In this document: positions 1-47,146 of the stretch, one piece after another | How the letters are laid out: every line of letters starts with the position of its first letter | Numbering within the stretch: position 1 is the first letter of the stretch | UHGV virus genome: UHGV-1361989 | From: a virus | Reading direction: 5' to 3' (one strand) | Length of the DNA stretch: 47,146 bases | Notes under the pieces: model-generated | Databases searched by the model: none | Told to the model about the DNA's origin: nothing | What the model saw: the letters and a program-made list of their open reading frames with translations, nothing else | Translations under genes and position numbers: made by a program

Positions 1-1785
1 CTGCAAAGTGAAGTTGATGCACTTCGTGAGAGGTATCTTAGCTTCACTCCTGCCGCGCAAGAGGTGGCTGAGTCACTTGGTCAAGGGTCGCAATTTGCTT
101 CTGATCAGGAAAGGGTGCTCAATGAATTAAATAAAAAATCAAGAGATTTAGCTGATGCTCAGGATAAACTAGCAAGAACTCAGGACACGGCAGCAGAAGC
201 AAGCAGAACCCTAACAAACAACATGCTTACCTCAATGGGGGTGCACGATGGTCTGATTGAGAAAGGCTCGACTCTTGAGAGAGTGCAGGGGGCGGTGGCA
301 AGAGCATTTGGATTGACTGCCGATGAGATAAACAGAGCAAACCAAGCCGGGCAAAACTTCAACCCCAAATCCTTGCAGGTGTCAGCCCCAACAAAAGAAG
401 CTGATAAGATGATTCTCAGTCTTGAGGAGCAGAATCAGCTTTTAAAAATACAGGATGAAAGACAGAGGGCGGTAACAAAAGCACGACTGGAGGCCCAAAA
501 GGTAACTGATAACCCCAATCAGATAGCCAGGGCTGCTGAACTTGCAGGACAGATATATGATTTGAATGAGGCCGAGAAAGCAAGGGAAAAATCGCAAAAT
601 GATTCTCAATCAGCGGCCCAAAAAGCCGCCACAGAGCAGGAGAATATCGCTAATAAACTTGAGCAGTTACGACAAGAATCCTTATTAACAGCAGATAGCA
701 CAAAAGAGCTATCCCGCGAGCAAGCAATACTACAGGCTCAACAATCACTAGGAAAAGGCGCTACAGAGGAGCAAATAAGACTCGCTGGAGAGTACAAGGC
801 TAAGGCATGGGATAATGCCAACGCGATAAAGGCTCAGGCAGAGGCGGAGAAACAAAGGGTAGAAGCTGTAAAAGGATTCGCTGCATTAAAATCGCAGACA
901 TCACCAATGTTTGCCGTTGAAACAAACTATCAGAAGGATTTAGCAGCGCTCAATGCTTATGCGGTGGCTTACCCGCAAAAGATAGCGGAGGTTGAGCAGG
1001 CCAGAGCAGCAATTGAGGAGCAATACCGCCAGCAGCGCCTCGATGCCATGTGGCAGGAGTGGAGCCAGCAGAACGCGGCCACACAAGCGGCCGCTGCTGC
1101 ATTTGATGCTTTTGGGCAAACCGCAAGCAACGCCTTAACTGGCGTTCTGACTGGCTCAATGTCTGTTAGCGAGGCGCTACAGTCAATAGGGAGTAATGTG
1201 TTAAATGCGGTTATTAACTCCTTCGTTCAGATGGGCGTAGAGTGGCTTAAATCGGTAATTATGGGACAGGCAGGGATGACTGCGGCATCAGGGATGGCTG
1301 CAGCCCAAGCCCAAATAATCGCAGCGGCTATGGCGCCAGCAGCAGCGATGACATCACTTGCTACGGGTGGCGCTAACGCAGTACCTGCACAGGCTGGCAT
1401 TGTTTCCACCGTCGGTGTGGCTAAAGCAATGTCTGTTGCCGGGGCATTAAAGAATGGCGGCCCTGCGCAGGCTGGATCAATGTATCAGGTCGGCGAGAAC
1501 AACCTACCTGAAATCTTCCAGGCCAGCAATGGCAATCAGTACATGATACCTGGCGACAATGGAAAGGTTATAAGCAACAAAGACCTTACCGGTGGTGGCA
1601 GTGGTATCATTATTTATAATAATGTCACCAATAACAGCAGCGGAGCAACGGCCTCATCAACAGCAAGAGATAATGGTGACGGCTCTGTTACAATTGAGAC
1701 TATCGTTGCCGACATAGAAAATGGCGGCCCTATTTCTCAGGCTATTACCAGCAACACTACTGCAACCAGAAGGGCAACAGAATAA
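1..1785 (+). CDS. tail tape measure protein, C-terminal part (reading frame enters from before position 1; contiguous in frame with ORF leaving window at 47146)
   Basis: Open frame from nt 1 with no stop until 1785. Ala/Gln-rich coiled-coil repeats followed by Gly/Ala-rich hydrophobic segment. Sits immediately upstream of minor tail genes. Confidence 0.75.
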   Translation: MQSEVDALRERYLSFTPAAQEVAESLGQGSQFASDQERVLNELNKKSRDLADAQDKLARTQDTAAEASRTLTNNMLTSMGVHDGLIEKGSTLERVQGAVARAFGLTADEINRANQAGQNFNPKSLQVSAPTKEADKMILSLEEQNQLLKIQDERQRAVTKARLEAQKVTDNPNQIARAAELAGQIYDLNEAEKAREKSQNDSQSAAQKAATEQENIANKLEQLRQESLLTADSTKELSREQAILQAQQSLGKGATEEQIRLAGEYKAKAWDNANAIKAQAEAEKQRVEAVKGFAALKSQTSPMFAVETNYQKDLAALNAYAVAYPQKIAEVEQARAAIEEQYRQQRLDAMWQEWSQQNAATQAAAAAFDAFGQTASNALTGVLTGSMSVSEALQSIGSNVLNAVINSFVQMGVEWLKSVIMGQAGMTAASGMAAAQAQIIAAAMAPAAAMTSLATGGANAVPAQAGIVSTVGVAKAMSVAGALKNGGPAQAGSMYQVGENNLPEIFQASNGNQYMIPGDNGKVISNKDLTGGGSGIIIYNNVTNNSSGATASSTARDNGDGSVTIETIVADIENGGPISQAITSNTTATRRATE

Positions 1786-2255
1786 TGGCTATAGCTTATC
1801 CATCATGGCTACCGCTTGCGCAGCGTGCCAGCAAGAACATGACGACTCAAACCCCATTCCGCAGCGATCAGCCTGCGGTTGGGGCGCCAATATTTCAAAA
1901 GTTAACGACCGATGTTGCAGTAACATGGAGTTTGACATGGGTTTTCACGCTCAGGCAGGAGCGGGCATTTATGCAGTGGTTGAGAAGCCCAAATTATCTC
2001 AACAAGTGCAATGAATGGTTCACGATGGATATCGATCTTGGTGGTAGCGGATTACAGAATCAGACTTTGCACTTTACTGATTACCCCGTACAGACAAGTA
2101 TCAATGGCGGCATCGTTACATGGACTGGAAATGTCATCTGTAAAACTCTCAATAACTCCATGGATGAATTTGATGATGTGCTTGTTGAGCTTGATGAGAG
2201 ATGGTATTCATGGCTTGATGAAGTCGTTAACAGGGATTTGCCGGAGTATCCATAA
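1785..2255 (+). CDS. minor tail protein (position of lambda gpM)
   Basis: ATGA stop/start overlap with tape measure gene. Synteny TMP-M-L-K-I/J. Confidence 0.45.
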
Positions 2256-2725
2256 TGCCAACATTGCGTGAATACCAGTCAAAAAGGCCAAACTGGAAGC
2301 TGTATGACACCATAACCTTTTATCATTCTTCATTTGGTTACGTCCGGCTAGTTGGCAATGAGTTTTCTGATATTGTACTTGGCGGCCAGACTTACCAGCC
2401 AGTGCGCATGGATGTAACCAGGAGCCAGCAATCGAACACACCGGTAATCAATGCCACGCTAAAGTTTGCGAGACTGGCTAATGACTTTAAGCAATATTTA
2501 AAGTTATGGTCAGGGTCTGGTCGTATTGAGCCTATCACCGCCCTATACCAACGCTTTGATGAGACTGACAAAGACGCACCATTAAAACCATATACGCTTT
2601 ATGTAAATGATGTGACGCTTGATCAGTCTGATGTAACTGTCTCCATCTCCATAAAAAACCCAATCAATGGCAACGTGGCAAAACTTTATGACATCACAGA
2701 ATTCCCAGGACTGCGTACCGTTTGA
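2255..2725 (+). CDS. minor tail protein (position of lambda gpL)
   Basis: Start overlaps previous stop. Synteny only. Confidence 0.4.
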
Positions 2726-2741
2726 CGATTTTGAGTGGTTG

Positions 2742-3146
2742 ATGACTGGAAAGCCATACGTTGACAGATGTTGTCATGTTGATGCAGTGGACTGCTGGGG
2801 TCTGGTAGTGCTGTTCTATCGTCTTTGCATGAATGTTAATGTCCATCATGATGATTCATATTCAAATGGCGGCGATTTTGTCACTTGTTTCAATGGAGAA
2901 ATTTCATTCTGGAAAGACACAGACCGGCCAAAAATTGGCGATGTGGTGGTTGCATATCGCGGGAGTCACCCGGTACATGTCGCGCTGTGGTGGGGTCGTG
3001 ATAAAATACTGCATGCGCGAGAGAAAACGGCAGTCAAGACAGACCGCCTTAAAACACTCGAAAAATTATCAACAAAATTAAGGTTCCTGACTTATGCCGG
3101 TTATTCACATTCAGAAGATGCCAGGTGTTCCAAAAGAGACGGGTAA
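2742..3146 (+). CDS. tail assembly protein K-like, NlpC/P60 peptidase fold
   Basis: Motifs DCWGLVV (Cys) and HVALWW (His) typical of NlpC/P60 / gpK. ORF-track start 2667 trimmed to the ATG after the upstream stop. Confidence 0.6.
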
Positions 3147-5574
3147 TGTTCCTGCTGGCACTAATCTGTGGAGATGGCTGGAGAATTCCGGTCTTCCATC
3201 TGACATCAGGATTGCACTGAATGGCCGCATTTTTGGCCCTGATGATGAATTGTCGATATCGTTAAAGCAAAACGATATTGTTAACATTTACTGTCAGCCT
3301 CGCGGCGCCATTGGCGACCTTATCAGCACGATACTCAAGCCTGTAACTAAGGTTCTTTCTTTTCTGCTGCCAAAAGCATCAACGCCATCAACCAGCACTG
3401 GCACGACGGTTGAATCACCCAATAACAGCCTGAAATCGCAAACCAATATTGCGCGAAATGGAGAGGCAAGACCTGACAACTTCGGTCAGATAAGGGCATT
3501 CCCTGACCTGATTCAGGAATCTCTTTTTGAATACATTGACGATTTGAAGTACGTCACAGAGTTCATGAATTTTGGCCTTGGGAAATACACCATTTCATCG
3601 GTTAGATATGCAGAAACAAACCTCGGGTCTTTACCCGGTGCCACTCATGTCATCTACAATCCAGGTGATGTGATAGGGCAAATCATTGAGCCTTACCAGT
3701 TCGACGGACTTGATGGTCAGGAGGTTTTAGGGCTAAACGAGTCAGAAGATACCCCGATAGAGACGGCAACCACAACATCTGTTACCAGTGGGAATTATGC
3801 TGGCGGTCAGCTATTAATGGTCATACCAAAAAACACTGATTTCGATTACTTTATGGGACTATCTTTGCCTCACTCCGTATCATTAACAATAAATATTACC
3901 TACAACTCTACATCAGGGCCAGTTACTGAAAACATTCAGCTTAGTGGCAACATCATTTCAGCTGAGGAAACTGAGACAGGCGTCATTCCTGATATTCAGT
4001 ATTTTTATAATTTCACATTCAATAACCTGACTGGCGCAAATCTTGGCAACCTGACAGGCGCAACCATCAACAACACTTATTTCCAGATTGTGGATAATGA
4101 GGCGCTTGTTGTTGGCCCATATGTTGGAGCTGTGGAATCAACGCAGGTATGGGTTCATGTTCAGTCTGAGCTTGGTCCTACCAGTGGCACGGCAGATTAC
4201 CTGATCAAGGTATGGGCGGTTGATGATAATGGGGATGCCATTCCAGGAACCGAGGAGCAGCTTGCAGACAGTATTGACAACCCATTCAATCAGACAACCA
4301 AAACCTATTATCGCACGTATAAGTTAACTCCTGCTTATGGGTTGGCTAAGTATGCCATCAGCATTGAAAGGACAAACAACTCAAACTCTGGCAACCGCGT
4401 AACGTTGCAGGCGGCGCACGCCATCAACATCCGCGAGAATGTAGTTTATCCTGATGACACCCTTGTTAAAGTCACGGTGAAGGCCACGCTTCAGCCCACA
4501 TCAGTTACTGAGCGCAAATATAATGCGCTGATCACCCGCTGGACTATCGGATATAACAGAACAACCGGGACAGTAGACTATACGTTAACACCATCAAGAA
4601 GTTTTGCAGATTCAGTGCTGCATAACTGGCTTATTACTGCTGGTCAGCCTGAAAGCACGATTGACGTGGGAAGATTATATGAAATAGCTGATGCGCTGCC
4701 TGATGAGCGTCTTGGGTACTTTGATTACACCTTTGACGATGAGGATAAGTCCATTGGTGAGCGAATCCAGACCATCTGTGATGCCGCTCGCGTAACTGTA
4801 TTTTGGGATGATGGCGTCTTGTCTTTCTCAAGAGATGAGCAAAAATCAACCCCTGAAACTGTGTTTAATACCAGAAACACGCAGGCTGATGGCTATAAAA
4901 TGTCTTATGACATGACTTTGCCAGGCTCATATGATGGCGTAAGCGTTCAGTACCGTGATCCAAACACAAACAAGCAGGCTTACGTTTATTATAAAGTTGG
5001 GGCATCTGGTATCGAACCTGGAGAGCCAACTAAGCCGAAAAAATTCGACATGCTATATGTTCGAAACCTGTATCAGGCAACAGACAGGGCTATGCTTGAA
5101 TGCAATCGCCTCATGTACTCTCGTCGTGGAATGGAGATAAAAGCGCTTGCCGATGGAGAGTGGGTGAACGTTGGCGATATGATTTCTGTTGTCGACATTT
5201 ATGATTCTGTACAGCAGACTGGCGTTATCCGATCAAGGTCTGGAAACGTATTTACCACCAGTGAACAGCTCACAGCAGGAAGCGGCCTGTTTGTGGTCAT
5301 CACTGGCGCCAATGGGAATGTGTCAGAACTCCTGGCTTGTACCGTTACTGGATTGAATACATTCGAGTGCGCATTACCATCTGATTTCGAGTTAAACATT
5401 TTTGACGGTGTTAATGTTCAGTCAGAATCAAGATATGCCATCTCCACAGAGGTTGAGCTTGATTCAACATTATGGACAGTCAGCCAGAAAACTCCAGGCA
5501 CAGATGGTACAGTCTCACTTACTGTAACTGAGTACAATGATGCCATGTACGCCTACACCAACCCTGTTGCATGA
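3094..5574 (+). CDS. distal tail / central tail fibre protein (lambda J-like), N-terminus with gpI-like beta-grasp segment
   Basis: 826 aa, Thr/Asn/Gly-rich beta-structure. Position after K-like gene. RBS aagg upstream of ATG 3094. Confidence 0.55.
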
Positions 5575-5603
5575 TACAATAGGGCAATTAATGATTATGG
5601 AGA

Positions 5604-7769
5604 TTGCAGCCGATGGCTACTACCCCAACTAACAAGCCAATTCCTTCTGAAGACCCGCGCGACCTCAAGTTTAACGCCGGTAAGATTGATGAAGAGGTTA
5701 ACGGAAGTTCTGATTACTACACCGACCGATTTGACGCACAGAGGCTGACTAATACCGGCAGGAATCACCAGTTTCAGACAGCACAAGATGAGCGTGAGGC
5801 AGAATTTGTTGCGTCACAGGTGGATAAAGAAGCGCGTTTTCAGCAATTCCTCTTAAATTCTGGTTATCAGTTTTTGGGAGATTATGAAAATGGGCCATAT
5901 ACAATAACGGCGCTTAACCAGGTAATTCGTTATCAGGGTGAATTCTGGCGCTTAAACGCATCAACAACACCTCCATATACAACTACAGGGATTGATAACA
6001 CCTCTTGGGCGGTAGATGTGACCCATCTTGTAAGCGTTGGTGATGCAAAATTAAGACAGGATTTAAGTTCAACTACTTTGCCTGGTTTATCATTAGTCGG
6101 TCTTTCTGGTAATGGTAATTTAAACCATCTGCTAGGCAATCATACCTCTCCTGAGGCGTGGGGAGTGGTGCCAAATTCAGAAGCATCAGCTCATGCAAAC
6201 TCTAGAAAGATGTTTGACATGTTTGAAAGTTTAAGATCGAAAGGCGGCGGTGTCGTATTCTTTACTCCTGGTAGAACATACTGGATTGACTTTATTCAGT
6301 TCGTACCAAGTAACGTTGTTATAATTGGCTACGGCGCTACATTAAAGCAAATAAACCCTTTATCAATGTATGGACGCGGTGGTTTTGTGTTTGGTAGCAG
6401 TAGGGAATGGAACTATCAAAAAGCTAAAACGGCATATCTTGCAAACTCCTACCCTGCATCTGTATCTGATTCATCAATGCCTGAGTTGTCTTTAGGTTCA
6501 TATTTAAGGGATAACCAATCATATTTACAGTGTGAAAGATGTACTGTGTATGGTTTGCGTATGGAAACAAAATTTACAGATTCTACATATTGGGGTGGTT
6601 ATGCATTTAATACAGTAAACGCGCAACACATCAGATTTTACGATGTTAAAGGAAGTGGTTGGACACAGCTATTCAATTTCGGTAATGATAGTTCCGCATC
6701 ATCACCATCTTGTGATGATGTATATGCATTCAACTCAACAGTAGAAAGCGCAGATCTTGTTCGTTCTTACTATGCGATTGGTTTTATAGCCAACTCTACA
6801 AACTGTGGTTTTGATACAGCGGTTCTTCTAAAACCAATGACAGTTGATAGCATTAATGGGTCTGGTGCAGCAACAAACCACACTGAAAACTGCGTAATCA
6901 GAAATATAAACATACCAGATTTAGGGTTAACTTCATCATCTGAAGGTGTTTTATTAAATAACTCTAAAGGTTGTTTAATAGAAAATATTGATATCAGGAA
7001 TTGTAAAAACGTAGTTAGTACATACTATACCGTCGATTCATACAATGACACTGCAAAACCTAATATTTTAAGGAATATTAGTGGTCAAGGCGTTAACATT
7101 ATAGCAATCAGGTCTAAATATGCACACATTGAATCATTTGAAGGAGTAGGTACATACACGAATGAAGTTCAATTTGCAAACAACAATGCATCAGGCAATA
7201 CCATAAATAAAAAACCAAAATCAATTGGTTTTGGTGGGACTAACTTACAGTCATGGTTTTTAACAAATAATACGGTAAAAGGATGGTCGCGAAAATATTT
7301 TTATATTCGGCCATCCGAAATTTTGTTGAACGATAAAGTAGACACTTTTTCATGGAATTATAATAAACTTGTCGCAACAAAATCAGGAGTAAATCTTTAC
7401 TTTATGTGGCGAGTTCCTGACGATATCAATGCAATTGATGATATTCGCGCTTTTATTAGATTTAACACTGCCGTAGATCAAGATGCTTCTGTTGCTGGAT
7501 CTACAGTAGAGGCAAGTTTGATACAAATGGTCGCTTTCGATGGTAACATTGGTGAAACACCATATGTTGCTTTTTCAAACAGCAAGATTGCAACAGCGGG
7601 TGTAGAAGACACAACGGTAGTAACGCAAATGGGTAGCAATGTACCAGGTTTGGTTTATATGGATGATACTACACATGGTTTATCCTATAGCTGGTATGTG
7701 CTGTTTAAAATGACAAATAATGTCAACAATAACTACATGAAAGAAATCAGAGTAGCGGGGTATAACTAA
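5604..7769 (+). CDS. tail fibre / tailspike with beta-helix receptor-binding domain (possible polysaccharide depolymerase)
   Basis: 721 aa. Conserved-looking N-terminal anchor, then Asn/Ser/Gly/Thr-rich repeats typical of right-handed beta-helix. Coding DNA is markedly AT-rich relative to rest of genome. Confidence 0.55.
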   Translation: MQPMATTPTNKPIPSEDPRDLKFNAGKIDEEVNGSSDYYTDRFDAQRLTNTGRNHQFQTAQDEREAEFVASQVDKEARFQQFLLNSGYQFLGDYENGPYTITALNQVIRYQGEFWRLNASTTPPYTTTGIDNTSWAVDVTHLVSVGDAKLRQDLSSTTLPGLSLVGLSGNGNLNHLLGNHTSPEAWGVVPNSEASAHANSRKMFDMFESLRSKGGGVVFFTPGRTYWIDFIQFVPSNVVIIGYGATLKQINPLSMYGRGGFVFGSSREWNYQKAKTAYLANSYPASVSDSSMPELSLGSYLRDNQSYLQCERCTVYGLRMETKFTDSTYWGGYAFNTVNAQHIRFYDVKGSGWTQLFNFGNDSSASSPSCDDVYAFNSTVESADLVRSYYAIGFIANSTNCGFDTAVLLKPMTVDSINGSGAATNHTENCVIRNINIPDLGLTSSSEGVLLNNSKGCLIENIDIRNCKNVVSTYYTVDSYNDTAKPNILRNISGQGVNIIAIRSKYAHIESFEGVGTYTNEVQFANNNASGNTINKKPKSIGFGGTNLQSWFLTNNTVKGWSRKYFYIRPSEILLNDKVDTFSWNYNKLVATKSGVNLYFMWRVPDDINAIDDIRAFIRFNTAVDQDASVAGSTVEASLIQMVAFDGNIGETPYVAFSNSKIATAGVEDTTVVTQMGSNVPGLVYMDDTTHGLSYSWYVLFKMTNNVNNNYMKEIRVAGYN

Positions 7770-8038
7770 TGACCGGTTCAGAATCAAGAAAAGCACAAGA
7801 TCTCTTCTTTGGTATTATTGATTATTACGCTAATCTTTCAGGCACAGACATAACTGAAGATCAGTTGAAACAACGCGATGAAATAATAAAAAGTGGATCT
7901 ATAGAATGTGATGATTCTTTAGATAGTGAAATCTTAGATTTGCAAGATCAATTTCTTGCAAAAAAAGAAAGTAACATCATAAATAAAGATCAAATAGCGA
8001 TAGTTGAAAAAGCACTATCGCTATTAAAAAAATCTTAA
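7769..8038 (+). CDS. hypothetical acidic protein (possible fibre chaperone)
   Basis: ATGA overlap with fibre gene. AT-rich like the fibre. No recognisable motif. Confidence 0.3.
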   Translation: MTGSESRKAQDLFFGIIDYYANLSGTDITEDQLKQRDEIIKSGSIECDDSLDSEILDLQDQFLAKKESNIINKDQIAIVEKALSLLKKS

Positions 8039-8054
8039 TTATCATACTGGTAGT

Positions 8055-8090
8055 AACGTGCATCTCATTTGATGCACGTTATATTTATTT
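8055..8090. terminator. bidirectional rho-independent terminator between convergent fibre and SSB transcription
   Basis: Perfect inverted repeat AACGTGCATC / GATGCACGTT with 6-nt loop, followed by ATATTTATTT. Confidence 0.6.
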
Positions 8091-8097
8091 AAATCAC

Positions 8098-8601
8098 TCA
8101 GAATGGGATATCATCATCAAAATCCATCGGCGGTTCGTTTGACGGTGGTTTTGACGTGTTTGATGGTTGCTGAGGTTTACCCCATCCTGATTGCTGATTA
8201 CTTCCTGACTTTTGCCGCTGCTGTGACTGTTGGTTTCCATTATCACTTGATTTACCACCAATCATTTGCATAACGCCGTTCATAGGCTGCAAGACGATTT
8301 CAGTAGTGTATTTTTCAACACCGCTTTGATCTGTCCATTTGCGAGTACGTAATTTTCCTTCTACATACACCTGAGAGCCTTTGCGCAGGTATTCGCCAGC
8401 CACCTCTGCCAGCTTTCCGAAGATAACCACGCGATGCCATTCTGTCTGCTCTTTCTTTTCCCCTGTTGCTTTATCGTTCCACTGCTCTGATGTTGCCAGA
8501 GACAGATTGCACACAGCGCCGCCAGAAGGCATATATTTAACTTCCGGGTCTTGTCCGAGAGTGCCCAAAATGATTACTTTGTTGATTCCTCGAGATGCCA
8601 T
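8098..8601 (-). CDS. ssb: single-stranded DNA-binding protein
   Basis: OB-fold N-terminus, Gly/Gln-rich linker, C-terminal acidic tail ending DDDIPF. Confidence 0.95.
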
Positions 8602-8610
8602 AATTTACCC

Positions 8611-9651
8611 TTAAAAGTTTTCGATGTTCTGTTGAGATGTTGATGGCTTCTCTTCGTTTGCAGATGACGTAGGCGCATCTGCTTTCTGGAGTTTTGCCGG
8701 GTTGAAATCGTCCTGCGGTGTGATAGTTACCGCTGCTGGCGATTCATCATTAATGAATGACTCAATGCGCTCATACTCTTCTGCTGATGCCTTCAATGTA
8801 GGCCAGATTGCGCGAATTTTTGCTTTCACTGAATCAGGCAAGTTAACTGCCTCGGCAGTTAGCGCAGCAACTCCTTTTGACGCCGTCATTTGAAGTTTAG
8901 AGCGCCAGTGCTCAAACTCTTCGTCGACCTTGACACCTGAATCCACCCATTTAATTAAACCTCGCCCATGAGCTTCGCCTAAGTATCCTTCGTGTACACT
9001 ATCACGGCCTGAATCAAAGAAAATTGGGCGCAATTCTTCTGGTAGCTTGGTAAATTCCTGAATTTTTCCATTATCATACATCATCATGCTTACTGTCATT
9101 TCAAACATAAAATCTTTTTCGCATACAGCATGCAATCCGAGGGATTCAGGTTTCTTGGGGTTTTTAAAGCTCGTTTTCTCTCTGGCGCGTAAACATACAA
9201 TGATATGCATATTGCTCTGCAAAAGAGCGCTCATGAATTTTTTATGTTCAGACTTAGCTCGCTTCCAGTCTGCCATTGCCTTACCCTGCAATAGTGGTTG
9301 CTCTGCAATATCATTGCATCCTCCTTCACCTTCCCATTCGTGCGATCCTGAATCAATAACCAGAACCTTAACGCCTGCCTCCTGAAATTCCTCGATAGCC
9401 TGGCGGTAACGAGCTGGACTAAATGGCGCATACAAATCAGCGTGCATAAATGGACCGTCAAGCTCTCCAGAATAAAGCCTGCCTCGACCATTTTCAGAGT
9501 CAAGAAATCCAATTTCTTCTGGTTTATTAACCATACCTCGCGCCATCTTTAGTGCCGTAAGTGTCTTTCCACTACCAGACTGCCCTGAAATGCCAATCAC
9601 TACGCGAGAACCTGAGCGCTCTGCTGGCTTAATGTTTAAAATACCCATCAC
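8611..9651 (-). CDS. RecA-like / AAA_24-type ATPase (Sak4-like recombination-associated)
   Basis: Walker A GISGQSGSGKT near N-terminus. Adjacent to SSB and PD-(D/E)XK nuclease. Confidence 0.6.
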   Translation of the reverse strand: MMGILNIKPAERSGSRVVIGISGQSGSGKTLTALKMARGMVNKPEEIGFLDSENGRGRLYSGELDGPFMHADLYAPFSPARYRQAIEEFQEAGVKVLVIDSGSHEWEGEGGCNDIAEQPLLQGKAMADWKRAKSEHKKFMSALLQSNMHIIVCLRAREKTSFKNPKKPESLGLHAVCEKDFMFEMTVSMMMYDNGKIQEFTKLPEELRPIFFDSGRDSVHEGYLGEAHGRGLIKWVDSGVKVDEEFEHWRSKLQMTASKGVAALTAEAVNLPDSVKAKIRAIWPTLKASAEEYERIESFINDESPAAVTITPQDDFNPAKLQKADAPTSSANEEKPSTSQQNIENF

Positions 9652-9671
9652 TTCACCTCATTTACTATAAA

Positions 9672-10628
9672 TTACAGGTTAAATTGCTTTTTGAACCATT
9701 CTGGCGTTTCCATTTCGATGACCGGATTACCCATTGAGTAACCGGGCCATGAATTGGCTTTTTTGCATGCCTTATAGATTTCCATAGCGCTGCGCAGCTG
9801 AATGCGGCCAATACGTAACTGCTCATCCGTCAGGCGAATCAGCGCAGGGATGAATGGCGATTTCTTCTCCTGAACCAGGAGGTTTACAGATCGAGGTGCA
9901 TGCCCATAAGCCTCTACAAACATGTCGTGCTGCATTGCCATTTTCATAAAGTACCCGAGCCGCGCTGCATGGCGGAAAAACTCATCAGGCTTGGCGCTAA
10001 CCGCTGTTTTGTAGTCAATAATGTCGCCACCGCGAGTAAGACAGTCAAAGCGTACCTTTGATGGTTCGCCAAGCAACTGACCGAGAATTGACACCTCGGA
10101 ATAAGCACCAGAAAGCAGACTGCTGTAATAGCTGTTTGCATGGATTACGGCGCGCATCTGCATGATAGCGTCATAATCAGTTCCATCAAGCATATGCTTA
10201 CCAGTAGCGGACTTCTCTGCCTCTTCTCGGATAACATCGTAAATCTGCACTGGCTCGCCAGTGGCCTGAATAATTTTAATCACTTCGGCTTTAGTCTTAC
10301 CTGAAAGACCTTTGATGCCTCGCTCTTTCGCCCATGAGTTCATGTCAGAAGCAGTTACCAGCACCGTGCGATTGCCATCTTTGTCTTTTGGAAAATCTTC
10401 GACAACTGGCATGCGGGCATATTCTGCTTCGAAGCGCTCAGGCTCAAGCAGTGCGGTATGGCTACCAGTACCAAATATCAGAGCCTTTGACTGCTCATCT
10501 TCTTCGTCTTTGTAGCGCCACGCTGCCGGGCAGCGGTCATAGATGTTCCACAGGCCAGAGCCGTTGATGTGCTCGGTGTCAGCGTGGTAATCATGATTGC
10601 TTAATTCATTGTTAAAGTAAACCTTCAT
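9672..10628 (-). CDS. PD-(D/E)XK family exonuclease (Cas4/RecB-like)
   Basis: Motif GGDIIDYKT (D-x-K catalytic motif) near C-terminus. Recombination module context. Confidence 0.65.
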   Translation of the reverse strand: MKVYFNNELSNHDYHADTEHINGSGLWNIYDRCPAAWRYKDEEDEQSKALIFGTGSHTALLEPERFEAEYARMPVVEDFPKDKDGNRTVLVTASDMNSWAKERGIKGLSGKTKAEVIKIIQATGEPVQIYDVIREEAEKSATGKHMLDGTDYDAIMQMRAVIHANSYYSSLLSGAYSEVSILGQLLGEPSKVRFDCLTRGGDIIDYKTAVSAKPDEFFRHAARLGYFMKMAMQHDMFVEAYGHAPRSVNLLVQEKKSPFIPALIRLTDEQLRIGRIQLRSAMEIYKACKKANSWPGYSMGNPVIEMETPEWFKKQFNL

Positions 10629-10631
10629 GAT

Positions 10632-11135
10632 TCACCGCCTATAAAATTCCTTAAAATTAACTCGCCTAAATTCCTCTGCGGCATTTTTAGCATCCTCAAT
10701 TGATGAGTATCTGCCAAGATTTTTCATCTTTCCATTTATTCTTCCGTATGCCATCCACTTCTTGTTTCTCTTGTCCCAATAAACACCCTTTACGCCAGAG
10801 GTGTTATTTTTAAACATACCTTTGTTAAAGGAACTCTCCGACTTGCTTGCAAGTCTTAAGTTTTTTATTGAGTTATTGCTTGTATTTCCATCAATGTGAT
10901 CAACAATCATTCCATCAGGAATTTCACCGTTAACATACGTCCATATGAATCTATGCAATAACCATTTTCTCCTTCCGAATGAGATAGCTTTATATTTCGC
11001 ACCTCCTCTTGAGGTAATTTCATGTTTATGAATTGCAGAATCACCTGCTTTCGCTAATCCTCTACTCTTTCTCCAAAAAATAGAGCCTTCATCAGCATTA
11101 ACAATAAGCCATTCATCTACATAATATTTATCCAT
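10632..11135 (-). CDS. HNH homing endonuclease with AP2 DNA-binding domain
   Basis: VDHIDGNTSNNSIKNLRL (HNH_3) plus SGVKGVYWDKRNKKWMA (AP2). Paralogue of 20240, 21387, 32584, 44227. Confidence 0.85.
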   Translation of the reverse strand: MDKYYVDEWLIVNADEGSIFWRKSRGLAKAGDSAIHKHEITSRGGAKYKAISFGRRKWLLHRFIWTYVNGEIPDGMIVDHIDGNTSNNSIKNLRLASKSESSFNKGMFKNNTSGVKGVYWDKRNKKWMAYGRINGKMKNLGRYSSIEDAKNAAEEFRRVNFKEFYRR

Positions 11136-11177
11136 ACAACACCTCTTTGGTATTATTGGATTGTAAGGTGGTATGAA

Positions 11178-11594
11178 TTACTTGTCAACTCCAAAATAGA
11201 ATAACGTCGCTCTTTTTATCTCCTCAAGACCATAAGCAATGGCTCCAAAGTGACCCTCTGCAATGGCGCACTCAAGAACATCAATCTGCGATGGCGATAC
11301 TTTTGATTTTTTCTTGTCGCGCCTCTTCAGTTCAATCAGGCCGCATTTATGATTAATGCCGTTGGTTAGTATCACGTTGTCGCTTACGCCGCTCCTGACG
11401 CCCATCTTGCGGCGTTTTTCGACGAATTGCGGGCCGCTCTTTGTGCCGGTCTCATTTGGAACATGAAACCACAGAGCATCAGGAAAACGGTACTGCATCC
11501 ACAGACCATACGCCATCTGGTCAGTGCTTTCCAGCGGACACTCCCCACGATAACCGCTATCAAATACCCATATCCCACTATCAAGCTGCTTCAA
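11178..11594 (-). CDS. VRR-NUC domain nuclease
   Basis: GVSDNVIL ... IELKRR ... SPSQ spacing matches VRR-NUC D/E-x-K core. Confidence 0.65.
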   Translation of the reverse strand: MKQLDSGIWVFDSGYRGECPLESTDQMAYGLWMQYRFPDALWFHVPNETGTKSGPQFVEKRRKMGVRSGVSDNVILTNGINHKCGLIELKRRDKKKSKVSPSQIDVLECAIAEGHFGAIAYGLEEIKRATLFYFGVDK

Positions 11595-13488
11595 TTTGTT
11601 CTCCTATGAAATCCTTGCGGTGGATGATATCTCGGCCTTTATCGTTAAAACGATGCGTAATGCGTTTAGGCGCGCGGATTAAACCGGCGTAATGCATGAA
11701 AGTCTTCGCATCATGACAGTCCATCATTTTCTTAAGCATGGACTTATCTTCAAGATGAGGAAGCAGAGCCTTCATTTTAAACATATCGCGCAGATGCTTT
11801 GGCTTGCCTCCGAACGGATAAAACACCTCATTTGCCCAGCCGGTCTTGCCATCAGCTTTTACCACCAGGTAACGATAAAGAACCCCCTCAGCGTCTTTGG
11901 TCAACTCGACTTTAAAATCTTGTACATCTGTCCATTCTTTATCGGTATAAGCACGCTCATTAAGCGCCGCATTAGGGTCGCGCAAAACGTGATCGCATTG
12001 ACGGCAATAACGAGCTGTCGGATCGTTCTTTGTTCCACATCCATCATCAAAAATACGGATGCCGTGCTTGTCGAAACCACAGCGAATGAAGCTGAAAAAC
12101 TCTTCGCATCGTCCATCTGGAGACGTTGAGTCTTTACCGATGCAGCGCCGTGCATACGGGCTGTTCATCGTCTGGCATTTAGGGCATGGAACCTGCTCTC
12201 CGCTGCGCTTTGCGCGCTGTGCTTCTGCTTCCTCAAGAATAGGGTCTTCGTACAGACCGCCCAACTCGAACATGGTTCCGGTGAAATCTAATACAAGGTG
12301 ATCATCTTTCCTGTAACCTGCTGCAATTTGCTCAGGTTTTAAAAGACGCATACCACGGCCAAGCAACTGAACAAGAAGGGTAAGTGACATTATTTTTCGC
12401 AATATAACACTCGTGTCCCATAGTGGGATATTCACACCAGTAGTAAGCGCGGCAATCTGCAACACATATTTAATGCGACCTTGGTAAGCATCCTTTAGCG
12501 CCTTCTGTCGAGCCTTGATCCCCATATCTTCAGTGACAATTGCATAAGTGCCATCTGGCAGGTATTTCGCGGCTTCTTGACAGTGTTTTTTACCAGCACA
12601 CGTTATAAGAACCCCGTTGCGATTTGCGGTTAATTCCATAACTTTAAGCATTATTTTTTGCGTGAGAGTACCCTGATCGAGAATCTCTTTTTGCATCTGC
12701 TTTAATTGCTCAAAAGTAAAATCTTGCACTCCATCTTCATCCGATGAATGAAAGTTAGAGAGGTCATAGTGAAGGTCGTCAGCATCATGCAAGCCAAAGA
12801 TGGTAGGAACCAGAAAACCACGATCAACCATGTATTTAGTATCAATGCTAACCACTTCCTTTTTCCAGAATGCGCCCTTGATTGACTCAACGCCACGAAA
12901 TGGTGAGCCAGTAAGGCCGATAATTCTCAACTCATGACCATGCGTGTCTTTGCAGCGCTTCATGAAGGTATTTATTATAATTCCGTACTGCGTTGTTGCA
13001 TCACCTACAACATCAGCCCAATCCACCTGGTGACATTCGTCAATGATTAGGTAACGGGGGACAAAATCGCTTAATGGCTGTTTTTTATCATCCGCATCAA
13101 AAAGAGAGTTGACGACCGTTCCCTCTGTACCCATAAGCAACGGATAAGCAGTTGACTTGCGACCAAGCCCAGCGCTAAACAATGAATTTTTAACACCAAA
13201 ATTCCAGCACTCCTCAGCATTCTGAGAAATAATTTCAGACTGTCTGGCGAGTACCATTCCTTTATAACCCATGTCTGAAAATCTTCTCGCAATCATCGCG
13301 ATCATGATTGTCTTCCCAGCGCCGACACTGGCTGTTATATAAAAAGGCCCTGCATAATGACGAATTTCCTGAGCTGCCAAGTGGTAGCAAAGAAACTGAT
13401 AATCACGAGGAGTGATTTCTCCTGTGCTTATCGTTGATTGTATTGCTGTGATGTCTATTTCACTTATTAGCTTATCTATCTTGTGCAT
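11581..13488 (-). CDS. SF2 DEAD/DEAH-box helicase with C-terminal zinc ribbons
   Basis: Walker A SVGAGKT, DEAH-type IIDECHQ, helicase C motifs, CPKC...CRQC cysteine pairs. Confidence 0.85.
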   Translation of the reverse strand: MHKIDKLISEIDITAIQSTISTGEITPRDYQFLCYHLAAQEIRHYAGPFYITASVGAGKTIMIAMIARRFSDMGYKGMVLARQSEIISQNAEECWNFGVKNSLFSAGLGRKSTAYPLLMGTEGTVVNSLFDADDKKQPLSDFVPRYLIIDECHQVDWADVVGDATTQYGIIINTFMKRCKDTHGHELRIIGLTGSPFRGVESIKGAFWKKEVVSIDTKYMVDRGFLVPTIFGLHDADDLHYDLSNFHSSDEDGVQDFTFEQLKQMQKEILDQGTLTQKIMLKVMELTANRNGVLITCAGKKHCQEAAKYLPDGTYAIVTEDMGIKARQKALKDAYQGRIKYVLQIAALTTGVNIPLWDTSVILRKIMSLTLLVQLLGRGMRLLKPEQIAAGYRKDDHLVLDFTGTMFELGGLYEDPILEEAEAQRAKRSGEQVPCPKCQTMNSPYARRCIGKDSTSPDGRCEEFFSFIRCGFDKHGIRIFDDGCGTKNDPTARYCRQCDHVLRDPNAALNERAYTDKEWTDVQDFKVELTKDAEGVLYRYLVVKADGKTGWANEVFYPFGGKPKHLRDMFKMKALLPHLEDKSMLKKMMDCHDAKTFMHYAGLIRAPKRITHRFNDKGRDIIHRKDFIGEQIEAA

Positions 13489-13496
13489 TTAATCAC

Positions 13497-14270
13497 CTAT
13501 GGCATGTCAGGCCAGTAAACGTTGCTCTTAGATCTGTTTTCGCTTGGAGTTAACAATTGAAGGTTATGCCAGCAGTGAAGACCGCAAACCAACTTGCTAT
13601 TTATTGGAACAATATGGTCAACGTGCATTCCAAGACTGGCTGCCATTTCATAAACCTTCTCTATCAGAACCCTTTCAGATTCGAACCAAGATGGAATTGA
13701 CCTTCTTTTTAGATATTTATATTTACGCTGGTGATATCTAACAATATTTTTATTTTCAGCCCTCCAGTGTCTTGATTGCTCATTGTGCTTATCTTTGTTT
13801 TCATTGTAATACTTCTTTGATTTTGCCTTTATCTTGCTCTTATTTGCTGCGTAATTACTTTTCTTGAACTCTGATTGGCACTTCTTACATTCAGGCCTAA
13901 GACCATCAAGTGATGATTTGTTTTTATTGAAGTTTTCTTCATTTGCATCAAGAACTGAGTTGCATTTAGAGCAGACCTTCCTTCCATCAACAAGATATCT
14001 CAGCCTTTTACCTTTGTTTCCATCGCATGATTTACAATGAGATTTTAAACCAAGCCTCATCTTCTTGTCTGAGTAGAAGTAATCACTTGTTGCAGGAAGC
14101 ATTAGATTGCATCTTGAGCATTTCTTTTTTGTCCCTGTGCTTTCGCAACCTGCACTTTCCTGAGCAACATTTTGCTTTTGCAGTTCCGATAAACTCACTT
14201 CCGCAAACCTCGCATTTCTTAACGGTGATAGCCATTTCTTACCCTCTATTGTAACGGTTAATTGTTTCAT
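13497..14270 (-). CDS. HNH endonuclease with N-terminal CxxC zinc-finger repeats
   Basis: Repeated CxxC pairs. C-terminal HVDHIVP...N..LLT..ENRSK HNH core. Confidence 0.75.
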   Translation of the reverse strand: MKQLTVTIEGKKWLSPLRNARFAEVSLSELQKQNVAQESAGCESTGTKKKCSRCNLMLPATSDYFYSDKKMRLGLKSHCKSCDGNKGKRLRYLVDGRKVCSKCNSVLDANEENFNKNKSSLDGLRPECKKCQSEFKKSNYAANKSKIKAKSKKYYNENKDKHNEQSRHWRAENKNIVRYHQRKYKYLKRRSIPSWFESERVLIEKVYEMAASLGMHVDHIVPINSKLVCGLHCWHNLQLLTPSENRSKSNVYWPDMP

Positions 14271-14312
14271 TGCAAGTAACGATTGATTGTTTCTTGTGTA
14301 AAGATTACAATG
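14271..14312. promoter_or_regulatory. overlapping divergent sigma70-like promoters (TTGCAA-16-TACAAT leftward; TTGATT-17-TACAAT rightward)
   Basis: Hexamers read directly on both strands between HNH (-) and primase (+). Confidence 0.35.
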
Positions 14313-14342
14313 AATCTACATCATAGTCAACTGGAAGAAATT

Positions 14343-15236
14343 ATGCGATACGACTGGAAGGATATAGAGCCTTTAATGGTAGGCAACTGGCAGGCTGCCA
14401 TCATGTCGATAGTAAATGTCGATGTGAGAATTTTCAATGGTAAACATCAGCCATGCCCAAGTTGCGCTGGCAAGGACAGGTTTAGATTCGATGACCACTT
14501 AGACTACAAAGGTGACGGCGGCGCCATCTGCAACCAGTGCGGAAACGGCAGCGGAATCACCTGGCTAATGAAGCTGTCAGGAATGACTTTCCCAGAGTCA
14601 ATGGAGGCACTGGCCGGATTTCTTAACATGCACCCGCGCGAAAAACTTGAGGCGATTAGAAAGCAACTTCCGAAGGTCAACCATGCTTCTGACTACCTGA
14701 CAGAGGCAGAAGTGACGGCCATCATGGAAAAAGCAGGAGGCGACACCATAACCGGCAAAACTGGTGAACTGGTGGCGATACCACTCTATATGGCTGGAAA
14801 TATGACGCCATGCAATGTGGCTTTTCTGGCTGATGATGAAAGCGTGTCATTTCGCGCGGGTTTCAGCCATGAGTACACTCGCGGAAGACTTACGCGCGGC
14901 GCAGTTACACCCATCGGCGATAAGACTGAATGGACATACCTGGTTGCGGATTACTTCGATGCCTGGCGAGCACATCGGCTTACCGGAGCACATGTCTGGT
15001 GTTGCTGGTCGCCTGAAAACATGTGGGAAGTTGTGCGCAATGTGAGAGATGAGCAGCGAGCCAAACTACGCTGCATTATTAATAATAATTTCGATGAGGT
15101 TTGCGCCGCCGAGAATGCAGGTCTGCCGATACTGATTACTGATGATGGTCAGGATATCCGTTACAGCGGCGCCATCAGAAAAAGGTTGTATAAACCAGAA
15201 GATCTATTTGAACTTCTAAAAAACAAACCCTCCTGA
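14343..15236 (+). CDS. DNA primase, Prim_Zn_Ribbon-type N-terminal zinc-binding domain
   Basis: HQPCPSCAGKDRFRFDD...GGAICNQCG matches primase-helicase zinc-binding domain. Start placed at ATG after the putative -10. Alternative starts 14283/14310 in frame. Confidence 0.65.
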   Translation: MRYDWKDIEPLMVGNWQAAIMSIVNVDVRIFNGKHQPCPSCAGKDRFRFDDHLDYKGDGGAICNQCGNGSGITWLMKLSGMTFPESMEALAGFLNMHPREKLEAIRKQLPKVNHASDYLTEAEVTAIMEKAGGDTITGKTGELVAIPLYMAGNMTPCNVAFLADDESVSFRAGFSHEYTRGRLTRGAVTPIGDKTEWTYLVADYFDAWRAHRLTGAHVWCCWSPENMWEVVRNVRDEQRAKLRCIINNNFDEVCAAENAGLPILITDDGQDIRYSGAIRKRLYKPEDLFELLKNKPS

Positions 15237-15252
15237 TGGAGGGTTTTTGTTT
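15225..15252. terminator. bidirectional rho-independent terminator
   Basis: AAACCCTCC tgat GGAGGGTTT + TTGTTT. Overlaps primase stop codon. Confidence 0.6.
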
Positions 15253-15472
15253 ATGGTTTTTCTGGAACTGGCATCCAGTGAGTAACACCAATTGTTACCA
15301 TGTTATCAAGAACTCCATCAGAGTCAATGCTGCACCAAGATACATCCTGAAACCAGTGTCCTTGAAGATAAACTCCATGTAGTGGCTCATCATCTTTTGG
15401 ATAAAAAATTAATTTTGTATTTTCCTCTGGTAATTTTTCACTACATTTAATCCATTTGTTTTTCATCTCCAA
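15251..15472 (-). CDS. hypothetical protein
   Basis: 73-aa ORF with 4-nt overlap to upstream gene. No motif. Confidence 0.4.
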   Translation of the reverse strand: MEMKNKWIKCSEKLPEENTKLIFYPKDDEPLHGVYLQGHWFQDVSWCSIDSDGVLDNMVTIGVTHWMPVPEKP

Positions 15473-16953
15473 CCTCTCTGCGCAGCCATATTCATGCCGA
15501 TACCCTCAACAATCTGAGAAAATTTAATGCTCATTTTTGTAGACTCAAATTTGCTCGCGTCGTTAATCCAGTAACCGCAACCGACAGCATCAATAGCTCT
15601 TGACTCCATTAATGCCTGCATTACTGGCGTGATAAGTGTTTTTGCGCCGAAATTAAAATCCTCTCCATTGGTACGAGCAATAGCTTCTGCCAGTCCTTTT
15701 AGCGACTTTGTTTTAACTACGCGCTGAATAATGCTTGACTGAGGCATTGAATCATCGCGTGTTCTACCAGATAGCACGTTTTCAATGCGGTTTTTAATCT
15801 CGTTCCATCGCGCCATCGTGCCAAGTTCCTCCTGGCTCTCATTCACTTTAAGCATGCTCATCACGTCAGTAAGGCTTTCGCATACAAAGCAAAAAGCCCA
15901 CATCAGCATAGCTTCTGTAATGACTCCTTTATTGCCAGCTGAAAGAGCTGTTGCAACCTTTTCCACTTGCTCAAATGAACGTGATATTACAGCTCCTAGC
16001 GCAACATCATTCCGCAACTCCTCAAAACGATCGTCAAGAGATTCAGCAAGTTGCTCAACCATTGTATCTTCGTACCTCGCCACGGTTGGCGCTGATTTCT
16101 CTATCTGTTTCATCTTCTCGATAAGCGATGGCGGCGTCTTGTGACCGAATTTTTTTGCTTTCCTTGCTCTGCCATCTTTTCCTTTGATGAATATCGCACG
16201 ACCAATAAGGCCGGTGCCAATGTTTTCAGAGCAGATGATACTTGCCAGTTTTTCAGGAGTTGAGAAGCACATCATTGAAAATATAGGGTCTTCTATCCCG
16301 TTCTGGATAGGCCATAAGATTTCTTTTTCGAGCTGCATTTCACGTCGACGATACTCAGTTTCAACAATGCCCTTATCCTTAACTTCTGCGCGCAGTTTTT
16401 TTAACTCCTTCTCCAGCAACTCCTTCGCGTTAATGGCGTCAAGGTCAGAGAATTTTTTCAGGCGGTCTGAGTAGATTGAGAGAATTTCAGAGCCAAGTTC
16501 CGCCATATATGTGGCGCCATTCTTTTGTGACATCACGCCAAAAAGACCATGGCATTCATCAATAATAAATGTTGCCACGCCTTCGTGGTTTATCAGTGTG
16601 CGCCCGATATCTTTTGATGATGCTATGCGGCCAAAAACGTGCTGACCTTTGTCGATATCGCGGGCGATCATCTTGAAATGACTTTGAGAACGGTCTTTAC
16701 CACCGGCGGAATCAGCAATGCAGATGGTCAGCAAGTTTCCTTTCATGCCGCTCGGAGTTTTAATTTTACCTTTGCTGGCAATGACCAGTTCATGCAGTGC
16801 TGCCACAGCGCGTAATCTTGGCTGTTCTCGCACTTCACCGGCGGCGATATCTTCAGCTATCTCGCCGGCAAGGCCTGGAGGCTTGGTGATGTCGTACCAG
16901 GCATCTTTTTTGATGTCTGCTGTAAGGTCGTAAATGGTCTTTATTGCCATCAT
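15463..16953 (-). CDS. P-loop replication protein, DUF3987/D5-like (primase-associated helicase-like)
   Basis: Walker A-like ADSAGGKDRS and Walker B IIDECHG. RBS agaagga. Next to primase. Confidence 0.5.
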   Translation of the reverse strand: MMAIKTIYDLTADIKKDAWYDITKPPGLAGEIAEDIAAGEVREQPRLRAVAALHELVIASKGKIKTPSGMKGNLLTICIADSAGGKDRSQSHFKMIARDIDKGQHVFGRIASSKDIGRTLINHEGVATFIIDECHGLFGVMSQKNGATYMAELGSEILSIYSDRLKKFSDLDAINAKELLEKELKKLRAEVKDKGIVETEYRRREMQLEKEILWPIQNGIEDPIFSMMCFSTPEKLASIICSENIGTGLIGRAIFIKGKDGRARKAKKFGHKTPPSLIEKMKQIEKSAPTVARYEDTMVEQLAESLDDRFEELRNDVALGAVISRSFEQVEKVATALSAGNKGVITEAMLMWAFCFVCESLTDVMSMLKVNESQEELGTMARWNEIKNRIENVLSGRTRDDSMPQSSIIQRVVKTKSLKGLAEAIARTNGEDFNFGAKTLITPVMQALMESRAIDAVGCGYWINDASKFESTKMSIKFSQIVEGIGMNMAAQRGWR

Positions 16954-17165
16954 GAGATCCTTCTGATGGTGAGGATTTCTTTATGGTTGTCAAAACGTGT
17001 GATGAACATCATGCCAGCATCCTTTGAAACTTTGGAAAGGTTCATCCTGAATCTTGCTATGTCCATGCCAACTATCTCGCTTGACGGCAATAGCTTAACT
17101 TCATTGACATTAATGCCAGATACGTGATGGTAAACGTGAGCCAAATCGCTGCCAGGTCTGTACAT
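16950..17165 (-). CDS. hypothetical early protein
   Basis: Perfect SD AAGGAGG 5 nt before ATG. First gene of leftward operon. Confidence 0.5.
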   Translation of the reverse strand: MYRPGSDLAHVYHHVSGINVNEVKLLPSSEIVGMDIARFRMNLSKVSKDAGMMFITRFDNHKEILTIRRIS

Positions 17166-17262
17166 AACTCCTCCTTATTTTTTGTGATTATAAAATATTA
17201 AATAAATCGGCGCAATACCTTACCTGCTTGTTCACTGGTCGTGCTTCTGGTTGAAATGGGTA

Positions 17263-17295
17263 AATTTGGATAAGCGTTTGGATAAGTGTTTTTAA
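17263..17295. repeat. tandem direct repeat TGGATAAG(C/T)GTTT x2
   Basis: aaatttGGATAAGCGTTTGGATAAGTGTTTTtaa read directly. Confidence 0.5.
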
Positions 17296-17606
17296 ATACT
17301 ATGTATATGTATTTACTACTATTATTATCAATAGATAGTAGTATTTATCCAATTCAACCCATTTTTTGCTTTGCGCAAATTTTAGCAAAAAAAATGCATC
17401 AAAAATTTTCTACTTTTCTCTCATGGTGAAGGTTTAAGTGATAAATGGTTGAACATTACATAAGTTAATGAATTTACATGGTTATCTATGGTTAAACCAA
17501 AAAAAATCTTGGGTTAAATGGGTTGAGCGTGTTCTATATATATCAACAACTTGCAAAATTGATAACTGTAAGTGATTACTAACTAAATTTTATTTTCACC
17601 ATCATA

Positions 17607-17635
17607 TTGACGTAGATTGAGCGCCATCGTATAGT
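17607..17635 (+). promoter_or_regulatory. rightward early promoter TTGACG-17-TATAGT (conserved box TTGACGTAGATTGA)
   Basis: -35 17607-17612, -10 17630-17635. Leader agaggtgatgaag then ATG 17667. Confidence 0.6.
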
Positions 17636-17666
17636 TACCACGCCAACAACAAAGAGGTGATGAAGA

Positions 17667-17873
17667 ATGACGAGGCTCTATAAAGCAGTAGATAAAATGG
17701 ATGGCAGAGTATCTGCGTTTCTTGTAAGGGATAATGGTGATGTTTGTAAAAGTTTTTGGTACATGGATGATGAGGGTGAAGTTGATGCTGCAAAGCATAC
17801 CGGTAGCCTACAGACGCCATGCAGAAATGGAATGGACGACGCCATCAATCCTGTACTCATCGCGGAGTGGTAA
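17667..17873 (+). CDS. hypothetical early protein
   Basis: RBS AGAGG 9 nt upstream. 68 aa. Confidence 0.5.
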   Translation: MTRLYKAVDKMDGRVSAFLVRDNGDVCKSFWYMDDEGEVDAAKHTGSLQTPCRNGMDDAINPVLIAEW

Positions 17874-17875
17874 TC

Positions 17876-18061
17876 ATGACCAAAGCAATCTACACGCGCA
17901 CTCAACTGGAACCAGAAATGGGCGCAGTGAAAGCGCAAAACTTTATGATGGCGCAGGCGATGCATTCATACAGCAACGGTAAGCGCGTCTGTCGCGTTTT
18001 TAGTGGAGAAGGAAAGCAGAGAGTGCTTGAGCAGGTTATCGTGTCATCTGGCGGAAACTAA
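17876..18061 (+). CDS. hypothetical early protein
   Basis: RBS ggag. Start 2 nt after previous stop. Confidence 0.45.
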   Translation: MTKAIYTRTQLEPEMGAVKAQNFMMAQAMHSYSNGKRVCRVFSGEGKQRVLEQVIVSSGGN

Positions 18062-18076
18062 ACCGGTTTAGCAACG

Positions 18077-18355
18077 ATGAATAAATTACTGGCAGTTGTT
18101 CTACTAGCCATCGCTAACGCAGCAAGCGCTGAAACGATATGGGTCACAAAGTATGCGCTGACCCGTGGCATTCAGAAGTGCGAAAGCGCACAGCTATTCG
18201 CAGATGGTCAGGTGGCTGTGGTTGGCGATGTTTACTTTAAACGTGGTGAATACTGGCTTGATGAGCAACAGGCAAAAGAGCATGCAGAGACTTTGCGGCA
18301 ACGCCGTGTATCTGCGCTGATGCGTGAGCTTGAGCGTTTACAGGCGGCTAAGTGA
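18077..18355 (+). CDS. hypothetical secreted/periplasmic protein
   Basis: N-terminal signal peptide MNKLLAVVLLAIANAASA/ET. Confidence 0.5.
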   Translation: MNKLLAVVLLAIANAASAETIWVTKYALTRGIQKCESAQLFADGQVAVVGDVYFKRGEYWLDEQQAKEHAETLRQRRVSALMRELERLQAAK

Positions 18356-18361
18356 GGATTT

Positions 18362-18811
18362 ATGGATATCGAAATTAAAGAAGTTCAGGAAATTATTAAA
18401 AACCTTGAGAGTAGTGGCGAGCTATCAATCAAAGAGGAAAAATACCTCAAGGTGGCAAAGCTGTGCATGCAGGTGGTTGCGGAAAATGTGGGGATAAAGG
18501 GGGCAATCCATCAACTAAAAAATATTGATTATCAAAATGAAAGCATGAATGACGTGACATTGGCAGAAGAGATTGGGTTCAATGCAGCTGTGATGGCCAT
18601 GTATCGCTGGGTTCCTAAAACCCCCGGCTACGATGCGATCGGTGGCGGGGTTAAGGCTGATGGAGTGGATGAGTTTTCGAAAACTCTAGAGGGGGCCGCT
18701 GACATTTGTGGTAAGTCAAAAGCATGGGAGGCGCAAGAAAATTTACTTGATTTTGCTGAGCGTGGATTCGACTTCGCCAAGCAGCTGCGCGAGGGGGCTA
18801 ATCATGACTGA
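18362..18811 (+). CDS. hypothetical protein
   Basis: 149-aa ORF, tight spacing. Confidence 0.5.
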   Translation: MDIEIKEVQEIIKNLESSGELSIKEEKYLKVAKLCMQVVAENVGIKGAIHQLKNIDYQNESMNDVTLAEEIGFNAAVMAMYRWVPKTPGYDAIGGGVKADGVDEFSKTLEGAADICGKSKAWEAQENLLDFAERGFDFAKQLREGANHD

Positions 18812-19205
18812 TATCACCGAACTGGCGCTACTCGTCAGTAAAGCGAAAGCGTCTGTATTTACCCTGGAATATATCTCGCAGTTTGAGCCTGCTGATATCG
18901 ACTCCGATGACGTTGATTTGCGGTTTGAGGTAGATGGCCGAGATACCGGCACCAACGTTTCTATCGTCGATGAGTGCGGGCAAGCTGCAAAGGTTATTGG
19001 CACGCTGGTAGAGGCGCTGGAGAAGGCGCAGCAGCAGATTACTCAGCTGGAGTCCCGCGCCGTGAAGCTGCCAGATATCAATGAGTACCTTGCAGAGGTT
19101 CACGATAAAACGCTAAATCGGGCCTTCCGGCTACTGGCTGAAGGTGTGCGTGCTGGTGATGTCGCTGCTATGCGCGCCGCTGGCATCAAGGTGGAGGCTG
19201 AGTGA
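18804..19205 (+). CDS. hypothetical protein
   Basis: ATG 18804 overlaps previous stop by 8 nt. ORF-track start 18708 trimmed. Confidence 0.5.
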
Positions 19206-19393
19206 TGAAAATGGGTGAACACATGGAGCCAGTTATCGAGCTCCTGGAAGAACTGAACGGCAACAACACTGACGCAAAACTAAAGCTACTCGCCCTGGTC
19301 ATCTCGGAATACATGTTAAATACGGATGTTACTGGCTTTGAGGTCACCGCGGGGAAGATGAAAGTTTCCGTAGATATAAGCGTTGAGGAATAG
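19202..19393 (+). CDS. hypothetical protein
   Basis: ATGA overlap with upstream ORF. Confidence 0.45.
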
Positions 19394-19397
19394 CCCA

Positions 19398-19832
19398 ATG
19401 ACTAATAACCAGTTAGCAGAAAACAGCGTAAATCAGCTTTTGAACAGCGTCAGACTGGCGCGCGATAACGCAGAGCGTGCTGATAACCGCGTTGACCACT
19501 CGTTTTATCACGCGCTGACGATTGCTCTGGAAGAGCTACAGGAACGCCGCAAGGCTGACAGAGAGCCGGTGGCAGAAGTGGTTTCAATTTATGGCGACCC
19601 CGAAGCCTTTGGGGAGCGAGAGATTAGACCGCTTGTCGGTATTCAGCAAATGCCATACGGGACGAATCTCTATCGCCACGCGCAGCAGCCTGTAGTGCCG
19701 GATGGTTATGTGGTGGTGCCGAAAGAGCCTACGGAGGAAATGCTACAGGCTTCCTATCGTGAAGCGGCTGTGTATAGCCCAACGGCTTATCGAGCGATGA
19801 TTGCAGCCGCACCGCAGGAGGTTAAAAAGTGA
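19398..19832 (+). CDS. hypothetical protein
   Basis: RBS gagga. Start trimmed from 19383. Confidence 0.5.
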   Translation: MTNNQLAENSVNQLLNSVRLARDNAERADNRVDHSFYHALTIALEELQERRKADREPVAEVVSIYGDPEAFGEREIRPLVGIQQMPYGTNLYRHAQQPVVPDGYVVVPKEPTEEMLQASYREAAVYSPTAYRAMIAAAPQEVKK

Positions 19833-20079
19833 AACCCTACATCATCCGCAGACTGATTGCTGTAGCCTGCGTTGCATTCTGGATTGCTGCTGCCTTTACC
19901 GTCTACTTTATCGTGAGGTGAATTATGTTGTGGAGCGATATTCAGGCGGCGTGTGAAGAAGCTGACTTTCTGTATGAAGATACCGGTAAGCATCATGACG
20001 TCATTCAGGTTGGCAGCATGATGATGGTGGTTGAGCATAACAGCATGCTTCGGCATATGTACTCAACGACGAGGTATCA

Positions 20080-20262
20080 GTGATGCCGCAAAAATCAAAA
20101 CAGGAGGTGTGGCAGAAGGCTCGGCTCGAAGGTGTTGACCACTTCATATCAGCAATCGCAAAAGCCTTCCCTGATGCGATTGAAGTGGTTCATGTTAAAT
20201 CCCCACGCAATGATTTGTGGTGCAGGAGCGGTAAGTGTGATGAAAAGAATAGACTGGAATGA
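20080..20262 (+). CDS. hypothetical protein
   Basis: RBS gaggt. 3' end overlapped by HNH gene start. Confidence 0.35.
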   Translation: MMPQKSKQEVWQKARLEGVDHFISAIAKAFPDAIEVVHVKSPRNDLWCRSGKCDEKNRLE

Positions 20263-20725
20263 GCTGTTTGAATACGACAACGGAAATCTGATATGGCGGG
20301 AGGATAGTGGCCGCAAGGCAAGAAAAGGTGAGGTTGCAGGCCACTCAGGGTCAAAAGGATATACGTCGATTTGGTGCTCTGGACGAAAATACTTTGCGCA
20401 CAGAATTATATGGGAAATGCATAATGGCCCTATGACTGGCGAATTGGAGATTGACCATATAAACCATAACCCTGGAGACAACAGGATTGAAAATCTCAGG
20501 CTGACAAATAGGGGAGGGAATCTAAAAAACAAATCTAAGTACTCTAGCAATAGCAGCGGAGTAACGGGCGTACACTGGAGGAAGGATAAGCGAAAGTGGC
20601 AAGCAAAAATAAGGGTTAACAAGAAGTTCATACATCTTGGGTATTTCAACGACATACTTGACGCGGAACTGGCAAGAAAGAAAGCAGAAGAGGAGTATGG
20701 GTTTCACGATAATCATGGTGTATAA
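20240..20725 (+). CDS. HNH homing endonuclease with AP2 domain
   Basis: IDHINHNPGDNRIENLRL + SGVTGVHWRKDKRKWQAKI + C-terminal NHG. Confidence 0.8.
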   Translation: MKRIDWNELFEYDNGNLIWREDSGRKARKGEVAGHSGSKGYTSIWCSGRKYFAHRIIWEMHNGPMTGELEIDHINHNPGDNRIENLRLTNRGGNLKNKSKYSSNSSGVTGVHWRKDKRKWQAKIRVNKKFIHLGYFNDILDAELARKKAEEEYGFHDNHGV

Positions 20726-20755
20726 TAGTTTCATTAATCATCACCTCACCACCCT

Positions 20756-20786
20756 TTAAGCCAGCATTGCGCTGGCTTCTTTTTTA
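20756..20786 (+). terminator. rho-independent terminator
   Basis: AAGCCAGC attgc GCTGGCTT + CTTTTTTAT. Confidence 0.55.
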
Positions 20787-20842
20787 TCTACGCCATGTGG
20801 TAAGATATGTCCTATGTGAGTTACCCAAAGGACACATATAAA

Positions 20843-21283
20843 ATGGCAAATCCAAACCCTAAGCACAAATTTTCATCCAGCAATCAGCCTCCACCAAGAG
20901 GAAAAAGCTACAGAACAGTGCTTCTTGAAGCATTACGAGCTGCAAATACGCCGATGAATGAGATTGAATTCGTCACGTACTACATCAACAAGGCGATGAC
21001 ATGCGAGGACGCTCAGGCTACTGGCATGCTGCGTGAAATATTCCTGCGACTTAACCCAATTCCAAAGCCTGTGGCGCCCCCTGTTGAGTTTGATTTTCCT
21101 GCCGACGGCACACCTGTACAGAAGATGGATGCGATTATCAAGGGCGTCTCTACTGGCGTTGTTCCAGCCGATATTGGCAAGATGATGGCGGACATTCTGA
21201 AGGCAGGGCTTGATATCGAAGAGGTGACAGAGCTTGCAGCGCGCCTTGAGCGACTGGAGAAGTTACTGGAGCAGCAACAGTAA
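20843..21283 (+). CDS. terminase small subunit (putative)
   Basis: Basic N-terminus, C-terminal coiled coil LERLEKLLEQQQ. Immediately upstream of HNH and TerL. Alternative start 20807. Confidence 0.5.
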   Translation: MANPNPKHKFSSSNQPPPRGKSYRTVLLEALRAANTPMNEIEFVTYYINKAMTCEDAQATGMLREIFLRLNPIPKPVAPPVEFDFPADGTPVQKMDAIIKGVSTGVVPADIGKMMADILKAGLDIEEVTELAARLERLEKLLEQQQ

Positions 21284-21386
21284 CTTATTTATAATAATTA
21301 ATGCGGCAAAGGGTAGCTCCCTGCCCGGATTGGTCTCCGGGCTGCCGCATCCAACCAATAGACCGCCTGTAACCGAGGATTCAATC

Positions 21387-21905
21387 ATGCCATCATTAAA
21401 AGAGTTGCCCATCACTCAAGAGAGACTTAAACACCTCCTACATTACAATCCAGACACCGGTGTTTTCACGTGGTTAAGTAAGCCAAGCAGAAGAATAAAT
21501 TCTGGAAGCATTGCTGGCAGGATAAAACCTAAGAAGGGGTATGTGGAAATAGGAATAAGTGGAAGAATCTATCTTGCTCATAGGCTGGCATGGCTTTACG
21601 TCTATGGAGCTTGGCCTGAAGAACAAGTTGACCACATTAATGGCATTCGCAACGATAACAGGATTAAAAATTTAAGACTGGCCACAACATCACAGAATCA
21701 GTGGAACAAGAGGATGCAAAAAAACAACACATCTGGAATTAAGGGAGTTAGCTGGGATAATCAAAGGGGAAAGTGGATAGCCCAATGCTGGTTATTTGGC
21801 AAGTATCACAAAATAGGTAGGTTTTCATCAATTGATGATGCTGATCGTGCAATAAGACAGTTCAGGGAGAAACATCAGGGAGAATTTTGCAATCATGGCG
21901 CGTAA
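21387..21905 (+). CDS. HNH homing endonuclease with AP2 domain (between TerS and TerL)
   Basis: VDHINGIRNDNRIKNLRL + SGIKGVSWDNQRGKWIAQ + NHGA. RBS gagga. Confidence 0.8.
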   Translation: MPSLKELPITQERLKHLLHYNPDTGVFTWLSKPSRRINSGSIAGRIKPKKGYVEIGISGRIYLAHRLAWLYVYGAWPEEQVDHINGIRNDNRIKNLRLATTSQNQWNKRMQKNNTSGIKGVSWDNQRGKWIAQCWLFGKYHKIGRFSSIDDADRAIRQFREKHQGEFCNHGA

Positions 21906-23319
21906 AAGACTCTCAAGCGTTGCGATAGAAAAACTTGAGCAAGCAGTAGGCAATTCAACTGCAAAACCAGAGTCTTCTGTTTTCGGTATTGTCGATAAGC
22001 TATTGCCTGACGGTAAACCGAATGTGGTTAAGTGCCTTAAAATGACAGCCACTGGCGTGTCAGAAACAGACGAGAAGCCAACAATATTAATCCCTGAGCG
22101 AATGGAACTGCTGCTTTATCCTCGCCGTTTCAAGGTGTTCTATGGGGGTAGGGGCAGCGGAAAGACGGCTAACGTTGTTTCTTACCTTATAGAAAAGGCA
22201 AGATTCCGCAACAGCCGCGTCGGATGCTTCCGTGAGATACAGAACTCAATCAAAGAATCAAGCTATGCCGAACTGGTTGATGAGATAAACAGAAAAGGCC
22301 ACGCTCAGGAATATCGTTGCGTTGATGGTGAGATAACCCACCACACAACGAAATCAAAGTTTGTTTTCCGTGGTCTGTGGAGAAATATAACCGCCATCAA
22401 GGGTATGGCTGGACTTACAGATGTATTCTGTGAAGAATCTGAGAACATCAGCCAGATTTCATGGGATACGTTAATCCCAACGGTGCGCGCCTCTGGTTCT
22501 GAAATTATTATTGTTTTTAACCCAAATAAAGAGACGGACCCGACGTGGACCAACTTTGTTGAGCCTTACATCGGCAAGATGGTTGACGGCATATATCAGG
22601 ATGATGACATCGTTGTTGTTAATGTTAACTACGTCCACAACCCGTGGTTCACGGAAGAACTTAAGCAGCACATGAACCAGATGAAAGCTGTGGATTATGA
22701 TCGCTACCTTTGGGTGTATGAGGGCAAATTCAACAAACGTAGCGATGAACAGGTCTTCGGCGGCAAGTGGCGCGTTGATAACTTCGAGGTCAAGCCTGAG
22801 TGGCATGGTCCATACTTCGGCATGGACTTCGGATTCTCCACCGATCCAACCGCAATGGTTGAGGTTTATATCGAAGAATTACCGGGCGGGCGACGCAATA
22901 TTTATATTAATCGCGAGTACGGCAAGGTTGGGCTTGAGATTACCGATACGCCAGCTGCAATGGAGCAATCATTTCCTATGGCTAAGCGCGCACGATGGTA
23001 TGCCGACTGCGCTCGACCTGAAACCATCAGCCACATCAAGCGCGCTGGATTTGATATTCATCCCTGCAACAAATGGCCTGGTAGTGTTGAGGATGGCGTG
23101 ACGTGGCTCAGGGGTTGCGACAGCATCATTATTCACGACCGATGCACTGAAATGAAGAATGAGGCTGCGATGTATAGCCATAAGGTCGACAAGAACACAG
23201 GCCTTGTGCTGACTGAAATAGTTGATAAATACAACCACTATTGGGATGCGGTGCGCTATGCGCTAAATGACTACATCGTACAGCGCGGCTCTGGATGGAT
23301 TAGGCGGAGCAGGAGATAA
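21895..23319 (+). CDS. terminase large subunit
   Basis: Walker A GGRGSGKT, ATPase then nuclease-domain acidic residues. 474 aa. Confidence 0.9.
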   Translation: MARKRLSSVAIEKLEQAVGNSTAKPESSVFGIVDKLLPDGKPNVVKCLKMTATGVSETDEKPTILIPERMELLLYPRRFKVFYGGRGSGKTANVVSYLIEKARFRNSRVGCFREIQNSIKESSYAELVDEINRKGHAQEYRCVDGEITHHTTKSKFVFRGLWRNITAIKGMAGLTDVFCEESENISQISWDTLIPTVRASGSEIIIVFNPNKETDPTWTNFVEPYIGKMVDGIYQDDDIVVVNVNYVHNPWFTEELKQHMNQMKAVDYDRYLWVYEGKFNKRSDEQVFGGKWRVDNFEVKPEWHGPYFGMDFGFSTDPTAMVEVYIEELPGGRRNIYINREYGKVGLEITDTPAAMEQSFPMAKRARWYADCARPETISHIKRAGFDIHPCNKWPGSVEDGVTWLRGCDSIIIHDRCTEMKNEAAMYSHKVDKNTGLVLTEIVDKYNHYWDAVRYALNDYIVQRGSGWIRRSRR

Positions 23320-23321
23320 GA

Positions 23322-23350
23322 AAAAGCCCCGATAAAGGGGCGGTTTGGTT
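23322..23350 (+). terminator. weak rho-independent terminator
   Basis: GCCCC gataaa GGGGC followed by GGTTTGGTT. Confidence 0.35.
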
Positions 23351-23702
23351 ATGCGTTAATGATAAAATTAAGCGCGCCAGTTTTTCCTGTTTTTTCGACA
23401 TATTCAGCGTATTTCGGGTTGATGCCACCTTTAAAGCTGGCCGCCATCGGCGCAAGGATTTCATACATTACAGCAGCAAAGGTGGCACGTTTATCTTCAT
23501 CAAACGCCAGGTATTCATTGGTCATCTGCTGCTGCTTCTGAAAGAAAGTCACGATTTCTTCATGAATAATTAACATGATCTCTGCATCAGTCATTTCAGC
23601 AGTGACGCGCGCTTTAACACCATCAACGATTAATGGCGCCACCTTCTTGAACTGGTTCATGATGTTTTCCATTTTGATTTCCTCATTCATCTGCGGCACC
23701 AT
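23349..23702 (-). CDS. hypothetical protein
   Basis: 117-aa ORF downstream of leftward promoter-like box. Confidence 0.5.
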   Translation of the reverse strand: MVPQMNEEIKMENIMNQFKKVAPLIVDGVKARVTAEMTDAEIMLIIHEEIVTFFQKQQQMTNEYLAFDEDKRATFAAVMYEILAPMAASFKGGINPKYAEYVEKTGKTGALNFIINA

Positions 23703-23762
23703 TGCCGCCTCAATGGTTTCAATCTACATCAGCAAGTAATCCACGTCAACATTTATAATAAA

Positions 23763-24053
23763 TTATTTGTAAAGCCAGCAATGAATCCCCGCATTGCGCA
23801 TGGCAGCATAAATCACATCATCAGATACAACCGCCATTGCCACTCTGTCAGCGTCAATCTGCTGGTGCGAAGCCATGATGTCATCATAAAAAACATCGTT
23901 AGCATGCAGCCACTCATGCGCATGCTTTGCCCTCATGATAAGCACATCATGCCCGGCAGAGTAGAGCGACTTAGCCAGCGCAACGTTGCCAGCAATAACA
24001 TTTCCTTCCGCATCACGCAGCACGCCATCAAGCTCAAAAATGACACATTTCAT
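23763..24053 (-). CDS. hypothetical protein with HAD-like DxDG N-terminal motif
   Basis: MKCVIFELDGVLRD resembles HAD motif I but protein is only 96 aa. Confidence 0.4.
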   Translation of the reverse strand: MKCVIFELDGVLRDAEGNVIAGNVALAKSLYSAGHDVLIMRAKHAHEWLHANDVFYDDIMASHQQIDADRVAMAVVSDDVIYAAMRNAGIHCWLYK

Positions 24054-24079
24054 AAGATTTCTCCGAGAGGTTTCATTTT

Positions 24080-24108
24080 AATCTACGCCATGCTAGAATC
24101 TACGTCAA
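24080..24108 (-). promoter_or_regulatory. leftward promoter TTGACG-17-TAGATT (conserved box)
   Basis: Reverse complement reads TTGACGtagattctagcatggcgTAGATT, then ggag RBS and ATG of 23763..24053. Confidence 0.5.
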
Positions 24109-24141
24109 GGCGCATTGACATAACTACATCACCGGGGCATC

Positions 24142-24381
24142 ATGAAGGCATACTCATCTTTTTCGTGGGAGCAGAAGGAAAAAATATATTCACTCGCAAG
24201 AGCTGGTGTATCAGATGCAGCTCTGTGCGAAAGGTACGATGTGGATGAGGCTATCCTGCTGCGCATGTATGATGAAGTGCTGTGTGAGTTGCAGCGGCGC
24301 CGTGGTTATAGTGGCCTGAAGACGATTAATGATTTCTTTCGGAATGTTGAGCTAAATAACGATGAGGGTGGTGATTTATGA
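24142..24381 (+). CDS. hypothetical protein
   Basis: 79-aa ORF. Confidence 0.45.
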   Translation: MKAYSSFSWEQKEKIYSLARAGVSDAALCERYDVDEAILLRMYDEVLCELQRRRGYSGLKTINDFFRNVELNNDEGGDL

Positions 24382-24568
24382 TTATTGAAGAAACAGAAAA
24401 CGCATATGACATGCACGTAACTGAGCAAGAGCTTGATGATGGAACTCCTGTCGTGGAGTTGTATCAAGTGAATGGCTCCGGTGTCGAGTCATTTATTGGC
24501 ATCGACAAACACCAGGCCGCGCAGCTTATCTAAGTCCTGCAACGCTGGATTGATGGCGAGGAGATTGA

Positions 24569-24790
24569 GTGATGAAAGCCGTCAAAACAATCCTGTTCTG
24601 CATCATCAATCCGCACCTGATTGTGATGCTGGTATTCGCTGCCATGCTTCTTGGAGCAAGGAAGTCACTTTATTATCTTTCCGACAAGCTGAATGATGCT
24701 GCACGTTACATTCAGAGTGTTGACTATAAACTCGCTGCGAAGTCGCACCCAGCATGGTTCAGATCGCTGGTTGATGATGAGGTGAAGTGA
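24569..24790 (+). CDS. small membrane protein
   Basis: Hydrophobic segment ILFCIINPHLIVMLVFAAMLL. Confidence 0.4.
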   Translation: MMKAVKTILFCIINPHLIVMLVFAAMLLGARKSLYYLSDKLNDAARYIQSVDYKLAAKSHPAWFRSLVDDEVK

Positions 24791-24972
24791 TGTCGTATTT
24801 CTTCCTGATATTCGTAATCACAAGCAACACGTCCAATATGCAGGTGGTGCCGATGCAAAGCATGGAGCAGTGCAGGGCGGCCATTACGGCAATGAAAATC
24901 GCTGAGGAAAAGCGGACGTGGCATGATGTAAGTCCAAATGTTGACAATTTGCAATGCGTTGAGGTGAAGTGA
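24787..24972 (+). CDS. hypothetical protein
   Basis: ATGA overlaps on both sides. Confidence 0.35.
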   Translation: MMSYFFLIFVITSNTSNMQVVPMQSMEQCRAAITAMKIAEEKRTWHDVSPNVDNLQCVEVK

Positions 24973-25169
24973 TGACAAGAAAACAGATTCATGATGTTGA
25001 GGTTGGTTGCAGGAAGTGGATTGAGGAGATATGGTTTAAGCCTGGATTCAGTGGAAAGCGCTATAAATTGTACGCCAAATGTCGCGGTTTGGTTCTTGGG
25101 GATAGAATAGAGCTTGCTATATTCCATAACAATGACCAGGCTCTTCAAGAGAGAGCCTTTGGTGACTGA
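24969..25169 (+). CDS. hypothetical protein
   Basis: 66-aa ORF, coupled start. Confidence 0.4.
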   Translation: MMTRKQIHDVEVGCRKWIEEIWFKPGFSGKRYKLYAKCRGLVLGDRIELAIFHNNDQALQERAFGD

Positions 25170-25174
25170 TACCA

Positions 25175-25183
25175 TGCTATAAT
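25175..25183 (+). promoter_or_regulatory. extended -10 promoter TGcTATAAT upstream of portal gene
   Basis: Read directly. No good -35. Confidence 0.45.
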
Positions 25184-25208
25184 CCCATCCATGCGATGGG
25201 ATTTTTTA
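25182..25208 (+). terminator. rho-independent terminator
   Basis: ATCCCATC catgc GATGGGAT + TTTTT. Confidence 0.6.
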
Positions 25209-25218
25209 TGGTGACGAA

Positions 25219-26661
25219 ATGTCAAAGTTAGAGGCGGTAAACGCCTATATTCAGCAGCGAGTGGCGAACAATAACAGACTCATAGAGCGGCAGCGCCGGG
25301 AGTTTGGCGGTAAGAACATCGACCACAAACACGATCGTCTTTGGGTCGAATGTGGCTATCCTGAAGAAATCACCGCCGAGATGTTCCGCTATGCTTACGA
25401 GCGCTATGCACCGGCAACTGCTGGCGTCAATCGCGTACTCGATAAGTGCTGGCAGACTCCGCCGCAAATCCTCGAAGAAGGCGCCGATGATAAAGCAAGC
25501 ACCCCGTGGGAGAAGGCCGCCAACAAGCTGTTTAAGCGCGCTGCGCCGTTCATTAAGGATGCAGACCGCCGCAACCTCATCAACCGCTATTCCGGTCTCA
25601 TCCTGCAAATCCGTGATGGAAAACAGTGGAATGAGCCTGTAGACACCACAAAAACAAGACGCATCAAGGATGCTGCCATTGTCCGTTACATTCCGGCATG
25701 GGAAGAGCAGCTTCGCGTTAGTGAGTGGGAAAATGATGAAGCCAGCGAGGACTATGGTCAACCGAAGATGTACGAATATCAGGAGTCGGTAGTCGGCGCC
25801 TGCAACAGCGACGGCAAACCAACGCGCTCACTGAGCATTCATCCCGATCGCATTATCGTATTTGCCGAGGGCGCGATGGATGGCTCTATTTATTCCGGCG
25901 TTCCGCTTCTGCGTGCCGGATATAACCACCTCATCGACATGGCGAAAGTCACCGGCTCAAGCGCCGAGGGCTTCCTGAAAAATGCCAGTCGGCAGCTCAA
26001 CGTTAATTATAATAAAGACAGCGTTTCCACTCAGTCTCTGGCGCAGCAAATGGGCGTGCCGCTGGAAGAGCTGGCGGACGTGCTCAATGAGGATGTGGCG
26101 CGCCTGAATGAGGCCATTGACGCAGCGATGTTCACGATGGGCGCTGATGTGAAAGTGCTCTCGGTGACGCCAGCCGACCCAGGGCCAACATGGACAATTG
26201 CGGCCAATCAGTTTGCTGCATCCATTAAGAAGCCATTCACCATCCTGTTTGGTCAGCAGACTGGCCGCCTTGCATCCGATGAGGATAAAACCGACGACGC
26301 CATGAGCGCTAAACAGCGCCGTGAGGACTGGCTGGATTACATCATCTCGGTATTCATTGACCGGATGATTTCCTTTGGAATTCTGGATAAGGCGCCAGAG
26401 AGCGGCTATTACTGCAAATGGGATGACCTGCTTGCACCTTCCGAGCTGAACAAGGCAGACCTGCTGGTTAAACTTGCCACTGCAAATAAATCTGTATTCG
26501 ATGCAGGCCAGATGGCCCTGATGACCGCCGATGAGATGCGCGGAATTGTCGGTATGGAACCTCTGGAGGAGCAGCTTCCTGACGGATTGCAGGAGGGTCA
26601 GCAGCAAGACCAGACAGACGACCAACAGCAGGACCAGACCGATGCGCCTCCTCAAAATTAA
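25219..26661 (+). CDS. portal protein
   Basis: 480 aa, follows TerL, acidic Gln/Asp-rich C-terminus. Overlapped by head-morphogenesis gene. Confidence 0.75.
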
Positions 26662-27586
26662 TGCCCGGCTTCCGCAGCCAAAATTAAGCATGAGCCTGAC
26701 AGACCCACTCGGCGCGGTGGGTCGCGTCAATAAGATGGTGCGCGATGTTGATGCCAGATATGTGACGCTAAAATCGCAGGTTGCCAGGCTGTTCCGCACG
26801 ATTCCTGTGGCGACCGGCAATGCTGAGGCTGGGAATTATTATTATGATTTCTCCGCCTACCGCGCATCGACATTCTTTGATGAGCTTCAGCGCATTCTTG
26901 ATAATCAGTTGCTGGAGGGTGACGATTTCACACATGGAAGGTTGTGGGCATCATCCTATGTCAGTGACGCCATGTATGCAGGTACGCAGAAGGCTAACTC
27001 TGACCTGAGCGACCTGTCGTCGGCATACAAAGACAGCAGGCCGCTTGCTGAAATCCTGTACTCTCAGCCGTATCTCGACAGACTTCAGCTTGCGTACACG
27101 CGCACGTATAACGATTGGGGTGGCCTTTCAGATTACACGCGGCAACAGGTGGCGGAAGTCATCACTGCTGGCATTGCAAATGGCGACGCTCCTGGAGTGG
27201 TTGAGCAAAATATCGTTAATCGCATGGACGTATCAAGGAGCTATGCGCGATCAATTGCTCAGACTGAAATCACCAACACCCTGCGTGAGGCTAACAGGCG
27301 CGAAGTGAAAGAGGCACAGGTCACGCTGGGTATGGATACCATCATGCTCTGGCAATCCGCGCTGATGAAGACCACCCGCGTCACTCATGCCGCGCGTCAC
27401 GGGAAGTATTACACGCCTGAAGAGATTGATGAGTTCTACAGCGAAGGTGCAAACCGCCGTAACTGTCACTGCGCACAGACTCCAGCGCTGGTGATGGATG
27501 GCAAGCCGGTTATACTCGAGAAGACCCAGGAAAGGCTCGATAAGCAGCGTGAGGCATGGCAGGATATACACAAGAAAGCCGCCTGA
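26642..27586 (+). CDS. head morphogenesis protein (Mu F / SPP1 gp7-like)
   Basis: Position after portal with 20-nt overlap. Start trimmed from 26531 to first ATG beyond the portal frame. Confidence 0.7.
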
Positions 27587-27610
27587 TGGCGGCTTCTGCT
27601 TATCTTTTTC
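27576..27610. terminator. bidirectional rho-independent terminator
   Basis: AAGCCGCC tgat GGCGGCTT then CTGCTTATCTTTTT. Confidence 0.55.
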
Positions 27611-27791
27611 TTATAACTGACTTTAAAATGCAATAAGGCCATGAAAGGCTTGAAAGGAACATGATGATAAAAACCAATAGCGCGCGATATAATCCATCAA
27701 TTGATTTTATTAAATCTCTTACACTCATGTAAAGACCAGGAAAATCAATCACGCAGCCAATGAAAACATACAGCAAAACAAAATAAATCAT
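27600..27791 (-). CDS. small two-helix membrane protein
   Basis: Two hydrophobic stretches in 63 aa. Last gene of leftward accessory operon. Confidence 0.45.
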   Translation of the reverse strand: MIYFVLLYVFIGCVIDFPGLYMSVRDLIKSIDGLYRALLVFIIMFLSSLSWPYCILKSVIRKR

Positions 27792-27792
27792 G

Positions 27793-28734
27793 TCAATCCT
27801 CCAACCTCAAGCCTGGGATTTTCCCGGCTGCGATGGCGTCATAAATTTCCTCTGCCATATCACTGCGGTTATCTTTTCGCTTAGCATTTGTCATTGCGCC
27901 ATAAATCTTATCGCAGATATCATCGCGCCTCCGCTCTGCTTCTGGGCGGATTGGGCGGAATGTTACATCACCAATATTGTAGGCATCCTCTATGCCGCTC
28001 TCTTCCAGCTTAATGACAACAATTTGATCACTTGCGAAAAGAATCCTGCATGATAGCCATTCATCTCCGGCCCATGAGCGCTCACACACGCATCCAACTG
28101 GCGGTACCAACCCCTCTCCATTCCACAACGGCCACGTAGCTTGACCGATGCACTCATTCAGGTCGGATTCGTCATCCGCCTCGGTGATGCCAGCATAAGC
28201 ACTCCATGCTGAAGCGCGTACCTTCTCTGCTTCATTCGTATTGTGCAGGCGGTAGGCGATGATATCCATAACTGAATTTTCATGCCGCCAAAATGCCTGC
28301 CCGGCATTAGAAAGTGGATTAACCATTACATCGCTTTCTTTATGACGTTTCGGCCACGCTTGCTGGTTTTCGCTTACCGCTCCGCAACGGTGCTTGACGT
28401 CAACAATTGTTCCGCACGGCACCGGGCATTCACCGCCGCCCCACTCAATCCAGCCTTCATTTTTGGCAGCCAGAGCGGATTCGTACTGTTCGCGGGTGAT
28501 GATGGCGGTGTCCCAATCGTCAGCAACGACGTCATATTTTTTTATTTTTGCGTCTGCGTGACCTGTTCCGTTATTTGCTAACCATATGTTTTTTTTAAGA
28601 TAAGGCGCTTTATGGTATCCAAATGCTACCCCTTTGTATATGCTGCTCCCATTATCCTGTGTAATACACTCCACCCCATCAGGCCATTGCCAGCCATTCA
28701 GGCCATCCTCAACCAGCATATCAATCAGTTTCAT
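27793..28734 (-). CDS. hypothetical protein (313 aa, Trp/Cys-rich)
   Basis: Long ORF, coupled stops/starts with neighbours. No recognisable motif. Confidence 0.55.
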   Translation of the reverse strand: MKLIDMLVEDGLNGWQWPDGVECITQDNGSSIYKGVAFGYHKAPYLKKNIWLANNGTGHADAKIKKYDVVADDWDTAIITREQYESALAAKNEGWIEWGGGECPVPCGTIVDVKHRCGAVSENQQAWPKRHKESDVMVNPLSNAGQAFWRHENSVMDIIAYRLHNTNEAEKVRASAWSAYAGITEADDESDLNECIGQATWPLWNGEGLVPPVGCVCERSWAGDEWLSCRILFASDQIVVIKLEESGIEDAYNIGDVTFRPIRPEAERRRDDICDKIYGAMTNAKRKDNRSDMAEEIYDAIAAGKIPGLRLED

Positions 28735-28735
28735 T

Positions 28736-28861
28736 TCTTCTCTCCGTTATAAATGCTTTTCAGCTCACCCATCACATTCAGCCATGCTGCATGCTCATCC
28801 ATGCCGCGCATCACCAGTTTAACGTAGCGATTGCGGGCCTTAAACATCAGTCGCGGGCACA
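28736..28861 (-). CDS. small basic ORF (about 42 aa)
   Basis: Fills the gap exactly. Stop overlaps ATG of the 313-aa gene. Confidence 0.3.
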
Positions 28862-29152
28862 TTACAAGTCACCCATGCTTGATACGCAAAGCGCAATTGT
28901 GATTGCCTTGATTTCTTTTGGTGTCTTGTTCGGCATTGAGTAGGCCATCTTTACTGTTGCACCAAGCACCTTGTTGGCATCCACTCCGTACTCGGGACTT
29001 TGTGCTACCGCCATTGCTATGCTCTGAGGCACGCCTGAATCACGAGCATCGGCCGCTGCAAACCCAACATCACCAACTTTGTTGCACACTTCACCAGCCG
29101 ATGCGCCAAATGAAGCCACTGCGAATACTGCTGCTGCGATAAATTTTTTCAT
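28862..29152 (-). CDS. secreted small protein
   Basis: Signal peptide MKKFIAAAVFAVASFGASA/GE. RBS GGGG. Confidence 0.6.
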   Translation of the reverse strand: MKKFIAAAVFAVASFGASAGEVCNKVGDVGFAAADARDSGVPQSIAMAVAQSPEYGVDANKVLGATVKMAYSMPNKTPKEIKAITIALCVSSMGDL

Positions 29153-29175
29153 CTTGAATCCCCTGTGTTTGTGTA

Positions 29176-29209
29176 ACTACATCATCGCCTACGATTCAAT
29201 CTACGTCAA
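29176..29209 (-). promoter_or_regulatory. leftward promoter with conserved box TTGACGTAGATTGA
   Basis: Reverse complement TTGACGtagattgaatcgtaggcgaTGATGTAGTTA. Imperfect -10. Confidence 0.45.
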
Positions 29210-29250
29210 TAGGATTATGATAAAATAATCTGCATCACCGGAGGTAACAA

Positions 29251-29688
29251 ATGAAACTATCAACGCGCGGAAAGAATTTAATTAAATCTCATGAGGGTTT
29301 GGTGCTTGCAGTCTACCCCGACCCGGCAACCGGAGGCGCTCCGTACACTGCTGGATATGGTCATACCGGGAGCGACGTTAAGCCGGGAATGAAGGTCACG
29401 CAGGCAATGGCTGACGCGTGGTTTGATAAGGACGTAGCGAAATTTGAAAGCGGCGTCTCATCACTCATCACATCCCCAACAACTCAGGGCCAGTTTGATG
29501 CAATGGTGTCGCTGGCCTATAACATCGGCCTTGGTAACTTTGGCAAATCAACGCTTCTGAAAAAGCATAACGCCCGCTGCTACACCTGTGCCGCCGACCA
29601 GTTCCGGGTATGGAATCGCGCTAATGGCAGGGTCATGAACGGACTGACCAAGCGCCGCGCAGATGAACGTCAGGTCTACATGTCATGA
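29251..29688 (+). CDS. endolysin, GH24 lysozyme
   Basis: SHEGLVLAVYPDPATGGAPYTAGYGHTG contains the E/D/T catalytic triad pattern of T4-type lysozyme. RBS ggaggt. Confidence 0.85.
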   Translation: MKLSTRGKNLIKSHEGLVLAVYPDPATGGAPYTAGYGHTGSDVKPGMKVTQAMADAWFDKDVAKFESGVSSLITSPTTQGQFDAMVSLAYNIGLGNFGKSTLLKKHNARCYTCAADQFRVWNRANGRVMNGLTKRRADERQVYMS

Positions 29689-29918
29689 GGCGCCTAACTA
29701 ACTGGCTTATCGGCATTTGGGCGTCATTCTGCTCGCTGATTCAGCTATGGCCTGACGCTATGGTTCATGTATGGGCATTCATGCCGGAAGACTTAAAGTC
29801 TTCCATTCCACCGATTGCGGTCAAGGCGATCAGCTACAGCATCCTTATTGCCTCGCTGTTTGGAAAAATGCACGGCATGAAGAAAGAGATTAAGGCGCTG
29901 AAAAATGACCAGAATTAA
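29685..29918 (+). CDS. holin-like two-TM protein
   Basis: Two hydrophobic helices, charged C-terminus, ATGA coupling to endolysin and to spanin. Confidence 0.45.
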   Translation: MRRLTNWLIGIWASFCSLIQLWPDAMVHVWAFMPEDLKSSIPPIAVKAISYSILIASLFGKMHGMKKEIKALKNDQN

Positions 29919-30285
29919 GTTAATTCTAATCGCCATAGGTGTCGCGGTAATCATTGCTGCATCTGGTTATGGCGCTGGATACCTGAAAGGATGGTATGCG
30001 CACAGCGAAAAAGTTAATCGTGACGCAGAAAAGCGCAGGCAGGCGGTGCAAAGCAAGCAGGCTAAGTCCACGACACAATCTCAGCAGGTGCGCGTTGTGA
30101 CTGAAACCAAATACAAAACCATTTACCGTGACGTGGTGAAATATGTCTCCGACCCGAATCGTAATGTGTGTGTTTTTGATGACAACTATCAGCGGTTGCG
30201 CCAACAATCCCTCGACGCCGACGCTTCCATCAGCAGAGATGCTGGGTCAGGTGTGCGAATTGTCGAAAGTGGCGCCAAAAAATAG
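29905..30285 (+). CDS. i-spanin (Rz-like)
   Basis: N-terminal TM helix, Gln/Lys-rich coiled coil. Contains embedded +1-frame lipoprotein gene. Confidence 0.7.
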   Translation: MTRIKLILIAIGVAVIIAASGYGAGYLKGWYAHSEKVNRDAEKRRQAVQSKQAKSTTQSQQVRVVTETKYKTIYRDVVKYVSDPNRNVCVFDDNYQRLRQQSLDADASISRDAGSGVRIVESGAKK

Positions 30286-30388
30286 CGACGAAAGTATCGT
30301 TATGGAGAACCAGAACACGGAGTGCGCCACAAAAAGAAAGATGACGATTTACGACTGGCAGGATTGGTATCGTGATAACTTTCAATAA
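30143..30388 (+). CDS. o-spanin (Rz1-like lipoprotein) embedded in i-spanin gene
   Basis: Signal peptide with lipobox TISGC. Begins inside 29905..30285 in another frame. Confidence 0.7.
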   Translation: MSPTRIVMCVFLMTTISGCANNPSTPTLPSAEMLGQVCELSKVAPKNSDESIVMENQNTECATKRKMTIYDWQDWYRDNFQ

Positions 30389-30416
30389 AAAAGCCCCGTA
30401 AAGGGGCTTTGTTTTA
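30388..30416. terminator. bidirectional rho-independent terminator
   Basis: AAGCCCC gtaaa GGGGCTT + TGTTTT. Confidence 0.6.
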
Positions 30417-30435
30417 ACCTTCTCCGTAGCCAATG

Positions 30436-30642
30436 TCACGCATAAAGCGCCTCCATTTTGTACCCAAACATTACTGCATTCTGATGCTCAACACTACCAG
30501 CAAACGCCAGATAACGACGCCCGCGATTGCTGGTGATGATGTAGGCGATTGGCTCGCCAAGCCTTGGGGCATGATAATCTCGCAGGGCTGGTTCGTGTAA
30601 CTCTATCATGTCAATTTCAATGCGTGGTATTGGATGGTTCAT
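30436..30642 (-). CDS. hypothetical protein
   Basis: Last gene of a 4-gene leftward operon. Confidence 0.4.
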   Translation of the reverse strand: MNHPIPRIEIDMIELHEPALRDYHAPRLGEPIAYIITSNRGRRYLAFAGSVEHQNAVMFGYKMEALYA

Positions 30643-30905
30643 TATTTTACTTCCACATTCAGTTTAACCCACCCCTTCCCGGGCACACTTTTGATTTTCC
30701 CGGCCTTGCGCAGTGCTTGCAGACGCCGGCCCAGAACTCGAAATCCTTCTCCTTTTTTTGTTGCGAAACTCTCGCACGTGGTAAATACCTTGCTATCAAA
30801 ATCGCTGCGACCGCGTTCGTAGAAATGAATCTGATAGAATGGAATCGGAGTATCATTATCAATTTTATCCAAAATTAGCTTATCCAACTCGGCATACTTG
30901 CTCAT
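30642..30905 (-). CDS. hypothetical protein
   Basis: Coupled ORF. Confidence 0.5.
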   Translation of the reverse strand: MSKYAELDKLILDKIDNDTPIPFYQIHFYERGRSDFDSKVFTTCESFATKKGEGFRVLGRRLQALRKAGKIKSVPGKGWVKLNVEVK

Positions 30906-31372
30906 TTTGCATCCTCATTCAGTTCATTAACAATTAATGTTGCATAGCCAGCAATGTCCTTCCAGCTATCGTCATATGTCGGGTCGCCATTCAGGATTCG
31001 ACCGATTTTATGCTGAATCATGTCGAGCGCTTCCTTCTGGCTCGCCGTCAGGTTGTTCCAACCATCAACGTCGCGCATGGTGTCTTTCAGTGACTGCATG
31101 ATTTCTGCACCGTCTTTGAATTTGCCATAGCGGCTTCCGCGCTCGGTGATGAGGCGTCCTGTGGGGGATTCAAATAGCATCCATGGGTCGGGCTCCAGCT
31201 CACGATGAGCGATAATAATGTCGCCAACCTTTTCGATATCCTTATCCCGGCCTGCGTAATCCAAACCGAGATGGTATACCCTGCCAGTTGATGCTGATTT
31301 CACAACAAGAATAGCGCCTGGATGGCCTTCAAAATCTGCTTCACTTCCTTTATGGTATTTGTATTTCATCAC
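30902..31372 (-). CDS. hypothetical protein (156 aa)
   Basis: Coupled ORF. No confident motif. Confidence 0.5.
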   Translation of the reverse strand: MMKYKYHKGSEADFEGHPGAILVVKSASTGRVYHLGLDYAGRDKDIEKVGDIIIAHRELEPDPWMLFESPTGRLITERGSRYGKFKDGAEIMQSLKDTMRDVDGWNNLTASQKEALDMIQHKIGRILNGDPTYDDSWKDIAGYATLIVNELNEDAK

Positions 31373-31569
31373 TCACCTCTCAACGTAACTTTGTTTTTCT
31401 CATCTACGCTGAAATGCTCGCGCACAAACGCATACATTTCTTCGGCGCTCCATTCCCGCATTGCTACATAGCAGTGCGCGTAATATCTGACATCTCGCAG
31501 GCTTAACGGTTGGCGCTTAGCGATAATCTCAGTCAATACTTCCAGTGGTTCTTTGCGTTGTCTCGCCAT
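31369..31569 (-). CDS. hypothetical protein
   Basis: RBS caggag. First gene after leftward promoter box. Confidence 0.5.
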   Translation of the reverse strand: MARQRKEPLEVLTEIIAKRQPLSLRDVRYYAHCYVAMREWSAEEMYAFVREHFSVDEKNKVTLRGE

Positions 31570-31582
31570 TGTCGCTCTCCTG

Positions 31583-31611
31583 TGAAAATCATCTTGACGA
31601 ATCTACGTCAA
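31583..31611 (-). promoter_or_regulatory. leftward promoter with conserved box TTGACGTAGATT
   Basis: Reverse complement TTGACGTAGATTCGTCAAGATGA. -10 poor. Confidence 0.4.
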
Positions 31612-31665
31612 TTAGTCAATACTCTGTGTTGTAGATTGTACCATAATGATAAAAGGTGGTGTGGA

Positions 31666-31881
31666 ATGAAGAAGTGGCAGGAGGTGACAGAGGTTCATAA
31701 GCGCGATTGCCGGGAGACTCTGCAAATGCTTAATGTGCCGGAGTCAATCATTAAATCTATCGAGCAGCGCATTGACCTCGCTGCTATGGAGGCAGCCCAT
31801 GAAGCCGAGGAAGCGCAAATGTTGTCATGGATGGACAGAACTCTACCGGGCGTTTTACATCGTGGTAAGACTACCGATTGA
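31666..31881 (+). CDS. hypothetical protein
   Basis: RBS aaggtgg. Start trimmed from 31510. Confidence 0.45.
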   Translation: MKKWQEVTEVHKRDCRETLQMLNVPESIIKSIEQRIDLAAMEAAHEAEEAQMLSWMDRTLPGVLHRGKTTD

Positions 31882-31964
31882 AGATGATGACGGGTATCTG
31901 CATAACCATAGTCAGGTACTCAAATATTATGGCGTTCACTATAAAGTGCTGATGGAGAGAAAAA

Positions 31965-32156
31965 ATGACTACTGATCAGGTGTACGAAAAAGAGTTGCTG
32001 AACAAGCTGGAAGAACTCGACCGCACTCGCGCATGGGTTGAAAGCGAATTGCGCGAGGTTCGCAACCGCATGCAACGGCAGGTTAACCGCGAAATTATCG
32101 AATGGCGCGAGGGGCGCCCGCATTTCAGCAATATTGGTGAATGGGTGGCGAAATGA
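31965..32156 (+). CDS. hypothetical coiled-coil protein
   Basis: 63-aa ORF. Confidence 0.4.
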   Translation: MTTDQVYEKELLNKLEELDRTRAWVESELREVRNRMQRQVNREIIEWREGRPHFSNIGEWVAK

Positions 32157-32392
32157 GCAAGGACAGCACGCTGCATGAATTAATCATGGCCGATATCAGG
32201 GAAAACAACGCAAGGGCCAGATGGCAGCGAAACCAGCCAGACCGCAGAACATTGAAGCAAAAGCTACACCCCAAACGCAGATGGCCGAAAAGAAAGCGGG
32301 ATTATCGCAGGGATAAGGTGTTGCTTAAACTATGTGATATTCAGATGAAATTTATGATTAAGGAGGCGATAAATGAAGCCAATGATGAATGA
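32141..32392 (+). CDS. highly basic Arg/Lys-rich small protein
   Basis: RRTLKQKLHPKRRWPKRKRDYRRDK. Confidence 0.4.
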   Translation: MGGEMSKDSTLHELIMADIRENNARARWQRNQPDRRTLKQKLHPKRRWPKRKRDYRRDKVLLKLCDIQMKFMIKEAINEANDE

Positions 32393-32603
32393 TGAGGGGC
32401 TACTTGAGTGTCCATTTTGCGGTAGCGAAAATTCCATGCAGAACAAGGAGGGGCAATGGCATTTTGTAGTATGCCAGGATTGCGGATGCCGTACTGATGA
32501 CTGGATGGTTGCAGCGACAGCAATCATTAAATGGAATACAAGAGGTGGGTTTGTTTATAGTAATTCTGATTACGAGGATATCAATGATGAAGTGCGATCT
32601 TAA
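32373..32603 (+). CDS. Lar-family zinc-ribbon protein (restriction alleviation-like)
   Basis: CPFCGSEN...CQDCGC two Cys pairs in ~70 aa. Confidence 0.45.
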   Translation: MKPMMNDEGLLECPFCGSENSMQNKEGQWHFVVCQDCGCRTDDWMVAATAIIKWNTRGGFVYSNSDYEDINDEVRS

Positions 32604-33108
32604 TCATGAGGTTGTTTTGTCGTTAATCAATTATAACCCAGAGTCTGGGAAATTCACCAGAAAGAATGGAAAGCAATGCGGTACAAAAACAACGAAGGGG
32701 TACATCCATGTGCGATTGCTTGGTAAAAAGCGTCTTGCGCATCGTTTGGCTTGGTTTTATGTCTACGGCGAATGGCCAGATCATGAAATTGACCATATTA
32801 ACGGAGTAAAGGATGACAACAGGATATGCAATCTAAGGAAGGCAACAAGACAACAAAATGAATGGAACAAGCCGCAGCCAAGCACCAACACGTCTGGCGT
32901 CAAGGGTGCGCGGTTTATGTCAAGCAGAGGAAAATGGCGTGCTGATTGCGTGAGAAAAACACTTGGTTACTTTGACACAAAGCAAGATGCTATTAATGCG
33001 TTAATTAAGCACAGGAGTGAAAAACAAGGGGAATTCAAAAATCACGGCCACCTCTATACTGCTGACGACTACAAACAGGATGCAATGGAGCGCGCAAATG
33101 GACTTTAA
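32584..33108 (+). CDS. HNH homing endonuclease with AP2 domain
   Basis: IDHINGVKDDNRICNLR + SGVKGARFMSSRGKWRADC + NHGH. Confidence 0.8.
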   Translation: MMKCDLNHEVVLSLINYNPESGKFTRKNGKQCGTKTTKGYIHVRLLGKKRLAHRLAWFYVYGEWPDHEIDHINGVKDDNRICNLRKATRQQNEWNKPQPSTNTSGVKGARFMSSRGKWRADCVRKTLGYFDTKQDAINALIKHRSEKQGEFKNHGHLYTADDYKQDAMERANGL

Positions 33109-33568
33109 AACGCAAATACTAACGGTGATAGAGCGCTGCGGCGGCGCAACCAATGCCATGATACGCAAGCAGACTGGCATGACAAACCGTGCCAGCGTTA
33201 CCGGCTATCTGATTGAGCTGGAGGGTATGGGATTTATTATTAAAGAGGAAAGCGTAAGCCATGGCAGGCGCTGCTTTAAGTATTTCCTCAACCCAGATAA
33301 TACCGCGCTCGATTTGGCTATTCAGAGTTATCTTGAGGCGAATCCGGGGCGAAAGAGTAAGCAGATAGCGGAGGCTGTCGGCGTTAACTACACCATCCTC
33401 AAGGCACGCATGCGCTATCTGGCAAGCATTGGTCAGGTTGACCGTGAAATGCTTCCCGGCGGAGCATGGAAATATTACTGGCAGGAGATCATCCCGTTTG
33501 GCATGAGCCGTGACAGGATGATGTTTGAAAAGTTGCTTGCCGCGGTGCGCCAGTCATGTGGGCGGTAA
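33098..33568 (+). CDS. winged helix-turn-helix DNA-binding protein
   Basis: Two wHTH-like segments (ATNAMIRKQTGMTNRASVTGYLIELEGMGFI; SKQIAEAVGVNYTILKARMRYLASIGQV). Confidence 0.5.
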   Translation: MDFKTQILTVIERCGGATNAMIRKQTGMTNRASVTGYLIELEGMGFIIKEESVSHGRRCFKYFLNPDNTALDLAIQSYLEANPGRKSKQIAEAVGVNYTILKARMRYLASIGQVDREMLPGGAWKYYWQEIIPFGMSRDRMMFEKLLAAVRQSCGR

Positions 33569-33831
33569 AGCATAAATCAGGAACCGTGCTGTTTATCACC
33601 AATTGTGAACGCACGGCCAATAATCGCAGAGAAATGGAGTGGATAGTGGAACAAAGAAAATGCAGAGTAACAATTGAGTGGTTAAACGGAAAGAAAAGCA
33701 CCTTCTTCGCTGATGGATGCGCGGAGATGGATAACAGCATCATGCTTTCAGTTAATGGTACTGATTTGCATATTCCATGGCAAAACATGGTTGATGGCGA
33801 GATTAAGTATTTTGATGAGGGCGAGGAATGA
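33556..33831 (+). CDS. hypothetical protein
   Basis: Coupled ORF. Confidence 0.45.
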   Translation: MWAVKHKSGTVLFITNCERTANNRREMEWIVEQRKCRVTIEWLNGKKSTFFADGCAEMDNSIMLSVNGTDLHIPWQNMVDGEIKYFDEGEE

Positions 33832-34100
33832 CAAGTAGAGAGCAGTTTGAAAAATGGGTTGGTGATAGCGTAAATTCTGATGTGCACAGGGGTATTATGC
33901 TTAGCCGCCATGAGAATGGAAATTATAGCCACCTTGCGACAAGACACAAATGGGATGCTTGGCAAGCATCGCGCGCGGCAATTGAGATTGAACTGCCAGA
34001 ACCATGCTCCCCTGGTGATTTCTGTGTAGACATTCCGGCACAAGCTCATCATGAGGTTGTCGAGGCAATAGAATTGGCTGGATTAAAGGTGAAAGTATGA
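33828..34100 (+). CDS. hypothetical protein
   Basis: ATGA coupling. Confidence 0.45.
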   Translation: MTSREQFEKWVGDSVNSDVHRGIMLSRHENGNYSHLATRHKWDAWQASRAAIEIELPEPCSPGDFCVDIPAQAHHEVVEAIELAGLKVKV

Positions 34101-34441
34101 AACTACAACTTAACGAAATCATGGAAGCAACAATTAGCGAGCTGGATGACATTGATATGACGCTTGCCTTTGAGATTGAGGCTATCGAGCGTCAGCTTGC
34201 TGGCAATCAGAATGGAAATAAGGTATGGAGAGAGAAGGCCATGAAGGCAAAGGGACACATGCAGCGCACCCGCGCGCTGGTTCGCACTCGCCTTGATAAG
34301 CTCTACTACGGCGAAGAAAGAATGTTGCACGGCGCCATTCTTGCTGAAATCCGCAAAACGATGCCTGTCGGGAAATTCATGGATGCCGTAAACCGCGCAA
34401 AAGTTAACTGCGGAATGTTAAATAAGAATAGTCCTCAATAA
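34097..34441 (+). CDS. hypothetical protein
   Basis: ATGA coupling. Confidence 0.5.
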   Translation: MKLQLNEIMEATISELDDIDMTLAFEIEAIERQLAGNQNGNKVWREKAMKAKGHMQRTRALVRTRLDKLYYGEERMLHGAILAEIRKTMPVGKFMDAVNRAKVNCGMLNKNSPQ

Positions 34442-34485
34442 ATTCTCTTCCGTGGCTGTTACCTTGCACTCAGGAGGTAGCAGCC

Positions 34486-34608
34486 ATGCCAATCATACTG
34501 ATATCATTCTTTGCTACTCTTTTCGCTTTTACCGCATCTCCGCTTTACCTTCTCGCGTCCGTTTCGTGGTGCATATTCATGGTGTGTTATAATCCGGGCA
34601 TAAAGTAA
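34486..34608 (+). CDS. small hydrophobic ORF (40 aa) with SD inside a hairpin
   Basis: caGGAGGtagcagccATG. Inverted repeat GGCTGTTACC / GGTAGCAGCC. Confidence 0.3.
   Translation: MPIILISFFATLFAFTASPLYLLASVSWCIFMVCYNPGIK
34585..34593 (+). promoter_or_regulatory. extended -10 promoter TGtTATAAT upstream of scaffold/protease gene
   Basis: Read directly. RBS ggagaaagg then ATG 34624. Confidence 0.4.
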
Positions 34609-34623
34609 GCGCGGAGAAAGGTC

Positions 34624-36024
34624 ATGATTGTCAAAATTGGCGACAAGTGGGTCGTTAAATCTAAGGATGGCTCGCACCAGTTTGGCGAGTACGACACCGA
34701 AGAGGCGGCGAAAAAGCGCCTTGCTGAGGTGGAGGCATTCAAGCACATGAATAATAAATTACAGGTTAACATCCTGTACACCATCAACTCGGCCAGCAAC
34801 ATCAGTGAAAAAATCATTGATGGTGACCCGCATTATGTCATCAAGAATGTTGTGCCGGTGGTAGATGACATTGTCATGAATGGCGGCCTGTACCCTGGCG
34901 ATGAGATTAAAAAATCATTTCATGGCCTTGATGGTAAACCGGCGCCATATGACCACCCGAAGATTGACGGCAAATACGTGTCAGCCAACATGACACGGGC
35001 CGCCAATCAGTTCAGTGTTGGCGCATGGATTGAGAACTCATCTCATGACGGCAGCAAAGCACTGGTAGACCTTTATATTAACAAGGTGGTAGCTGAGCGC
35101 TCTGATAAAGGCAGGGAGTTACTATCGCGTATTGATGGTCTCAAGGTCAACGGTGCCGATGCTGAACCTGTTCAGGTGTCTACCGGTCTGTTACTCAACC
35201 GTGAGCAGGCATCGGGAACTTCTAAGGGTAAAAAATATTCCTGGATTGCCAGGAATATGGAATGGGATCACCTCGCCATTCTTCCGCCTGGTATTCCCGG
35301 AGCTGGCGGCCCTGCTGATGGTGTCGGTATCTTTGCTGCTAACGGCGAAGACATTGAGCGCGTTGTGGTTAATCTTGAGGAATCGGCAATTCCAGACGAA
35401 AGTGCAAACAAAATCAAATGGTGGCAGCGCGCCATCAATCGCCTGACCGGTAATCAGCTGTCATTCATGGATATTACCGGGCAACTCCAGAATATTATCA
35501 AGGCTGAGATACAAGGTGAATCGTGGCCTTACATCATCGCCGTTTATGATAATTACTTCGGCGTTGAGATTGACGGCACCATTTATATGCAGTCCTACAT
35601 CGTCCGTGAGGATATGGTAGAATTAGTCGGTGAACGGGTTAAGGCTGTTTATAAGACAGAGCTTGAACCGGTAAAAACAACTCAAGGGGAAATCTCAATG
35701 ACTAACGAGGAATTACAGGCTGTATTAGCCGATGCCCTCAAACCGGTTCAGGAATCGTTGACCGCAGTCAACCAGAAACTGGCCGATGTGGAGGCGCAAA
35801 ACAAAACCCTGCGCGACCAGCTGCAAGCCAATGCCGCACAGGAAGAAACCGCAATGCGCGCCGCCATTATGGCTGAGCTGAAGTTGCCGGAATCTGCTGT
35901 TAATGCGCTGACTGGCGAAGCACTGCGTGAAACCTATGCGCTCACCAGTAAAGCGGCTCCGATTTCCGGCGGGTTCCAGCCGAACCGTGCCGAAGAAGAT
36001 TTTGATATGGAGGCACCTGAATAA
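34624..36024 (+). CDS. prohead protease / scaffolding protein (putative)
   Basis: 466 aa. C-terminal coiled coil. Directly upstream of decoration and capsid genes. Confidence 0.5.
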
Positions 36025-36488
36025 TGGCTACTATCCGTTATGGCACCATCATCGGCGGCCCGGCCCGCAAAAATGACCCGCAGTTGCGCGAAGGTCTGAT
36101 GAACGTCGCCCTGCAACCTGGCGCACTGGTCGACTTCAACTCCTCAGACAAAATCATCGCGCATGCGACTGCTGGCGGTCACGGTTTCCCTTACGTTCTG
36201 CAACACAACTATGTTGGTGGCGGTGACGCGAGCGAAGCTGTACCGGCGAATGCTACCGGCATGGCAGTACAATGCGAATTTGGCGTAACGTATCACGCTC
36301 TGGTTGCGGCATCCTCCGCGCTGGTAAAAGGTACTCCGCTGGCAAGCAATGGCTCCGGCGCGTTAAAGGTTGCAGAAGCAGGAGAAAATATCCTGTTTTA
36401 TGCGTATGAAGCCTACACCGTAGCATCTGATGGCGCTGAACTCGTTGCAGTTCGTCGTGCTGGCAATGCTGCAATGCCTGCGGCGTAA
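36024..36488 (+). CDS. head decoration-like protein
   Basis: 154 aa Gly/Ala-rich. ATGG overlap with scaffold stop. Precedes capsid. Confidence 0.4.
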
Positions 36489-36499
36489 GGAGCCGAACA

Positions 36500-37588
36500 A
36501 TGGAAAAGATTATCTTTACGAAAGGCCTGATCACCAACTCGCAGGTGGTCAGAGAGCAGTGGCGCCACCTGACTGTTGACCGCAAGGTTTTCATCAATGG
36601 TGAAAACGCTCTGGCGAAAGAATACGGCGTGAACGCCACCGCACTGGTAACGAAAGACTACTGGCGCGAAGTGGACGATGTGACCACCCGTGTCTTCCGC
36701 AATGAGTCCGGCATGGACATGATGGCCGACCTGATGACGCTGGCGACCAACATCAACATCGGCAAGACCGTGGCAATCAGCCGCATGGCCTCCGATGCTG
36801 GTAAGGTTGTGCGCACCATCTCCGGGCAGGAGCCTGAAGACCTGGATAAAACCCGCTACTCCTACAGCGGCGATGTAATCCCGATCTTCAAAACCGGTTA
36901 TGGCCGAGAGTGGCGCGAGCTGCTGGGTATGCAATCTGAAGGTTTCGACCCGCTGATTGATGACCAGGAAAACACCACCTTCAACCTGCGCGCAGACATG
37001 GCGGATTATCTGCTTGTCGGCGATGCAAGCCTGAACGTGAACGGCGTTTATACTGCTTACGGCATCACCAACCACCCGAACACCGTGCAGCTTAACCTGA
37101 GTGCCTCCGGCACTGGCGCGCTGAACATCGACCTGCAAACTGCAACCCCTGATGAAATCGTTAAGTTCTTCAACCAGGATTTCCAGGCGGTTCTGGATAC
37201 GCAGAACGTGTTCGAGCCGGTTACTCTGTGGGTTTCTCCGGCCGTGCGCCGATCCTTCAGCCGCCCGTACTCCAACGCGGCAGGCTTCAAAGGCGGCACC
37301 ATTGAGGATTATATCCTCGCATTCGGCAAAACCGGCAACGTTGGCCGCATCGCGTCTATCGGCACCAACTTCAAGCTGACCGGGAACCATTTCGTCGGCT
37401 ATGTGAAGAATGCGCTGTATATCCGCCCTCGCGTCGCTCAGCCGGTATCCACCTATGCAGAGCCGCGTACCACGCCGCACGCTAACTTTAACTTTTTAAC
37501 GTGGGCTGCTATGGGTTTGCAAATTCGCCGGGATTTCTCGGGCCGAAGCAAGGTGTTCAACGGCTACGGCACGCAAACCGCGCTGTAA
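36500..37588 (+). CDS. major capsid protein (HK97-fold, lambda gpE-like size)
   Basis: 362 aa. Strong RBS aggagccgaacaATG. Followed by strong terminator. Confidence 0.8.
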   Translation: MEKIIFTKGLITNSQVVREQWRHLTVDRKVFINGENALAKEYGVNATALVTKDYWREVDDVTTRVFRNESGMDMMADLMTLATNINIGKTVAISRMASDAGKVVRTISGQEPEDLDKTRYSYSGDVIPIFKTGYGREWRELLGMQSEGFDPLIDDQENTTFNLRADMADYLLVGDASLNVNGVYTAYGITNHPNTVQLNLSASGTGALNIDLQTATPDEIVKFFNQDFQAVLDTQNVFEPVTLWVSPAVRRSFSRPYSNAAGFKGGTIEDYILAFGKTGNVGRIASIGTNFKLTGNHFVGYVKNALYIRPRVAQPVSTYAEPRTTPHANFNFLTWAAMGLQIRRDFSGRSKVFNGYGTQTAL

Positions 37589-37592
37589 AAAT

Positions 37593-37616
37593 AAAGGGGC
37601 GAATAGCCCCTTTTAA
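37593..37616 (+). terminator. rho-independent terminator
   Basis: AGGGGC gaata GCCCCT + TTT. Confidence 0.65.
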
Positions 37617-37631
37617 CTATCAGAGGTTATC

Positions 37632-37826
37632 ATGGCTAAATATGAAGTAATCGCCAGCGGAATCTTCGTCAAGGATAAAGACGGTCGTCTGCGCGAGCTT
37701 GCTATTGGCGATGTCATTGACGAATCCACTCCGCACATTGAGTCAAAACTTCGCCCGGTTAGTGAGAAAATTCTGGAAGTTGCAACTCCGCAAGAATCGC
37801 AGCCAAAGGCGAAGAAAACCAAGTAA
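37632..37826 (+). CDS. small highly expressed protein (64 aa)
   Basis: Leader GGTTATCATGGCT shared with next gene. Own terminator. Confidence 0.45.
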   Translation: MAKYEVIASGIFVKDKDGRLRELAIGDVIDESTPHIESKLRPVSEKILEVATPQESQPKAKKTK

Positions 37827-37828
37827 AA

Positions 37829-37857
37829 TAAACCCGCAAACAAGCGGGTTTTTTATT
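37829..37857 (+). terminator. rho-independent terminator
   Basis: AACCCGC aaacaa GCGGGTT + TTTTATT. Confidence 0.65.
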
Positions 37858-37867
37858 GGGGGTTATC

Positions 37868-38686
37868 ATGGCTGTCAGGTACGAAATAAACACAACTCCG
37901 GCTGACGGAGAGGTTTTGCTTAGCGAAACCATGTCAGCAGACTGGACTGCATTGCAGGTACAGATTGTGCCATTAAACTCTTCCGGCGGCTATGAGCCAT
38001 TAACAAGCGGCTCTGTCTCCGTAATGGTATCGCCGTTTGCATCTGGTGACTTCTGGATTGACGTCAACAATAATAATTATTATGGCGTGGCATTGCGACT
38101 GAAGGTGATCAAGTCTCAACTTCCTGCTGGTGTTGCTTCCCTGAAAGTTTTGGTATGGCGAGCTGATACCTCAGTGCCGTCAAGTCAGGTTGTCGCGCAG
38201 TCCTACTCGGAGCTTGCCAATAAGCAAGGAAAGCTATTCACCGCATCGCGTCGCGTGACTGATGTCGCTGGCGGGGCTAACCTTGACAGTATTTTTATTA
38301 CCGGCTCAAAACAGGTTGTGTTTAACCAGCGCATCATTGGCTACACCGGTAATGGTGTCATAGCATCCATTTACCGTGGAGCCGTAGCCACTGGCGGCAC
38401 CGCTGCGGAGATTAATAACCCAAATGACATCGCGCCGCATGCTGCAACAGCGCGGCTTCTTACTGGCTCCACGGTGACAAGTATTGGTCAGCTGACGGTG
38501 GCCGCGACGTATAGTGAAGGGAACGCATCGAACCAGGGGCAGGGTAATTCGCAGGCAAAACTCGGTGAACAGGTCATCATGGCGCCTAATACCACCTATC
38601 TGTTGCGCATCACGTCCCTGGATACTGCGGCGCAAAATATAAATGCTTACGTTTCGTGGTTTGAGGATGACGCTTATCTTCCTTGA
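37868..38686 (+). CDS. structural protein (beta-sandwich-like; possible head fibre/decoration)
   Basis: 272 aa, Ser/Thr/Gly-rich. ATG 37868 preferred over TTG 37856. Confidence 0.45.
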   Translation: MAVRYEINTTPADGEVLLSETMSADWTALQVQIVPLNSSGGYEPLTSGSVSVMVSPFASGDFWIDVNNNNYYGVALRLKVIKSQLPAGVASLKVLVWRADTSVPSSQVVAQSYSELANKQGKLFTASRRVTDVAGGANLDSIFITGSKQVVFNQRIIGYTGNGVIASIYRGAVATGGTAAEINNPNDIAPHAATARLLTGSTVTSIGQLTVAATYSEGNASNQGQGNSQAKLGEQVIMAPNTTYLLRITSLDTAAQNINAYVSWFEDDAYLP

Positions 38687-38691
38687 TAAAA

Positions 38692-38716
38692 GAAAAGCCC
38701 CGAAAGGGGCTTTGTT
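38692..38716. terminator. bidirectional rho-independent terminator
   Basis: AAAGCCCC gaaa GGGGCTTT + GTTT. Confidence 0.65.
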
Positions 38717-38967
38717 TACTTATGGTCGCGTAAATTAATGAGGCCATCAATCAGCCGCTGAATTGAGGCGTTGTCTTTAAATGTGATATAAATTTCCGCC
38801 TCATCAATATCATCAACTTCATCGCCCGGCACCCCTCGATTTATGCTATTCGCAATAGCTATTAACTTTTCACCATGGCAAGAGCCAAATTTAATGCCAA
38901 CGTAACCATCGCCAAGACGGGCAACTTTTGAGCCGTCCTTCTGAGTAAAAACGCCATTCTTTTTCAT
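38716..38967 (-). CDS. hypothetical protein (83 aa)
   Basis: Trimmed to ATG with SD gagga 7 nt upstream. Confidence 0.4.
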   Translation of the reverse strand: MKKNGVFTQKDGSKVARLGDGYVGIKFGSCHGEKLIAIANSINRGVPGDEVDDIDEAEIYITFKDNASIQRLIDGLINLRDHK

Positions 38968-38993
38968 CACTAAATCCTCATCGGAATAACTGC

Positions 38994-39166
38994 TATTTTT
39001 TGTTCTTGATGTAATGCTGCTTTGCAATATACAGCATCTCATCAAATGATTTTCCGGTAACGCTTCGGCATTGTCGATAGTGTTGTAACGCAGCCTCTAT
39101 GGCCGCGTTGTCGATGCCTGGCAGTTTTTCGCGCAGGTTTTTCTCTATGAATTGTTCGGGGTTCAT
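38994..39166 (-). CDS. small ORF (57 aa)
   Basis: Not in ORF track. Start overlaps stop of upstream gene. Confidence 0.3.
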
Positions 39167-39423
39167 CTTTGCCGCCTAAATGAAATATTATCTCCACCTA
39201 TTGCAACATAACGGAATTTTCCGCAACCTTTTTTAACCCTGCACTTTCTGTATCGGTAGCGGCGCATTTCATGGTATGCCTTTTCTGTTAAAAGGAATGT
39301 GAATCCTTTATCAATGGCGCCAGCAACCTCAATAACAGCTTTAGACATTTGATCAATAATGTCTTTGGTGCTCATCGAAGACCAATCAACGCCATTACCG
39401 CTATTGATTAACCCTTTCATCAC
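39163..39423 (-). CDS. hypothetical protein
   Basis: 86-aa ORF, ATGA coupling to ParB-like gene. Confidence 0.45.
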   Translation of the reverse strand: MMKGLINSGNGVDWSSMSTKDIIDQMSKAVIEVAGAIDKGFTFLLTEKAYHEMRRYRYRKCRVKKGCGKFRYVAIGGDNISFRRQR

Positions 39424-40235
39424 AGCTTCTCCAGAATAGCCAGAACTTCACTTAACTCAGCGGAAGGAAGGCGCAAAAATTCTTCTGTCTCCTGTGCCAC
39501 ATGACCCTCAGCAACTACCATGTGATCTGCTTCTTTCAGCAACTGAATCAGGCGGTCAATCGGCTTAACTTTTTTGGCCTTGAGCGTTTTCGCCGTCACC
39601 TTATCTTTGCCCTGCGCTTTCGCTTCCTCAACGGCAGCATCAATAACGTTAACGGCATCATCGCCATGCTCGCGCGCCACTGCAACGGCGTTGGCATAGC
39701 TGATTTGGCCTGCATTGATGCGCTGCTTGATGGCATCAGGTACGTCACCAAGTGACAGGTGCATCTGAACATCAGAAACTGAGCGACCGACCTTCTTGGC
39801 GATTTCTTCATTCGTCCACCCGAATCCTTTCAGGCGCACATAAGCCTTTGCACGCTCAAGCGGGTCAAGCTGCTTGCCCTGACTGGAAGACACCATGAAG
39901 GCGATTTTATCCGCTTCATCGCCGGTGAAGTCTTTGCACTCAATGCGCGCAATTGGTATTCCGCGCTCAATGGCACGCAGTGCGCCAAGGTAACGATGCT
40001 GGCCGTCAAGAATCTTGATACGCTTTCCGTCGGCATCAGGAATAACAGTTAACGCAGGGATTGGCTGGCCTGATTCCCAGCACTGCGCGAAGTATTCAAC
40101 GTGCTGCTCATCGGCTTCGCGGATGTTGTACCCCGGCTCAAGATAAAGCTGATCGACAGGAACCTGATAACCTTTGTTGACCACGATTCCGCCGCGAGTT
40201 TCTTTGTCTGAGTAAATTTTTCCGAGAGATGTCAT
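39420..40235 (-). CDS. ParB-like nuclease domain protein
   Basis: ILDGQHRYLGA motif of ParB/Srx N-domain. Start placed at ATG 40235 behind SD tgaggaaaag. In-frame alternative 40271. Confidence 0.7.
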   Translation of the reverse strand: MTSLGKIYSDKETRGGIVVNKGYQVPVDQLYLEPGYNIREADEQHVEYFAQCWESGQPIPALTVIPDADGKRIKILDGQHRYLGALRAIERGIPIARIECKDFTGDEADKIAFMVSSSQGKQLDPLERAKAYVRLKGFGWTNEEIAKKVGRSVSDVQMHLSLGDVPDAIKQRINAGQISYANAVAVAREHGDDAVNVIDAAVEEAKAQGKDKVTAKTLKAKKVKPIDRLIQLLKEADHMVVAEGHVAQETEEFLRLPSAELSEVLAILEKL

Positions 40236-40242
40236 CTTTTCC

Positions 40243-40359
40243 TCACTTTGATAAACAGATTGCGCTGGCAATGGCGAATCCGATAACGATTAATGCCAGC
40301 TTGATTTTGAAATTGCGCCATGCTTTCAGGTCTTCTTTGCGGATTTCGTGGCGGATCAT
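40243..40359 (-). CDS. small TM protein (38 aa)
   Basis: RBS ggag. Hydrophobic LALIVIGFAIASAICL. Not in ORF track. Confidence 0.3.
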   Translation of the reverse strand: MIRHEIRKEDLKAWRNFKIKLALIVIGFAIASAICLSK

Positions 40360-40607
40360 TTTGATTCTCCGAGTGCTTTGGCGATTGCTGCTTTAGCTTT
40401 CGAGGTGTTAACGTAGACACATGCGCGAGCCTCCAAATCCAGCAGCGCTTCCAGCAATTCAGGCGCTGCGGCAATGAGCTGTGCATCATGGATGTTCTGA
40501 ATATCTTCTATCGTGTCGTATGGGCCCTCTGCTGGGATATCAACATCTATTGATGTAAGTCTATTGCGAAGTCTCCACGGCCCCGGCGTACCTTTGAACT
40601 CATTCAT
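40356..40607 (-). CDS. hypothetical early protein
   Basis: Leader agaggtgatgaagATG near-identical to rightward early gene 17667. In-frame upstream ATGs to 40625. Confidence 0.45.
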   Translation of the reverse strand: MNEFKGTPGPWRLRNRLTSIDVDIPAEGPYDTIEDIQNIHDAQLIAAAPELLEALLDLEARACVYVNTSKAKAAIAKALGESK

Positions 40608-40647
40608 CTTCATCACCTCTAACATTTATTGTTGTTTCTACGTCATC

Positions 40648-40676
40648 ACTATAACGACACCCTCAATCTACGTCAA
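40648..40676 (-). promoter_or_regulatory. leftward promoter TTGACG-17-TATAGT (conserved box TTGACGTAGATTGA)
   Basis: Reverse complement TTGACGtagattgagggtgtcgtTATAGT. Near-copy of promoter at 17607. Confidence 0.6.
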
Positions 40677-40837
40677 CACTTTATGATAAAATTAAACCAA
40701 CAACACTCACCCCGCGCTGTTCCGTCCTGAAAAACGTAAGGCGGCGAAATTGGATATAGCAATCGGCGTTATCGTCATAGCGTTTTCGCTGGTTCAGGTG
40801 TACAGATGCTGGAAGTTCATCATTCGGAGAATAATTA

Positions 40838-41125
40838 ATGAGAGACGCGCTTCAGCACGCCGCAAACCAGATAATTAGTGGCACTGTCGGCCAGGTAATC
40901 GACAAAGCCGGTTATACATCCATCGGCACGGGACTTGGCCTGAAGGTGGCAGAGCAGACGCCGGTCGCACAATCATACATTGCCTCAATGATCCCCCATT
41001 CGATTACCGAGTGGGCAGCGGTAGCCTCTATACTTGGCGCGCTGTCACTGGTGGCAAAAAACCTTTTTGAGATGTGGTGGAAGATTCGGGAGAGCAAAAA
41101 GAATGGCAGCACCGACAGCAAGTGA
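40838..41125 (+). CDS. small membrane protein
   Basis: Hydrophobic central helix. 95 aa. Confidence 0.4.
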   Translation: MRDALQHAANQIISGTVGQVIDKAGYTSIGTGLGLKVAEQTPVAQSYIASMIPHSITEWAAVASILGALSLVAKNLFEMWWKIRESKKNGSTDSK

Positions 41126-41495
41126 ACTTGTCGCCGCCATGGCGTCAAGAGGTGTAACTATCACCACGGCGGACGCAACGGGCATCCTGTGTCTGGTGGC
41201 GAGCATCACAGAGTGTCTTGAGCTTAATTACCCTGAAGACACATGCAGGCAGGATGCAATTCTGCTATGGGCATCTATCCTGATCGCCTCAAATACAGCC
41301 GGGAGATACATCACCAGCCACCGAGCTCCATCTGGCGCGTCGCAATCATTTGGCTATGGCAGCAAGCCGTGGATGTCCCTTTACAATCAGATGAAGCTAC
41401 TCGATACGGCAGACTGCACGGGCGACCTTGTAGAAGAGCCTGATGGAAGTGCAAAGCCGTGGTTTCGGGTTGTTACCGGGAGTAAGTGCAGATGA
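41103..41495 (+). CDS. head-tail connector / neck protein (putative)
   Basis: Position before tail genes. RBS gggagag. Start trimmed from 41034. Confidence 0.4.
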   Translation: MAAPTASELVAAMASRGVTITTADATGILCLVASITECLELNYPEDTCRQDAILLWASILIASNTAGRYITSHRAPSGASQSFGYGSKPWMSLYNQMKLLDTADCTGDLVEEPDGSAKPWFRVVTGSKCR

Positions 41496-41613
41496 AAACG
41501 TCAACATTAACTGTAAATATCGCAATCCGTAAATGGTGCATGCCGCTGCTGGTTATTCTGGTATTGCTGCGCCTTCCTGTTCCGCGCTGGATTTATACTA
41601 TTGAGGCCGCACC

Positions 41614-41958
41614 ATGTCAGCAATAGCGAGATGGAGCTATACGCAGCCATGCACAATCTGGCGGCTTACTGGCAAGGATAAGTATGGTAAGCCGACGTTT
41701 GCCGCGCCAGAGTCCATCATGTGTGATTATGGCTTTGATAAGAATCTGACCACCGGCACGGCTGGCAATGAGATTGCACAGAAAAACACATTCTGGACGG
41801 AATATCAGGATGCATCTGTTGGCGACTTCATCATGCTTGGCACCATTACCAGTGCTGACCCTTTGGCTGCCGGAGCTGACCAGATTAGAAACGTCGTAAA
41901 TTACGGCAATACGCTAGACCGCAACGACCTGCCTGATTTTGCGCTGGTAACGGGGTAA
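41614..41958 (+). CDS. head closure / head-tail adaptor (putative)
   Basis: 114 aa, synteny. Confidence 0.4.
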   Translation: MSAIARWSYTQPCTIWRLTGKDKYGKPTFAAPESIMCDYGFDKNLTTGTAGNEIAQKNTFWTEYQDASVGDFIMLGTITSADPLAAGADQIRNVVNYGNTLDRNDLPDFALVTG

Positions 41959-41961
41959 TGT

Positions 41962-42378
41962 ATGGCCGCCAAAATGCGAGGTATCCAGCAGGCTATTAAG
42001 CGCACTCAGCAGATAGTCGGCGAGATTACTGGTGAAAAGGCTGTGCGGGCCATAAAGAGCGCCAACTTTATTATCCGTACTGAATCGGCTTCTATGACAC
42101 CAATAGCCACATCAACACTGATAAATAGCCAGTATGACACCGTTGAGGTTAAAGGCACTCGCATAACCGGCAAGATTGGGTATGCTGCCAATTACGCACT
42201 GTATGTCCATAATGCACCTGGCACATTGCTGGGTACAAACACGCCACGCACAGGACGGCTCAAAGGGAAGGGAAATGTATGGGATAAGAGCGGCGAGCCT
42301 AAATTCCTTCTCAAGGCTGGCGAAAACACACGCGAGCTTGTCGATCAGGTAATTAAAAAAGAGATGACGCTAAAATGA
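41962..42378 (+). CDS. neck/tail completion protein (HK97 gp10-like position)
   Basis: 138 aa, synteny. Confidence 0.4.
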   Translation: MAAKMRGIQQAIKRTQQIVGEITGEKAVRAIKSANFIIRTESASMTPIATSTLINSQYDTVEVKGTRITGKIGYAANYALYVHNAPGTLLGTNTPRTGRLKGKGNVWDKSGEPKFLLKAGENTRELVDQVIKKEMTLK

Positions 42379-42758
42379 GAGATATGCTTGAGCTTGTTGA
42401 CCAGTACCTTAGCGACGCCCATCTTTATGACGGGTGGACTAATCAGCTTGAGTTCTGGAACGATAGCGAAGTTGGCACCGAGCGCTTTATGGTGCTGCAA
42501 TCCAATGGCGGCACGAGCGTAAGCAAAGGACTCGGCGGAGATTACTATTTCTCGCTCTATGTTGTCGGCCAGCAGGGTCAGTACAATATCAAGGAGACAA
42601 AAGCAAAAGCGCTTGATGTCATCTCATATATCAAAGAGCATCCCGTTGATAGTTGTATTGGCATGATTCAGTTGCAGGCGCCGCTTGGTCGCCCTACGCT
42701 TACGACAGAGCAGAGGCCGGTTTATGAATTGTTGCTGAGGGTTGTTTTTGGTGAGTAA
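42375..42758 (+). CDS. tail terminator-like protein
   Basis: 127 aa, ATGA coupling. Immediately before tRNAs and major tail. Confidence 0.4.
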   Translation: MRDMLELVDQYLSDAHLYDGWTNQLEFWNDSEVGTERFMVLQSNGGTSVSKGLGGDYYFSLYVVGQQGQYNIKETKAKALDVISYIKEHPVDSCIGMIQLQAPLGRPTLTTEQRPVYELLLRVVFGE

Positions 42759-42836
42759 TGGTTACCGCGACAGGATTCGAACCTGTAATCATCCGATTAT
42801 GAGTCGGGTGCTTTAACCAGTTAAGCTAAACGTGAG
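42759..42836 (-). tRNA. tRNA-like gene, anticodon CAU (Met/Ile2-type) with imperfect acceptor stem, possible pseudogene
   Basis: Reverse complement has D-arm GCTT/AAGC, anticodon loop CTCATAA, T-arm ACAGG TTCGAAT CCTGT and 3' CGCGGTA-A-CCA. The 5' strand TCACGTT pairs at only 4 of 7 positions. Confidence 0.4.
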
Positions 42837-42838
42837 TT

Positions 42839-42916
42839 TGGTGCACCATACTGGATTCGAACCAGTGACCTACGGATTAGAAGTCCGTTGCTACTATCCT
42901 GCTGAGCTAATGGTGC
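42839..42916 (-). tRNA. tRNA-Arg (anticodon UCU)
   Basis: Reverse complement GCACCAT...ATGGTGC-A-CCA acceptor, anticodon stem ACGGA/TCCGT, loop CTTCTAA, T-arm ACTGG TTCGAAT CCAGT. Confidence 0.8.
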
Positions 42917-42933
42917 GTTGCGTTGTTGATTCG

Positions 42934-42962
42934 AATCTACACCACCAATAAAAACCTGTCAA
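42934..42962 (-). promoter_or_regulatory. tRNA promoter TTGACA-17-TAGATT
   Basis: Reverse complement TTGACAggtttttattggtggtgTAGATT directly upstream of tRNA-Arg. Confidence 0.5.
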
Positions 42963-42964
42963 CA

Positions 42965-42973
42965 TGATATAAT
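42965..42973 (+). promoter_or_regulatory. extended -10 promoter TGaTATAAT upstream of major tail gene
   Basis: Read directly. RBS agagga before ATG 43008. Confidence 0.5.
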
Positions 42974-43007
42974 GCGATTGTTTAGCTAAACACAGAGGAT
43001 TCTAAAC

Positions 43008-43763
43008 ATGGCTATTTGTACAAATGATAACGGCATCATCACAGGTCGCCAGTCTCTCATTGAGCTGGCTGATGGCTGCTGGGATGCTGTGCCAGCAGAG
43101 GAAGACTGGAAGTTTTTTGCTCCCATGACCTCAAAAGGCGTCGACTTCAGTCCAAGCACCACCACTTCAGAGGCTGATGATGGCGATGGCTTTGTTGCGA
43201 CGCTGGTCACTACCGCAGACCTCACCATTTCTGGTGATTTCGAAGTTCGCAAGGCTGACAAGGCTGATGAGTATGGCGTGCATAACCTCATCAAATACTT
43301 TGTCACCGAAGTAAAAGCGCGTCGACAGCCGTCGCTGTGGGTTCGTCAAACGACTGGTAACACCGTCGTGGTAGCTTACTGCAACATCACCGCGCTGAGC
43401 TACGATGGCGGCACCAACGACATTATCACCGGCTCAGTTGAATTCAAGCCGTATGATGGCTCTACCGTTGACGTGTCCAGCATCGAAGACCTGACGCTGA
43501 CTACTGATATCAACCCAACCCTGAGCGTTGCTTCCGGCTCCGCTCTGACGCTCGGCCCGGTAGTTGCGGCTGGTGGTGTCGAGCCTTACACCTATCAGTG
43601 GTATAAAGGCACCACCCCAATCAGCGGCGCGGCATCCGCCACCTACACCAAGCCTACGGCGGTAGCGGGCGACGCTGGCACGTACTTCTGCCGCGTGACG
43701 GACTCGGCAACCAGTCCTGATTACGTTGAATCCACCAGGTGCGTTGTTACCGTTACGTCATAA
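43008..43763 (+). CDS. major tail protein with C-terminal Ig-like domain
   Basis: 251 aa. C-terminus YTYQWYKG...TYTKP...AGTYFCRVTD is an Ig (Big_2/I-set-like) signature. Strong terminator follows. Confidence 0.7.
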   Translation: MAICTNDNGIITGRQSLIELADGCWDAVPAEEDWKFFAPMTSKGVDFSPSTTTSEADDGDGFVATLVTTADLTISGDFEVRKADKADEYGVHNLIKYFVTEVKARRQPSLWVRQTTGNTVVVAYCNITALSYDGGTNDIITGSVEFKPYDGSTVDVSSIEDLTLTTDINPTLSVASGSALTLGPVVAAGGVEPYTYQWYKGTTPISGAASATYTKPTAVAGDAGTYFCRVTDSATSPDYVESTRCVVTVTS

Positions 43764-43764
43764 A

Positions 43765-43794
43765 GAAAACCCCCGAAAGGGGGTTTATTTTTTC
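43765..43794. terminator. bidirectional rho-independent terminator
   Basis: AAACCCCC gaaa GGGGGTTT + ATTTTTT. Confidence 0.65.
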
Positions 43795-43969
43795 AGCAAT
43801 GAAGATGCGCGGATTCTCCACAGCGTCAAGTTGGCGAGAGATACCGATAAATTCATATGCCGCAATCTAAGTTTTTCAATATCAATAATGACAGGTTCTT
43901 TGTATTGCTGATTGCTTCTCATATACCTCAAAATAGTATCAGCATCATTATCATCAAGATTCATCATCA

Positions 43970-44230
43970 CTATTCCTCACTAATCGCAGCATCAAGCTGG
44001 CGTCGCAACATGCACAGCGCACCGCGTGGCATTGCCTGGCGACTCACGCCGTCGAAAATCTTCCGGTTGAGGTGATTGGTCACTCGCGGCCTGATAGCCT
44101 GCCAGCACGCCTTAATGCTGCCATTTACCGGGCGGCGCTCGAGCATGGCGAACTTTGCAGATAGTTCCAGCGTCACCAGTGCATCAAGGTATTGCTCGCA
44201 GGCATAGCGATTTTCGTTATCCATCATCAT
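43970..44230 (-). CDS. hypothetical protein
   Basis: 86-aa ORF coupled to HNH gene. Confidence 0.4.
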   Translation of the reverse strand: MMMDNENRYACEQYLDALVTLELSAKFAMLERRPVNGSIKACWQAIRPRVTNHLNRKIFDGVSRQAMPRGALCMLRRQLDAAISEE

Positions 44231-44712
44231 TTACCATGGTTCTCATGAAAATCATACTTAACCTCCGCCTTTCTCCTTGCTTCAGCGGCCATATTTAAGT
44301 CAGAAAACAATCCAAGATGAATCTTTACGCCATCAACTTTTATGTTTGAGGCCCATTTTTTATGTTGTTTATCCCATGAAACACCAGTAACACCTGATTT
44401 GTTTGTCACCCTGAACTTCATGTTGTGATTATTCTCTTTTGGAGTGACAAGCCTGAGGTTATCTATCTTATTGTTTGTTTTATTGTGGTCTATATGATCA
44501 ATCTGCATTCCGTCAGGAATTTTCCCATTATGCATTTCCCAGATGATGCGATGAACAAGATACTTGACGCCATAGATTCCAACAATCTTATATCCATTGC
44601 CTCCTACCGCCTTCACCTCGCTTCCGATTTTCACTCTGTTTGAGGTTCTTATCTTCCAGTAAATAGCCCCATCACAATAATAAAAAATATCTGACCAATC
44701 AGTTATTTTCAT
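44227..44712 (-). CDS. HNH homing endonuclease with AP2 domain
   Basis: IDHIDHNKTNNKIDNLRL + SGVTGVSWDKQHKKWASNI + NHGK. Confidence 0.8.
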   Translation of the reverse strand: MKITDWSDIFYYCDGAIYWKIRTSNRVKIGSEVKAVGGNGYKIVGIYGVKYLVHRIIWEMHNGKIPDGMQIDHIDHNKTNNKIDNLRLVTPKENNHNMKFRVTNKSGVTGVSWDKQHKKWASNIKVDGVKIHLGLFSDLNMAAEARRKAEVKYDFHENHGK

Positions 44713-44824
44713 CGAATGTCACCCCTACCATTGCAAGTAATTTTTTCGCCATCAACTCGGCCTCATCATAGGTAAACCCGCAATCAACGTACAGGTCGAT
44801 GTAAAATCTCAAATCAGCATCAGT
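44710..44824 (-). CDS. small ORF (about 38 aa)
   Basis: Stop overlaps HNH ATG. RBS gaggg. Not in ORF track. Confidence 0.3.
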
Positions 44825-44893
44825 CTCGTTCATATGTCAAACCCTCAATCACCTTATGCTTTCAATCTACGTCAGTTTTGCTCCCCCTGTCAA

Positions 44894-44902
44894 TGGTATA
44901 AT
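44894..44902 (+). promoter_or_regulatory. extended -10 promoter TGgTATAAT upstream of tail chaperone gene
   Basis: Read directly. Confidence 0.4.
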
Positions 44903-44930
44903 TACGTCATTGTGAAAACAGGATTTAGAC

Positions 44931-45638
44931 ATGAGACAACGCACACCGCTAACAGAAATCGGAGAGATGCGCATCTCCCTGGCTGACAAGTCTTTTTTCT
45001 TCAAACCATCATTTGCGGCGATGAATGGACTTGGCTCACCGAAAGAAATTGTCGAGCTGTACGCTACGCTTAATGGATATGAATACGCAGCCATACTCGG
45101 CGCCATTCAGTCAATGCCGTATGGCGCGCAGATTCAGGTGGCAAAAATCCTGTCACGTCCTGCCTATGGTAAGAAAGTGCTCAGCGCCGCCTGCCTCATC
45201 ATGCAGTCCTGTTGTGATGATGATATCTCGGTGCTCATTGGGTCATGGAAGCCGACTCCGCGCGGTGTGAAGTACGTCACCGGAAGAATGCCAGTAAATG
45301 ACATTATTATTATTGCTCGCAACCTGATGGAGCATGGCATCATCGGCAAGTCTCCACTCAAGGTTCCTCAGCGCTCGGAAAACCAAAAGCGCACAACAAG
45401 TGAGTTGAGAATGTCGGATTACATCATCTCAGCTCGCACCCATTTCGGAATCACCCGCGAGGAAGCCGAAGACCTGACCATGACCGAGTATCAGCAGATG
45501 ATAAAATCAAAATACCCGGAACCGGAAGGCATGACGCGCGAGCAGTATGATGCGTCCTATGAGCGGGCTAAGCTGAATAAACAGAAACTGAAAGAGAAAG
45601 CCGCCAGAAAGGCCGCTAAAAGCAAAGGAGCAAAATAA
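44931..45638 (+). CDS. tail assembly chaperone (position of lambda G/GT)
   Basis: Between major tail and tape measure. ATGG overlap with TMP start. Lys-rich C-terminus. Confidence 0.45.
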   Translation: MRQRTPLTEIGEMRISLADKSFFFKPSFAAMNGLGSPKEIVELYATLNGYEYAAILGAIQSMPYGAQIQVAKILSRPAYGKKVLSAACLIMQSCCDDDISVLIGSWKPTPRGVKYVTGRMPVNDIIIIARNLMEHGIIGKSPLKVPQRSENQKRTTSELRMSDYIISARTHFGITREEAEDLTMTEYQQMIKSKYPEPEGMTREQYDASYERAKLNKQKLKEKAARKAAKSKGAK

Positions 45639-47146
45639 TGGCAGAAACAGTTGGCGGCATTATCTATGAGGTTGGCATTGACACATCCCAGCTAGTGGCT
45701 GGCAGTCGTGAATTGCAGTCAATGCTAAATGGCCTTAGCGGGAACATGGGGAGACTTGAGGCCAGCGTAAACAGGACGGAGCGCTCCATAAGCTCAATGG
45801 AAGGAACCATGTCGAGCCTCACCGGGGTTGCAAAAGGCTTGCTTGCCGCGCTCTCTGTGCAACAGGTCGGAGCCTACGCTCAGGCGTGGCAGGATATGAG
45901 TAACAAACTCTCTAACGCTGTGAGAGATTCAGTTCCGCCGTTCGAAACCCTTGCCGATGTAACTAATCGTGTTTTTGATATCGCGCAAAAAACACGCTCA
46001 GGACTGGACGCAACGGCCACCCTGTACGCCAGACTTGAGAGGTCTACCAGAAGCTATGGTGTAAGCGTGGAAGACCTGACAAGGCTGACAACAATAATCA
46101 ATCAGGGTTTTGTTGTATCCGGCGCGTCAGCTGAGGAGGCGAGCAACGCAATTATACAGCTTGCACAAGGCATGGCATCTGGCGCCCTTCGAGGAGATGA
46201 GTTTAACTCAGTAAACGAGCAGGGAAACCGGCTCATGATAGCTCTTGCCGACTCTCTGGGTGTTGGCATCGGTGAGCTTAGAAATATGGCTGCGCAAGGG
46301 AAACTGACAACTGATGTTATAGTTAATGGCCTTCTGTCGCAGGGAGACAGTATTGGGAGAGAGTTCGCCAAAACAACTTCTACCATCAGCCAGTCTCTGG
46401 AGATAGCCGGAAATAACGTTGCAAGATTCTTTGGGGAAAACGCAACGGTAAAAACAGGTGTAAAAATCTTTAGCGATTCAGTGATACTGGCAAGTGAAAA
46501 TATTCAGGCGCTTGGCACAGCGCTGACTGTTGTTGCTGGAATAATGGGGAGTCGATATGTAGGCGCGCTGGCAATGTCCACTGCCGCGAAAATATCAGAT
46601 ATAGCAGCATCAAGACAGCAATTAATAGCTGAGAACCAGCAGGCACAATCAGCACTTGTGGCTGCAAATTCCGCGCAGAGGAAGGCTTTAGCTGATAAAG
46701 AGGCGGCGCTATCATCTCTGGCGCTTGCTCAGGCTGAATATAACGTAGCAAAAGGCAGTGCAGCCGAGATGCTGGCGCTTGATGCTCTGGTTGCAGCAAA
46801 ATCAAGAGCTAGTGCCGCGTCACTATCCCTTGCTCAGGCTGAAAACGCACAGGCTACGGCATCAGCGAGAGCAGCATCCGCGGCAAGCGCTGCATCGGTA
46901 GGAATTGGCCTTGCCAGAGGTGCTCTTTCATTGATAGGCGGGCCAGCAGGCGCGGCGATGTTAGCAGCGGGGGCAATATTTTACTTTTGGCAGAAAGCAC
47001 AGCAAGCCAGAGAAGAAGCAATCCGCTTTGCCGATAGTCTGGACAAAGTAAACGCCTCAATGAAGGCGATGAATAATACCCAACTCAGGGGGGTGATAGC
47101 TGACGCCAATATTTCAATTTCGGCGCAAAAGGATGCTGTGAGAAAT
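45638..47146 (+). CDS. tail tape measure protein, N-terminal part (runs off 3' end of window; in frame with position 1)
   Basis: 503 complete codons without stop to last base. Ala-rich coiled coils and hydrophobic GIMGSRYVGALAM segment typical of TMP. Confidence 0.8.
   Translation, partial: MAETVGGIIYEVGIDTSQLVAGSRELQSMLNGLSGNMGRLEASVNRTERSISSMEGTMSSLTGVAKGLLAALSVQQVGAYAQAWQDMSNKLSNAVRDSVPPFETLADVTNRVFDIAQKTRSGLDATATLYARLERSTRSYGVSVEDLTRLTTIINQGFVVSGASAEEASNAIIQLAQGMASGALRGDEFNSVNEQGNRLMIALADSLGVGIGELRNMAAQGKLTTDVIVNGLLSQGDSIGREFAKTTSTISQSLEIAGNNVARFFGENATVKTGVKIFSDSVILASENIQALGTALTVVAGIMGSRYVGALAMSTAAKISDIAASRQQLIAENQQAQSALVAANSAQRKALADKEAALSSLALAQAEYNVAKGSAAEMLALDALVAAKSRASAASLSLAQAENAQATASARAASAASAASVGIGLARGALSLIGGPAGAAMLAAGAIFYFWQKAQQAREEAIRFADSLDKVNASMKAMNNTQLRGVIADANISISAQKDAVRN

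Follow-up and report, generated by a model that had tools for sequence, protein, structure and literature searches.

An AT-rich tailspike body and its small downstream gene as a probable exchange unit on a resident anchor in a Roufvirus-type siphophage

The window, by which we mean the whole 47,146-nt stretch of viral DNA analyzed here (UHGV virus genome UHGV-1361989), is 99.7% identical to Roufvirus pIS4-A / pYD38-A. It encodes a tailspike followed by a small gene, ORF89, and the pair lies between a J-like tail tip gene, whose DNA is 86–94% identical to that of sister phages, and a convergent SSB gene (Table 1). The spike open reading frame begins with TTG 5604 and is then 721 residues long, as in the initial annotation, but the start is most likely ATG 5613, because GGAG stands at 5598–5601, 11 nt upstream, and the equivalent ATG is annotated in relatives. 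Spike residues 107–721 match phrog_14442 ("tail protein," E 3e-248), and the N terminus matches other PHROGs. In the C-terminal region, the AF2 model has a low-confidence linker at aa 572–581 and then a β-sandwich domain ending ...KEIRVAGYN; this C-terminal motif is kept in E. coli, Klebsiella, and Erwiniaceae homologs. The hairpin beyond ORF89, which has a 12-bp stem in the terminator scan and an RNA fold of −19.6 kcal/mol (z = −6.0), is probably a bidirectional terminator. A promoter scan of 5000–9000 gave 12 sites against 11.7 expected from shuffles, and we therefore claim no internal promoter.

Table 1. Coordinates of the spike locus and of the tail tip genes considered with it
Feature	Coordinates	Strand	Remarks
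Distal tail protein with adaptor helix, putative docking site of the spike anchor	1785..2255	+	Sf11 gp17
Baseplate hub 2 / J-like tail tip protein, conserved left flank	3094..5574	+	Sf11 gp14, phrog_469
Tailspike gene	5613..7769	+	718 aa from ATG 5613; ORF list
N-terminal anchor, conserved tail-docking module	5613..6062	+	aa 1–150; 44.6% GC
Hinge/linker, main recombination junction zone	6046..6167	+	aa ~146–185
Right-handed parallel β-helix body, predicted polysaccharide depolymerase domain	6168..7277	+	aa ~186–555; AF2, Foldseek
C-terminal region	7278..7766	+	aa ~556–718; AF2 secondary structure, pLDDT
ORF89	7769..8038	+	small acidic four-helix protein; start overlaps spike stop (TAATG)
Hairpin and T-run	8053..8082	.	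between convergent ORF89 (+) and SSB (−); right junction zone
SSB gene, conserved right flank of the cassette	8098..8601	−	stop codon at 8098

The whole tail tip is homologous to that of Sf11 (PDB 9OCC; PMC12724387), that is, the distal tail protein, the hubs gp16 and gp14, and the spike N terminus, and in both phages a hinge follows the spike anchor. Spike residues 1–175 align with residues 1–155 of the Sf11 tailspike gp13 (9OCC; phmmer E 1.2e-21); identity is almost complete over the first 45 residues, and the contact residues Arg-16 (R16) and Lys-19 (K19) are present. Residues 3–154 of the distal tail protein align with residues 4–155 of Sf11 gp17 (9OCC; E 9e-89), with the equivalents of Sf11 E129, E136, and E147 kept in the adaptor helix and E152 replaced by D, and residues 1–822 of the J-like protein align with Sf11 gp14 in 9OCC (E = 0). 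In the Sf11 spike, R16 and K19 contact acidic residues of the distal tail adaptor helix, and the hinge lies at residue 162 (PMC12724387). By homology, the first ~150 codons of the spike gene would be the resident part of the apparatus, their N-terminal helices bundling with the adaptor helix of the distal tail protein, and docking on the product of 1785–2255 would place six trimers of the spike at the tail tip; we infer the geometry of this docking by analogy with Sf11. The analogy is not exact. Sf11 has as its spike body an O-antigen endorhamnosidase of the Sf6/P22 type, which has no relation to the body in the window. The ~300-aa C-terminal extension of its distal tail protein is missing from the window protein (156 aa), and no ORF89 homolog is reported for Sf11.

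Beyond the hinge, the spike is a predicted right-handed parallel β-helix tailspike, a fold that the initial annotation had proposed to look for. The AF2 model has a mean pLDDT of 87.2, exceeding 90 over aa 190–555, and Foldseek pairs it with probability 1.0 with the CBA120 TSP3/4, AM24, HK620, Depo32, DpK2, and KP32gp38 tailspikes. Pfam and NCBIfam searches of the window spike returned no family, and PF12708 is carried by the homologous spikes of P0030, P0047, and L035; the assignment to the pectate-lyase type thus rests on the predicted fold and on these PF12708-bearing homologs. The nearest characterized enzyme, 35% identical in the body, is Dep_kpv79, an experimentally validated K57 hydrolase whose domains (1–183/184–554/555–721; DepoCatalog, PMC13385381) have boundaries almost equal to those of the window spike. 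The same plan of anchor, central β-helix, and C-terminal domain is found in the modular depolymerases of Klebsiella phages, where, as here, the enzymatic part is exchanged horizontally and the anchor stays (Latka et al. 2019, PMC6872550; DepoCatalog, PMC13385381). The window spike differs from that comparison set in having an Sf11-like anchor, whereas theirs are T7 gp17-like or T4 gp10-like, and in lacking an intramolecular chaperone domain. The likeliest activity of the body is cleavage of a capsular or exopolysaccharide receptor, and such cleavage would set host specificity.

In eight sister Klebsiella phages, both flanks are 86–96% identical to the window, and DNA similarity is absent across the spike body. 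Similarity stops within 5655–6065 and resumes within 8057–8123. On the left, it ends at 6046–6065 for ZCKp20p, F14, MK54, and VLCpiS13d; on the right, it resumes at 8057, 8084, or 8098, and in MK54 at 8123, the SSB stop (8098) being the point of resumption, at 93–96% identity, in four of these eight phages, which carry other cassettes. At the protein level, matches to the anchor alone end at aa 153–165 and those to the body alone start at aa 158, 179, or 203–212, and the pLDDT of the AF2 model drops to 56–69 across aa 141–180, the hinge. IMG/VR prophage-like contigs share only 6149–7924/7951 of the window. Secondary breakpoints occur at 5655, 5761, and 5840–5898, and in VR6602 tracts of 100% identity alternate with tracts of 78–93% within the cassette. 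The initial annotation had placed a junction near 5900 and suggested looking in relatives for a breakpoint after ~100 aa; a breakpoint exists, but the main one is the hinge, at aa ~150–185 (nt ~6046–6149).

The anchor is common to ~90 proteins with other bodies, at 72–90% identity, and 100 anchor-sharing proteins carry 38 unrelated spike bodies. The same body recurs with other, unrelated anchors in prophages of E. coli, Klebsiella, and Erwiniaceae as well as in Jedunavirus, Drulisvirus, and Taipeivirus, at least eight phage or prophage lineages, with body identities of 72% (E. coli prophage), 59% (Klebsiella prophage), 59% (Erwiniaceae), 44–45% (JD001 and KPV811), and 36% (Taipeivirus). The K57alpha1.2 match (H65) was left out because the annotation of its region is unusable. 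In the metagenomic phage L010, the cassette is 82–97% identical to that of the window, as against 45–72% for the flanking tail and replication genes. This mixing of anchors and bodies, the L010 identities, and the β-helix fold all agree with the earlier proposal of a horizontally exchanged receptor-binding or depolymerase body on a conserved anchor. The sister phages are capsule-type specific at the spike locus (KpV2811, K1; KlebP_265, K2; H122, K57), from which we infer that exchange of the spike body would change host range. Literature on relatives likewise suggests that the recombination junction would define host range.

The cassette also stands out in base composition. The window as a whole has a GC content of 46.8%, against 36.4% at 5900–8038 (the minimum among stretches of equal size in the window), 34.6% for 6400–8097, and 30.0% for ORF89. 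In sliding windows of 1698 nt, the genome mean is 46.7% (sd 3.7%), the minimum of the whole-genome scan falls at 6401, and the spike region lies ~3.3 sd under the mean, so that the profile across 5600–8040 is not flat and the AT-rich stretch seen by eye in the initial annotation is real. Its outline is different, however. A 5′ part of the fiber gene that resembles the bulk genome is present, as annotated, but it is ~450 nt long (5613–6065, 44.6% GC) and not ~300 nt, and GC falls gradually, standing at 40–44% across 5800–6400 and at ~29–40% only past ~6400. A two-change-point likelihood fit over 3000–11000 puts the low-GC segment at 6500–8120 (log-likelihood gain 30). The GC step (~6500) is thus 350–450 nt downstream of the homology junction (6046–6149). 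Amelioration or later recombination may have altered the 5′ part of the body, or composition may vary along the cassette for other reasons.

The deficit is largely one of codon choice. GC3 is 0.268 over spike codons 264–718 and 0.18 in ORF89, compared with 0.39–0.72 in the other long ORFs and about 0.45–0.55 outside the cassette in general. From the amino acids and the genome's own codon usage, the body is predicted to have 44.7% GC and ORF89 41.7%, whereas they have 35.7% and 30.3%, and ~9–11 of the ~12 missing GC points are thus synonymous; amino acid composition as the only cause is ruled out by the same prediction. Homologous cassettes elsewhere have body GC contents of 36–37% within backbones of 44–53%, and the closest non-Roufvirus relatives of the cassette (72–74%) occupy backbones in this range. 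When low-GC phages, as possible donors, were searched for a close relative of the cassette, the sole match was 46% identical and lay in a myovirus contig of 35% GC. The body there has 33% GC, which shows that the cassette does occur in a gene pool of low GC. In the sister phages, alternative cassettes at the same locus have 41.6–49.5% GC, which rules out low GC as a general trait of the spike locus.

The less expected result of the analysis is the linkage of ORF89 to the spike. ORF89 (pI 4.4) matches phrog_19895, a family of unknown function, and its dN/dS of 0.04–0.44 marks it as a real gene under purifying selection. Pfam and NCBIfam searches gave no family, a PDB sequence search gave just a chance coiled-coil match (E 0.5), and the AF2 model, four helices with a pLDDT of 87.6, had no Foldseek match in the PDB at E ≤ 0.001, the top ones being generic helical bundles; its sole BFVD match is an uncharacterized family member. 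An ORF89 homolog directly follows the homologous spike in 20 of 20 other contexts examined, overlapping the spike stop or starting within 4 nt, and the spike/ORF89 junction sequence GCGGGGTAYAAYTAATGACYGGTTC is kept across four lineages. ORF89 identity tracks spike-body identity (r = 0.92 for 45 pairs, inflated by the non-independence of the pairs), a correlation that, taken alone, is linkage and not interaction. The small ORFs that follow other bodies (F14 gp72, KP591P1 gp06, and KpV79 gp43) proved not to be relatives of ORF89.

The same two-gene cassette occurs in JD001 (gp66/gp65), KPV811 (gp02/gp01), and KWBSE43-6 (gp210/gp209), with spike bodies 36–45% identical to that of the window. The small proteins of these pairs belong to the ORF89 family (HMM E 3e-28 and 2e-23; Foldseek TM 0.72–0.78), and their genes are annotated just as hypothetical proteins. 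Their spikes have other N-terminal attachment modules, on other virion types (myovirus, podovirus, Ackermannviridae), and the GC content of the cassettes is closer to that of the backbone than in the window.

ORF89 is also reminiscent of trans-acting fiber chaperones, of which one, T4 gp57A, is a small, acidic, all-helical protein. T4 gp57A, Tfa/Caudo_TAP, and the chaperone "caps" of Alteromonas V22/A5 (PMC10579305) are, like ORF89, products of a small gene that lies beside, or is dedicated to, a trimeric receptor-binding protein, and, like ORF89, such chaperones are co-transferred with that protein between unrelated phage families. They share neither sequence nor fold with ORF89, however. Comparisons by Pfam, NCBIfam, PDB fold, and BFVD gave no homology of ORF89 to known chaperones (Caudo_TAP PF02413, T4 gp57A, and the intramolecular chaperone domain), and we therefore place it in no known chaperone family; the likeness is one of gene position and behavior only. 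Furthermore, known trans-acting chaperones serve fibers, whereas β-helix tailspikes are generally thought to fold unaided or by means of a C-terminal intramolecular chaperone, and a literature search on trans-acting tailspike chaperones or ORF89-type small ORFs found nothing relevant.

Taken together, we consider it highly probable that 5613–8038 is the receptor-binding apparatus of a Roufvirus-type siphophage, built of a resident anchor and a mobile, AT-rich unit of spike body and ORF89. The mobile part runs from the hinge (aa ~150–185) through the β-helix depolymerase body and the C-terminal β-sandwich to the translationally coupled, 89-aa ORF89. This unit (~nt 6050/6150–8050) has been exchanged by recombination, crossing over on the left within the hinge-coding sequence and on the right where the terminator and the SSB stop codon lie, and its AT-rich codon usage is foreign to the backbone and moves with the cassette into other genomes. 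Of this account, composition, breakpoints, modular distribution, folds, and gene linkage are results of the analysis, and docking geometry, enzymatic activity, substrate, host-range effect, and the role of ORF89 are predictions. Because cassette swapping is the usual route of Klebsiella-type phages to a new host range, this biology is largely known already.

Two parts of this account could be read differently. AT-richness could be intrinsic, produced by a β-helix rich in Asn, Ser, Thr, Ile, and Lys or by selection for AT-rich late-gene codons, and not a mark of foreign origin. GC1 is indeed lower in the spike body (0.40 versus ~0.52), its amino acids predict a GC content ~3 points under that of the J-like gene, and the homologous cassettes are offset in composition from their context in nearly all genomes examined, which could reflect a shared constraint. 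But GC2 of the body is unchanged (0.41) and most of the deficit is synonymous, as described above; alternative bodies in the same locus and expression context are less AT-rich; and the cassettes of KPV811 (48% GC in a 52% backbone) and L035 (50% in 53%) are so near their backbones that low GC cannot be obligatory. Because exchange is, moreover, seen independently by homology, an intrinsic origin seems very improbable. The predicted enzymatic activity is open to a comparable objection, namely that the spike is a non-enzymatic binding fiber, or that it targets O-antigen or another glycan and is not a capsule depolymerase. No Pfam lyase or hydrolase model matches the spike, close homologs reside in E. 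coli, Pantoea, and Erwiniaceae prophages, whose hosts have surface glycans unlike Klebsiella K-antigens, and the Sf11 spike, with the same anchor, targets O-antigen (PMC12724387). We nevertheless think this improbable, since 27 spike homologs share two acidic residues of the β-helix without exception (E265 and D359) and two others almost without exception (E425 and E444), the body is related to the validated K57 hydrolase, and the sister phages are specific for capsule types at this very locus.

The place of ORF89 in the account is less secure. It might be a hitch-hiking moron (with a role, for example, in anti-defense, superinfection exclusion, or regulation) that is kept since the pair recombines as one block. 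Such a reading suits a small, acidic gene without chaperone homology that is the last before the terminator and the most AT-rich in the window. It also suits the KpV79 spike (35% identical), which has an unrelated 94-aa ORF downstream in place of an ORF89 homolog, and the finding that the linked "chaperone" of Alteromonas phage A5 is dispensable (PMC10579305). The linkage, however, has lasted in at least eight lineages that differ in morphotype and lifestyle, at spike identities as low as ~36%, and the two genes invariably overlap stop to start or lie ≤3 nt apart. Nor has the family been found away from its spike family (~18 clusters at 50% identity among 1.84 billion representatives), and members occur in strictly virulent phages such as Drulisvirus and Taipeivirus, in which morons of the lysogeny type are unusual. 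We thus regard a moron as unlikely, though well worth keeping in mind. By association, the likeliest role of ORF89 is that of a partner dedicated to this type of spike body, such as a folding or trimerization chaperone or a transient cap, and this is the weakest link of the account. More tentatively, and with somewhat less than even confidence, we propose that ORF89 (phrog_19895) and its ~80–95-aa relatives are a previously unrecognized family of trans-acting partners that would serve a single widespread lineage of β-helix depolymerase tailspikes.

Published catalogs and domain-swap schemes handle the spike as a single-gene unit. If the partner family is real, the unit of horizontal host-range exchange would be a two-gene cassette and not a protein domain, and some tailspikes would need a separate helper for folding, trimerization, or capping, as is now thought typical of fibers. 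Should spike assembly require ORF89, it ought to be included whenever depolymerases of this spike lineage are produced recombinantly or their cassettes are swapped by design. The spike body would decide which capsule or surface glycan is recognized and hence which strains are open to attack, and the exact junctions, with the hinge at aa ~150–185 as the left boundary and the convergent terminator as the right one, may be useful to phage engineers grafting specificities onto a chassis. Composition alone, given the distance between the GC step and the homology junction, misplaces the left junction by several hundred bases.

Shorter AT-rich islands are also present in the window, at 10632–11135, 13497–14270, ~17000–17500, and 44227–44712; the spike cassette is thus its largest low-GC region and not the sole one.

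The spike body (the β-helix and C-terminal region of the tailspike) has been exchanged horizontally on a conserved anchor, as the initial annotation had proposed for a receptor-binding or depolymerase-type domain; several findings together establish this. In DNA comparisons with seven sister phages (Klebsiella siphophages that share the flanks of the region and carry other spike bodies), the left end of similarity falls at 5655 in KpV2811, 5761 in VLCpiS13e, 5898 in KP591P1 and 6046-6065 in F14, MK54, ZCKp20p and VLCpiS13d, and on the right side similarity begins again at 8057-8098 (8123 in MK54), at the probable terminator hairpin and the SSB stop codon. Approximately 90 database proteins share just the spike residues up to 153-189, at 72-90% identity, and others share the spike only from residue 158, 179 or 203-212 onward. 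Clustering of the regions past residue 200 in 100 anchor-sharing proteins yields 38 unrelated body types. The body, in turn, is found on unrelated N-termini in prophages of E. coli (72% identity), K. pneumoniae (59 and 36%) and an Erwiniaceae host (59%), in Jedunavirus JD001 and Drulisvirus KPV811 (44-45%), in Taipeivirus KWBSE43-6 (36%) and in metagenomic myoviruses. The metagenomic siphophage L010 is 45-72% identical to the window in its backbone versus 75-97% over 5840-8050. Klebsiella phage KpnS_VR6602 is a mosaic, with 33-73% identity at 5730-5850, 100% at 6030-6750, 78-93% at 6750-7590 and ~100% from 7590 on. Finally, IMG/VR contigs of unrelated phages have only 6149-7924/7951 in common with the window, at 69% nucleotide identity. 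The horizontal exchange of depolymerase domains between modular receptor-binding proteins is amply documented for Klebsiella phages (PMC6872550), and earlier work also reports mosaicism in this phage group (PMC11769527). In K. pneumoniae CP029722, two spike-plus-small-ORF pairs of the family lie in tandem in a single chromosome region (2661-4912 and 8001-10456); Mu/P2-like baseplate and Caudo_TAP genes precede one pair, a lambda-like J protein precedes its neighbour, and the arrangement suggests adjacent or hybrid prophages.

What is new here is, in part, the precise position of the cassette junctions. The main junction lies at residues ~150-185 (nt ~6046-6149), overlapping a low-confidence linker of the structure model (residues 141-180, pLDDT 56-69) and matching the hinge of the tailspike gp13 of Shigella siphophage Sf11 at residue 162 (PMC12724387). 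A junction near 5900 had been expected, with a breakpoint in relatives after the N-terminal ~100 residues; the breakpoint exists, farther into the protein, and the earlier position holds in just two comparisons, KP591P1 (5898) and L010 (~5840-5900). The GC step, at ~6500, is downstream of every homology junction.

The region is indeed AT-rich, with 36.4% GC over 5900-8038 versus 46.8% for the window in a sliding-window scan, although the proposed onset near 5900 is too early: GC declines gradually, at 40-44% across 5800-6400, and reaches full depth only past ~6400 (34.6% over 6400-8097, 30.0% in ORF89, the 89-aa gene that follows the spike). In 1.7-kb windows (genome-wide mean 46.7%, S.D. 3.7%), the minimum is at 6401, and the low-GC block spans 6500-8120 in a two-change-point fit over 3000-11000. 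GC3 is 0.27 in spike codons 264-718 and 0.18 in ORF89, versus 0.39-0.72 in other long ORFs; GC2 is the same as elsewhere. Amino acid sequence and genome codon usage predict 44.7% GC for the spike body and 41.7% for ORF89, versus 35.7 and 30.3% observed. The low GC is thus mainly synonymous.

Low GC could, in principle, belong to the locus or to the cassette (spike body plus ORF89). Where sister phages carry another body at this locus, that body has 41.6-49.5% GC; low GC is therefore a property of the cassette type present here, not of the locus. In Roufvirus-like phages and E. coli-type prophages, with backbones of 44-53% GC, the body has 36-37%; it has 46% versus 54-58% in K. pneumoniae prophages, 44% versus 51% in JD001 and 48% versus 52% in KPV811. 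A metagenomic myovirus-like contig (ENA ERZ27300242, 2140-4261) carries the cassette at 46% amino acid identity, with 33% GC in the spike, 29% in the small ORF and about 35% in the backbone. A low-GC phage pool with the cassette therefore exists, and because of the 46% identity this contig is not the direct donor. Also new is this evidence for AT-rich codon usage as a trait of the cassette, carried along when it moves.

The genes upstream of the spike form a lambda/Sf11-like tail tip (see table), whose hub gene reportedly fuses a gpI-like part to a gpJ-like one (PMC11769527). In the Sf11 tail, three spike chains contribute residues 4-59 to a bundle with a single distal tail protein adaptor helix, spike Lys-19/Arg-16 form salt bridges to distal tail protein Glu-129, Glu-136, Glu-147 and Glu-152, and each tail bears six spike trimers; the docking of the anchor is thus structurally solved there (PMC12724387). 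The first ~45 residues of the spike in the window, Arg-16 and Lys-19 included, are nearly identical to those of Sf11, and the adaptor helix is conserved, with three of the glutamates kept and the fourth replaced by aspartate. By this analogy, the anchor would dock on the adaptor helix as in Sf11. The 156-aa distal tail protein corresponds to the N-terminal 155 residues of the 457-aa Sf11 gp17, including that helix, and lacks its large C-terminal appendage.

Features of the spike region and of other loci in the window
Feature	Position (strand)	Product	Remarks
Distal tail protein	1785-2255	156 aa	1785-2252 matches Sf11 gp17 residues 4-155 in PDB 9OCC, E 9e-89
gp16-like gene	2255-2722		Matches Sf11 gp16, chain of PDB 9OCC
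NlpC/P60 (lambda gpK-like) gene	2667-3146		Overlaps hub gene start by about 50 nt
Hub gene	3094-5574	826 aa	3094-5571 matches Sf11 hub protein gp14, chain of PDB 9OCC
Spike ORF	Opens at TTG 5604	718 aa from likely start	Likely start ATG 5613, preceded by GGAG
ORF89	Starts at 7769	89 aa	Overlaps spike stop codon (TAATG)
Hairpin	8053-8082		Between ORF89 and convergent SSB gene; -19.6 kcal/mol, z = -6
AAA_24 gene	8611-9651 (-)	346 aa	Adjoins SSB
HNH_3 + AP2 homing-endonuclease gene	10632-11135 (-)		35.7% GC
ORF	13497-14270 (-)	257 aa	37.9% GC; no Pfam family
AT-rich stretch	~17000-17500	Short ORFs only	~500 nt, 31-34% GC
Second HNH_3 endonuclease gene	44227-44712 (-)		37.7% GC; weak AP2 match

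The 721 residues first assigned to the fibre count from the TTG; the likely start removes three of them. As expected from the initial annotation, a right-handed β-helix occupies residues ~186-555 of the AlphaFold2 model (mean pLDDT 87.2) and is followed by a β-sandwich; the model matches solved tailspikes and depolymerases with a Foldseek probability of 1.0. Among 27 homologues, Glu-265 and Asp-359 are invariant and Glu-425 and Glu-444 nearly so. Among validated enzymes, the K57-specific hydrolase Dep_kpv79 is the nearest; it is 35% identical, and its domains are bounded at nearly the same positions. Enzymatic activity is predicted for the body.

ORF89 is a real gene, as judged by dN/dS values of 0.04-0.44 and a four-helix AlphaFold2 model (pLDDT 87.6). 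Its product is acidic (pI 4.4) and hydrophilic, and searches of Pfam, NCBIfam and PDB folds gave no match; the sole BFVD structural match is the family member adjoining the KWBSE43-6 spike. The family comprises 27 clusters at 90% identity, about 18 at 50%, among 1.84 billion representatives, and all members are stand-alone proteins of 76-97 aa. A member directly follows a spike-body homologue in all 20 other contexts, from at least eight phage lineages, its start overlapping the spike stop or lying within 4 nt of it, and the junction sequence GCGGGGTAYAAYTAATGACYGGTTC is kept in four lineages. Pairwise identities of the small protein and the body are correlated (r = 0.92, 45 non-independent pairs). 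After the more distant KpV79 spike, the next ORF is unrelated. From this gene association, the preferred though tentative reading is that ORF89 may be a dedicated spike assembly partner. T4 gp57A offers one analogy. Another is the chaperone of the fibre-plus-chaperone modules shared between Alteromonas phages (PMC10579305). ORFs of this type are not discussed in the receptor-binding-protein literature searched, and a further new element is a small, so far unstudied partner gene accompanying this spike lineage.

Two Roufvirus genomes, those of Aeromonas phage pIS4-A and Vibrio phage pYD38-A, match the window at 99.7% identity over 3000-9000; both are public, as is the genome examined here. The recorded hosts of these two phages are Aeromonas sp. 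IS4 and Vibrio sp. YD38. Some 70 more relatives are mainly Klebsiella siphophages; nearly all infect enterobacteria (chiefly Klebsiella; otherwise Citrobacter, Escherichia or Salmonella), and the spike itself recurs at 92% amino acid identity in KpnS_VR6602. The recorded Aeromonas and Vibrio hosts look doubtful. In RefSeq, the pIS4-A spike (NC_042037, 6220-7770, equivalent to 6219-7769 here) begins at an internal ATG and has 516 aa, and the anchor is therefore absent from the database protein, although the frame runs unbroken from the ATG that corresponds to position 5613 here.

Shorter AT-rich islands are also present elsewhere in the window (see table), and in this genome such islands are often mobile genes. 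pIS4-A, otherwise nearly identical, lacks the HNH_3 + AP2 gene and shows a break in homology at 10629-11184, so that the window cannot simply be equated with it. The SSB-adjacent gene is likewise exchanged among relatives: in KpV2811, VLCpiS13d and the metagenomic genome L014, a 219-aa ERF-type annealing protein stands in place of the AAA_24 protein, and homology ends at 8709.

Follow-up and report, generated by a model that had tools for sequence, protein, structure and literature searches.

The 47,146-nucleotide stretch of viral DNA analyzed here (the window) comes from the genome of a Klebsiella-type siphophage. Six endonuclease genes lie on it, five of them HNH-AP2 genes and the sixth a zinc-ribbon HNH gene. 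The question is how six such genes came to share one phage genome and what keeps them there. The reading that we consider highly probable is that they are free-standing homing endonuclease genes, separate lineages of which each colonized its own site in the gene pool of the siphophages of the Roufvirus/Skatevirus group.

All five ORFs that the initial annotation had reported as HNH-AP2 genes were present and intact at their coordinates and strands (Table 1). A profile scan of all six frames of the window detected exactly five HNH_3-AP2 copies and no fragments of further ones.

Table 1. Positions of the genes and sites discussed, in window coordinates.
Feature	Position	Strand	Length	Assignment
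H1	10632-11135	-	167 aa	HNH_3-AP2 endonuclease gene
H6	13497-14270	-	257 aa	zinc-ribbon HNH-like endonuclease gene
H2	20240-20725	+	161 aa	HNH_3-AP2 endonuclease gene
Putative TerS	20807-21283	+		by position only; PHROG 9747 (unknown function)
H3 leader	21284-21386	+	103 nt	between TerS and H3; Y-shaped fold predicted
H3	21387-21905	+	172 aa	HNH_3-AP2 endonuclease gene
TerL	21895-23319	+	474 aa	Terminase_3 1.7e-35, Terminase_3C 5e-13
Seventh site	31645-31670	+		empty in the window; further HNH_3-AP2 gene in KP591P3 and VR6602
Lar-like gene	32373-32603	+	76 aa	Lar_restr_allev 7e-12, residues 9-57
H4	32584-33108	+	174 aa	HNH_3-AP2 endonuclease gene
H5	44227-44712	-	161 aa	HNH_3-AP2 endonuclease gene

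All five proteins matched Pfam HNH_3 (PF13392) at 59.9-80.2 bits against a cutoff of 24.8, with E-values of 1e-16 to 1e-23 (H1 1.1e-19, H2 4e-17, H3 4e-18, H4 1.9e-16, H5 8e-23). Matches to PHROG 99 'HNH endonuclease' ranged from 1e-53 to 1e-73, and a profile of the five proteins matched the I-HmuI structure (1U3E) at 2.4e-8. The D-H and N-L-R residues were invariant in the alignment of the five. We take the motif residues of I-HmuI to be D74, H75, N87 and N96, the last of them a metal ligand. The Asn nine residues after NLR is kept in H2-H5, while H1 and its counterpart in phage sal3 have a serine (Ser101 in H1). Because this serine, common to both proteins, aligns with N96, H1 may be a nuclease that works differently or an inactive one.

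The proteins had been described as sharing an HNH core and an AP2 domain and as all ending in NHG. They are indeed homologous HNH_3-AP2 endonucleases, and the AP2-like segment aligns across all five with the invariant pattern N..SG..G...KW...G...A..A. Pfam AP2 (PF00847, cutoff 33.3 bits), however, is above threshold in H1 only (36.5 bits, E = 6e-9). H3 (28.6 bits, E = 1.7e-6) and H5 (17.7 bits) fall below it, and H2 and H4 gave no Pfam AP2 match at E<=0.01. The five-protein profile matched WRI1, a protein with the AP2 fold, weakly (E = 0.05). As for the ending, NHG lies near the end of four of the five proteins, and H1 terminates in FYRR.

An AlphaFold model was made for one of the five copies, H4, the least AP2-like (pLDDT 74.5). 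Its nuclease core (E68-71, E84-87, H89-95) has the beta-beta-alpha-metal fold, and the best PDB match of the model was 1U3E (E 3.2e-4, probability 1.00). The AP2-like part is modeled as a three-stranded sheet (E108-112, E117-122, E125-130) with a helix (H133-146); its matches were weak, to AtERF1 (1GCC; probability 0.66, TM 0.48 on target) and WRI1.

The sixth gene, H6, lies on the minus strand at the divergent junction of the helicase (11581-13488, minus) and primase (14283-15236, plus) genes. It had been called an HNH gene with CxxC fingers. The four CxxC pairs (C51, C79, C100 and C128) and an HNH-like C-terminal motif, HVDHIVP..N..LL..EN..K (HVDHIVP...NLQLL..EN.SK), were found, but Pfam HNH (PF01844) gave only E = 0.2 (12.3 bits against a cutoff of 21.4). 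The protein matched PHROG 1035 'endonuclease VII' at 1e-22, and residues D218, H219, N236 and N245 (in full-length numbering, which agrees with that of the alignment to within a shift of one) were invariant in 36 homologs. Its structural model combines a pair of zinc ribbons with a helical bundle and a beta-beta-alpha unit (strand-strand-helix at ~216-247). Local matches of the model were weak: to Hpy99I and, all with E>0.05, to the Cas9 HNH domain (rmsd 2.1), McrA (1.7) and colicin E7 (1.6). The HNH assignment is therefore made on the motif, PHROG 1035 and the local beta-beta-alpha-Me structural matches, not on Pfam. A sequence-only PDB search with H6 was discarded as zinc-finger repeat noise; Hpy99I, its sole match to a ββα-Me nuclease, aligned to the zinc-ribbon region and not to the C-terminal motif. 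NCBIfam had no match for H6, H3 or the putative TerS. The set would comprise five I-HmuI-like nucleases of the HNH_3 type, each joined to a DNA-binding domain of the AP2 type, and a single nuclease of the zinc-ribbon HNH type, with nuclease activity, target sites and homing all predicted.

The placement of these genes at module boundaries, proposed at the outset, was borne out: they adjoin conserved replication, recombination, packaging and tail genes. For example, H1 stands between an exoVIII-like gene (9672-10628) and a phrog_824 gene (11178-11594), and H5 is part of a cluster on the minus strand, with the major tail gene (43008-43763) on one side and the DUF6246/tape-measure genes on the other. 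H2 is intergenic, upstream of the putative TerS gene, with a terminator-like hairpin just downstream (20758-20778).

The mobility of the genes had been made to depend on the existence of endonuclease-free alleles. We found such alleles at all six sites in close relatives (the Roufvirus/Skatevirus group), in a whole-genome presence/absence comparison confined to at most about ten relatives. H2 is a clean insertion of ~490 bp, with 36 bp at the site in pYD38-A, pIS4-A and KP591P3. The corresponding site in KP591P3 measures 44 bp only for H1 and 74 bp for H5; that of H6 measures 75-93 bp in KP591P3 and Flyfo. Some sites in relatives are filled by other cargo or by another endonuclease type: the H1 site holds ORFs of 64 aa in pYD38-A and of 147 aa in Flyfo, the H5 site a DUF2591 gene in Flyfo, and the H6 site in pYD38-A and pIS4-A a gene of the other type, HNH_3-AP2.

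The common family and domain architecture of the five copies could suggest an origin by duplication in this genome lineage followed by divergence, and the initial annotation had spoken of an expansion of paralogs. That wording is misleading. Pairwise identity among the five is 30-44%, whereas their positional counterparts in other phages are 90-99% identical for four copies and 58-62% for H3, the copy between TerS and TerL, and the copies are distributed independently among relatives. Because of these identities we interpret the copies as separate colonizations and not as duplications; a true paralog expansion we regard as extremely unlikely.

Carriers were few at most sites. H1 was found in one phage (Salmonella phage 64795_sal3) among 189 flank-matching records, H2 in three phages (VR6602, MK54 and Flyfo) among 204 records, H3 in 19 of 210, H4 in about four phages among 143 flank-matching records (most of which are without it), H5 in 16 of 285 and H6 in at least 8 of 302, all these counts being derived from BLAST coverage classes, in which records present in both GenBank and RefSeq are counted twice and some 40 variants of Seszw are included. 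The H4 carriers are MK54, VR6602 (98% aa identity), 64795_sal3 (91%) and Bas78 (90%), and copies of H6 with 98% identity occur in ZCKP8, ZC2, ZCKp20p and VLCpiS13f.

Identity to relatives shifts across H1 (98% to 88%), H3 (94% to 71%) and H6 (75% to 85-92%), an anecdotal observation, not a statistical one, at three sites with four comparison genomes. H1 is 88-92% identical to the sal3 copy within the gene, while the flanks are 60-86% identical. The dS was 0.42 for H1 and 1.53 for the adjacent exoVIII gene, and on these estimates H1 is far younger than its neighbor. Lateral spread was apparent in this younger age of H1 relative to its flank, in the occurrence of H4 in two Lar backgrounds and in an H4 cassette more alike between phages than its flanks; H3 showed no such sign. 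Sequence comparison supports the view that each of the six is a free-standing endonuclease gene that behaves as a mobile element.

The earlier description of H4 as overlapping the Lar-like and wHTH genes is understated, since H4 is inserted inside Lar. Alignment with HNH-less Lar genes places the insertion after codon R57 (KWNTR|). The last 19 codons of the window's Lar gene (GGFVYSNSDYEDINDEVRS) are cassette-derived and replace the native tail NGHLYTADDYKQDAMERANGL, while the H4 ORF continues without a break from NHG into the native Lar tail, which is kept (19 residues; 33046-33108), and ends in a stop that overlaps the MarR-like gene start (33098). The uninterrupted junction, of the KP591P3/pYD38-A type, reads ...AAATGGAACACCCGCAACGGCCACCTCTA.... 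Compared to VR6602, the cassette has 98-100% nucleotide identity and the sequence outside it 91-96%. In Bas78 this substitute tail is attached to another Lar allele; H4 is found at one and the same codon of two Lar alleles, one of the window/VR6602 type, the other of the Bas78 type.

A similar ending was seen at the seventh site, where the VR6602 copy runs from NHG through resident sequence to a stop overlapping the ATG of the next gene. As a general rule for the HNH-AP2 family, to which we give only a small chance, these genes would insert as stop-less cassettes that end at NHG, borrow a resident stop/start overlap and may supply the interrupted gene with a spare C-terminus. We also considered the NHG codons (AAYCATGG) as a general source of the ATG of the next gene. 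This was true for H3 only: at H2, H5 and the seventh site the next gene starts at an ATG elsewhere, and in H4 the CAT is replaced by CAC.

H3 lies between the putative TerS gene and TerL. The label TerS, as used in the initial annotation, is a positional guess: the protein falls in a PHROG family of unknown function, matched nothing in Pfam or NCBIfam, and is 100% identical to its counterparts in pYD38-A and VR6602. H3 itself matches HNH_3 and AP2 only and is without a Cys4 site. Its last codons, AAT CAT GGC GCG TAA, hold the TerL start in an 11-nt overlap. Positional counterparts, 58-68% identical among themselves, are found in Skatevirus-type phages and invariably abut TerL. A promoter scan detected no sigma-70-like promoter sites around H2 and H3.

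The switch between phage types in the window falls exactly at H3, TerS being Roufvirus-like and TerL Skatevirus-like. The TerL protein is 81-82% identical to the Skatevirus-type proteins and 65-73% to those of the otherwise closest Roufvirus relatives. Its segment at ~22100-22700 is 87-100% identical to INT55 and VR6602, the remainder 55-78%; as aligned, the window's TerL is a mosaic allele.

It had been proposed that H3 is co-opted for packaging, as a terminase accessory factor that stimulates or performs packaging cuts as in HK97-like cos phages. The translational coupling of H3 to TerL by the overlap would agree with such a role, as would the many phages of Salmonella, Klebsiella and E. coli that have a counterpart at exactly this place and an unusually conserved leader before H3 with a predicted fold. 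The dS of H3 is saturated and its divergence is at the level of TerL, yet its dN/dS is 0.13; on these values H3 is old at its site and under purifying selection, a pattern that a purely selfish element need not show. The gene is, however, absent from Seszw_1, KP591P3, Flyfo Tbat1_6, pYD38-A and pIS4-A, the last four of which (Seszw_1 aside) have TerS proteins 96-100% identical to that of the window. In Seszw_1 the TerS stop codon overlaps the TerL start with no HNH gene between, although its TerL shares 97.3% identity with that of the HNH-carrying INT55 and, at 82.5%, is the closest to the window's. The window's TerL retains its own nuclease domain, Terminase_3C, and the I-HmuI-like HNH_3-AP2 architecture of H3 is that of the four plainly mobile copies. 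Moreover, the related phage KlebP_265 is headful, being terminally redundant and permuted, not cos (PMC11769527), while HNH-assisted cutting has been described in cos phages (PMC3592412). We judge the co-option of H3 as a terminase factor to be quite improbable.

The leader before H3 deserves separate mention. It forms the core of a conservation island at ~21221-21460 (roughly 200 nt, 87-97% conserved) and is ~97% identical among the window, VR6602 and INT55 despite highly diverged flanking genes. The predicted fold has a closing stem (21301-21308/21343-21350) and two inner hairpins, with a folding energy of -33.5 kcal/mol and a modest z-score of -1.83; the spacer of pYD38-A gave a z-score of -0.47, which is not significant. 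Rfam matched no family in the leader. Because covariation is limited to a single pair (GC/GU/AU) and the z-score is modest, we do not claim a structured RNA; the closing stem is retained in the HNH-less pYD38-A. An exact-match scan of IMG/VR with the leader recovered endonuclease-carrying genomes only, and no empty allele in which the leader is placed directly on TerL. An 8-nt direct repeat flanking the H3 ORF, CAATCATG, was rejected as a target-site duplication because it is not conserved: the left end reads CAAGAATG in VR6602 and related genomes.

A further proposal, to which we likewise give only a small chance, is that H3 and the ~200-nt island are part of packaging-operon control or function in the Skatevirus-type terminase clade. 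The island would then be, for instance, a pac-linked element, or a leader whereby H3 captures the TerL ribosome-binding site and couples TerL translation to its own.

Purifying selection was observed for all five HNH_3-AP2 genes, with dN/dS values of 0.10-0.17 (0.12 for H1 and 0.17 for H2). These values could also be expected if the genes were kept mainly as weapons in phage-phage competition, which would cut relatives or satellites in the same cell and so exclude the markers of these, whether or not the genes also copied themselves; selection would then act on a benefit to the phage beyond selfish spread alone. The long persistence of H3 at its site, the placement beside conserved genes and the identity breaks across sites are compatible with this, and marker exclusion together with co-inheritance of neighboring 'cargo' genes has been described (PMC10448857). 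Speaking against a strong benefit are the rarity of most copies and the decayed copies in two relatives, H2 in Flyfo (nonsense codon at codon 48) and H5 in pYD38-A (99% identical, nonsense codon at codon 7). The two mechanisms overlap and are inseparable by sequence data; we see maintenance as weapons as a possibility, though on the unlikely side.

Six endonuclease genes in 47 kb had been called a high load. The number is merely at the top of the normal range for the group: KpnS_VR6602 has five places with HNH_3 genes and many Skateviruses have four. The six genes fit the behavior of ordinary selfish homing endonucleases, of a kind already annotated in this phage group.

Under the homing interpretation, an endonuclease would, during co-infection, nick or cut the endonuclease-free allele of its own locus. 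The break would be mended from the endonuclease-carrying genome by the phage recombination system, and in this repair the recipient would acquire the gene along with part of its flanks; the window has recombination genes at 8098-10628 (an exoVIII-like nuclease, an annealing protein and SSB). A carrier genome would be immune because its target is disrupted by the insertion. The cassettes appear to do little harm, being positioned between genes or at the extreme end of a gene. In H3, H4 and the seventh-site copy of relatives, read-through from the NHG end to a stop overlapping the next start would keep translational coupling, and the H4 cassette would supply a replacement Lar C-terminus.

If so, about 3.3 kb (7%) of the phage genome is dispensable selfish cargo. 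The exact empty-site sequences for each insertion could be useful for genome minimization and engineering of Klebsiella therapeutic phages and for the choice of nuclease substrates. The H4 insertion with its substitute Lar C-terminus offers a small, concrete lead on how free-standing endonuclease genes minimize damage, and the conserved leader before H3 offers one on how they are expressed. The window also provides a clean natural example of nuclease genes marking exchange boundaries in phage genomes.

Among known systems, I-HmuI is the HNH homing endonuclease of Bacillus phage SPO1, and 1U3E is the founding structure of Pfam HNH_3. The window's proteins align with its N-terminal beta-hairpin region and beta-beta-alpha-metal core (DH...N...NLR...N), and four of the five have all motif residues, H1 having Ser in place of N96. 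I-HmuI, however, is intron-encoded with helical/HTH C-terminal DNA-binding modules, whereas the genes described here are free-standing with an AP2-type C-terminus.

The free-standing endonucleases of T4-like phages, known for 'intronless homing', are GIY-YIG proteins (Seg) or HNH proteins with a zinc finger (Mob). They are similar to the window's genes in presence/absence polymorphism, in insertion sites that lie between conserved genes or at their ends, and in probable flank co-conversion. They differ in the combinations of nuclease and DNA-binding domains, and homing of the window's genes is a prediction. In Aeromonas phage Aeh1, mobE is inserted in nrdA and splits it without loss of function. 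H4 is likewise a free-standing endonuclease gene inside a coding gene whose function would be spared; unlike nrdA, Lar is not split into two working pieces, since the cassette gives it a new tail and the endonuclease ORF ends with the old one.

The HNH proteins of the HK97 gp74 type are small zinc-binding proteins of the Pfam HNH type from cos phages, in which cos cleavage requires them (PMC3592412). H3 resembles them as an HNH-superfamily gene adjoining terminase genes; it differs in being HNH_3-AP2, in belonging to a probable headful group and in being missing from close relatives with near-identical terminase genes.

The combination of HNH and AP2 defines a recognized family of homing endonucleases, found in phages, cyanobacteria and ciliates according to the passages of PMC10448857 that cite Magnani et al. 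(2004). Such genes mark exchange boundaries beside essential phage genes (PMC10448857). The 'IPA-HNH' genes of ICP1-like phages in the same report are, like those in the window, free-standing, multi-copy and situated beside essential genes at exchange boundaries. The HNH domains of ICP1 are too diverged for Pfam HNH_3, whereas those in the window match it strongly, and the phages that carry the latter are Roufvirus/Skatevirus siphophages of enterobacteria.

We found the five HNH-AP2 ORFs of the initial annotation (H1 to H5) at its positions, and all five proteins matched Pfam HNH_3 (E 1e-16 to 1e-23) and PHROG 99 'HNH endonuclease' (1e-53 to 1e-73). Their proposed homology, with a shared HNH core and an AP2-like segment, was confirmed by an alignment that ran full length with 26 invariant positions, including D-H-I, N..I.N-L-R and the AP2-like N.SG..G...KW...G...A..A. 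Among structures, the five-protein profile matched I-HmuI (1U3E), a homing endonuclease, at 2.4e-8, and WRI1, an AP2 protein, at 0.05. Since only H1 passed the Pfam AP2 threshold, the least AP2-like copy, H4, was modelled (pLDDT 74.5). In the model, a beta-beta-alpha unit precedes a three-stranded sheet and a helix. I-HmuI was the top PDB match (E 3e-4), and AtERF1 and WRI1 were within the top four with non-significant E-values of 0.3-0.9. When the six reading frames of the window were scanned with the profile, no HNH-AP2 copies or fragments beyond the five were detected. An 86-aa ORF in pYD38-A, with an equivalent in pIS4-A, matched the profile in the AP2-like part only (E 1.8e-6) and may be a stand-alone AP2 domain protein; the same endonuclease-profile scan (E<=0.01) found no equivalent of this ORF in the window.

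Coordinates of the features in the window and in comparison phages, with same-site counterparts of the endonucleases
Feature	Genome	Coordinates	Strand	Same-site counterpart (identity)
H1, HNH_3-AP2 gene	window	10632-11135	-	Salmonella phage 64795_sal3 (90%)
H2, HNH_3-AP2 gene	window	20240-20725	+	VR6602 (96%)
H3, HNH_3-AP2 gene	window	21387-21905	+	VR6602 and INT55 (58-62%)
H4, HNH_3-AP2 gene	window	32584-33108	+	VR6602 and MK54 (98%); E. coli phage Bas78 (90%)
H5, HNH_3-AP2 gene	window	44227-44712	-	pYD38-A (99%)
H6, zinc-ribbon HNH-like gene	window	13497-14270	-	
TerS, putative	window	20807-21283	+	
Conserved island	window	21221-21460		
Leader	window	21284-21386		
TerL	window	21895-23319	+	
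TerL central tract	window	22100-22700		
Seventh site, empty	window	31645-31670		
HNH_3-AP2 gene at seventh site	KP591P3 (L003)	6336-6851		
HNH_3-AP2 gene at seventh site	VR6602 (L008)	504-1019		
Decayed H2 copy	Flyfo Tbat1_6 (L004)	20998-21483		
Decayed H5 copy	pYD38-A (L001)	44493-44978		
TerL with intein	pYD38-A	18350-20869		
TerL with intein	pIS4-A	4426-6945		
AP2-like ORF, 86 aa	pYD38-A	24880-25137		
Tape-measure gene	window	1-1785 and 45638-47146		
tRNA gene	window	42762-42835	-	
tRNA gene	window	42839-42916	-	

The window is essentially a complete, circularly permuted siphophage genome of 47,146 bp, because the tape-measure gene crosses both of its ends. The closest records were Vibrio phage pYD38-A and Aeromonas phage pIS4-A of the genus Roufvirus (~95% identity across roughly two thirds of the sequence), followed by many Klebsiella phages (~90%) and, more distantly, Salmonella and E. 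coli Skatevirus-type phages. Two tRNA genes adjoin each other in the window. ARAGORN reported tRNA-Arg(TCT) only; the second, with a CAT anticodon, was found by Rfam too (48 bits), is homologous to the relatives' tRNA-Met and has an altered acceptor-stem region.

The five genes had been described as a paralogue expansion. However, the proteins are mutually just 30-44% identical, and for each a far more similar protein is encoded at the corresponding site of another phage. Judged from these sequence comparisons, the six endonuclease genes are six separate colonisations, not an expansion. Endonuclease-free alleles, looked for site by site in related phages, were present at all six sites. At the H1 site the flanks aligned to 10628 and again from 11185, and the relatives had 44 bp (KP591P3), a 64-aa ORF (pYD38-A) or a 147-aa ORF (Flyfo) instead; sal3 (64795_sal3) alone carried H1 among 189 flank-matching records. 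The H2 site spans ~490 bp in the window, with a terminator-like hairpin just downstream of the gene, compared to 36 bp in pYD38-A, pIS4-A and KP591P3, and three phages among 204 records carried H2. H3 was present in 19 of 210 records and missing from pYD38-A, pIS4-A, KP591P3, Flyfo and Seszw_1. About four phages among 143 records had H4. For H5 (16 of 285 records), the relatives showed 74 bp (KP591P3) or a DUF2591 gene (Flyfo). The helicase/primase spacer that holds H6 was 75-93 bp long in KP591P3 and Flyfo; in pYD38-A and pIS4-A the same position is occupied by an HNH_3-AP2 gene, so it can host more than one endonuclease family. The reverse was seen at a seventh site, empty in the window, where KP591P3 and VR6602 have an additional HNH_3-AP2 gene. 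Likewise, TerL of pYD38-A and pIS4-A is interrupted in its Walker A motif/P-loop by a LAGLIDADG-type intein (GGRG|C...HN|SGKT) and has a length of 839 aa, compared to 474 aa for the intein-less TerL of the window.

Several features of the genes would fit the life cycle of homing endonucleases. Values of dN/dS for H1 to H5 were 0.10-0.17 in every comparison; therefore, the endonuclease proteins are under selection. Between the window and sal3, dS was 0.42 for H1 and 1.53 for the adjacent exoVIII gene, with nucleotide identity of 88-92% within H1 and 60-86% outside; by these divergences H1 is considerably younger than the sequence around it. The H4 cassette was 98-100% identical to that of VR6602, compared to 91-96% for its flanks. 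Decayed copies, intact in the window, were observed for H2 in Flyfo (nonsense at codon 48) and for H5 in pYD38-A (nonsense at codon 7). Identity to relatives shifted abruptly across H1 (98% to 88%), H3 (94% to 71%) and H6 (75% to 85-92%), a pattern that would fit the published view that nuclease genes are placed at boundaries of exchange (PMC10448857).

The ends of the genes showed how the cassettes are joined to resident sequence. Contrary to the initial annotation, not all five proteins end in NHG: H1 ends in FYRR, and H4 has 19 more residues after NHG. H2 and H5 have their own stop one codon past NHG. H4 lies inside the Lar gene, directly after the Lar zinc-ribbon domain. Before the stop, endonuclease-free Lar proteins end in ...KWNTR-NGHLYTADDYKQDAMERANGL, Lar of the window in ...KWNTR-GGFVYSNSDYEDINDEVRS and the H4 ORF in ...EFKNHG-HLYTADDYKQDAMERANGL; therefore, the native Lar tail has been kept as the end of the H4 ORF, and its stop codon overlaps the MarR-like gene start as before. 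Bas78 has the same substitute tail and junction with a different Lar allele and downstream gene, so the substitute tail and the endonuclease, as one cassette, have been inserted at the same codon in more than one background. The end of H3, AAT CAT GGC GCG TAA, includes the TerL ATG. In Seszw_1, TerS ends in ...CAGCAGAATGGCTCGTAA on the same TerL start, as does a 51-aa membrane ORF in KP591P3. In the seventh-site copy of VR6602, NHG reads into resident sequence, and the stop overlaps the next ATG.

An island of high conservation precedes H3. It comprises the last 50 nt of TerS, the 103-nt leader and roughly the first 25 codons of H3, and across seven diverse genomes with the endonuclease its mean pairwise identity was 87-97%, higher than that of TerL. 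The genes that flank it have diverged strongly in these genomes: INT55 TerS was only 51% identical, and the remainder of H3 58-68%. The leader had a predicted Y-shaped fold with a closing stem and two hairpins (-33.5 kcal/mol, z -1.83), one stem pair varies as GC/GU/AU, and no Rfam family matched it. The closing stem is kept upstream of TerL in endonuclease-free pYD38-A. Compared by eye in printed sequences, the pYD38-A spacer resembled the leader as far as the GAGGA ribosome-binding site, which suggests that the endonuclease ORF was inserted between the native leader of TerL and its coding sequence. The island may serve as a translational leader, a packaging signal or a recombination linker.

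The initial annotation also proposed that H3, between TerS and TerL, may have been co-opted for packaging. H3 is old at its site (dS saturated), still selected (dN/dS 0.13) and translationally coupled to TerL. These points leave this reading a small probability, but others run against it. Within the TerL clade of the window, Seszw_1 lacks the endonuclease although its TerL shares 97.3% identity with TerL of INT55, a carrier; therefore, H3 is dispensable for this kind of terminase. Moreover, the window's TerL retains its own nuclease domain, and for KlebP_265, a relative with 93% identity, terminal redundancy and complete permutation were reported (PMC11769527), while HNH-assisted cutting is known from cos phages, where the HNH proteins are small and bind zinc (PMC3592412). 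As for TerS, its name is a positional guess only; the small terminase was not identifiable in this phage group according to the KlebP_265 paper (PMC11769527). The protein is 100% identical to its counterparts in pYD38-A and VR6602. TerL is Skatevirus-like, with 81-82.5% identity to VR6602, INT55 and Seszw_1 and only 65-73% to KP591P3 and Flyfo; the KlebP_265 authors noted horizontal transfer of TerL (PMC11769527). TerL is also a mosaic, whose central tract, 87-100% identical to INT55 and VR6602 compared to 55-78% for the remainder, suggests recent gene conversion.

The sixth gene, H6, had been read as an HNH with CxxC fingers; the gene is on the minus strand. The 257-aa protein has four CxxC pairs and the C-terminal motif HVDHIVP..S.LVCGLH...NLQLL..EN.SK.N.YWPDMP. 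It matched Pfam HNH at E=0.2 at best and PHROG 1035 'endonuclease VII' at 1e-22, and an invariant D-H...N...N...K C-terminus is common to 755 homologues. The model (pLDDT 79.6) comprised a pair of zinc ribbons, a helical bundle and, at the end, a strand-strand-helix unit, which superposed locally on Cas9 HNH, McrA and colicin E7 (1.6-2.1 A; weak E-values). We assign H6 to the HNH-superfamily nucleases with moderate confidence. In some close homologues (P0002, P0004 and P0005; 62-74% identity) an additional HNH_3 domain is present, past ~residue 49 in P0002 and at or near the N-terminus in the others, which gives these proteins two different HNH-type nuclease modules.

Phage endonucleases that combine HNH and AP2 domains are known from Magnani et al. 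2004 onwards (as cited in PMC10448857). ICP1-like and other phages have several copies per genome adjoining essential genes (PMC10448857), and the window resembles ICP1-like phages in its multiple copies. A tblastn search detected relatives of H3 in 3,585 of 50,697 phage records, and GenBank records of the window's own phage group already annotate these genes as 'HNH (homing) endonuclease'. The load, initially called high, is slightly above the four HNH_3 copies common in Skateviruses, but the window's five equal the count of VR6602. By this comparison with known systems, the observation is real and correctly classified, but ordinary; its only modestly new points are the substituted Lar tail, the cassettes that end at NHG without a stop of their own, and the conserved leader.

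Follow-up and report, generated by a model that had tools for sequence, protein, structure and literature searches.

An asymmetric 11-mer, TGAYGTAGATT, is present in almost every promoter region of the DNA analysed in this study, a single stretch of 47,146 nt referred to below as the window. The 11-mer, which we call the box, recurs far above chance, and it is placed in three different registers relative to predicted sigma-70 promoter elements. On balance, we favour the reading that the window carries about ten host sigma-70-type promoters in which the box is embedded as an operator bound by a trans-acting protein, over the reading that the box is a promoter consensus only.

Genome context and gene map

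The window represents the complete, circularly permuted genome of a Roufvirus-like, lytic siphophage of the Klebsiella type. The tape-measure ORF extends from 45638-47146 into 1-1785, uninterrupted by a stop codon, and encodes 1098 aa; because this ORF crosses the ends of the window, we conclude that the window is a whole, circularly permuted genome. It shows about 90-95% identity with Flyfo siphovirus Tbat1_6, Aeromonas phage pIS4-A and many Klebsiella phages, and about 76-80% identity with Salmonella, E. coli and Shigella phages of the genera Skatevirus, Buchananvirus and Deseoctovirus. The gene map used here is the Tbat1_6 annotation transferred to the window, with added ORFs. Gene blocks switch direction alternately, giving seven divergent junctions (14271-14342, 17166-17666, 24054-24141, 29153-29250, 31570-31665, 40608-40837 and 44834-44930) and seven convergent ones with hairpin terminators, and non-coding DNA amounts to 2588 nt, or 5.5% of the window.

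The box is repeated and concentrated in non-coding DNA

Sequence searches reveal that TTGACGTAGATT occurs exactly at five sites, 17607-17618 on the + strand and 24097-24108, 29198-29209, 31600-31611 and 40665-40676 on the - strand, all of them where the initial annotation of this DNA had placed the box, and that TGACGTAGATT is the commonest 11-mer of the window with six copies. With up to two mismatches TTGACGTAGATT has 15 matches compared with 3.55 ± 1.84 in shuffled sequences, TGAYGTAGATT with up to one mismatch has 16 compared with 1.56 ± 1.28 expected, and the shorter GTAGATT has 13 copies compared with 4.71 ± 2.10 expected. Eleven of these 13 copies lie in the 2588 nt of non-coding DNA (binomial P ~1e-12), while shuffled intergenic DNA contains a mean of 0.48 copies and a maximum of 4 in 2000 shuffles; a similar density inside coding DNA, which had been named as an outcome that would speak against a promoter role, is not what we find. 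Likewise, a weight matrix applied at a threshold of ≥12 bits detects 18 sites, 14 of which are non-coding. The repetition of the box is therefore real and far above chance. A longer 14-mer, TTGACGTAGATTGA, is exact at three sites only (17607, 29196-29209 and 40663-40676); when IMG/VR was scanned with it, at least 119 stretches were found, in which relatives are mixed with chance matches, and these were used solely for a tally of -10 sequences.

The copy reported previously at 44854-44864 actually lies at 44864-44875, ten bases away, and reads CTGACGTAGATT. The degenerate copy reported at 23721 is present, but a better copy beside it, TTGACGTGGATT at 23738-23749, had been overlooked. While the core sites of the earlier list stand, the copies at 14313, 20785, 24080, 24121, 29174, 29227, 31627 (+ strand), 40635, 42934 and 44899 had been missed. 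All seven divergent junctions carry the box, as do the co-directional gap 23703-23762 and the tRNA promoter. The boxes are intergenic and each is oriented into the neighbouring operon, which agrees with their earlier description as promoter elements. Most of the box-bearing regulatory regions have two or three copies. The distance between copies varies (17, 24 or 29-30 nt), so that there is no sign of a fixed cooperative geometry. A further sequence, TTGACGAAGATT, lies antisense within gene 37632-37826 (37661-37672, - strand) and is kept in Tbat1_6 and pIS4-A; it is probably mere coding sequence because no usable -10 follows it.

The box is placed in three registers within predicted sigma-70 promoters

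The 11-mer fits the sigma-70 hexamers at both of its ends, the 5' part as a -35 (TTGACG) and the 3' part as a -10 (TAGATT). In the first type of promoter the box is fused to the -35, in the form TTGACG-TAGATT(GA)-N9-hexamer, and the hexamer lies exactly 17 nt past the -35. The -10 of this type is TATAGT at 17607 and 40665, the two copies for which a 17-nt spacer and this hexamer had already been noted, TAGATT at 24097 and 23738, and GATGAT at 29198. In the second type the box serves as the -10, in the form TTGACA/TTGACG-17/18-G(A/G)(T/C)G-TAGATT, as seen at 23721, 24080, 42934 and 44864. In the third type the box lies in the spacer, 1-2 nt past a TTGACT -35 in the window (14313 and probably 31600) and 1-3 nt past it across the aligned genera. 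The registers of the box are about -34 to -24, -28 to -17 and -17 to -7. Accordingly, the initial proposal that TTGACG is the -35 in each case holds for 17607, 40665, 24097, 23738 and 29198, but not for 23721, 24080, 42934 and 44864, where the box is the -10, nor for 14313 and probably 31600, where it is in the spacer. All box promoters have the features expected of sigma-70 promoters: a -35 of TTGACG, TTGACA or TTGACT, a -10 with A2 and T6 (TATAGT, TAGATT, GATGAT or TAATCT) at 17-18 nt, within the usual 17 ± 1 nt, and an intergenic position facing a downstream gene with a leader and a Shine-Dalgarno sequence (SD). We also considered whether the TAGATT after the -35 might be the -10 of a second, tandem promoter, and rejected this candidate for want of a -35 or a TG element at the right distance.

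At 17607-17618 (+ strand), TTGACGTAGATT is fused to the -35 of the predicted promoter of the + strand operon that starts at 17667, with the -10 TATAGT at 17630-17635 and the SD GAGGTGATGAAG at 17654-17665. At 14313-14323 (- strand), TGATGTAGATT lies in the spacer of TTGACT (14325-14330)-17-TAATCT (14302-14307), a predicted promoter that feeds the leftward replication/recombination operon, and its reverse complement begins 1 nt past TACAAT (14306-14311), the + strand -10 of the primase promoter. The box-like TGGCGTAGATA at 20785-20795 (- strand) has its reverse complement 2 nt upstream of the + strand extended -10 TGGTAAGAT (20798-20806). Tandem boxes are found at 23721-23749 (- strand), where TTGACGTGGATT at 23738-23749 acts as the -35 and TGATGTAGATT at 23721-23731 gives the -10 TAGATT after a 17-nt spacer, in a predicted promoter serving gene 23349-23702 (- strand). 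Junction 24054-24141 has three - strand boxes between 24080 and 24131, namely TGATGTAGTTA (24121-24131), TTGACGTAGATT (24097-24108, the -35) and TGGCGTAGATT (24080-24090, the -10), and a + strand extended -10, TGCTAGAAT (24091-24099), is interleaved with them. Junction 29153-29250 also has three - strand boxes (29174-29237): TGATGCAGATT at 29227-29237, TTGACGTAGATT at 29198-29209 as the -35 of a promoter with the -10 GATGAT (29181-29186), and TGATGTAGTTA at 29174-29184; the partner is the + strand extended -10 TGATAAAAT (29218-29226), for the lysis genes.

Junction 31570-31665 carries two back-to-back boxes on both strands (31600-31637). On the - strand TTGACT (31614-31619) precedes TTGACGTAGATT (31600-31611), and gene 31666 is preceded on the + strand by TGTTGTAGATT (31627-31637). 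Judged from sequence context, the box at 31600 probably lies in the spacer: a conserved TTGACT stands upstream of it, 2 nt away in the window and 3 nt away in Skate, Sa179lw and DS8, no usable -10 is found 16-18 nt after TTGACG in any genus compared, and a weak CAAGAT lies 17 nt after TTGACT. At 40635-40676 (- strand), TTGACGTAGATT (40665-40676) provides the -35 and TATAGT (40648-40653) the -10, a second copy, TGACGTAGAAA (40635-40645), lies at about +1, and the leader runs to an SD at 40608-40619; the partner is again TGATAAAAT as a + strand extended -10, at 40684-40692. At 42934-42962 (- strand) the box is the -10 in TTGACA (42957-42962)-17-[TGGTG]TAGATT (42934-42944). No other promoter is recognisable in the short gap that precedes two - strand tRNA genes (42762-42835 and 42842-42916), which this one is predicted to serve, and its partner is the + strand extended -10 TGATATAAT (42965-42973), for the major tail gene. 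At 44864-44909 (- strand) the box is also the -10, in TTGACA (44888-44893)-18-TAGATT within CTGACGTAGATT (44864-44875), and would serve gene 44702-44833 (- strand). We read it as a -10 because, were CTGACG the -35, transcription would begin within the ribosome-binding site. The + strand extended -10 TGGTATAAT (44894-44902) shares its last bases with a partial copy of the box, TGACGTAATTA (44899-44909).

Box promoters face predicted extended -10 promoters on the opposite strand

The structural and lysis operons are predicted to leave the box junctions from extended -10 elements (TGnTAnAAT) that have no -35. In addition to the elements given above, TGCTATAAT is found at 25175, TGCTAAAAT at 17379 (- strand) and TGTTATAAT at 34585. 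Such elements are enriched in the junctions, with 7 of 15 in non-coding DNA. Within a pair, about 21-59 bp is all that separates the two predicted start sites; from these coordinates we infer that two polymerases could not occupy a pair together. In several junctions the box, read in reverse complement, adjoins or overlaps the partner -10. It follows the -10 at 14306 (TACAAT-G-AATCTACATCA) and directly at 29221 (TAAAAT-AATCTGCATCA), starts inside the partner -10 at 24094 (TAG[AATCTACGTCA]) and overlaps it at 44897 (TAT[AAT-TACGTCA]). It can also precede the TG element, immediately at 24080 and at a distance of 2 nt at 20785.

The box is conserved across related genera

The box is also present in Tbat1_6, pIS4-A and ZX4 (Roufvirus-like), it ranks first or within the first three 11-mers in Skatevirus and Buchananvirus, and it is found again in Deseoctovirus. 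TGACGTAGATT is the top 11-mer in both Tbat1_6 and pIS4-A; in Skate TGATGTAGATT ranks first and TTGACGTAGAT third, in Sa179lw the same two 11-mers are just under the top rank with four copies each, and the box recurs in ZX4 and DS8. Alignments of orthologous junctions reveal that the box, TTGAC, the -10 and the extended -10 of the partner are invariant, whereas the other nine bases of the spacer and the flanks differ between genera. In seven genomes every promoter with the box at the -35 retains GTAGATT intact in one copy or more. In these genomes a perfect copy at the -10 goes with a -35-linked copy that has usually decayed to TGGATT, TAGAAT or TAGATA, the exception being 24097-24108, where both GTAGATT copies are perfect. 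The second copy of the box may even invert between genera, reading ATCTACATC in Skate and DS8 versus GATGTAGTTA in the window, and the distance from box promoter to partner shifts by 4 nt between genomes at junction 42917-43007. We searched the literature for the motif strings, for promoters of Roufvirus, Skatevirus and Buchananvirus and for genome papers on related Klebsiella phages, and found no description of the box; nor did these searches find start-site, expression-timing or protein-DNA binding data for this phage group.

The two most similar promoter-leader modules

The promoter and leader at 17607-17669 and those at 40676-40605 had been described as near-identical modules duplicated in inverted orientation. 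They are the most alike pair among the box promoters and share TTGACGTAGATTGAG, TATAGT at a 17-nt spacer, CAACAA and the SD block AGAGGTGATGAAG. The overall match, however, is 68 of 101 aligned columns (67%), and the alignment is interrupted by three longer gaps (5, 5 and 2 columns) as well as by several of a single base. The apparent duplication is largely a matter of shared consensus signals. GAGGTGAT is the complement of the 3' end of 16S rRNA, GAGGTGA has 13 copies in the window, of which several closely precede a start codon, and the same SD is found before other genes in relatives. The promoter and leader at 40676 are almost invariant across genera, including the second box-like copy at about +1. 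As a separate observation, the leader of some 40 nt at 40608-40647 (GATGACGTAGAAACAACAATAAATGTTAGAGGTGATGA), which belongs to the operon of a ParB-like protein, is nearly identical in four genera, and the first gene downstream of it is poorly conserved.

Candidate binding proteins

The sole product annotated as a regulator is encoded at 33098-33568 (+ strand). This MarR-like protein of 156 aa is modelled as a winged helix with a second helical HTH-like domain, has weak matches to MarR/HTH_24 and a match to PHROG 1687; the structural neighbours of the model are generic MarR/PadR proteins. It is only about 37% identical between genera whose box is identical, while residues Y98, K102, R104 and R106 in a helix of the second domain are retained. 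The Salmonella phage seszw has a viable genome-reduced mutant (PMC9825161). Comparison of L127 (MZ375345; 1744-1775) with L003 (12212-12700) shows that the MarR-like homologue is deleted in the reduced genome, seszw_260L, and that all box promoters are kept. By gene numbering the same genome also appears to be without its SSB gene, and the ParB-like gene is retained. We have therefore rejected the MarR-like protein as an essential switch; the homologue is dispensable, so it is not an essential activator, and the protein could be a dispensable repressor.

A second candidate is the conserved 66-aa protein encoded at 31369-31569 (- strand), a predicted minimal winged helix with no significant fold matches. 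Its gene is the first out of the two-box junction and is kept in seszw_260L. A ParB/KorB-like HTH protein (39420-40235, - strand) is a weaker candidate. It is 81% identical across genera and kept in the minimal seszw genome. We downgraded it as the box binder because a parS-like palindrome elsewhere suits it better and because phage ECO1230-10 encodes a 50%-identical homologue, has a different near-palindromic repeat and is without the box. This parS- or KorB-operator-like palindrome, TGTTTAGCTAAACA, is a 14-bp sequence at 42979-42992, present as a single copy in the leader of the major tail gene, with GTTAGCAGCTAAC at the same place in Skate; judging from its form, it is likely the target of the ParB/KorB-like protein. 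In ECO1230-10, an unrelated phage, the near-palindrome ACAAT(C/G)ATTGT has six copies and may be the site of that phage's own ParB-like protein. The product of 32141-32392, proposed earlier as a DNA-binding protein, is a DUF7301 protein in which no DNA-binding signature was found. To our knowledge, the motifs of CRP, FNR, IHF, MetJ, DnaA, NarL and other host regulators give no convincing match to the box.

A proposed embedded operator and its alternatives

The same 11-mer is conserved in different registers, which suggests an operator embedded in sigma-70 promoters. With a 5' half that fits the -35 and a 3' half that fits the -10, the 11-mer can be placed over either hexamer, as expected if selection keeps the operator itself. 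This register-independent conservation favours the second possibility raised in the initial annotation, that TAGATT is a binding site for a regulator, although the binder is a candidate only. The box is a repeated site that overlaps core promoter elements and is conserved beyond the needs of RNA polymerase, as an operator should be. It lacks the dyad symmetry of lambda-type operators, being asymmetric, and only 31600 forms TTGACG...CGTCAA; an asymmetric operator of the P1 C1 type is still compatible with it. The match of the box to the sigma-70 hexamers weighs to some extent against an operator, in that some of the conservation can be explained without a further factor. In the favoured reading, the box promoters are probably active sigma-70 promoters that drive the non-structural small-gene, replication, recombination, immunity and tRNA operons. 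The gene content of these operons makes an early class likely. The 11-mer could be joined to the -35, follow it closely in the spacer or form the -10, and the positions outside the hexamers (GTAGATTGA after the -35 and GAYG before the -10) would be kept as an operator for a trans-acting protein, either phage-encoded, with a winged-helix protein as the candidate, or possibly of host origin. Binding at the box would shut the box promoters; since the two members of a pair overlap, it would also redirect RNA polymerase towards or away from the opposing promoter.

The main alternative, which we regard as a serious but distinctly less probable one, is that the box is purely a signal for RNA polymerase: the promoters would be strong sigma-70 promoters that arose by copying of a single ancestral module and have no dedicated regulator, with TAGATT as the preferred -10 of the phage and the sequence after the -35 kept for strength or DNA shape. 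Both halves of the box match sigma-70 hexamers, every box site has a partner hexamer at 17-18 nt or sits in a spacer, and the sole annotated regulator is dispensable. Moreover, the hosts of all these genera share sigma-70, which would account for identical motifs despite divergent phage proteins. What this alternative explains poorly is the sequence TAGATTGA at -29 to -22, which does not change between genera, unlike the 9 nt that follow. No sigma-70 contact is known at positions -29 to -22, and the TAGATT there has no -35 or TG element with which to serve as a second -10. Hexamers alone do not account for the invariant GTAGATTGA at about -29 to -22, for GAYG before the -10, or for the extra copies, some of which lie at about +1, others in front of the -35 or in spacers, and some inverted.

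The embedded operator might have a wider role, and a tentative extension, which we consider rather unlikely, makes the 11-mer the operator of a genome-wide timing switch that works with neither a late sigma factor nor an activator. A small winged-helix protein, itself made from a box promoter, would bind the boxes over the -35 or -10 of about ten early promoters, occlude these and free the extended -10 late promoters with which they are interleaved back to back. Occupancy of the boxes would silence early transcription, end promoter competition and pass RNA polymerase to the late partners, which have an extended -10 without a -35 and would drive head, tail or lysis genes. The ParB/KorB-like protein may assist, and would load at the single parS-like palindrome.

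It is improbable that the promoter-leader modules are kept mainly as homology linkers for the swapping of cassettes between phage genomes. Alignment to all three relatives compared (Tbat1_6, pIS4-A and ZX4) does break at 17671/2, a few bases from the start codon that follows the 17607 module, and further breaks lie at 17588, at 23690-23703, at 25170 and, exactly at the edge of a box, at 42933. At junction 44834-44930 the box separates a flank that is identical in the window, Tbat1_6, pIS4-A and ZX4 from one in which these four sequences are unrelated. These breakpoints lie at the modules, and therefore the modules flank swappable cassettes. From the comparison of these sequences, however, cassette-flanking seems at most a secondary role and is expected for viable mosaics, since any of these breaks at gene or promoter boundaries and needs no dedicated signal; the linker explanation also leaves the overlap of the box with the -35 and -10 unaccounted for. 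The exact blocks are merely 11-15 nt long. In the relatives examined, the matches are joined on a single strand and no inversion was noticed between the inverted copies. For the suggestion that the two modules form a hotspot of intragenomic recombination we find no evidence, identical blocks being 15 nt or shorter.

That the box is the promoter of a phage-encoded RNA polymerase or sigma factor is very improbable, for although it is long, conserved and phage-specific, recalling single-element phage promoters, and part of the 40665 spacer (...GGTGTCGTTATAG) loosely resembles the SP6/T7 promoter core, this likeness is not common to the other boxes, no polymerase-sized or sigma-like gene was found, neither the window nor its relatives have an ORF or annotation for a single-subunit RNA polymerase, the largest ORFs match or are syntenic to the tape measure, tail, tailspike/fibre, helicase, portal, terminase and head genes of relatives, and about 20 small proteins scanned against Pfam and PHROG include no match to a sigma factor or RNA polymerase.

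Comparison with known systems

Promoter families and promoter-embedded operators are already well known from lambda, P1, T4 and T5/T7. Relative to the literature searched, what is new is the box itself, the three registers that it occupies and the fact that it is paired with extended -10 promoters in several genera. As in OR and OL of lambda (PR, PL and PRM), a repeated sequence is embedded in the -35, the spacer and the -10, paralogous promoters share long boxes, and divergent promoters overlap; in lambda these are switched by occupancy, a role that for the box is only proposed. The lambda operators differ in being 17-bp near-palindromes at two loci with known repressors, whereas the box is an asymmetric 11-mer in about ten regions of a lytic phage and has candidate binders. 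The C1 operators of P1/P7 are asymmetric 17-bp sites, present in many copies genome-wide and overlapping promoter elements of many operons, and the box resembles them in its asymmetry, scatter and overlap with promoter elements. However, P1 is temperate and its C1 maintains lysogeny, the box has no sequence similarity to the C1 sites, and no C1 homologue is found among the window proteins scanned. Like the MotA box of T4, the box is phage-specific, centred near -30 and about 11-12 nt upstream of a sigma-70 -10. Unlike the MotA box, which replaces the -35 and needs MotA and AsiA, it contains a consensus -35 and occurs also at the -10 and in spacers, and the window proteins scanned gave no match to MotA or AsiA; it does not fit the MotA type. 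The phi29 p4 switch and the KorA/KorB regulon of RK2 are similar in placing a global regulator at closely spaced divergent promoters, and the window encodes a ParB/KorB-type protein; KorB and ParB sites, in contrast, are palindromes, and the sole such palindrome in the window (42979-42992) is not the box. The early promoters of T5 and T7 (A1-A3) are likewise paralogous strong sigma-70 promoters with homology past the hexamers, AT-rich upstream sequence and strong ribosome-binding sites, but these families do not reuse a single motif in three registers or on both strands.

The transcription programme of a large group of siphophages of Klebsiella, Salmonella, E. coli and Shigella, which are under development for therapy and biocontrol, is otherwise unannotated, and the box offers a simple and testable way into it. 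The box also predicts co-regulated operons, and it marks both predicted strong promoter-leader modules that are portable for phage engineering and points of accessory-cassette exchange between phages. The operator reading, if true, would give a compact case of early/late switching by promoter occlusion at many junctions simultaneously.

Other features of the window

Several minor observations were made alongside this analysis. The 501-nt AT-rich gap beside the helicase operon contains, at 17248-17526, box-free repeats: AAATGGGT(A/T)(A/G)A in direct as well as inverted copies, TTTGGATAAG(C/T)G in tandem alongside an inverted TTATCCAA, and the palindrome TACTACTAT/ATAGTAGTA. From its repeats this cluster may be a replication origin. 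It fits an origin better than the boxes do, whose copies are dispersed over 30 kb and not clustered like the iterons of an origin. Rfam detects two tRNAs in the window and nothing else. The tRNA at 42762-42835 is an Rfam match (48 bits) that was missed by ARAGORN; it adjoins tRNA-Arg(TCT) at 42839-42916, and in several relatives unrelated sequence stands in its position. An HNH endonuclease gene (Pfam HNH_3) is found at 32497-33108, and two others are probable, at 20444-20725 and 13497-14270, as judged from the annotation of relatives or from synteny. These genes, one sure and two probable, split syntenic blocks, and the same segments are unalignable to relatives. Just upstream of the portal gene, at 25170-25218, the extended -10 TGCTATAAT coincides in part with the first arm of a terminator hairpin (AATCCCATCC...GGGATTTTTT). 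This hairpin would end upstream transcripts, and transcripts of the predicted promoter would begin within it.

Follow-up and report, generated by a model that had tools for sequence, protein, structure and literature searches.

A leftward accessory operon with conserved and exchangeable genes in a fixed slot between the head-morphogenesis gene and the lysis cassette of Roufvirus-like siphoviruses

Within the 47,146-nt stretch of viral DNA that was analysed (UHGV virus genome UHGV-1361989 of a Klebsiella phage, here called the window), four genes read leftward between a head-morphogenesis gene and the lysis cassette. They are best explained as a self-contained accessory operon that occupies a fixed slot of Roufvirus-like and Skatevirus-like siphoviruses and carries exchangeable cargo, in which the probably exported protein g96 would act in exclusion and the large protein g313 in host binding. 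This reading as a whole is put forward tentatively, with a probability of roughly 35%. The block, its flanks and its control elements lie at the following positions:

26642–27586, plus strand: left flank, Mu F-like head-morphogenesis gene (Pfam PF04233, phrog_758; start taken from annotated homologs)
27575–27596, both strands: hairpin terminator used by the leftward operon as well as by the head-morphogenesis gene that converges on it; the loop contains the stop codon of the latter gene
27600–27791, minus strand: g63, 63 aa with two hydrophobic helices, 31% G+C; swap position at the operon end
27793–28734, minus strand: g313, acidic Trp-rich protein of 313 aa, predicted to be cytoplasmic, with three small beta-barrel modules and a helical tail
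28731–28862, minus strand: g43, basic 43-aa protein (pI 9.9), core gene with translational coupling to both neighbours
28862–29152, minus strand: g96, probably exported 96-aa protein with a predicted signal peptide (aa 1–19) and a predicted mature four-helix part of 77 aa
29181–29186, minus strand: candidate -10 hexamer GATGAT, 17 nt past the -35 box; weak match, 4 of 6 positions
29196–29209, minus strand: promoter -35 region, with TTGACG at 29204–29209 within the 14-mer TTGACGTAGATTGA
29218–29226, plus strand: extended -10-like element TGATAAAAT, directed rightward into the lysis cassette and adjoining the leftward -35 box in a back-to-back arrangement
29251–29688, plus strand: GH24 endolysin gene, which opens the lysis cassette and forms the right flank (Pfam PF00959, annotation of relatives)
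29685–29918: holin of the lysis cassette
29905–30285 and 30143–30388: overlapping spanins of the lysis cassette

On the minus strand, the genes follow each other in the order g96, g43, g313 and g63 and encode 96, 43, 313 and 63 amino acids; the coordinates given earlier were confirmed. g96 and g43 overlap by one base (TAATG), g43 and g313 by four bases (ATGA), and the gap between g313 and g63 is a single base. Purine-rich ribosome-binding sites were found before g96, g313 and g63. The sequence-only reading had described four coupled leftward genes, and open reading frames, overlaps and compositions all match this description. A promoter-like site and a terminator belong to the block itself, which runs counter to the head and lysis genes on either side; at the level of sequence signals, this supports a separate leftward transcription unit.

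A sigma-70-like match with the arrangement TTGACG-17 nt-GATGAT starts at 29209 on the minus strand. It reached 9 of 12 positions in a consensus scan, which is chance level if taken alone. The promoter is credited nevertheless, because TTGACG is kept in 46 of 46 related loci, as is GATGAT in 45 of 46 at a distance of 17 nt downstream, while the sequence just upstream is variable or replaced by an HNH-gene insertion. The TTGACG-box promoter that had been proposed at 29209 is retained as a candidate with a weak -10 hexamer. The 14-mer TTGACGTAGATTGA occurs in seven copies in the window compared to 0.38 expected, and every copy precedes a small unit that lies apart from the main strings of structural genes; among these units are a ParB-like operon and the other leftward cassettes. 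Phage 6991 contains eight copies of the 14-mer at matching positions. Skate, C1 and Sf11 have a perfect TTGACGTAGATTGA at the same slot, where their first cargo genes differ. The two-way module of approx. 31 nt found here recurs beside the 14-mer copy at 40663–40676. The operon and the endolysin-holin-spanin cassette are divergent and have a control region of approx. 98 nt in common. Expression of the operon is probably early.

At the other end, the bidirectional terminator expected from the sequence was recovered as a stable hairpin at 27575–27596 on both strands, with −16.6 kcal/mol on the plus strand (z −3.8) and −19.9 kcal/mol on the minus strand (z −4.8). The hairpin is conserved in relatives; in KlebP_265, another stem takes its place.

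The comparison with relatives comprised seven GenBank genomes and 38 of 39 IMG/VR loci (locus L050 ends inside g96), and the gene order was unchanged in all of these. The promoter-terminator frame was present at this position in 46 of 46 Roufvirus-like relatives and in three Skatevirus-like phages. Within the frame, g96 and g43 form a core that was detected at a fixed position in 46 of 46 loci. The identity of the MuF protein was 88–98% in most loci and about 70% in four, while that of g313 ranged between 32 and 67%. HNH homing-endonuclease genes are inserted in the same region among relatives. For KlebP_265, two genes adjoining the endolysin gene were listed among the conserved genes of the group (PMC11769527). 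In the literature on Roufvirus-like and Skatevirus-like phages, the genes of this block are treated as hypothetical proteins only.

g96 starts with MKK, followed by a hydrophobic core and an ASA/G site. By inspection, this corresponds to a Sec signal peptide and agrees with the secreted 96-aa protein that had been predicted. The length of 96 aa is kept in 78 out of 82 g96 protein clusters, with outliers of 95, 85 and 57 aa. Across the 82 clusters, Cys23 is nearly invariant and Cys89 invariant. The alleles are of two types with 82–99% and about 51–57% identity. The structure model consists of four helices (pLDDT 91). The protein is probably exported to the periplasm and disulfide-bonded there.

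The homolog of g96 in Skate (hhalign 98%, E 3e-13) is directly followed by a PF14373 Imm_superinfect gene (E 1.3e-18), and the homologs of Sf11 and Sa179lw are likewise located directly upstream of an Imm-family gene. No Imm gene adjoined the homolog in Seszw_1 and LPST10, two of the five Skate-like phages sampled, and no Imm homolog was found in the window. T4 Spackle, a periplasmic protein that acts early and together with Imm, is made as a 97-aa precursor and matures to a helical bundle of 75 aa with one disulfide (PMC7677548). g96 resembles it in its helical size plan (96/77 aa for precursor and mature protein compared to 97/75 aa), in a signal peptide whose predicted cleavage leaves an N-terminal Gly, and in one probable disulfide connecting the first with the C-terminal helix. 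The Imm-family neighbour is a further likeness, which for g96 applies only via the homologs in Skate, Sf11 and Sa179lw. A homology of both proteins was rejected, as hhalign aligned residues 1–18 only and thus the signal peptides. The g96 profile retrieved no Spackle chain from the PDB sequences at E up to 10, nor anything meaningful. What connects g96 with Spackle is its architecture and its gene neighbourhood, which would make it an analogue; the likeness does not extend to the sequence, and one in fold is not claimed. Saposin-fold small proteins, including the PAS factor of Vibrio vulnificus (PDB 2B8I), are also among the closest known systems. A possible paralog of g96 in the window at 39576–39851 (E 0.15) was considered a chance match; it lies inside a long ORF with a ParB-like counterpart in phage 6991. 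Paralogs of the operon proteins were not detected in the window.

Superinfection exclusion had been suggested as a role for the block. It is indirectly favoured for g96 by the Imm neighbour in sister phages, and the analogy to Spackle would be consistent with such a function. A gene retained throughout two subfamilies may, however, serve the phage's own cycle and not exclusion.

The proximity to the lysis genes allows a different assignment, which is considered fairly unlikely. Here, the operon would be an accessory arm of the lysis system, with g96 as periplasmic regulator (e.g. inhibitor of the GH24 endolysin, partner of holin or spanin, or sensor for lysis inhibition) and g63 as a holin- or antiholin-like protein. 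The control region in common with the divergent endolysin-holin-spanin cassette would fit this assignment as well as the small size of g63 with its two hydrophobic helices and basic C-terminus, and spackle mutants of T4 are also altered in lysis timing (PMC7677548). However, the two allele types of g96 combine freely with all allele types of endolysin, holin and spanin in 39 loci, and the g96 homolog of Skate-like phages is part of the tail module, far away from the lysis genes. The cassette already has its own holin, and in other relatives the position of g63 may be empty or contain a zinc-ribbon peptide or a soluble protein of 99 aa.

g43 was intact in 37 out of 38 loci, and its pairwise differences are distributed over the codon positions with 416/471/1754 and are thus biased towards the third position. 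It is regarded as a real gene because of its intactness and this bias, as are g96 for its constant length and cysteines and g313 for its many homologs. On the amino-acid level, it is 76–100% identical across relatives.

For g63, the two hydrophobic stretches and the basic C-terminus were recognised by eye, in agreement with the two-helix membrane protein postulated before. Its G+C content of 31% compares to 47% for the genome. It is carried by some of the relatives; elsewhere, the last position is taken by other small genes, of which there are at least six unrelated ones. Neither g43 nor g63 matched a family in Pfam, PHROGs or NCBIfam, and g63 was also without a match in PADLOC. g63 was rejected as an Imm homolog since no Pfam match was obtained at E up to 0.1 and BLASTP against T4 Imm gave an E of 0.21 over 13 residues. 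It was likewise rejected as a class II holin or pinholin, being located outside the lysis cassette with its own holin and having no match to a holin family. In ten relatives, g63 is replaced by a 40-aa zinc-ribbon gene; this was examined as a Lar-type restriction-alleviation protein and gave a sub-threshold zinc-ribbon match only.

g313 contains 13 Trp and 9 Cys and has a pI of 4.8 (family median 4.7). Its description as a Trp/Cys-rich protein without recognisable domain proved accurate, as no known family was matched in Pfam, NCBIfam, PADLOC and PDB sequences. Partial matches, the structure model and the conservation profile were used to set the boundaries of the modules. The parts of the protein are:

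28459–28734, minus strand: module A, aa 1–92, N-terminal helix, beta domain and conserved linker helix ITREQYE.ALAAK; phrog_26870
28237–28458, minus strand: module B, aa 93–166, WIEWGGGECPV...DIIAYRL beta domain; phrog_9174; 0 to 2 copies in relatives
27949–28137, minus strand: module C, aa 200–262, WNGEGL.PPVGC.CE...FRPIR five-strand barrel, the best-modelled part (pLDDT 87–90); phrog_7798
27796–27948, minus strand: helical tail, aa 263–313, ending in the conserved IYDAIAAGKIPG.KLED

Homologs of g313 are numerous; 2584 proteins were counted, which at 50% identity give 1387 representatives. Among these representatives, partial and multi-stretch matches were observed, and the copy number of modules differs between homologs. 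The conservation profile shows conserved joints that alternate with variable cores. A diversity-generating retroelement was set aside as the origin of the variation because whole modules are exchanged between conserved joints. The modules are also not internal repeats of each other; they have similar W-x-W/G-G starts, but the probability of a relation was <0.1% with hhalign. A Pfam scan of 90 family members yielded three isolated matches at chance level only. The PHROG matches of the block proteins were confined to families of unknown function, and none of the four proteins had a PADLOC match at E up to 1. The viral relatives of g313 in BFVD are all uncharacterised except for one labelled 'SaV-like'. 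In the Serratia phages Eta and Arya, distant homologs adjoin genes for replication, recombination or partition, and in Pseudomonas phage O4 they lie amid biosynthetic and unannotated genes.

The structure model of g313 comprises three beta domains with moderate confidence (pLDDT 70, pTM 0.33). Structure prediction and Foldseek had been recommended for this protein and gave a weak resemblance to barrels and no significant named fold; the best PDB matches were Tudor, PWWP, Spt5 KOW and integrase SH3-like domains with E-values of 3e-3 or worse and TM-scores <0.2 on the query. g313 is modelled as three barrels like tandem Tudor, SH3-like and KOW proteins such as the triple Tudor of SETDB1, Spt5 KOW and the C-terminal domain of retroviral integrase. 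It differs from them in that the resemblance is weak, the modules are mutually unrelated by hhalign and a Pfam family is missing. It is distinctly unlikely that g313 reads or regulates nucleic acid or modified bases by means of such barrels and their aromatic pockets. The identity of the top matches and the invariant W95, W98 and W149 of module B are consistent with it, but every PDB match had an E >0.001, g313 and its family are acidic, and neither a basic surface nor a known DNA-binding motif was found in g313.

g313 was absent in 7 of 38 uncultured relatives, six of these seven contigs being derived from one metagenome (3300045988), and it was split or truncated in three more loci (L013, L031, i.e. 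KpV2811, and L037). Together with the HNH homing-endonuclease insertions in the region and the deviating G+C content of g63, this could indicate that g313 and g63 are selfish or neutral cargo of a well-expressed slot and of little benefit to the phage. Such a view is held to be quite improbable given the very large number of full-length g313 homologs, the retention of invariant residues and joints and the maintained translational coupling.

Decoration proteins are chains of small beta domains that are acidic, variable and non-essential. g313 shares these properties and adjoins the Mu F-like gene, but it is very unlikely to be a dispensable decoration or assembly protein of the virion comparable to T4 Hoc, since it lies on the other strand and is preceded by a promoter motif common to a ParB-like operon and other small leftward cassettes, its distant homologs accompany non-structural genes in Eta, Arya and O4, no structural family was matched in Pfam, PHROGs, NCBIfam or PDB, and relatives have their annotated head-decoration gene at another location.

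The variability and dispensability of g313 fit many roles. An anti-defence role, as suggested before, may be read from its variability, and no defence or anti-defence family was matched. Nothing in the analysis pointed to host-surface modification, the third role that had been considered.

A moron, as Juhala and Hendrix use the word, is an additional gene located between conserved ones and equipped with a promoter and a terminator of its own. The block had been proposed as a moron-type cassette, and it resembles the lambdoid morons in its own promoter-like site and terminator, as judged by sequence signals, in its orientation opposed to the neighbouring late genes, and in the presence or absence of g313 and g63 in close relatives with a deviant G+C content of g63. 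Unlike in lambdoid morons, the frame together with g96 and g43 is a constant feature of all relatives examined, the promoter originates from a genome-wide motif family and was not brought along with the cargo, and the phage group is described as lytic in the literature. The proposal thus applies to g313 and g63, which are present or absent and swapped, and not to the frame, g96 and g43, which are not sporadic. Only g313 and g63 behave like morons. A homology of the 313-aa protein to a virion structural protein or a fixed conserved block in a head operon had been named as evidence to the contrary. The former was not found; the latter is closely approached by the fixed frame, g96 and g43, but these are located outside the head operon. 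The presence/absence comparison asked for at that stage separated g96 and g43 from the dispensable g313 and the variable position of g63.

In the accessory-operon reading, the slot would be made up of two elements, a sigma-70-like promoter of host type that adjoins the lysis-cassette promoter back to back, and a hairpin terminator shared with the head-morphogenesis gene. Recombination would exchange the cargo within this frame. The cargo would be two-layered with g96 and g43 as the core and g313 and g63 as the variable layer. After export, g96 would act on the envelope from the periplasm with its disulfide-bonded four-helix domain of 77 aa and would most likely stop the entry of additional phages before its completion, in the manner of T4 Spackle with Imm. 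g43 would be the small basic cytoplasmic protein of the core layer. g313 would be a cytoplasmic chain of three unrelated modules with conserved linkers as recombination joints and would most likely bind a variable host target, for instance one of defence or takeover. g63 would be one of several interchangeable small proteins that close the operon.

A bolder version of this reading is rather improbable. It regards g96 as founder of a new periplasmic superinfection-exclusion family of Klebsiella, Salmonella and E. coli siphoviruses, an analogue and not a homolog of Spackle, which might target an entry step of incoming phages, e.g. a gpK-like NlpC/P60 hydrolase at the tail tip; in the window, the tail-tip NlpC/P60 protein is encoded at 2667–3146. 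g313 might then be a module-shuffling decoy or inhibitor of variable host immunity and the slot an arms-race locus.

Phages of this group are under development against multidrug-resistant Klebsiella and Salmonella, and annotation of the four genes does not go beyond 'hypothetical'. Should g96 prevent superinfection, this would bear on the behaviour of the phages in cocktails, and g96 would represent a second, unrelated solution to the problem solved by Spackle in T4. The g313 family is large, yet it is covered by no domain database. Its evolution by swapping of modules at conserved joints makes g313 a clear candidate for a protein that interacts with the host and is subject to diversifying pressure. 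With its fixed frame and exchangeable cargo, the slot offers a convenient natural place to look for genes of this type, and the frame could also take up payload insertions in these phages.

The genome is that of a siphovirus of ~47 kb and belongs to the Roufvirus-like group, which takes in Aeromonas phage pIS4-A, Vibrio phage pYD38-A and many Klebsiella phages. Four leftward genes, named after the length of their products in amino acids, were found exactly where the sequence-only reading had placed them, between the Mu F-like head-morphogenesis gene (MuF) and the endolysin gene.

Genes and terminator of the leftward operon with its flanks
26642-27586, plus strand: Mu F-like head-morphogenesis gene, left flank
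27575-27596, both strands: hairpin terminator, head-morphogenesis stop codon in the loop
27600-27791, minus strand: g63, ORF
27793-28734, minus strand: g313, ORF
28731-28862, minus strand: g43, ORF
28862-29152, minus strand: g96, ORF
29251-29688, plus strand: GH24 endolysin, right flank

From g96 to g63, the genes are joined by TAATG, ATGA and a one-base gap, which is the pattern of genes predicted to be translationally coupled. The descriptions of the proteins also hold on composition: g43 is basic (pI 9.9), the acidic g313 (pI 4.8) contains 13 Trp and 9 Cys, and two hydrophobic stretches mark g63, whose gene has a G+C content of 31% compared to 47% genome-wide. The hairpin folds with -16.6 and -19.9 kcal/mol on the two strands (z -3.8 and -4.8), and at its position KlebP_265 has a different stem, rich in G+C and with a U-run behind it. 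For the head-morphogenesis gene, the longest ORF (26531-27586, plus strand) shares 131 nt with the portal gene; the ATG at 26642 matches the annotated homologs, leaves an overlap of 20 nt and is the likelier start.

The promoter-like site TTGACG-17 nt-GATGAT lies on the minus strand from 29209 and scores 9/12, a match of which one is expected by chance in a stretch of this length. It is credible because it is conserved: all 46 related loci have TTGACG, and 45 of them have GATGAT at equal spacing. The 12 nt directly upstream of the box occur in nine versions among these loci. In L007, L023, L030 and L032, the endolysin gene has moved away by about 650-750 nt and the DNA 5' of the -35 box was exchanged right up to the box. 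This extra DNA parts the two divergent promoters of the g96 operon and the endolysin; in L007, an annotated HNH homing-endonuclease gene (3771-4247) is located directly upstream of the TTGACG box. Sf11 carries an HNH gene (L052 2029-2514) within the slot, i.e. the site between MuF and the lysis cassette, 5' of its g313-type gene.

The -35 box begins a 14-mer, TTGACGTAGATTGA, with seven copies in the window when up to two mismatches were allowed. Expected were 0.38, and 100 shuffles gave two at most.

Copies of the 14-mer in the window
17607-17620, plus strand
23719-23732, minus strand
24095-24108, minus strand
29196-29209, minus strand, operon of g96 to g63
31598-31611, minus strand
40663-40676, minus strand
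44862-44875, minus strand

Every copy heads a small unit outside the main structural gene strings, among them a ParB-like operon and the other leftward cassettes breaking up the late genes, and phage 6991 has eight copies at positions matching those of the window. The sites at 29209 and 40676 also have the upstream half of a back-to-back promoter module of ~31 nt in common (ATTTTATCATAA-N5-TTGACGTAGATTGA, at 29196-29229 and 40663-40696). Its opposite strand reads TGATAAAAT, an extended -10-like element directed rightward beside the leftward -35 box, which at 29218-29226 points into the lysis cassette; the copy at 40663-40696 faces plus-strand genes starting near 40750. We infer that the g96-g63 operon, the ParB-like operon and the remaining small leftward cassettes share a single temporal class, probably an early or middle one. 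The 14-mer may be the promoter consensus of this class, or a promoter plus operator for a phage regulator.

The block was found at the identical place in seven GenBank relatives and in 38 of 39 IMG/VR loci gathered with a g96 profile (L050 ends inside g96), and its constituents differ in conservation.

Conservation of the slot and its genes across relatives
MuF flank: 88-98% identity in most loci, about 70% in four
g96: in every locus, as two allele types with 82-99% and about 51-57% identity to the window
g43: always present; 76-100% identity; intact in 37/38 loci
g313: 32-67% identity; split or truncated in L013, L031 (KpV2811) and L037; absent in 7/38 loci
g63 position: g63, at least six unrelated alternatives, or nothing

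Since the pairwise differences in g43 pile up at third codon positions (416/471/1754 for the three positions), g43 is, on this substitution pattern, a real gene under purifying selection. A published comparison counts the two genes adjoining the KlebP_265 endolysin gene among those conserved in the proposed Roufvirinae (PMC11769527). In place of g63, relatives have two distinct single-helix proteins of 63-64 aa, a two-helix peptide of 42-43 aa, a zinc-ribbon peptide of 40 aa and a soluble protein of 99 aa; elsewhere the position is empty.

In loci without g313, a g43 variant is followed almost directly by the terminator. Six of them (L034, L038, L040-L042 and L049) hold a 20-aa remnant, MNKIEWLESMRTLHNKKSNI, at about 3915-3975, and L044 holds, from about 3915, a longer stretch that by eye is like the 71-aa Seszw_65 gene of the corresponding slot in Seszw_1. 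Because of this remnant and this stretch, the loci point to cargo that was repeatedly replaced rather than simply deleted. Skate, C1 and Sf11 have the slot with a perfect 14-mer, different first genes and a g313-type gene last, while the slot of Seszw_1 contains a g313-type gene followed by a 64-aa gene, and a search for the 14-mer in it gave no copy. Judging by these contents, the frame of promoter and terminator predates the particular cargo, as does the g313-type gene. Cargo may also move between the leftward cassettes of the phage. Behind the promoter copy at 40676, an 89-aa protein (MNEFKGTPGPW...LIAAAPELLEAL...; 40356-40625, minus strand) is by eye like the ~100-aa MuF-lysis slot proteins of Skate, Seszw_1 and C1.

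g313 had no match in Pfam, NCBIfam, PADLOC or PDB sequences and matched only PHROGs of unknown function, each on a separate part of the protein. The family comprises 2584 homologs with 1387 representatives at 50% identity, many of which align only to residues 1-92, 78-166 or 201-313. The middle module was gained, lost or duplicated among homologs and some have extra inserts. Conserved joints (residues 1-10, 71-100, 161-170, 191-220, 261-270 and 301-313) alternate with the variable cores that separate them, the trace that recombinational exchange at the joints would leave. An AlphaFold model (pLDDT 70, pTM 0.33) comprises three small beta domains plus a tail of helices, and the three modules showed no detectable relationship when compared among themselves. 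The best PDB structure matches were Tudor, PWWP, KOW and integrase SH3-like barrels, none with E <0.001; the matches among viral structures were all uncharacterised except for one labelled 'SaV-like'. Genes for primase, recombination or partition adjoin the distant homologs of Serratia phage Eta and Enterobacter phage Arya, and biosynthetic and unannotated genes surround the one of Pseudomonas phage O4. These neighbourhoods and the absence of g313 from some relatives argue against a virion role; the protein would fit a cytoplasmic one that binds a variable partner.

The g96 family is nearly uniform in length (96 aa in 78 of 82 protein clusters). Its members share an N-terminus that resembles a signal peptide and ends in ASA|G, the motif AA.ARD.GV and two conserved Cys. 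Skate-like phages have a relative (hhalign probability 98%, E 3e-13, both Cys kept), on this evidence a true homolog, which heads a separate leftward mini-operon within the tail module. As the leftward tail-module cassette of the window keeps a homolog of Skate gp58 (44702-44833, minus strand, 62% identity), the g96-type gene is housed in different cassettes in the two subfamilies. In Skate, gp58 comes after the g96-like and Imm genes; in the window, a 161-aa ORF (44227-44712, minus strand) follows the gp58 homolog, at the site of an HNH endonuclease gene in phage 6991.

That g96 regulates lysis by its own phage is less likely, as both g96 allele types are found in free combination with all allele types of endolysin, holin and spanin, and the homolog of Skate-like phages lies far from the lysis cassette. 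Endolysin and holin each have several alleles, freely mixed among the related loci. The window has an overlapping two-gene spanin (29905-30285 and 30143-30388, plus strand), a type present in only about 11 of 39 related loci, the others carrying a different one; within its 126-aa gene, an additional reading frame (81 aa) has the lipobox-like ISGC.

A role in superinfection exclusion gains indirect support from the neighbours of g96 homologs in sister phages. In Skate, Sf11 and Sa179lw, the g96 homolog directly adjoins a genuine gene of the T4 Imm family (PF14373, E 1.3e-18); Seszw_1 and LPST10 have no such neighbour at theirs, and no Imm homolog was found in the window. T4 Spackle, which acts with Imm in superinfection exclusion, follows the plan predicted for g96: made early as a precursor of 97 aa, it yields a helical bundle of 75 aa in the periplasm that contains one disulfide (PMC7677548). 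The signal peptides of Spackle (MKKFIFATIFALAS; T4 sp gene at L060 5759-6052) and g96 (29096-29152, MKKFIAAAVFAVAS) are 61% identical over 18 residues, and the mature parts gave no alignment; the likeness, though striking, probably arose by convergence of Sec signals. With its NlpC/P60 domain (E 5e-9), a minor tail protein like lambda gpK (2667-3146, plus strand) is the sole product with a hydrolase-like domain among the tail proteins scanned and a conceivable target of a periplasmic exclusion factor.

The observed anatomy and evolutionary pattern bear out the idea of a moron-type cassette in part: the operon is an autonomous unit and accessory genes form half of its cargo, but slot, promoter and two of the genes are fixed in the lineage. 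Functions can be proposed with low confidence. Most likely, the slot would be transcribed by host polymerase, probably early; g96, which would be exported, and g43 would form a core envelope-acting pair; g313 would be a polymorphic cytoplasmic host-binding protein; and the g63 position would serve as a swap site for small, mostly membrane, proteins. The operon is an accessory locus of the phage, and its main value lies in the Spackle-like lead on g96 and in the large, uncatalogued and modular g313 family.

Follow-up and report, generated by a model that had tools for sequence, protein, structure and literature searches.

Orphan ParB-fold proteins are now emerging as a general class of nucleotide-gated switches, the phage members of which are without assigned biology (no settled role for phage ParBs of the type described here was found in the literature searched). 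KorB of the IncP plasmid RK2 is a ParB-CTPase clamp and a global transcriptional repressor. DndB and other DGQHR-domain proteins are ParB-fold regulators of DNA phosphorothioation that bind ATP or GTP, and nuclease activity has been reported for some ParB/Srx-fold proteins, among them Osa and the ParB-like nucleases of archaea, the word 'nuclease' in ParB-like names being a legacy domain name. In phages, the nin region of lambda consists of dispensable early accessory DNA-metabolism genes that lie between the replication genes and Q. The characterised orphans with the same architecture as the protein described here (KorB, VirB, BisD and Noc) are all CTP-gated DNA clamps, and three of them are transcription regulators (PMC12704722; PMC11790492). 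Among ParB proteins, GxxR is a near-invariant NTP-binding element, box III is often divergent in orphans, and neither sequence nor AF3 allows nucleotide specificity to be predicted (PMC12704722).

Here, we have analyzed a window (the whole stretch of 47,146 nucleotides of UHGV virus genome UHGV-1361989) in which a gene on the minus strand (39420..40235) encodes a ParB-like protein of 271 aa containing ILDGQHRYLGA, with D77-R81. It is a full-length ParB/KorB-type protein composed of a ParB/Srx fold, a helix-turn-helix (HTH) domain and a small C-terminal domain. The ParB-like identity proposed in the initial annotation was borne out by profile search as well as by Foldseek. TIGR00180 (ParB/RepB/Spo0J) matched residues 54-179 (E 2.5e-11), although its 43.7 bits were below the curated cut-off of 58.45; the Noc profile also matched, and PHROG 1033 was matched with E 6e-87. 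Two Pfam domains were above their cut-offs: HTH_ParB PF17762 (4e-11; 43.3 versus 22.6 bits) and the KorB domain PF08535 (2.6e-6; 27.7 versus 22.3 bits), the latter being matched by only 4 of 41 members of the wider family. No match to Pfam ParB_N was obtained in the same search. Sequence matches in PDB were Spo0J, ParB, Noc and KorB, and the best for chromosomal ParB/Spo0J was 1vz0 (E 1.7e-11). On the basis of the AF2 model (pLDDT 83.6), Foldseek found Caulobacter ParB-parS (6t1f; TM 0.76, rmsd 2.7 over 187 residues of the NTD and HTH), Noc (7nfu; TM 0.72) and KorB-KorA-DNA (TM 0.62-0.65), and sulfiredoxin 6ky4 matched the N-domain alone (TM 0.69). The HTH DNA-binding domain (residues 122-203; 39627..39872, minus strand), with RSVSDVQMHLSL as the recognition helix, was assigned by PF17762 and by the structural match to ParB/KorB/Noc. 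The C-terminus had been described as a Lys/Ala-rich helical domain; this holds for a Lys/Ala-rich linker (residues ~200-224), whereas the AF2 model then shows a small alpha/beta domain (helix/strand/strand/helix, residues 225-270), which has no Pfam match and for which the Foldseek chains are C-terminally truncated. This domain may be of the dimerisation type.

Alignment with canonical ParBs placed DGQHR (residues 77-81; 39993..40007, minus strand), a variant of the box II or GxxR P-motif, opposite GERR of Spo0J/ParB. GxxR is kept as G78-Q-H-R81; G78 was invariant in alignments A2 and A4, and R81 was invariant in A2 and conserved at 90% or more in the wider A4. The other ParB-box residues were not retained in the same way: ENxQR of box III is absent and SSSQGK stands at its position (residues 116-121; 39873..39890, minus strand), the family form being (S/T)SxQG. 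Since box III is without the Glu/Asn of canonical Mg2+ coordination and hydrolysis, hydrolysis-driven recycling may fail. The HTH domain is followed by GKDKVT (residues 209-214; 39594..39611, minus strand; family consensus GKxKVT), whose G209 was at least 90% conserved among 41 members at 26-52% identity. R81, the SSSQGK box and GKxKVT are clear targets for point mutations.

The exact DGQHR pentapeptide is shared with DndB, and it resembles the DGxHR of 'ParB-like nuclease' families; together with the activity reported for fold relatives such as Osa and the archaeal ParB-like nucleases, this could point to an enzyme degrading host or competing DNA, as implied by the name 'nuclease' in the initial annotation. 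However, the match to TIGR03187 was weak (residues 61-105, E 0.0023; 17.7 bits versus a cut-off of 58.85), DndB does not have the HTH_ParB architecture, and no dnd genes were found nearby or annotated in relatives. The best structure and sequence matches are DNA-binding clamps, the protein combines a full HTH with a C-terminus possibly of the dimerisation type, no nuclease domain or fusion was detected in it by Pfam and profile searches, and no HNH or other nuclease domain is associated with it. We would replace the label by that of an HTH-bearing ParB of KorB/Noc/VirB architecture, and consider it very improbable that the protein is a nuclease.

Comparison with the described systems revealed both shared and divergent features. 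Like KorB, the phage protein has an N-terminal ParB fold and an HTH with KorB domain, is structurally matched to KorB and KorB-KorA-DNA, and resides on a mobile element amid dispersed promoters. Unlike KorB, it has no identified IncC/ParA or KorA/TrbA-like partner, and palindromic operators in multiple copies were not detected, the one promoter element with many copies persisting in a ParB-less phage (see below); box II is GQHR, box III is SSSQGK, and the short C-terminal domain has no counterpart in the truncated chains of the fold search. VirB of Shigella and BisD of a Pseudomonas ICE are likewise orphans of canonical architecture that have no partition role and reside on horizontally moving DNA (PMC12704722; PMC10653881), whereas the phage ParB has no sequence-level match to them and belongs to a virulent phage, which can do without it. 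Chromosomal ParB/Spo0J and Noc have the same order of NTD, HTH and CTD and gave the best sequence and structure matches, but in the phage protein TIGR00180 is below cut-off, ParB_N is not matched, ENxQR is replaced, the ParA motif and ParA are missing, and no parS was found.

RefSeq and PHROG already name the gene of relatives 'ParB-like partition protein', and the canonical ParB architecture would be compatible with genuine partition of a plasmid-like carrier state. Nevertheless, the ParA-interaction motif LG[KR]GL is absent from the N-terminus (MTSLGKIYSDKETRGG), no ORF with a KGGxGK[ST] Walker-A motif is present in the window, and ParA is not annotated in KP591P1 or Bas79. A parS-like repeat was not found either: there was no palindrome near parB common to the clades, no shared k-mer outside CDS across clades, no constrained site embedded in parB (synonymous variation there is not suppressed) and no recurrent palindromic half-site family above the null in the window; a lone site may still have escaped recognition. 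In addition, the isolation papers of relatives describe them as lytic in title and abstract, and in temperate relatives the gene lies between CII and O of integrated lambdoid prophages. A partition role is already largely refuted and hardly credible. It should be noted that for therapy-candidate phages the name 'ParB-like partition protein' need not mean a plasmid or lysogenic lifestyle, which is useful for safety annotation.

The ParB gene belongs to a leftward unit (40676→38694), in which six ORFs lie between a near-consensus sigma-70 promoter with a conserved leader and a terminator that is bidirectional. The unit is thereby a separate module, embedded antisense among capsid and head-tail genes. 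All six ORFs previously assigned to a leftward operon were found in place on the minus strand. The first gene (40356..40607; 83 aa, phrog_1273, GPW...AAPELLEAL type) has the SD GAGG 8 nt upstream, and an alternative 89-aa reading from 40625 is possible. It is followed by a 38-aa ORF (40243..40359), whose hydrophobic C-terminal stretch LALIVIGFAIASAICL is a predicted membrane anchor, and then by ParB, an 86-aa ORF (39163..39423; 86 or 85 aa with the start at 39423 or 39420, coupled to the ParB stop), a 57-aa ORF encoding a three-helix protein (38993..39166; phrog_4439) and a terminal accessory ORF of 83 aa (38716..38967). The ATGA couplings proposed before were confirmed between the first gene and the 38-aa ORF and between the 86-aa and 57-aa ORFs, whereas ParB and the 86-aa ORF are joined by GTGATG (TGATG) and the remaining two junctions are gaps of 7 and 25 nt, each with its own SD. 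The unit is closed by AAAGCCCCGAAAGGGGCTTT (38694..38713, both strands), a bidirectional intrinsic hairpin common to the convergent capsid-side gene and belonging to a terminator family of four members (23318, 30386, 38689 and 43762) that close leftward cassettes. The ParB gene is under strong purifying selection (codon-position variation 53/40/223; synonymous to nonsynonymous 5.8:1). An excess of third-position variation was also observed for the 38-aa ORF (20/12/30) and for the 57-aa and terminal 83-aa ORFs; homologs of the first gene and of the 86-aa ORF were too few for this test.

The promoter, TTGACG-17 nt-TATAGT (40648..40676, minus strand), is a strong one of host type and matches the sigma-70 consensus at 10 of 12 positions; its -35 and -10 are kept between the Klebsiella and Salmonella clades, and the spacer diverges. 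Upstream of the -35 lies the AT-rich ATTTTATCATAA (40681..40692, minus strand), which is kept across clades, occurs also at the 29209 promoter and at promoters in locus L091, and may act as an UP element. The conserved 5' leader (40608..40634, minus strand) includes AATAAATGTT at 40621-40630 and the SD AGAGGTGA at 40613-40620, and a 36-nt leader block is conserved between the clades with diverging flanks. This type of promoter suggests that the cassette would be expressed early. The view that promoter and leader are common to the rightward early unit was well founded, because the 17607 (+) promoter matches the cassette at 15/15 positions of TTGACGTAGATTGAG, at TATAGT and at 14/14 positions of the SD region AGAGGTGATGAAGA. 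The relationship is not a simple duplication as originally thought, since this promoter is one of roughly 8–9 with a GTAGATT element. The first copy of the element (TGACGTAGATT; 40665..40675, minus strand) abuts or overlaps the -35, and a second GTAGA copy (TGACGTAGAAA; 40635..40645, minus strand), kept across clades as TGAyGTAGAAA, covers approximately -3 to +8 of the inferred transcription start. Eight copies of the extended -35 motif were counted versus 1.06 expected, and the 11-mer TGAYGTAGWTW was found 26 times in the window (4.25 expected) and 23 times in Bas79 (4.8 expected). GTAGAT(T) is also present at ParB's own promoter in three stand-alone contexts. The GTAGATT core is enriched in Yersinia phage P400 as well; because this ParB-less phage keeps it, the element is not ParB-dependent, and ParB was rejected as its binder.

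We regard the unit as a dispensable accessory cassette, putatively early, in a virulent Klebsiella siphovirus of the Roufvirus/Skatevirus type; its ParB is most probably neither a nuclease nor a partition protein. The most likely reading, which we hold only tentatively, is that ParB is an accessory regulator or organiser that sits on DNA, is gated by NTP and acts in early phage DNA transactions. The orphan ParB would be made from the early promoter by host RNAP and would then dimerise; the dimer would bind DNA through its HTH, the phage's own DNA being the probable target. Nucleotide at the pocket, which contains GxxR and is divergent in box III, would gate clamping or spreading as in KorB, VirB, BisD and Noc, and the output would be modulated early phage DNA transactions, for example, transcription and/or replication-recombination. 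If ParB is an ordinary autoregulated accessory regulator, the finding would be routine. A stronger version, which we consider unlikely, is that the widespread phage family represents a distinct class of NTP-gated DNA clamps that spread from a site beside their own gene to insulate or time early cassettes, namely those lying antisense within the late structural operon. Such a class would have its own pocket chemistry (DG[QH]HR, (S/T)SxQG for ENxQR and the conserved GKxKVT). Its candidate loading site would be AATAAATG(TT), which in stand-alone units abuts the -35 as a perfect palindrome of 17 bp (ACATTTAAAATAAATGT); AATAAATG(TT) was observed upstream of the ParB unit in 9 of 9 ParB-bearing backgrounds examined. 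If true, this would mean KorB-like long-range control in virulent and temperate phages.

Further investigation of the family showed 59 clusters at 50% identity with E≤1e-30 and at least 1,290 with E≤1e-10, in hosts ranging from Klebsiella to Pseudomonas, Xanthomonas and Vibrio and with conserved architecture. HTH PF17762 was present in 41 of 41 members and Pfam ParB_N in 1 of 41; because of the latter, surveys anchored on ParB_N likely undercount phage ParBs. Lytic phages, to which the earlier description was limited, are not the only carriers, as homologs occur in virulent and temperate phages, and the contexts examined were early replication/recombination regions. In temperate lambdoid phages, the same family is found in the P_R operon in the order CI–Cro–CII–ParB–O–P. 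Homologs immediately adjoin, often with translational coupling, lambda O/P, a helicase or RusA, or come after an ssDNA-binding protein, primase or ERF. A Pantoea prophage has its homolog exactly at the place of the lambda nin region (Replication-ParB-RusA-Q), and Skatevirus cassettes join ParB with a DNA methylase, a beta-clamp-like ORF and RusA, the clamp-like ORF being present in the same cassette in 44 of 59 loci. Like the nin region, the module is dispensable and mosaic. The window's module differs from the nin region in that it stands apart, antisense to the capsid and head-tail genes around it and provided with a promoter and terminator of its own. Such neighbors, the nin-like location and a dispensability like that of nin genes would also be consistent with ParB as a replication/recombination organiser. 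Once loaded on phage DNA, it would serve as a scaffold or protection for intermediates, for example, through recruitment or placement of the clamp-like protein, RusA, O/P or primase machinery, and it would not regulate transcription. However, the window's cassette is without the clamp-like ORF and RusA, and P400 has a clamp-like gene and no ParB. Phage early regions are DNA-metabolism regions generally, so the adjacency of ParB to these genes is weak evidence for an organiser, and we know of no ParB relative with such a role. We consider this explanation possible, if somewhat doubtful.

The slot after ParB is hypervariable: the 86-aa ORF was found in only 4 of 59 related loci, and at least 20 other ORF clusters occupy the slot elsewhere, including C5 and N6/N4 DNA methylases. 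In 9 of 59 loci, and likewise in Bas79, the ParB stop is coupled to the start of a C5 (PF00145) or N6/N4 (PF01555) methylase, and a Dam-type methylase lies just upstream of ParB in locus L096, an arrangement that would suit a ParB activating or targeting the methyltransferases of the adjacent slot as an anti-restriction helper. Precedents are the ParB-MTase fusions, which are enriched in phages and prophages (PMC12704722), and the phage 5mYOX dioxygenases, which are ParB-dependent, ParB activating on dsDNA (PMC13229309). The 5mYOX-associated activators are, like the protein studied here, orphan phage ParB-fold proteins, and in some relatives the latter also lies beside DNA-modifying enzymes; in contrast, these activators have no DNA-binding domain and are paired with a dioxygenase, whereas the window ParB has an HTH and the annotations of KP591P1 and Bas79 contain no dioxygenase. 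Most cassettes have no modifying enzyme, most loci, the window included, have no methylase in the cassette, and ParB is conserved whatever fills the slot; we rate a cofactor role as quite unlikely.

The hypervariability around ParB in an early accessory cassette is also reminiscent of anti-defence loci, and the phage GC content (~47%) is below that of the enterobacterial hosts. With VirB as a precedent of a ParB-family anti-silencer (PMC10653881), and with ParB being dispensable in the isolation host, a host-directed takeover or anti-defence role could be envisaged, in which the protein would bind the nucleoid, a defence complex or an SMC-type complex, or would relieve H-NS-type silencing of AT-rich phage DNA in a VirB-like manner. 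However, ParB is the conserved element of the cassette and not the variable one, PADLOC and anti-defence families gave zero matches, and the broad host span with conserved architecture better suits a phage-intrinsic target. For nucleoid targeting, host DNA degradation and anti-defence, the possibilities offered in the initial annotation, no positive evidence was obtained and the context was that of early replication/recombination, and a host-directed role appears improbable.

Dispensability was shown by a natural deletion. Phage VLCpiS13a naturally lacks the part corresponding to window positions 40604-39567, that is, the first two genes and ParB residues 1–223, with the promoter intact and the leader kept; the ParB gene is dispensable for growth. 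This argues against an essential switch function, and since annotations of relatives already include the gene, the unit is an ordinary accessory module and most probably not a nuclease operon. At the same time, this natural deletion mutant exists alongside intact sibling phages, and the small, well-folded protein is a tractable case in phages of Klebsiella, Salmonella and E. coli that are easy to grow, among them the BASEL phages Bas77-81.

Finally, distribution of the small ORFs showed that the cassette is a mosaic with ParB and the 57-aa ORF as its conserved core. Among the supposed small partners of ParB, the 57-aa ORF does travel with it, in this phage lineage only, whereas the others are sporadic or replaced. 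The 57-aa ORF follows ParB in nearly all loci whose ParB has at least 81% identity and in locus L062; its 39 variants show a purifying pattern, homologs are restricted to this phage lineage, and no fold or family match was found for it. It is the candidate considered for a co-repressor like KorA/TrbA, the type of partner that locks the KorB clamp. The terminal 83-aa ORF was identified in about 10-12 related loci, with no family match in Pfam, profile and PHROG searches. The position of the first gene is conserved, and in most relatives its sequence is only 35-59% identical or is replaced, the substitutes being ~40%-identical or unrelated genes. Only in the Klebsiella clade is the 38-aa ORF fixed immediately before ParB, with 63-100% identity.

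In the initial annotation, the leftward six-gene cassette of this phage (40676-38694, minus strand) was described as a ParB-like nuclease operon. The ParB-like identity of its central protein (271 aa) was correctly recognized and the observation is real; the unit encodes an orphan ParB of canonical architecture (KorB/VirB/Noc-like) and is not a nuclease operon. A ParB/sulfiredoxin fold was recovered by profile search, with both ParB-family profiles and fold matches obtained. HTH_ParB and KorB in Pfam matched above their cut-offs and ParB_N gave no match; the TIGR00180 and Noc profiles matched below their curated cut-offs, and PHROG 1033 matched at 6e-87. The best sequence matches in the PDB were Spo0J, the Caulobacter and Myxococcus ParB proteins, Noc and KorB, and in these alignments GQHR (part of DGQHR, residues 77-81, the GxxR of box II) stood opposite GERR and SSSQGK (residues 116-121, the box III position) opposite ENLQR. 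An AF2 model (pLDDT 83.6) could be superposed on Caulobacter ParB-parS (TM 0.76), Noc (0.72) and KorB-KorA-DNA (0.62-0.65), and its N-domain alone on sulfiredoxin. No sign of a nuclease appeared in the profile, PDB or structure comparisons. DG[QHS]HR and SSSQG[KR] were conserved in homologs down to 42% identity, with G78 and R81 invariant. It has been reported that GxxR is a near-invariant NTP-binding motif, that box III frequently diverges among orphan ParBs, and that the nucleotide specificity of ParB-CTPases cannot be predicted (ParB-CTPase survey, PMC12704722). Neither a ParA-binding motif in ParB nor a ParA-type Walker-A ORF in the window could be identified. In RefSeq relatives, the central gene is already named 'ParB-like partition protein' and its neighbours are hypothetical; the literature searched yielded no functional work on this family or on the ParB of Skatevirus/Roufvirus. 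From architecture, conservation and context, we infer that ParB might modulate early phage DNA transactions as a DNA-bound protein gated by NTP.

An exhaustive phmmer search returned 7,411 representatives at E<=1e-3, 1,290 at <=1e-10 and 59 at <=1e-30, most of which were 250-320 aa long and aligned over both the N-terminal domain and the HTH. The consensus of a 41-member sample (26-52% identity) kept DGHHR, SxQG and, after the HTH, GKxKVT. HTH_ParB was matched by all 41 sampled members and Pfam ParB_N (PF02195) by one; ParB-CTPase surveys that start from PF02195 probably count too few members of this phage family. The GKxKVT motif (39594-39611, residues 209-214) directly follows the HTH domain and was conserved down to ∼26% identity, with G209 in at least 90%. 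To our knowledge, it has no described counterpart in canonical ParBs.

All six minus-strand ORFs listed for the cassette are present at the coordinates first assigned to them. The ATGA couplings proposed between them hold at two junctions; however, the overlap at the ParB stop reads GTGATG and the remaining two starts have their own Shine-Dalgarno sites. The cassette promoter is TTGACG-17-TATAGT (40676-40648, minus strand; 10/12 consensus match), and it is only from its host-type character that we infer early timing of the cassette. AATAAATGTT lies in the leader region, and a search of the conserved leader for known RNA elements gave nothing near threshold in Rfam. At the other end, the cassette is closed by a bidirectional terminator hairpin (38694-38713, both strands), and the whole unit is antisense, between the capsid genes and the head-tail genes. 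This hairpin is a member of a four-copy, AAAGCCCCGAAAGGGGCTTT-like family of bidirectional terminators (23318-23346, 30386-30414, 38689-38717 and 43762-43790), the other copies of which close the other leftward cassettes. Shared promoters and these terminators form a repeated promoter-cassette-terminator layout, interleaved antisense within the structural genes, which may provide recombination handles for cassette shuffling.

The 2.7-kb cassette region matched 200 phage records in a sequence search. The best matches (∼95% identity) were the Klebsiella phages KP591P1, KP591P3, vB_KpnS_MK54, BUCT610 and ZCKP8, and a large group of Salmonella, Escherichia and Shigella phages matched at lower identity; the BASEL completion paper uses Skatevirus for these relatives and the sister genus Roufvirus for the Klebsiella phages. 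Across both genera the cassette is a mosaic. It opens with a first gene that can be replaced, followed in the Klebsiella clade alone by the 38-aa ORF; next come ParB, a hypervariable slot whose occupant is start-coupled to the ParB stop, and the 57-aa ORF (38993-39166 in the window). After these stand a beta-clamp-like ORF, present in 44/59 loci but not in the window, then RusA in some loci and, in about 10 loci, the terminal 83-aa ORF. The slot is at the GTGATG overlap (39420-39423, and the equivalent position in the related loci L003-L059) and accommodates at least 20 unrelated ORF clusters, for example zinc-ribbon peptides, a wHTH protein, a protein with an EndoVII domain and DNA methylases of the C5 and N6/N4 types; its occupant in the window is the 86-aa ORF. 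In the BASEL relative Bas79, the cassette reads 207aa-ParB-MTase-57aa-RusA. Co-occurrence with ParB holds for the 57-aa ORF, which is under purifying selection and confined to the Skatevirus/Roufvirus lineage, but not for the 86-aa ORF in its variable slot, the terminal 83-aa ORF or the replaceable first gene. The 57-aa protein was rejected as a recognizable partner (KorA-like or HTH), its three-helix model having no significant fold match and no family beyond phrog_4439. Membership of a defence or anti-defence system was also rejected, with no PADLOC match.

Outside these genera, parB occupies other settings. In temperate relatives it is flanked by CII and O/P within the P_R operon, in a Pantoea prophage it lies between replication genes and RusA-DUF968-Q, and elsewhere it comes after an ssDNA-binding protein, VRR-NUC plus primase, YfdP-DUF2303, ERF or Dam. 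In a distant relative (L081, 4813-5844), a ParB-like gene with DUF2303 upstream precedes two ORFs, one with a ParE-like toxin domain and one with a PAPS-reductase domain, an arrangement that recalls the ParB-like/PAPS-reductase pairs YbdM/YbdN and IbrB/IbrA.

The cassette is a dispensable, mosaic, early accessory unit. In Klebsiella phage VLCpiS13a (ON602738, 3462-3647), the promoter and leader are kept up to the ATG, and a natural 1.04-kb deletion corresponding to window 40604-39567 has eliminated ParB residues 1-223 along with the first gene and the 38-aa ORF. The deletion begins immediately behind the start codon downstream of the shared leader, and a short new N-terminus is fused to the last 47 ParB residues. 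The cassette is intact in the siblings S13b and S13c, for which VLCpiS13a is a ready-made ParB-null comparator.

The duplicated early promoter noted in the initial annotation is correct but understated. The promoter at 17607 (plus strand) has the same extended -35 (15/15), -10 and Shine-Dalgarno region (14/14 nt), and TTGACGTAGATTGAG-like sites carrying the extended -35 occur 8 times in the window (1.06 expected). The GTAGATT-containing 11-mer TGAYGTAGWTW was found 26 times versus 4.25 expected. These copies cluster ahead of each leftward cassette and also precede the tRNA-Arg gene and the rightward small-gene operon (14313, 17607, 23721/23738, 24080/24097/24121, 29174/29198/29227, 31600/31627, 40635/40665, 42934 and 44864/44899), often with one copy at -35 and a second near +1. 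The same pattern was observed in Bas79 (23 versus 4.8 expected), replication operon included. Over 54 distinct loci, the conserved footprint of the ParB promoter comprised a UP-like ATTTTAnCATA, the -35 plus motif, TATAG and a 36-nt leader, and the spacer and flanks diverged. For tRNA-Arg(tct) (42839-42916, minus strand), the promoter TTGACA-17-TAGATT (42934-42962, minus strand) has its -10 inside a near-perfect inverted repeat, GTAGAT-TCGA-ATCAAC (42925-42940), conserved in several relatives. At the equivalent promoter position of the relative L061 the GTAGAT hexamer is inverted, which suggests a factor-binding site rather than an RNAP element.

Whether ParB is that factor, as autoregulator and global early regulator, was considered. 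In phages with a stand-alone ParB unit (L060/L092, L061-63 and L093), the ParB promoter carries GTAGAT sites: it is overlapped by a perfect GTAGAT-N4-ATCTAC in L060-63 and L092 and has two direct GTAGAT copies in L093. In the divergent relative L091 (Logan SRR15674903 contig), the recognition helix of ParB differs and the motif is switched to GCAGATAT; the promoter layout is kept with TGAYGCAGATAT as its element (5 perfect copies versus 0.19 expected; sites or promoters at 4408, 9007, 17257, 17281 and 20024), partly present as the palindrome CAGATATCTG, and two promoters have a different common +1-region motif, CCGCATCG. A ParB-specific role was nevertheless rejected because the element persists in Yersinia phage P400, in which tblastn detected no ParB and the best profile E was 0.31. 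P400 promoters carry 14 copies of GTAGATT (null 5.1) and 8 of GGTAGATT (null 1.25), the latter being the form in which the promoter element is also conserved in L092 and L093. Every such background, P400 included, also encodes a 62-68-aa protein, phrog_14963, and homologs were present in every GTAGATT-bearing phage examined. Together, these observations indicate that the element marks a class of promoters that includes the one of the ParB unit, and that ParB is not the (sole) binder of the element. In the window, the first gene after the P_31611 promoter encodes phrog_14963 (62 aa, 31384-31569, minus strand). In L092/L060 and L093, the gene for its homolog lies next to ParB in divergent orientation, with a GTAGAT-rich intergenic region between the two. 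At present, phrog_14963 is the strongest candidate for a regulator that binds GTAGATT. GnAGAT inverted repeats were not found in lambdoid relatives, whose recognition helices differ, so this absence says little.

Other candidate ParB sites were also examined. A parS embedded in parB was rejected: 10-16 nt are identical across clades at RIECKDF, yet synonymous-site identity there (0.55) is unremarkable, compared with 0.46 over parB and up to 0.6-0.65 in other windows. Across clades, no common palindrome near parB other than the terminators and no common k-mers outside coding sequences could be identified. A recurrent palindromic operator family in the window was rejected as well (largest, 4 members; null maximum, 3-4). 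One lead is left, AATAAATG(TT), located immediately before the ParB transcription unit in 9/9 ParB-bearing backgrounds (40621-40630 in the window; L061, 3930-3946; L092, 9947; L093, 4929; Bas79, 19561; L091, 9054) and absent from the otherwise similar 17607 leader. In L061-63 it forms a perfect 17-bp palindrome, ACATTTAAAATAAATGT, that abuts the -35. It could be a ParB site, or equally a UP element or a product of shared ancestry. Perfect palindromes in the window, whose total is at chance level, include GAGTTTTCGAAAACTC (16 bp, 18671-18686), CTAAACCGGTTTAG (14 bp, 18058-18071) and TGTTTAGCTAAACA (14 bp, 42979-42992). The last of these is situated a short distance before the tRNA promoter and bears a loose resemblance to the KorB operator TTTAGCSGCTAAA.

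Follow-up and report, generated by a model that had tools for sequence, protein, structure and literature searches.

A two-tRNA cassette with a degenerate tRNA(CAU) allele in a Roufvirus-like Klebsiella phage: probable recent damage to a dispensable codon-supply gene

Background

Next to an intact tRNA-Arg(UCU) gene, in the middle of late structural genes, this phage DNA carries a tRNA-like element with anticodon CAU and a disrupted acceptor stem. The locus raises the question of whether this element is a tRNA gene on its way to loss, a tRNA that works in spite of its mismatches, or something else, and which codon it would read. An earlier note on the same DNA had proposed a decaying tRNA-Met/Ile2 gene, a recombination scar in which the 5' half had been replaced, or a tRNA-like processing or regulatory element. 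Here the locus is compared with its relatives; "the window" means the whole stretch that was analysed, 47,146 nucleotides long.

Methods

tRNA genes were searched for with ARAGORN and with Infernal and the Rfam tRNA model (RF00005). An initial pattern scan of IMG/VR demanded exact D and T arms and was hence biased. In its place, contigs were selected by the phrog_782 protein encoded next to the cassette, so that the tRNA sequence itself had no influence on the choice; this gave 35 contigs. With the window and ten GenBank loci these make up 46 sources. The E. coli sequences used for comparison, ileX and metT, occur with 100% identity in 5424/5426 genomes, where they are annotated as tRNA-Ile and tRNA-Met, respectively.

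Results and discussion

Layout of the cassette

Two genes are read from the minus strand, tRNA-Arg(UCU) and then the CAU element, below a putative promoter (Table 1). The order, the strand and the motif TTGACA-17-TAGATT are as the earlier note had given them, and a promoter consensus scan counted 10/12 matches for the motif. It presumably drives the cassette, with a leader of about 17 nt between TAGATT and tRNA-Arg(UCU). Since all three flanking genes are on the plus strand, the cassette is antisense to the late operon; the CCA of the CAU element is followed directly by the phrog_782 gene's stop codon, read as its reverse complement.

The canonical fold claimed for tRNA-Arg(UCU) was borne out by both ARAGORN and Rfam, and its acceptor pairs have predicted probabilities of 0.82-1.0. 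The CAU element had been said to abut the CCA of tRNA-Arg with no spacer and to extend to 42836. Neither holds: three nucleotides, AAC, separate the two genes, and 42836 is one base too far, being a base of the spacer. In most relatives the spacer is AAT, as against AAC in the window.

Table 1. Features of the cassette, its neighbours and the genes counted for AGA and AUA codons
Feature	Position	Strand	Basis and details
Promoter TTGACA-17-TAGATT	42934..42962	-	putative, sigma-70-type; TTGACA 42962-42957, TAGATT 42939-42934
tRNA-Arg(UCU)	42839..42916	-	78 nt with encoded CCA; canonical cloverleaf; ARAGORN; Rfam RF00005 64.2 bits
Spacer AAC	42836..42838	-	3 nt, from the CCA of tRNA-Arg to position 1 of tRNA(CAU); sequence read
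tRNA(CAU)	42759..42835	-	77 nt with encoded CCA; degenerate allele; 42762-42835 without CCA; Rfam RF00005 48.2 bits
C3A (tRNA sense)	42833	-	breaks pair 3:70; only in the window and KpnS_VR6602
G71U (tRNA sense)	42764	-	breaks pair 2:71; common to a small clade (L033, L035-L037 and L076)
Tail completion/Neck1 protein gene	41962-42378	+	phrog_5
phrog_782 gene	42375-42758	+	a phrog of unknown function
Major tail protein gene	43008-43763	+	phrog_853, E 5e-92; AGA 0, AUA 0
Extended -10 motif	42965-42973	+	precedes the start codon of the major tail gene (ATG, 43008) by 35 nt
161-aa ORF	44227-44712	-	HNH-type motif
ORF with tape-measure match	64-1785	+	phrog_1107 positions 645-1249
Tape-measure gene			AGA 11, AUA 13
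Tail gene	3094-5574		AGA 9, AUA 9
Tail gene	5604-7769		AGA 9, AUA 10
DNA helicase			AGA 4, AUA 13
DNA primase			AGA 6, AUA 9
Virion structural protein	36500-37588		AGA 1, AUA 0

The CAU element

Against RF00005 the CAU element scores 48.2 bits (gathering score 29, E 2.4e-07) over the entire model (1-71 of 71), and in the Rfam search tRNA was the sole family above threshold for it. Infernal uses the boundaries of the earlier hand fold, whose register is thus upheld; ARAGORN, run on the window, reported tRNA-Arg alone, made no call for the CAU element and offered no other fold. Alternative registers and boundaries for the acceptor stem were tried and none pairs better. A chance match was ruled out by conservation at the same position in dozens of related phages.

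The D stem is GCTT/AAGC with GG in its loop, the anticodon loop CTCATAA has U33 and a purine at 37, and the T arm ACAGG-TTCGAAT-CCTGT is followed by A-CCA; these are the features of a tRNA, and all of them had been described correctly. So had the acceptor stem. Its strands, 5' UCACGUU and 3' CGCGGUA, pair at 4 of 7 positions, through three Watson-Crick pairs (U1-A72, C4-G69 and G5-C68) and the wobble U6.G67, while C2.U71, A3.G70 and U7.C66 are mismatched. The seven-pair acceptor stem of an RF00005 tRNA is therefore lacking, and the Rfam model flags non-standard pairs at 2:71, 3:70, 7:66 and 27:43.

With a permissive threshold, the reverse complement of the CAU tRNA in relatives also gave matches to the Rfam Plastid-ycf2 5'UTR RNA, at L002 1265-1339 (-) and L066 2387-2461 (+). 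At 36.9 and 32 bits they lie below the gathering score of 65.7, and are taken as chance or tRNA-derived similarity.

Relatives, family consensus and the two substitutions

Fifty-eight phage records match the 501 bases that surround the element, and most of them annotate tRNA-Arg and tRNA-Met at the locus. The best of them, KpnS_VR6602 (99.2%), carries an identical CAU allele annotated as tRNA-Met, and tRNA-Met/Ile(CAT) genes have been reported for the proposed Roufvirinae (PMC11769527). Judged by its sequence, the window is a Roufvirus-like Klebsiella siphophage, and the gene, being already annotated in relatives, is in itself an ordinary finding. In the Roufvirus-like phages KpnS_VR6602, VLCpiS13f, BUCT541, KlebP_265, pYD38-A and pIS4-A the CAT genes are 95-100% identical and lie, as in the window, between the phrog_782 and major tail genes, on the same strand, with the same promoter and the same partner tRNA-Arg(UCU). 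The window and KpnS_VR6602 differ from the others in having C3A and G71U, and hence 4/7 instead of 6/7 acceptor pairs.

Copies of intact length were found in 36 of the 46 sources, the window included. The family consensus is TCCCGTT TA GCTTAACTGGTTAAAGC A CCCGA CTCATAA TCGGA TGATT ACAGG TTCGAAT CCTGT CGCGGGA A CCA, in which the acceptor stem TCCCGTT/CGCGGGA forms 6/7 pairs, five of them Watson-Crick and one the U6.G67 wobble, with U7.C66 mismatched. From this consensus the window departs at exactly two positions, G71U and C3A. Four contigs (L033, L035-L037) have G71U alone, with the AAC spacer and the downstream flank of the window; an ENA contig (L076), which may be a duplicate assembly of one of these IMG/VR contigs, has G71U as well. 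Both changes are found together in the window and KpnS_VR6602. Since contigs with G71U alone exist, the history runs from the consensus to G71U and from there to G71U plus C3A, by stepwise point mutation. From these comparisons it is almost certain that the CAU element is the orthologue of a conserved tRNA(CAU) of Roufvirus-like Klebsiella phages, and that two point mutations account for the difference between the window allele and the consensus.

Damage in the window allele

The Rfam score drops from 60.4 bits for the consensus to 53.4 for G71U and 48.2 for the window, other single mutants scoring 55.1 (C4A) and 52.0 bits (C2A). ARAGORN calls the consensus and G71U alleles and misses that of the window. 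The predicted probability of acceptor pairs 1-6 is 0.76-1.0 in the consensus, at most 0.1 in G71U and 0 in the window, where the stem is left with three consecutive pairs and an isolated U1-A72. The cloverleaf has an energy of -19.6 kcal/mol in the consensus, -12.7 in G71U and -10.2 in the window, against minimum free energies of -21.4, -17.4 and -17.4, and in the G71U and window alleles the minimum-energy fold is a competing structure, the cloverleaf not being preferred; these energies ignore tertiary contacts and modifications, and E. coli tRNA-Met was mis-folded too. Compared with the conserved orthologues, C3A and G71U are disruptive and uncompensated, as changes in a decaying gene would be. 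From the models, the window allele would rather probably be impaired in function.

Several phages carry the G71U single mutant, so they must at least tolerate a C2.U71 mismatch. Around the tRNAs, a block of 375-520 nt is nearly the same in the window, KpnS_VR6602 and L035-L037, with only 1-2 differences; the genes flanking it are mosaic, and the major tail gene is about 10-12% different. With so few differences in the shared block no rate can be inferred for the mutant alleles, and neither relaxed nor continued selection; the mutant alleles are simply young.

Conservation of the family and its distant homologues

Across 33 loci the nucleotide diversity of the tRNA is 0.017. For third, first and second codon positions of the adjacent gene the values are 0.145, 0.032 and 0.021, which means that the tRNA evolves about 8 times more slowly than the third positions. 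In the family alignment the D arm is invariant and the T arm variable at one site; together they have 1/34 variable sites against 15/43 elsewhere (p = 0.0005). Eleven of the 16 variable sites fall in the acceptor and anticodon stems (11/24 sites, against 5/53 others; p = 0.0006), and the acceptor stem taken alone has no significant excess (6/14 against 10/63; p = 0.06).

We also evaluated whether stem changes were compensated. In an alignment of 19 alleles, 1:72, 3:70 and 49:65 have changed on both sides with pairing kept, and the covariation score was above all 500 shuffles and all slid controls. Within the Roufvirus group no acceptor-stem variant is compensated: C2A, C3A, C4A, G69A and G71U each disrupt one pair, and 7:66 is still a mismatch in the C66U variant. 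Most of these variants are singletons, as expected of slightly deleterious polymorphisms. The neighbouring tRNA-Arg alleles, in contrast, have one acceptor stem with rare exceptions, and whole anticodon stems have been swapped in them with full compensation.

Two kinds of homologue lie outside the group. Escherichia phage Pollock (Schitoviridae) has a tRNA(CAU) that is 94.8% identical over 77 nt, has the same anticodon arm and D stem as the window family and shares the U7.C66 mismatch, but has U6-A67 and stands in an unrelated genome and context. Since an unrelated schitovirus has the same tRNA(CAU), the gene appears to have been shared horizontally. In Pollock it is part of a Pro-CAU-Arg-Leu array (L080 518-847; KM236242.1 64673-65002); the record KM236242.1 lists the four tRNAs on the complementary strand, while ARAGORN, with identical coordinates, has them on the forward strand. 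The RothC type has an anticodon arm and D stem identical to those of the window family, but differs in a fully paired acceptor stem (GTTCGCA/TGCGAGC), in a flipped 49:65 pair, in being annotated tRNA-Ile and in its unrelated context. The D loops of both homologues differ from that of the window family by 1-3 nt. The RothC-type tRNA occurs at L081, L082, L084-L092 and L094-L101, in Klebsiella phages and in contigs whose identifiers suggest isolate prophages; in the phages it adjoins the antiterminator Q gene. A bacterial source was searched for with the exact 32-nt core, from the end of the D arm to the start of the variable loop, with 0 hits in one genome each of 185,579 species. Taken together, the low diversity, the conserved arms and the compensated changes in homologues indicate that the CAU family is a working tRNA.

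Gene loss and cassette instability

Concerning the 35 protein-anchored relatives, ten have no intact CAU tRNA, four having Arg/CAU chimeras and six a 3' remnant of 23 nt. The chimeras (L034 and L046, 2385-2462; L053 and L059, 2385-2461; all on the minus strand) run from the 5' end of tRNA-Arg(UCU) to its T loop, and the remainder (3' strand of the T stem, acceptor strand and CCA) is that of the CAU gene; they would have arisen by deletion between two copies of the T loop, GGTTCGAATCC, which is the same in both tRNA genes. ARAGORN calls none of the four, and L034, the one chimera run against Rfam, gives a partial match of 36.3 bits. The remnants (L038, L039, L048, L055, L057 and L058, at about 2609-2632 on the minus strand) consist of the last 23 nt of the CAU tRNA, TTCGAATCCTGTCGCGGGAACCA. 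At five of these loci, L055 being left out, the remnant is preceded by unrelated sequence and followed by a small ORF and a terminator-like hairpin.

In other relatives the Arg-CAU pair is separated from the promoter by further genes: tRNA-Ser(GCU), tRNA-Thr(UGU) or small ORFs. TTGACA-17-TAGATT is kept beside the major tail gene in most relatives, some of them without the tRNAs. Because the promoter stays where the tRNAs have gone, the slot behaves as a variable, promoter-equipped accessory cassette, of which the window has the minimal form. By this pattern the CAU gene is dispensable, and the phage group gains, scrambles and loses the cassette freely.

A "tRNA-Gly(UCC)" at L003 1524-1601, in Klebsiella phage VLCpiS13a, is plainly derived from the 78-nt Arg(UCU) allele by a change of the anticodon from TCT to TCC. 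Its D stem (TATCTC for TAGCTC) and acceptor strand (GGTAC for GGTGC) are altered as well, and it may be a degenerating or re-assigned copy.

Decoding identity

An initiator tRNA-fMet has a C1xA72 mismatch and three G-C pairs at 29-31/39-41. The phage tRNA has U1-A72 and the anticodon stem CCCGA/TCGGA, with no GGG/CCC, by which an initiator is excluded. Overall identity is uninformative between the other two candidates, with 53/77 positions shared with ileX and 52/77 with metT. Enzyme determinants are more specific. TmcA, which marks tRNA-Met, needs C27-G43, C30-G40 and G44, while TilS, the enzyme that marks tRNA-Ile2, recognises C4-G69 and C5-G68 in E. coli, with U4-A69 and A5-U68 acting as antideterminants (PMC2500205); BcTilS uses 3:70 and 4:69 instead (PMC11947777).

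At these positions the phage tRNA has C27.A43 (unpaired), G30-C40, U44, C4-G69 and G5-C68. Of these, C4-G69, G30-C40 and U44 are as in Ile2; no feature is fully of the Met type, and neither E. coli tRNA has G5-C68 or C27.A43. By the E. coli rules for TilS, C4-G69 is present and 5:68 is G-C, not C-G. The TmcA determinants are absent and the Ile2-type G30-C40 and U44 present, as in an Ile2 tRNA; none of the determinants of elongator tRNA-Met (C27-G43, C30-G40, G44, U4-A69/A5-U68) was found. The E. coli tRNA-Ile2 (ileX/ileY), which is lysidine-modified and reads AUA, has, like the phage tRNA, a CUCAUAA loop with CAU, A73, C4-G69, C29-G41/G30-C40/A31-U39 and U44, and differs from it in C5-G68 and G27.U43. 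With E. coli tRNA-Met (metT/metU) the phage tRNA shares the CAU loop, A73, the length of the D loop and a near-identical T arm (16/17), in which it is unlike tRNA-Ile2; unlike tRNA-Met, it is without all three TmcA determinants and without U4-A69/A5-U68. When it is compared with E. coli genomes, the top hits are tRNA-Ile genes carried by plasmids of about 48 and 90 kb, a size typical of phage-plasmids, and the RothC-type homologue is likewise annotated tRNA-Ile.

These comparisons make Ile2, reading AUA, the likely identity of the CAU tRNA in preference to elongator Met. The label "tRNA-Met" in the GenBank relatives may rest on the anticodon alone; for the family it is probably wrong, Ile2 being the likelier label. 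A survey with tRNAscan-SE 2.0 labels the CAT tRNAs of Roufvirinae as Ile or Met (PMC11769527).

Codon demand

In 69 greedily chosen ORFs of the window (13,551 codons) AGA is used 11.1, AGG 8.0, AUA 12.8 and AUG 27.1 times per 1000 codons, and the remark of the earlier note that AGA/AGG supply is a known phage strategy fits the count for AGA. Enterobacterial hosts use AGA about 1-2 and AUA about 3-4 times per 1000. In the window AGA and AUA are concentrated in the genes for tail proteins, the helicase and the primase, and hardly occur in the major tail gene or the virion structural gene (Table 1). K. pneumoniae has about 57% G+C and the phage about 47%, with 36-54% in 2-kb windows. The relative KlebP_265 has 48.07% (PMC11769527). 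The tRNAs added in relatives are Thr(UGU), for the A-ending codon ACA, and Ser(GCU), a pattern that would fit AUA better than AUG as the codon served by the CAU gene.

Competing readings of the locus

In our preferred reading the CAU element is a dispensable tRNA gene for codon supply, present in the window as a recent and probably crippled allele; for this statement as a whole, including orthology, the two mutations and the lean towards Ile2, we estimate a probability of roughly 0.6. Of the proposals in the earlier note, it is the decaying tRNA-Met/Ile2 gene that finds support, since the element is an orthologue of a conserved tRNA(CAU) in which C3A and G71U break pairs, and further backing comes from the single-mutant intermediate in some relatives and the complete loss in others.

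The cassette would be transcribed by host RNA polymerase from its host-type sigma-70 promoter as a dicistronic precursor, Arg(UCU) before CAU, in which host RNase P would cut each 5' end and 3' exonucleases trim each 3' end. The two tRNAs would supply codons that are frequent in a phage of about 47% G+C and rare in its G+C-rich host: Arg(UCU) would read AGA, and the codon of the CAU tRNA would most likely be AUA, once host TilS has modified it with lysidine, or, less likely, AUG as an elongator Met. G71U and then C3A have opened 2:71 and 3:70 on top of the family-wide U7.C66 mismatch and U6.G67 wobble, and the window allele may be poorly processed or charged, or inactive, an early stage of a loss that elsewhere was completed by deletion. 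The tRNA clusters of phages T4 and T5 consist of tightly packed tandem tRNAs a few nucleotides apart, Arg(UCU) and CAU among them. The presumed processing of a multimeric precursor by RNase P and the supply of rare codons would be common to them and the window cassette, which is unlike them in having two genes only, in lying antisense in a late structural operon and in its host-type promoter.

The most serious alternative, which we consider unlikely, is that the double-mutant allele still functions as a tRNA, if perhaps as a hypomorph, and is held together by tertiary contacts, RNase P, the synthetase, EF-Tu and its intact arms. Its 48.2 bits are well over the Rfam gathering score, every other arm is identical to the consensus, U7.C66 and C27.A43 are tolerated in every copy of the family, that of the unrelated Pollock included, and single acceptor mismatches (C2A, C4A, G69A) segregate in relatives. 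The double mutant is also present in two independently sequenced phages; these, however, share the allele in a very recent block, so that its persistence is no proof of fitness. It should be noted, moreover, that the stem retains three consecutive acceptor pairs, interrupted by a 2x2 internal loop, that predicted acceptor pairing is 0 and the cloverleaf 7 kcal/mol above the competing fold, and that no acceptor-stem variant has a compensatory change. A variant of this idea, which we hold very improbable, is that a weak acceptor stem is a selected property of the phage tRNA(CAU) family and the window allele an extreme but functional case. U7.C66 and C27.A43 are indeed conserved across Roufvirus-like siphophages and the schitovirus Pollock, and at positions 2, 3, 4, 69 and 71 other mismatches of the acceptor stem have arisen repeatedly and independently. 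If the weak stem were selected, it might let the tRNA evade a host enzyme by which the stem is recognised, or shift the partition between TilS/IleRS and MetRS, and with it decoding towards AUA, AUG or both.

A non-decoding role seems still less probable. The element might serve as a handle for processing the 3' end of tRNA-Arg, as a decoy for a host tRNA-targeting enzyme or, as its reverse complement, as structured RNA that spaces the phrog_782 and major tail genes in the late mRNA. The greater conservation of the D and T arms than of the acceptor and anticodon stems, the conserved U7.C66 mismatch and the antisense position inside the late operon would agree with such a role. The anticodon loop, discriminator and encoded CCA are, on the other hand, kept as in a decoding tRNA, stem changes are compensated in the RothC-type homologues in a different genomic context, many relatives are without the element, and tRNA is the only Rfam family above threshold; for the regulatory or processing element of the earlier note we found no evidence in favour. 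Replacement of the 5' half by foreign sequence, also proposed there, is contradicted by the alignment and has hardly any probability left. The cassette is recombination-prone, as the four T-loop chimeras and the six remnants illustrate, but positions 1-65 of the window equal the consensus except for C3A, the second change lies on the 3' strand, a single-mutant intermediate exists, and spacer, tRNA-Arg and promoter are collinear with those of relatives. A sequencing or assembly error as the origin of the mismatches is practically negligible, since both bases are also found in the independently deposited KpnS_VR6602 genome and G71U in the four IMG/VR contigs and the ENA contig, even if the latter duplicates one of the four.

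Significance

The value of the preferred reading, a damaged allele of a dispensable tRNA gene, is mainly for annotation, with little significance beyond it. Gene finders disagree on the window allele, which is a false negative for ARAGORN and is found by Infernal with the Rfam tRNA model. The locus is also a small natural series of tRNA decay, with the consensus, a single mismatch, a double mismatch, a T-loop chimera and a 3' remnant, which could be used to test how much acceptor damage RNase P, TilS and the synthetases tolerate and what rare-codon tRNAs carried by phages are worth in fitness.

Other features of the window

On the plus strand a perfect extended -10 motif, TGATATAAT, adjoins the -35 box of the tRNA promoter in the opposite orientation, and the same bases are present in the relatives inspected. 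The promoter scan did not list it because its -35 hexamer is weak. The motif suggests that the major tail gene has a host-type promoter of its own.

Just beyond the major tail gene, the 161-aa ORF on the minus strand contains an HNH-type motif (...HRIIWEMHNG...IDHIDHNKTNNKIDNLRLVTPKENNHN...) and is probably a homing endonuclease; its region varies between relatives. The ORF at 64-1785 matches just the C-terminal half of tape-measure profiles, from which it follows that the genome is probably circularly permuted and that the window begins within it, so that the tape-measure gene is divided between the two ends of the window.
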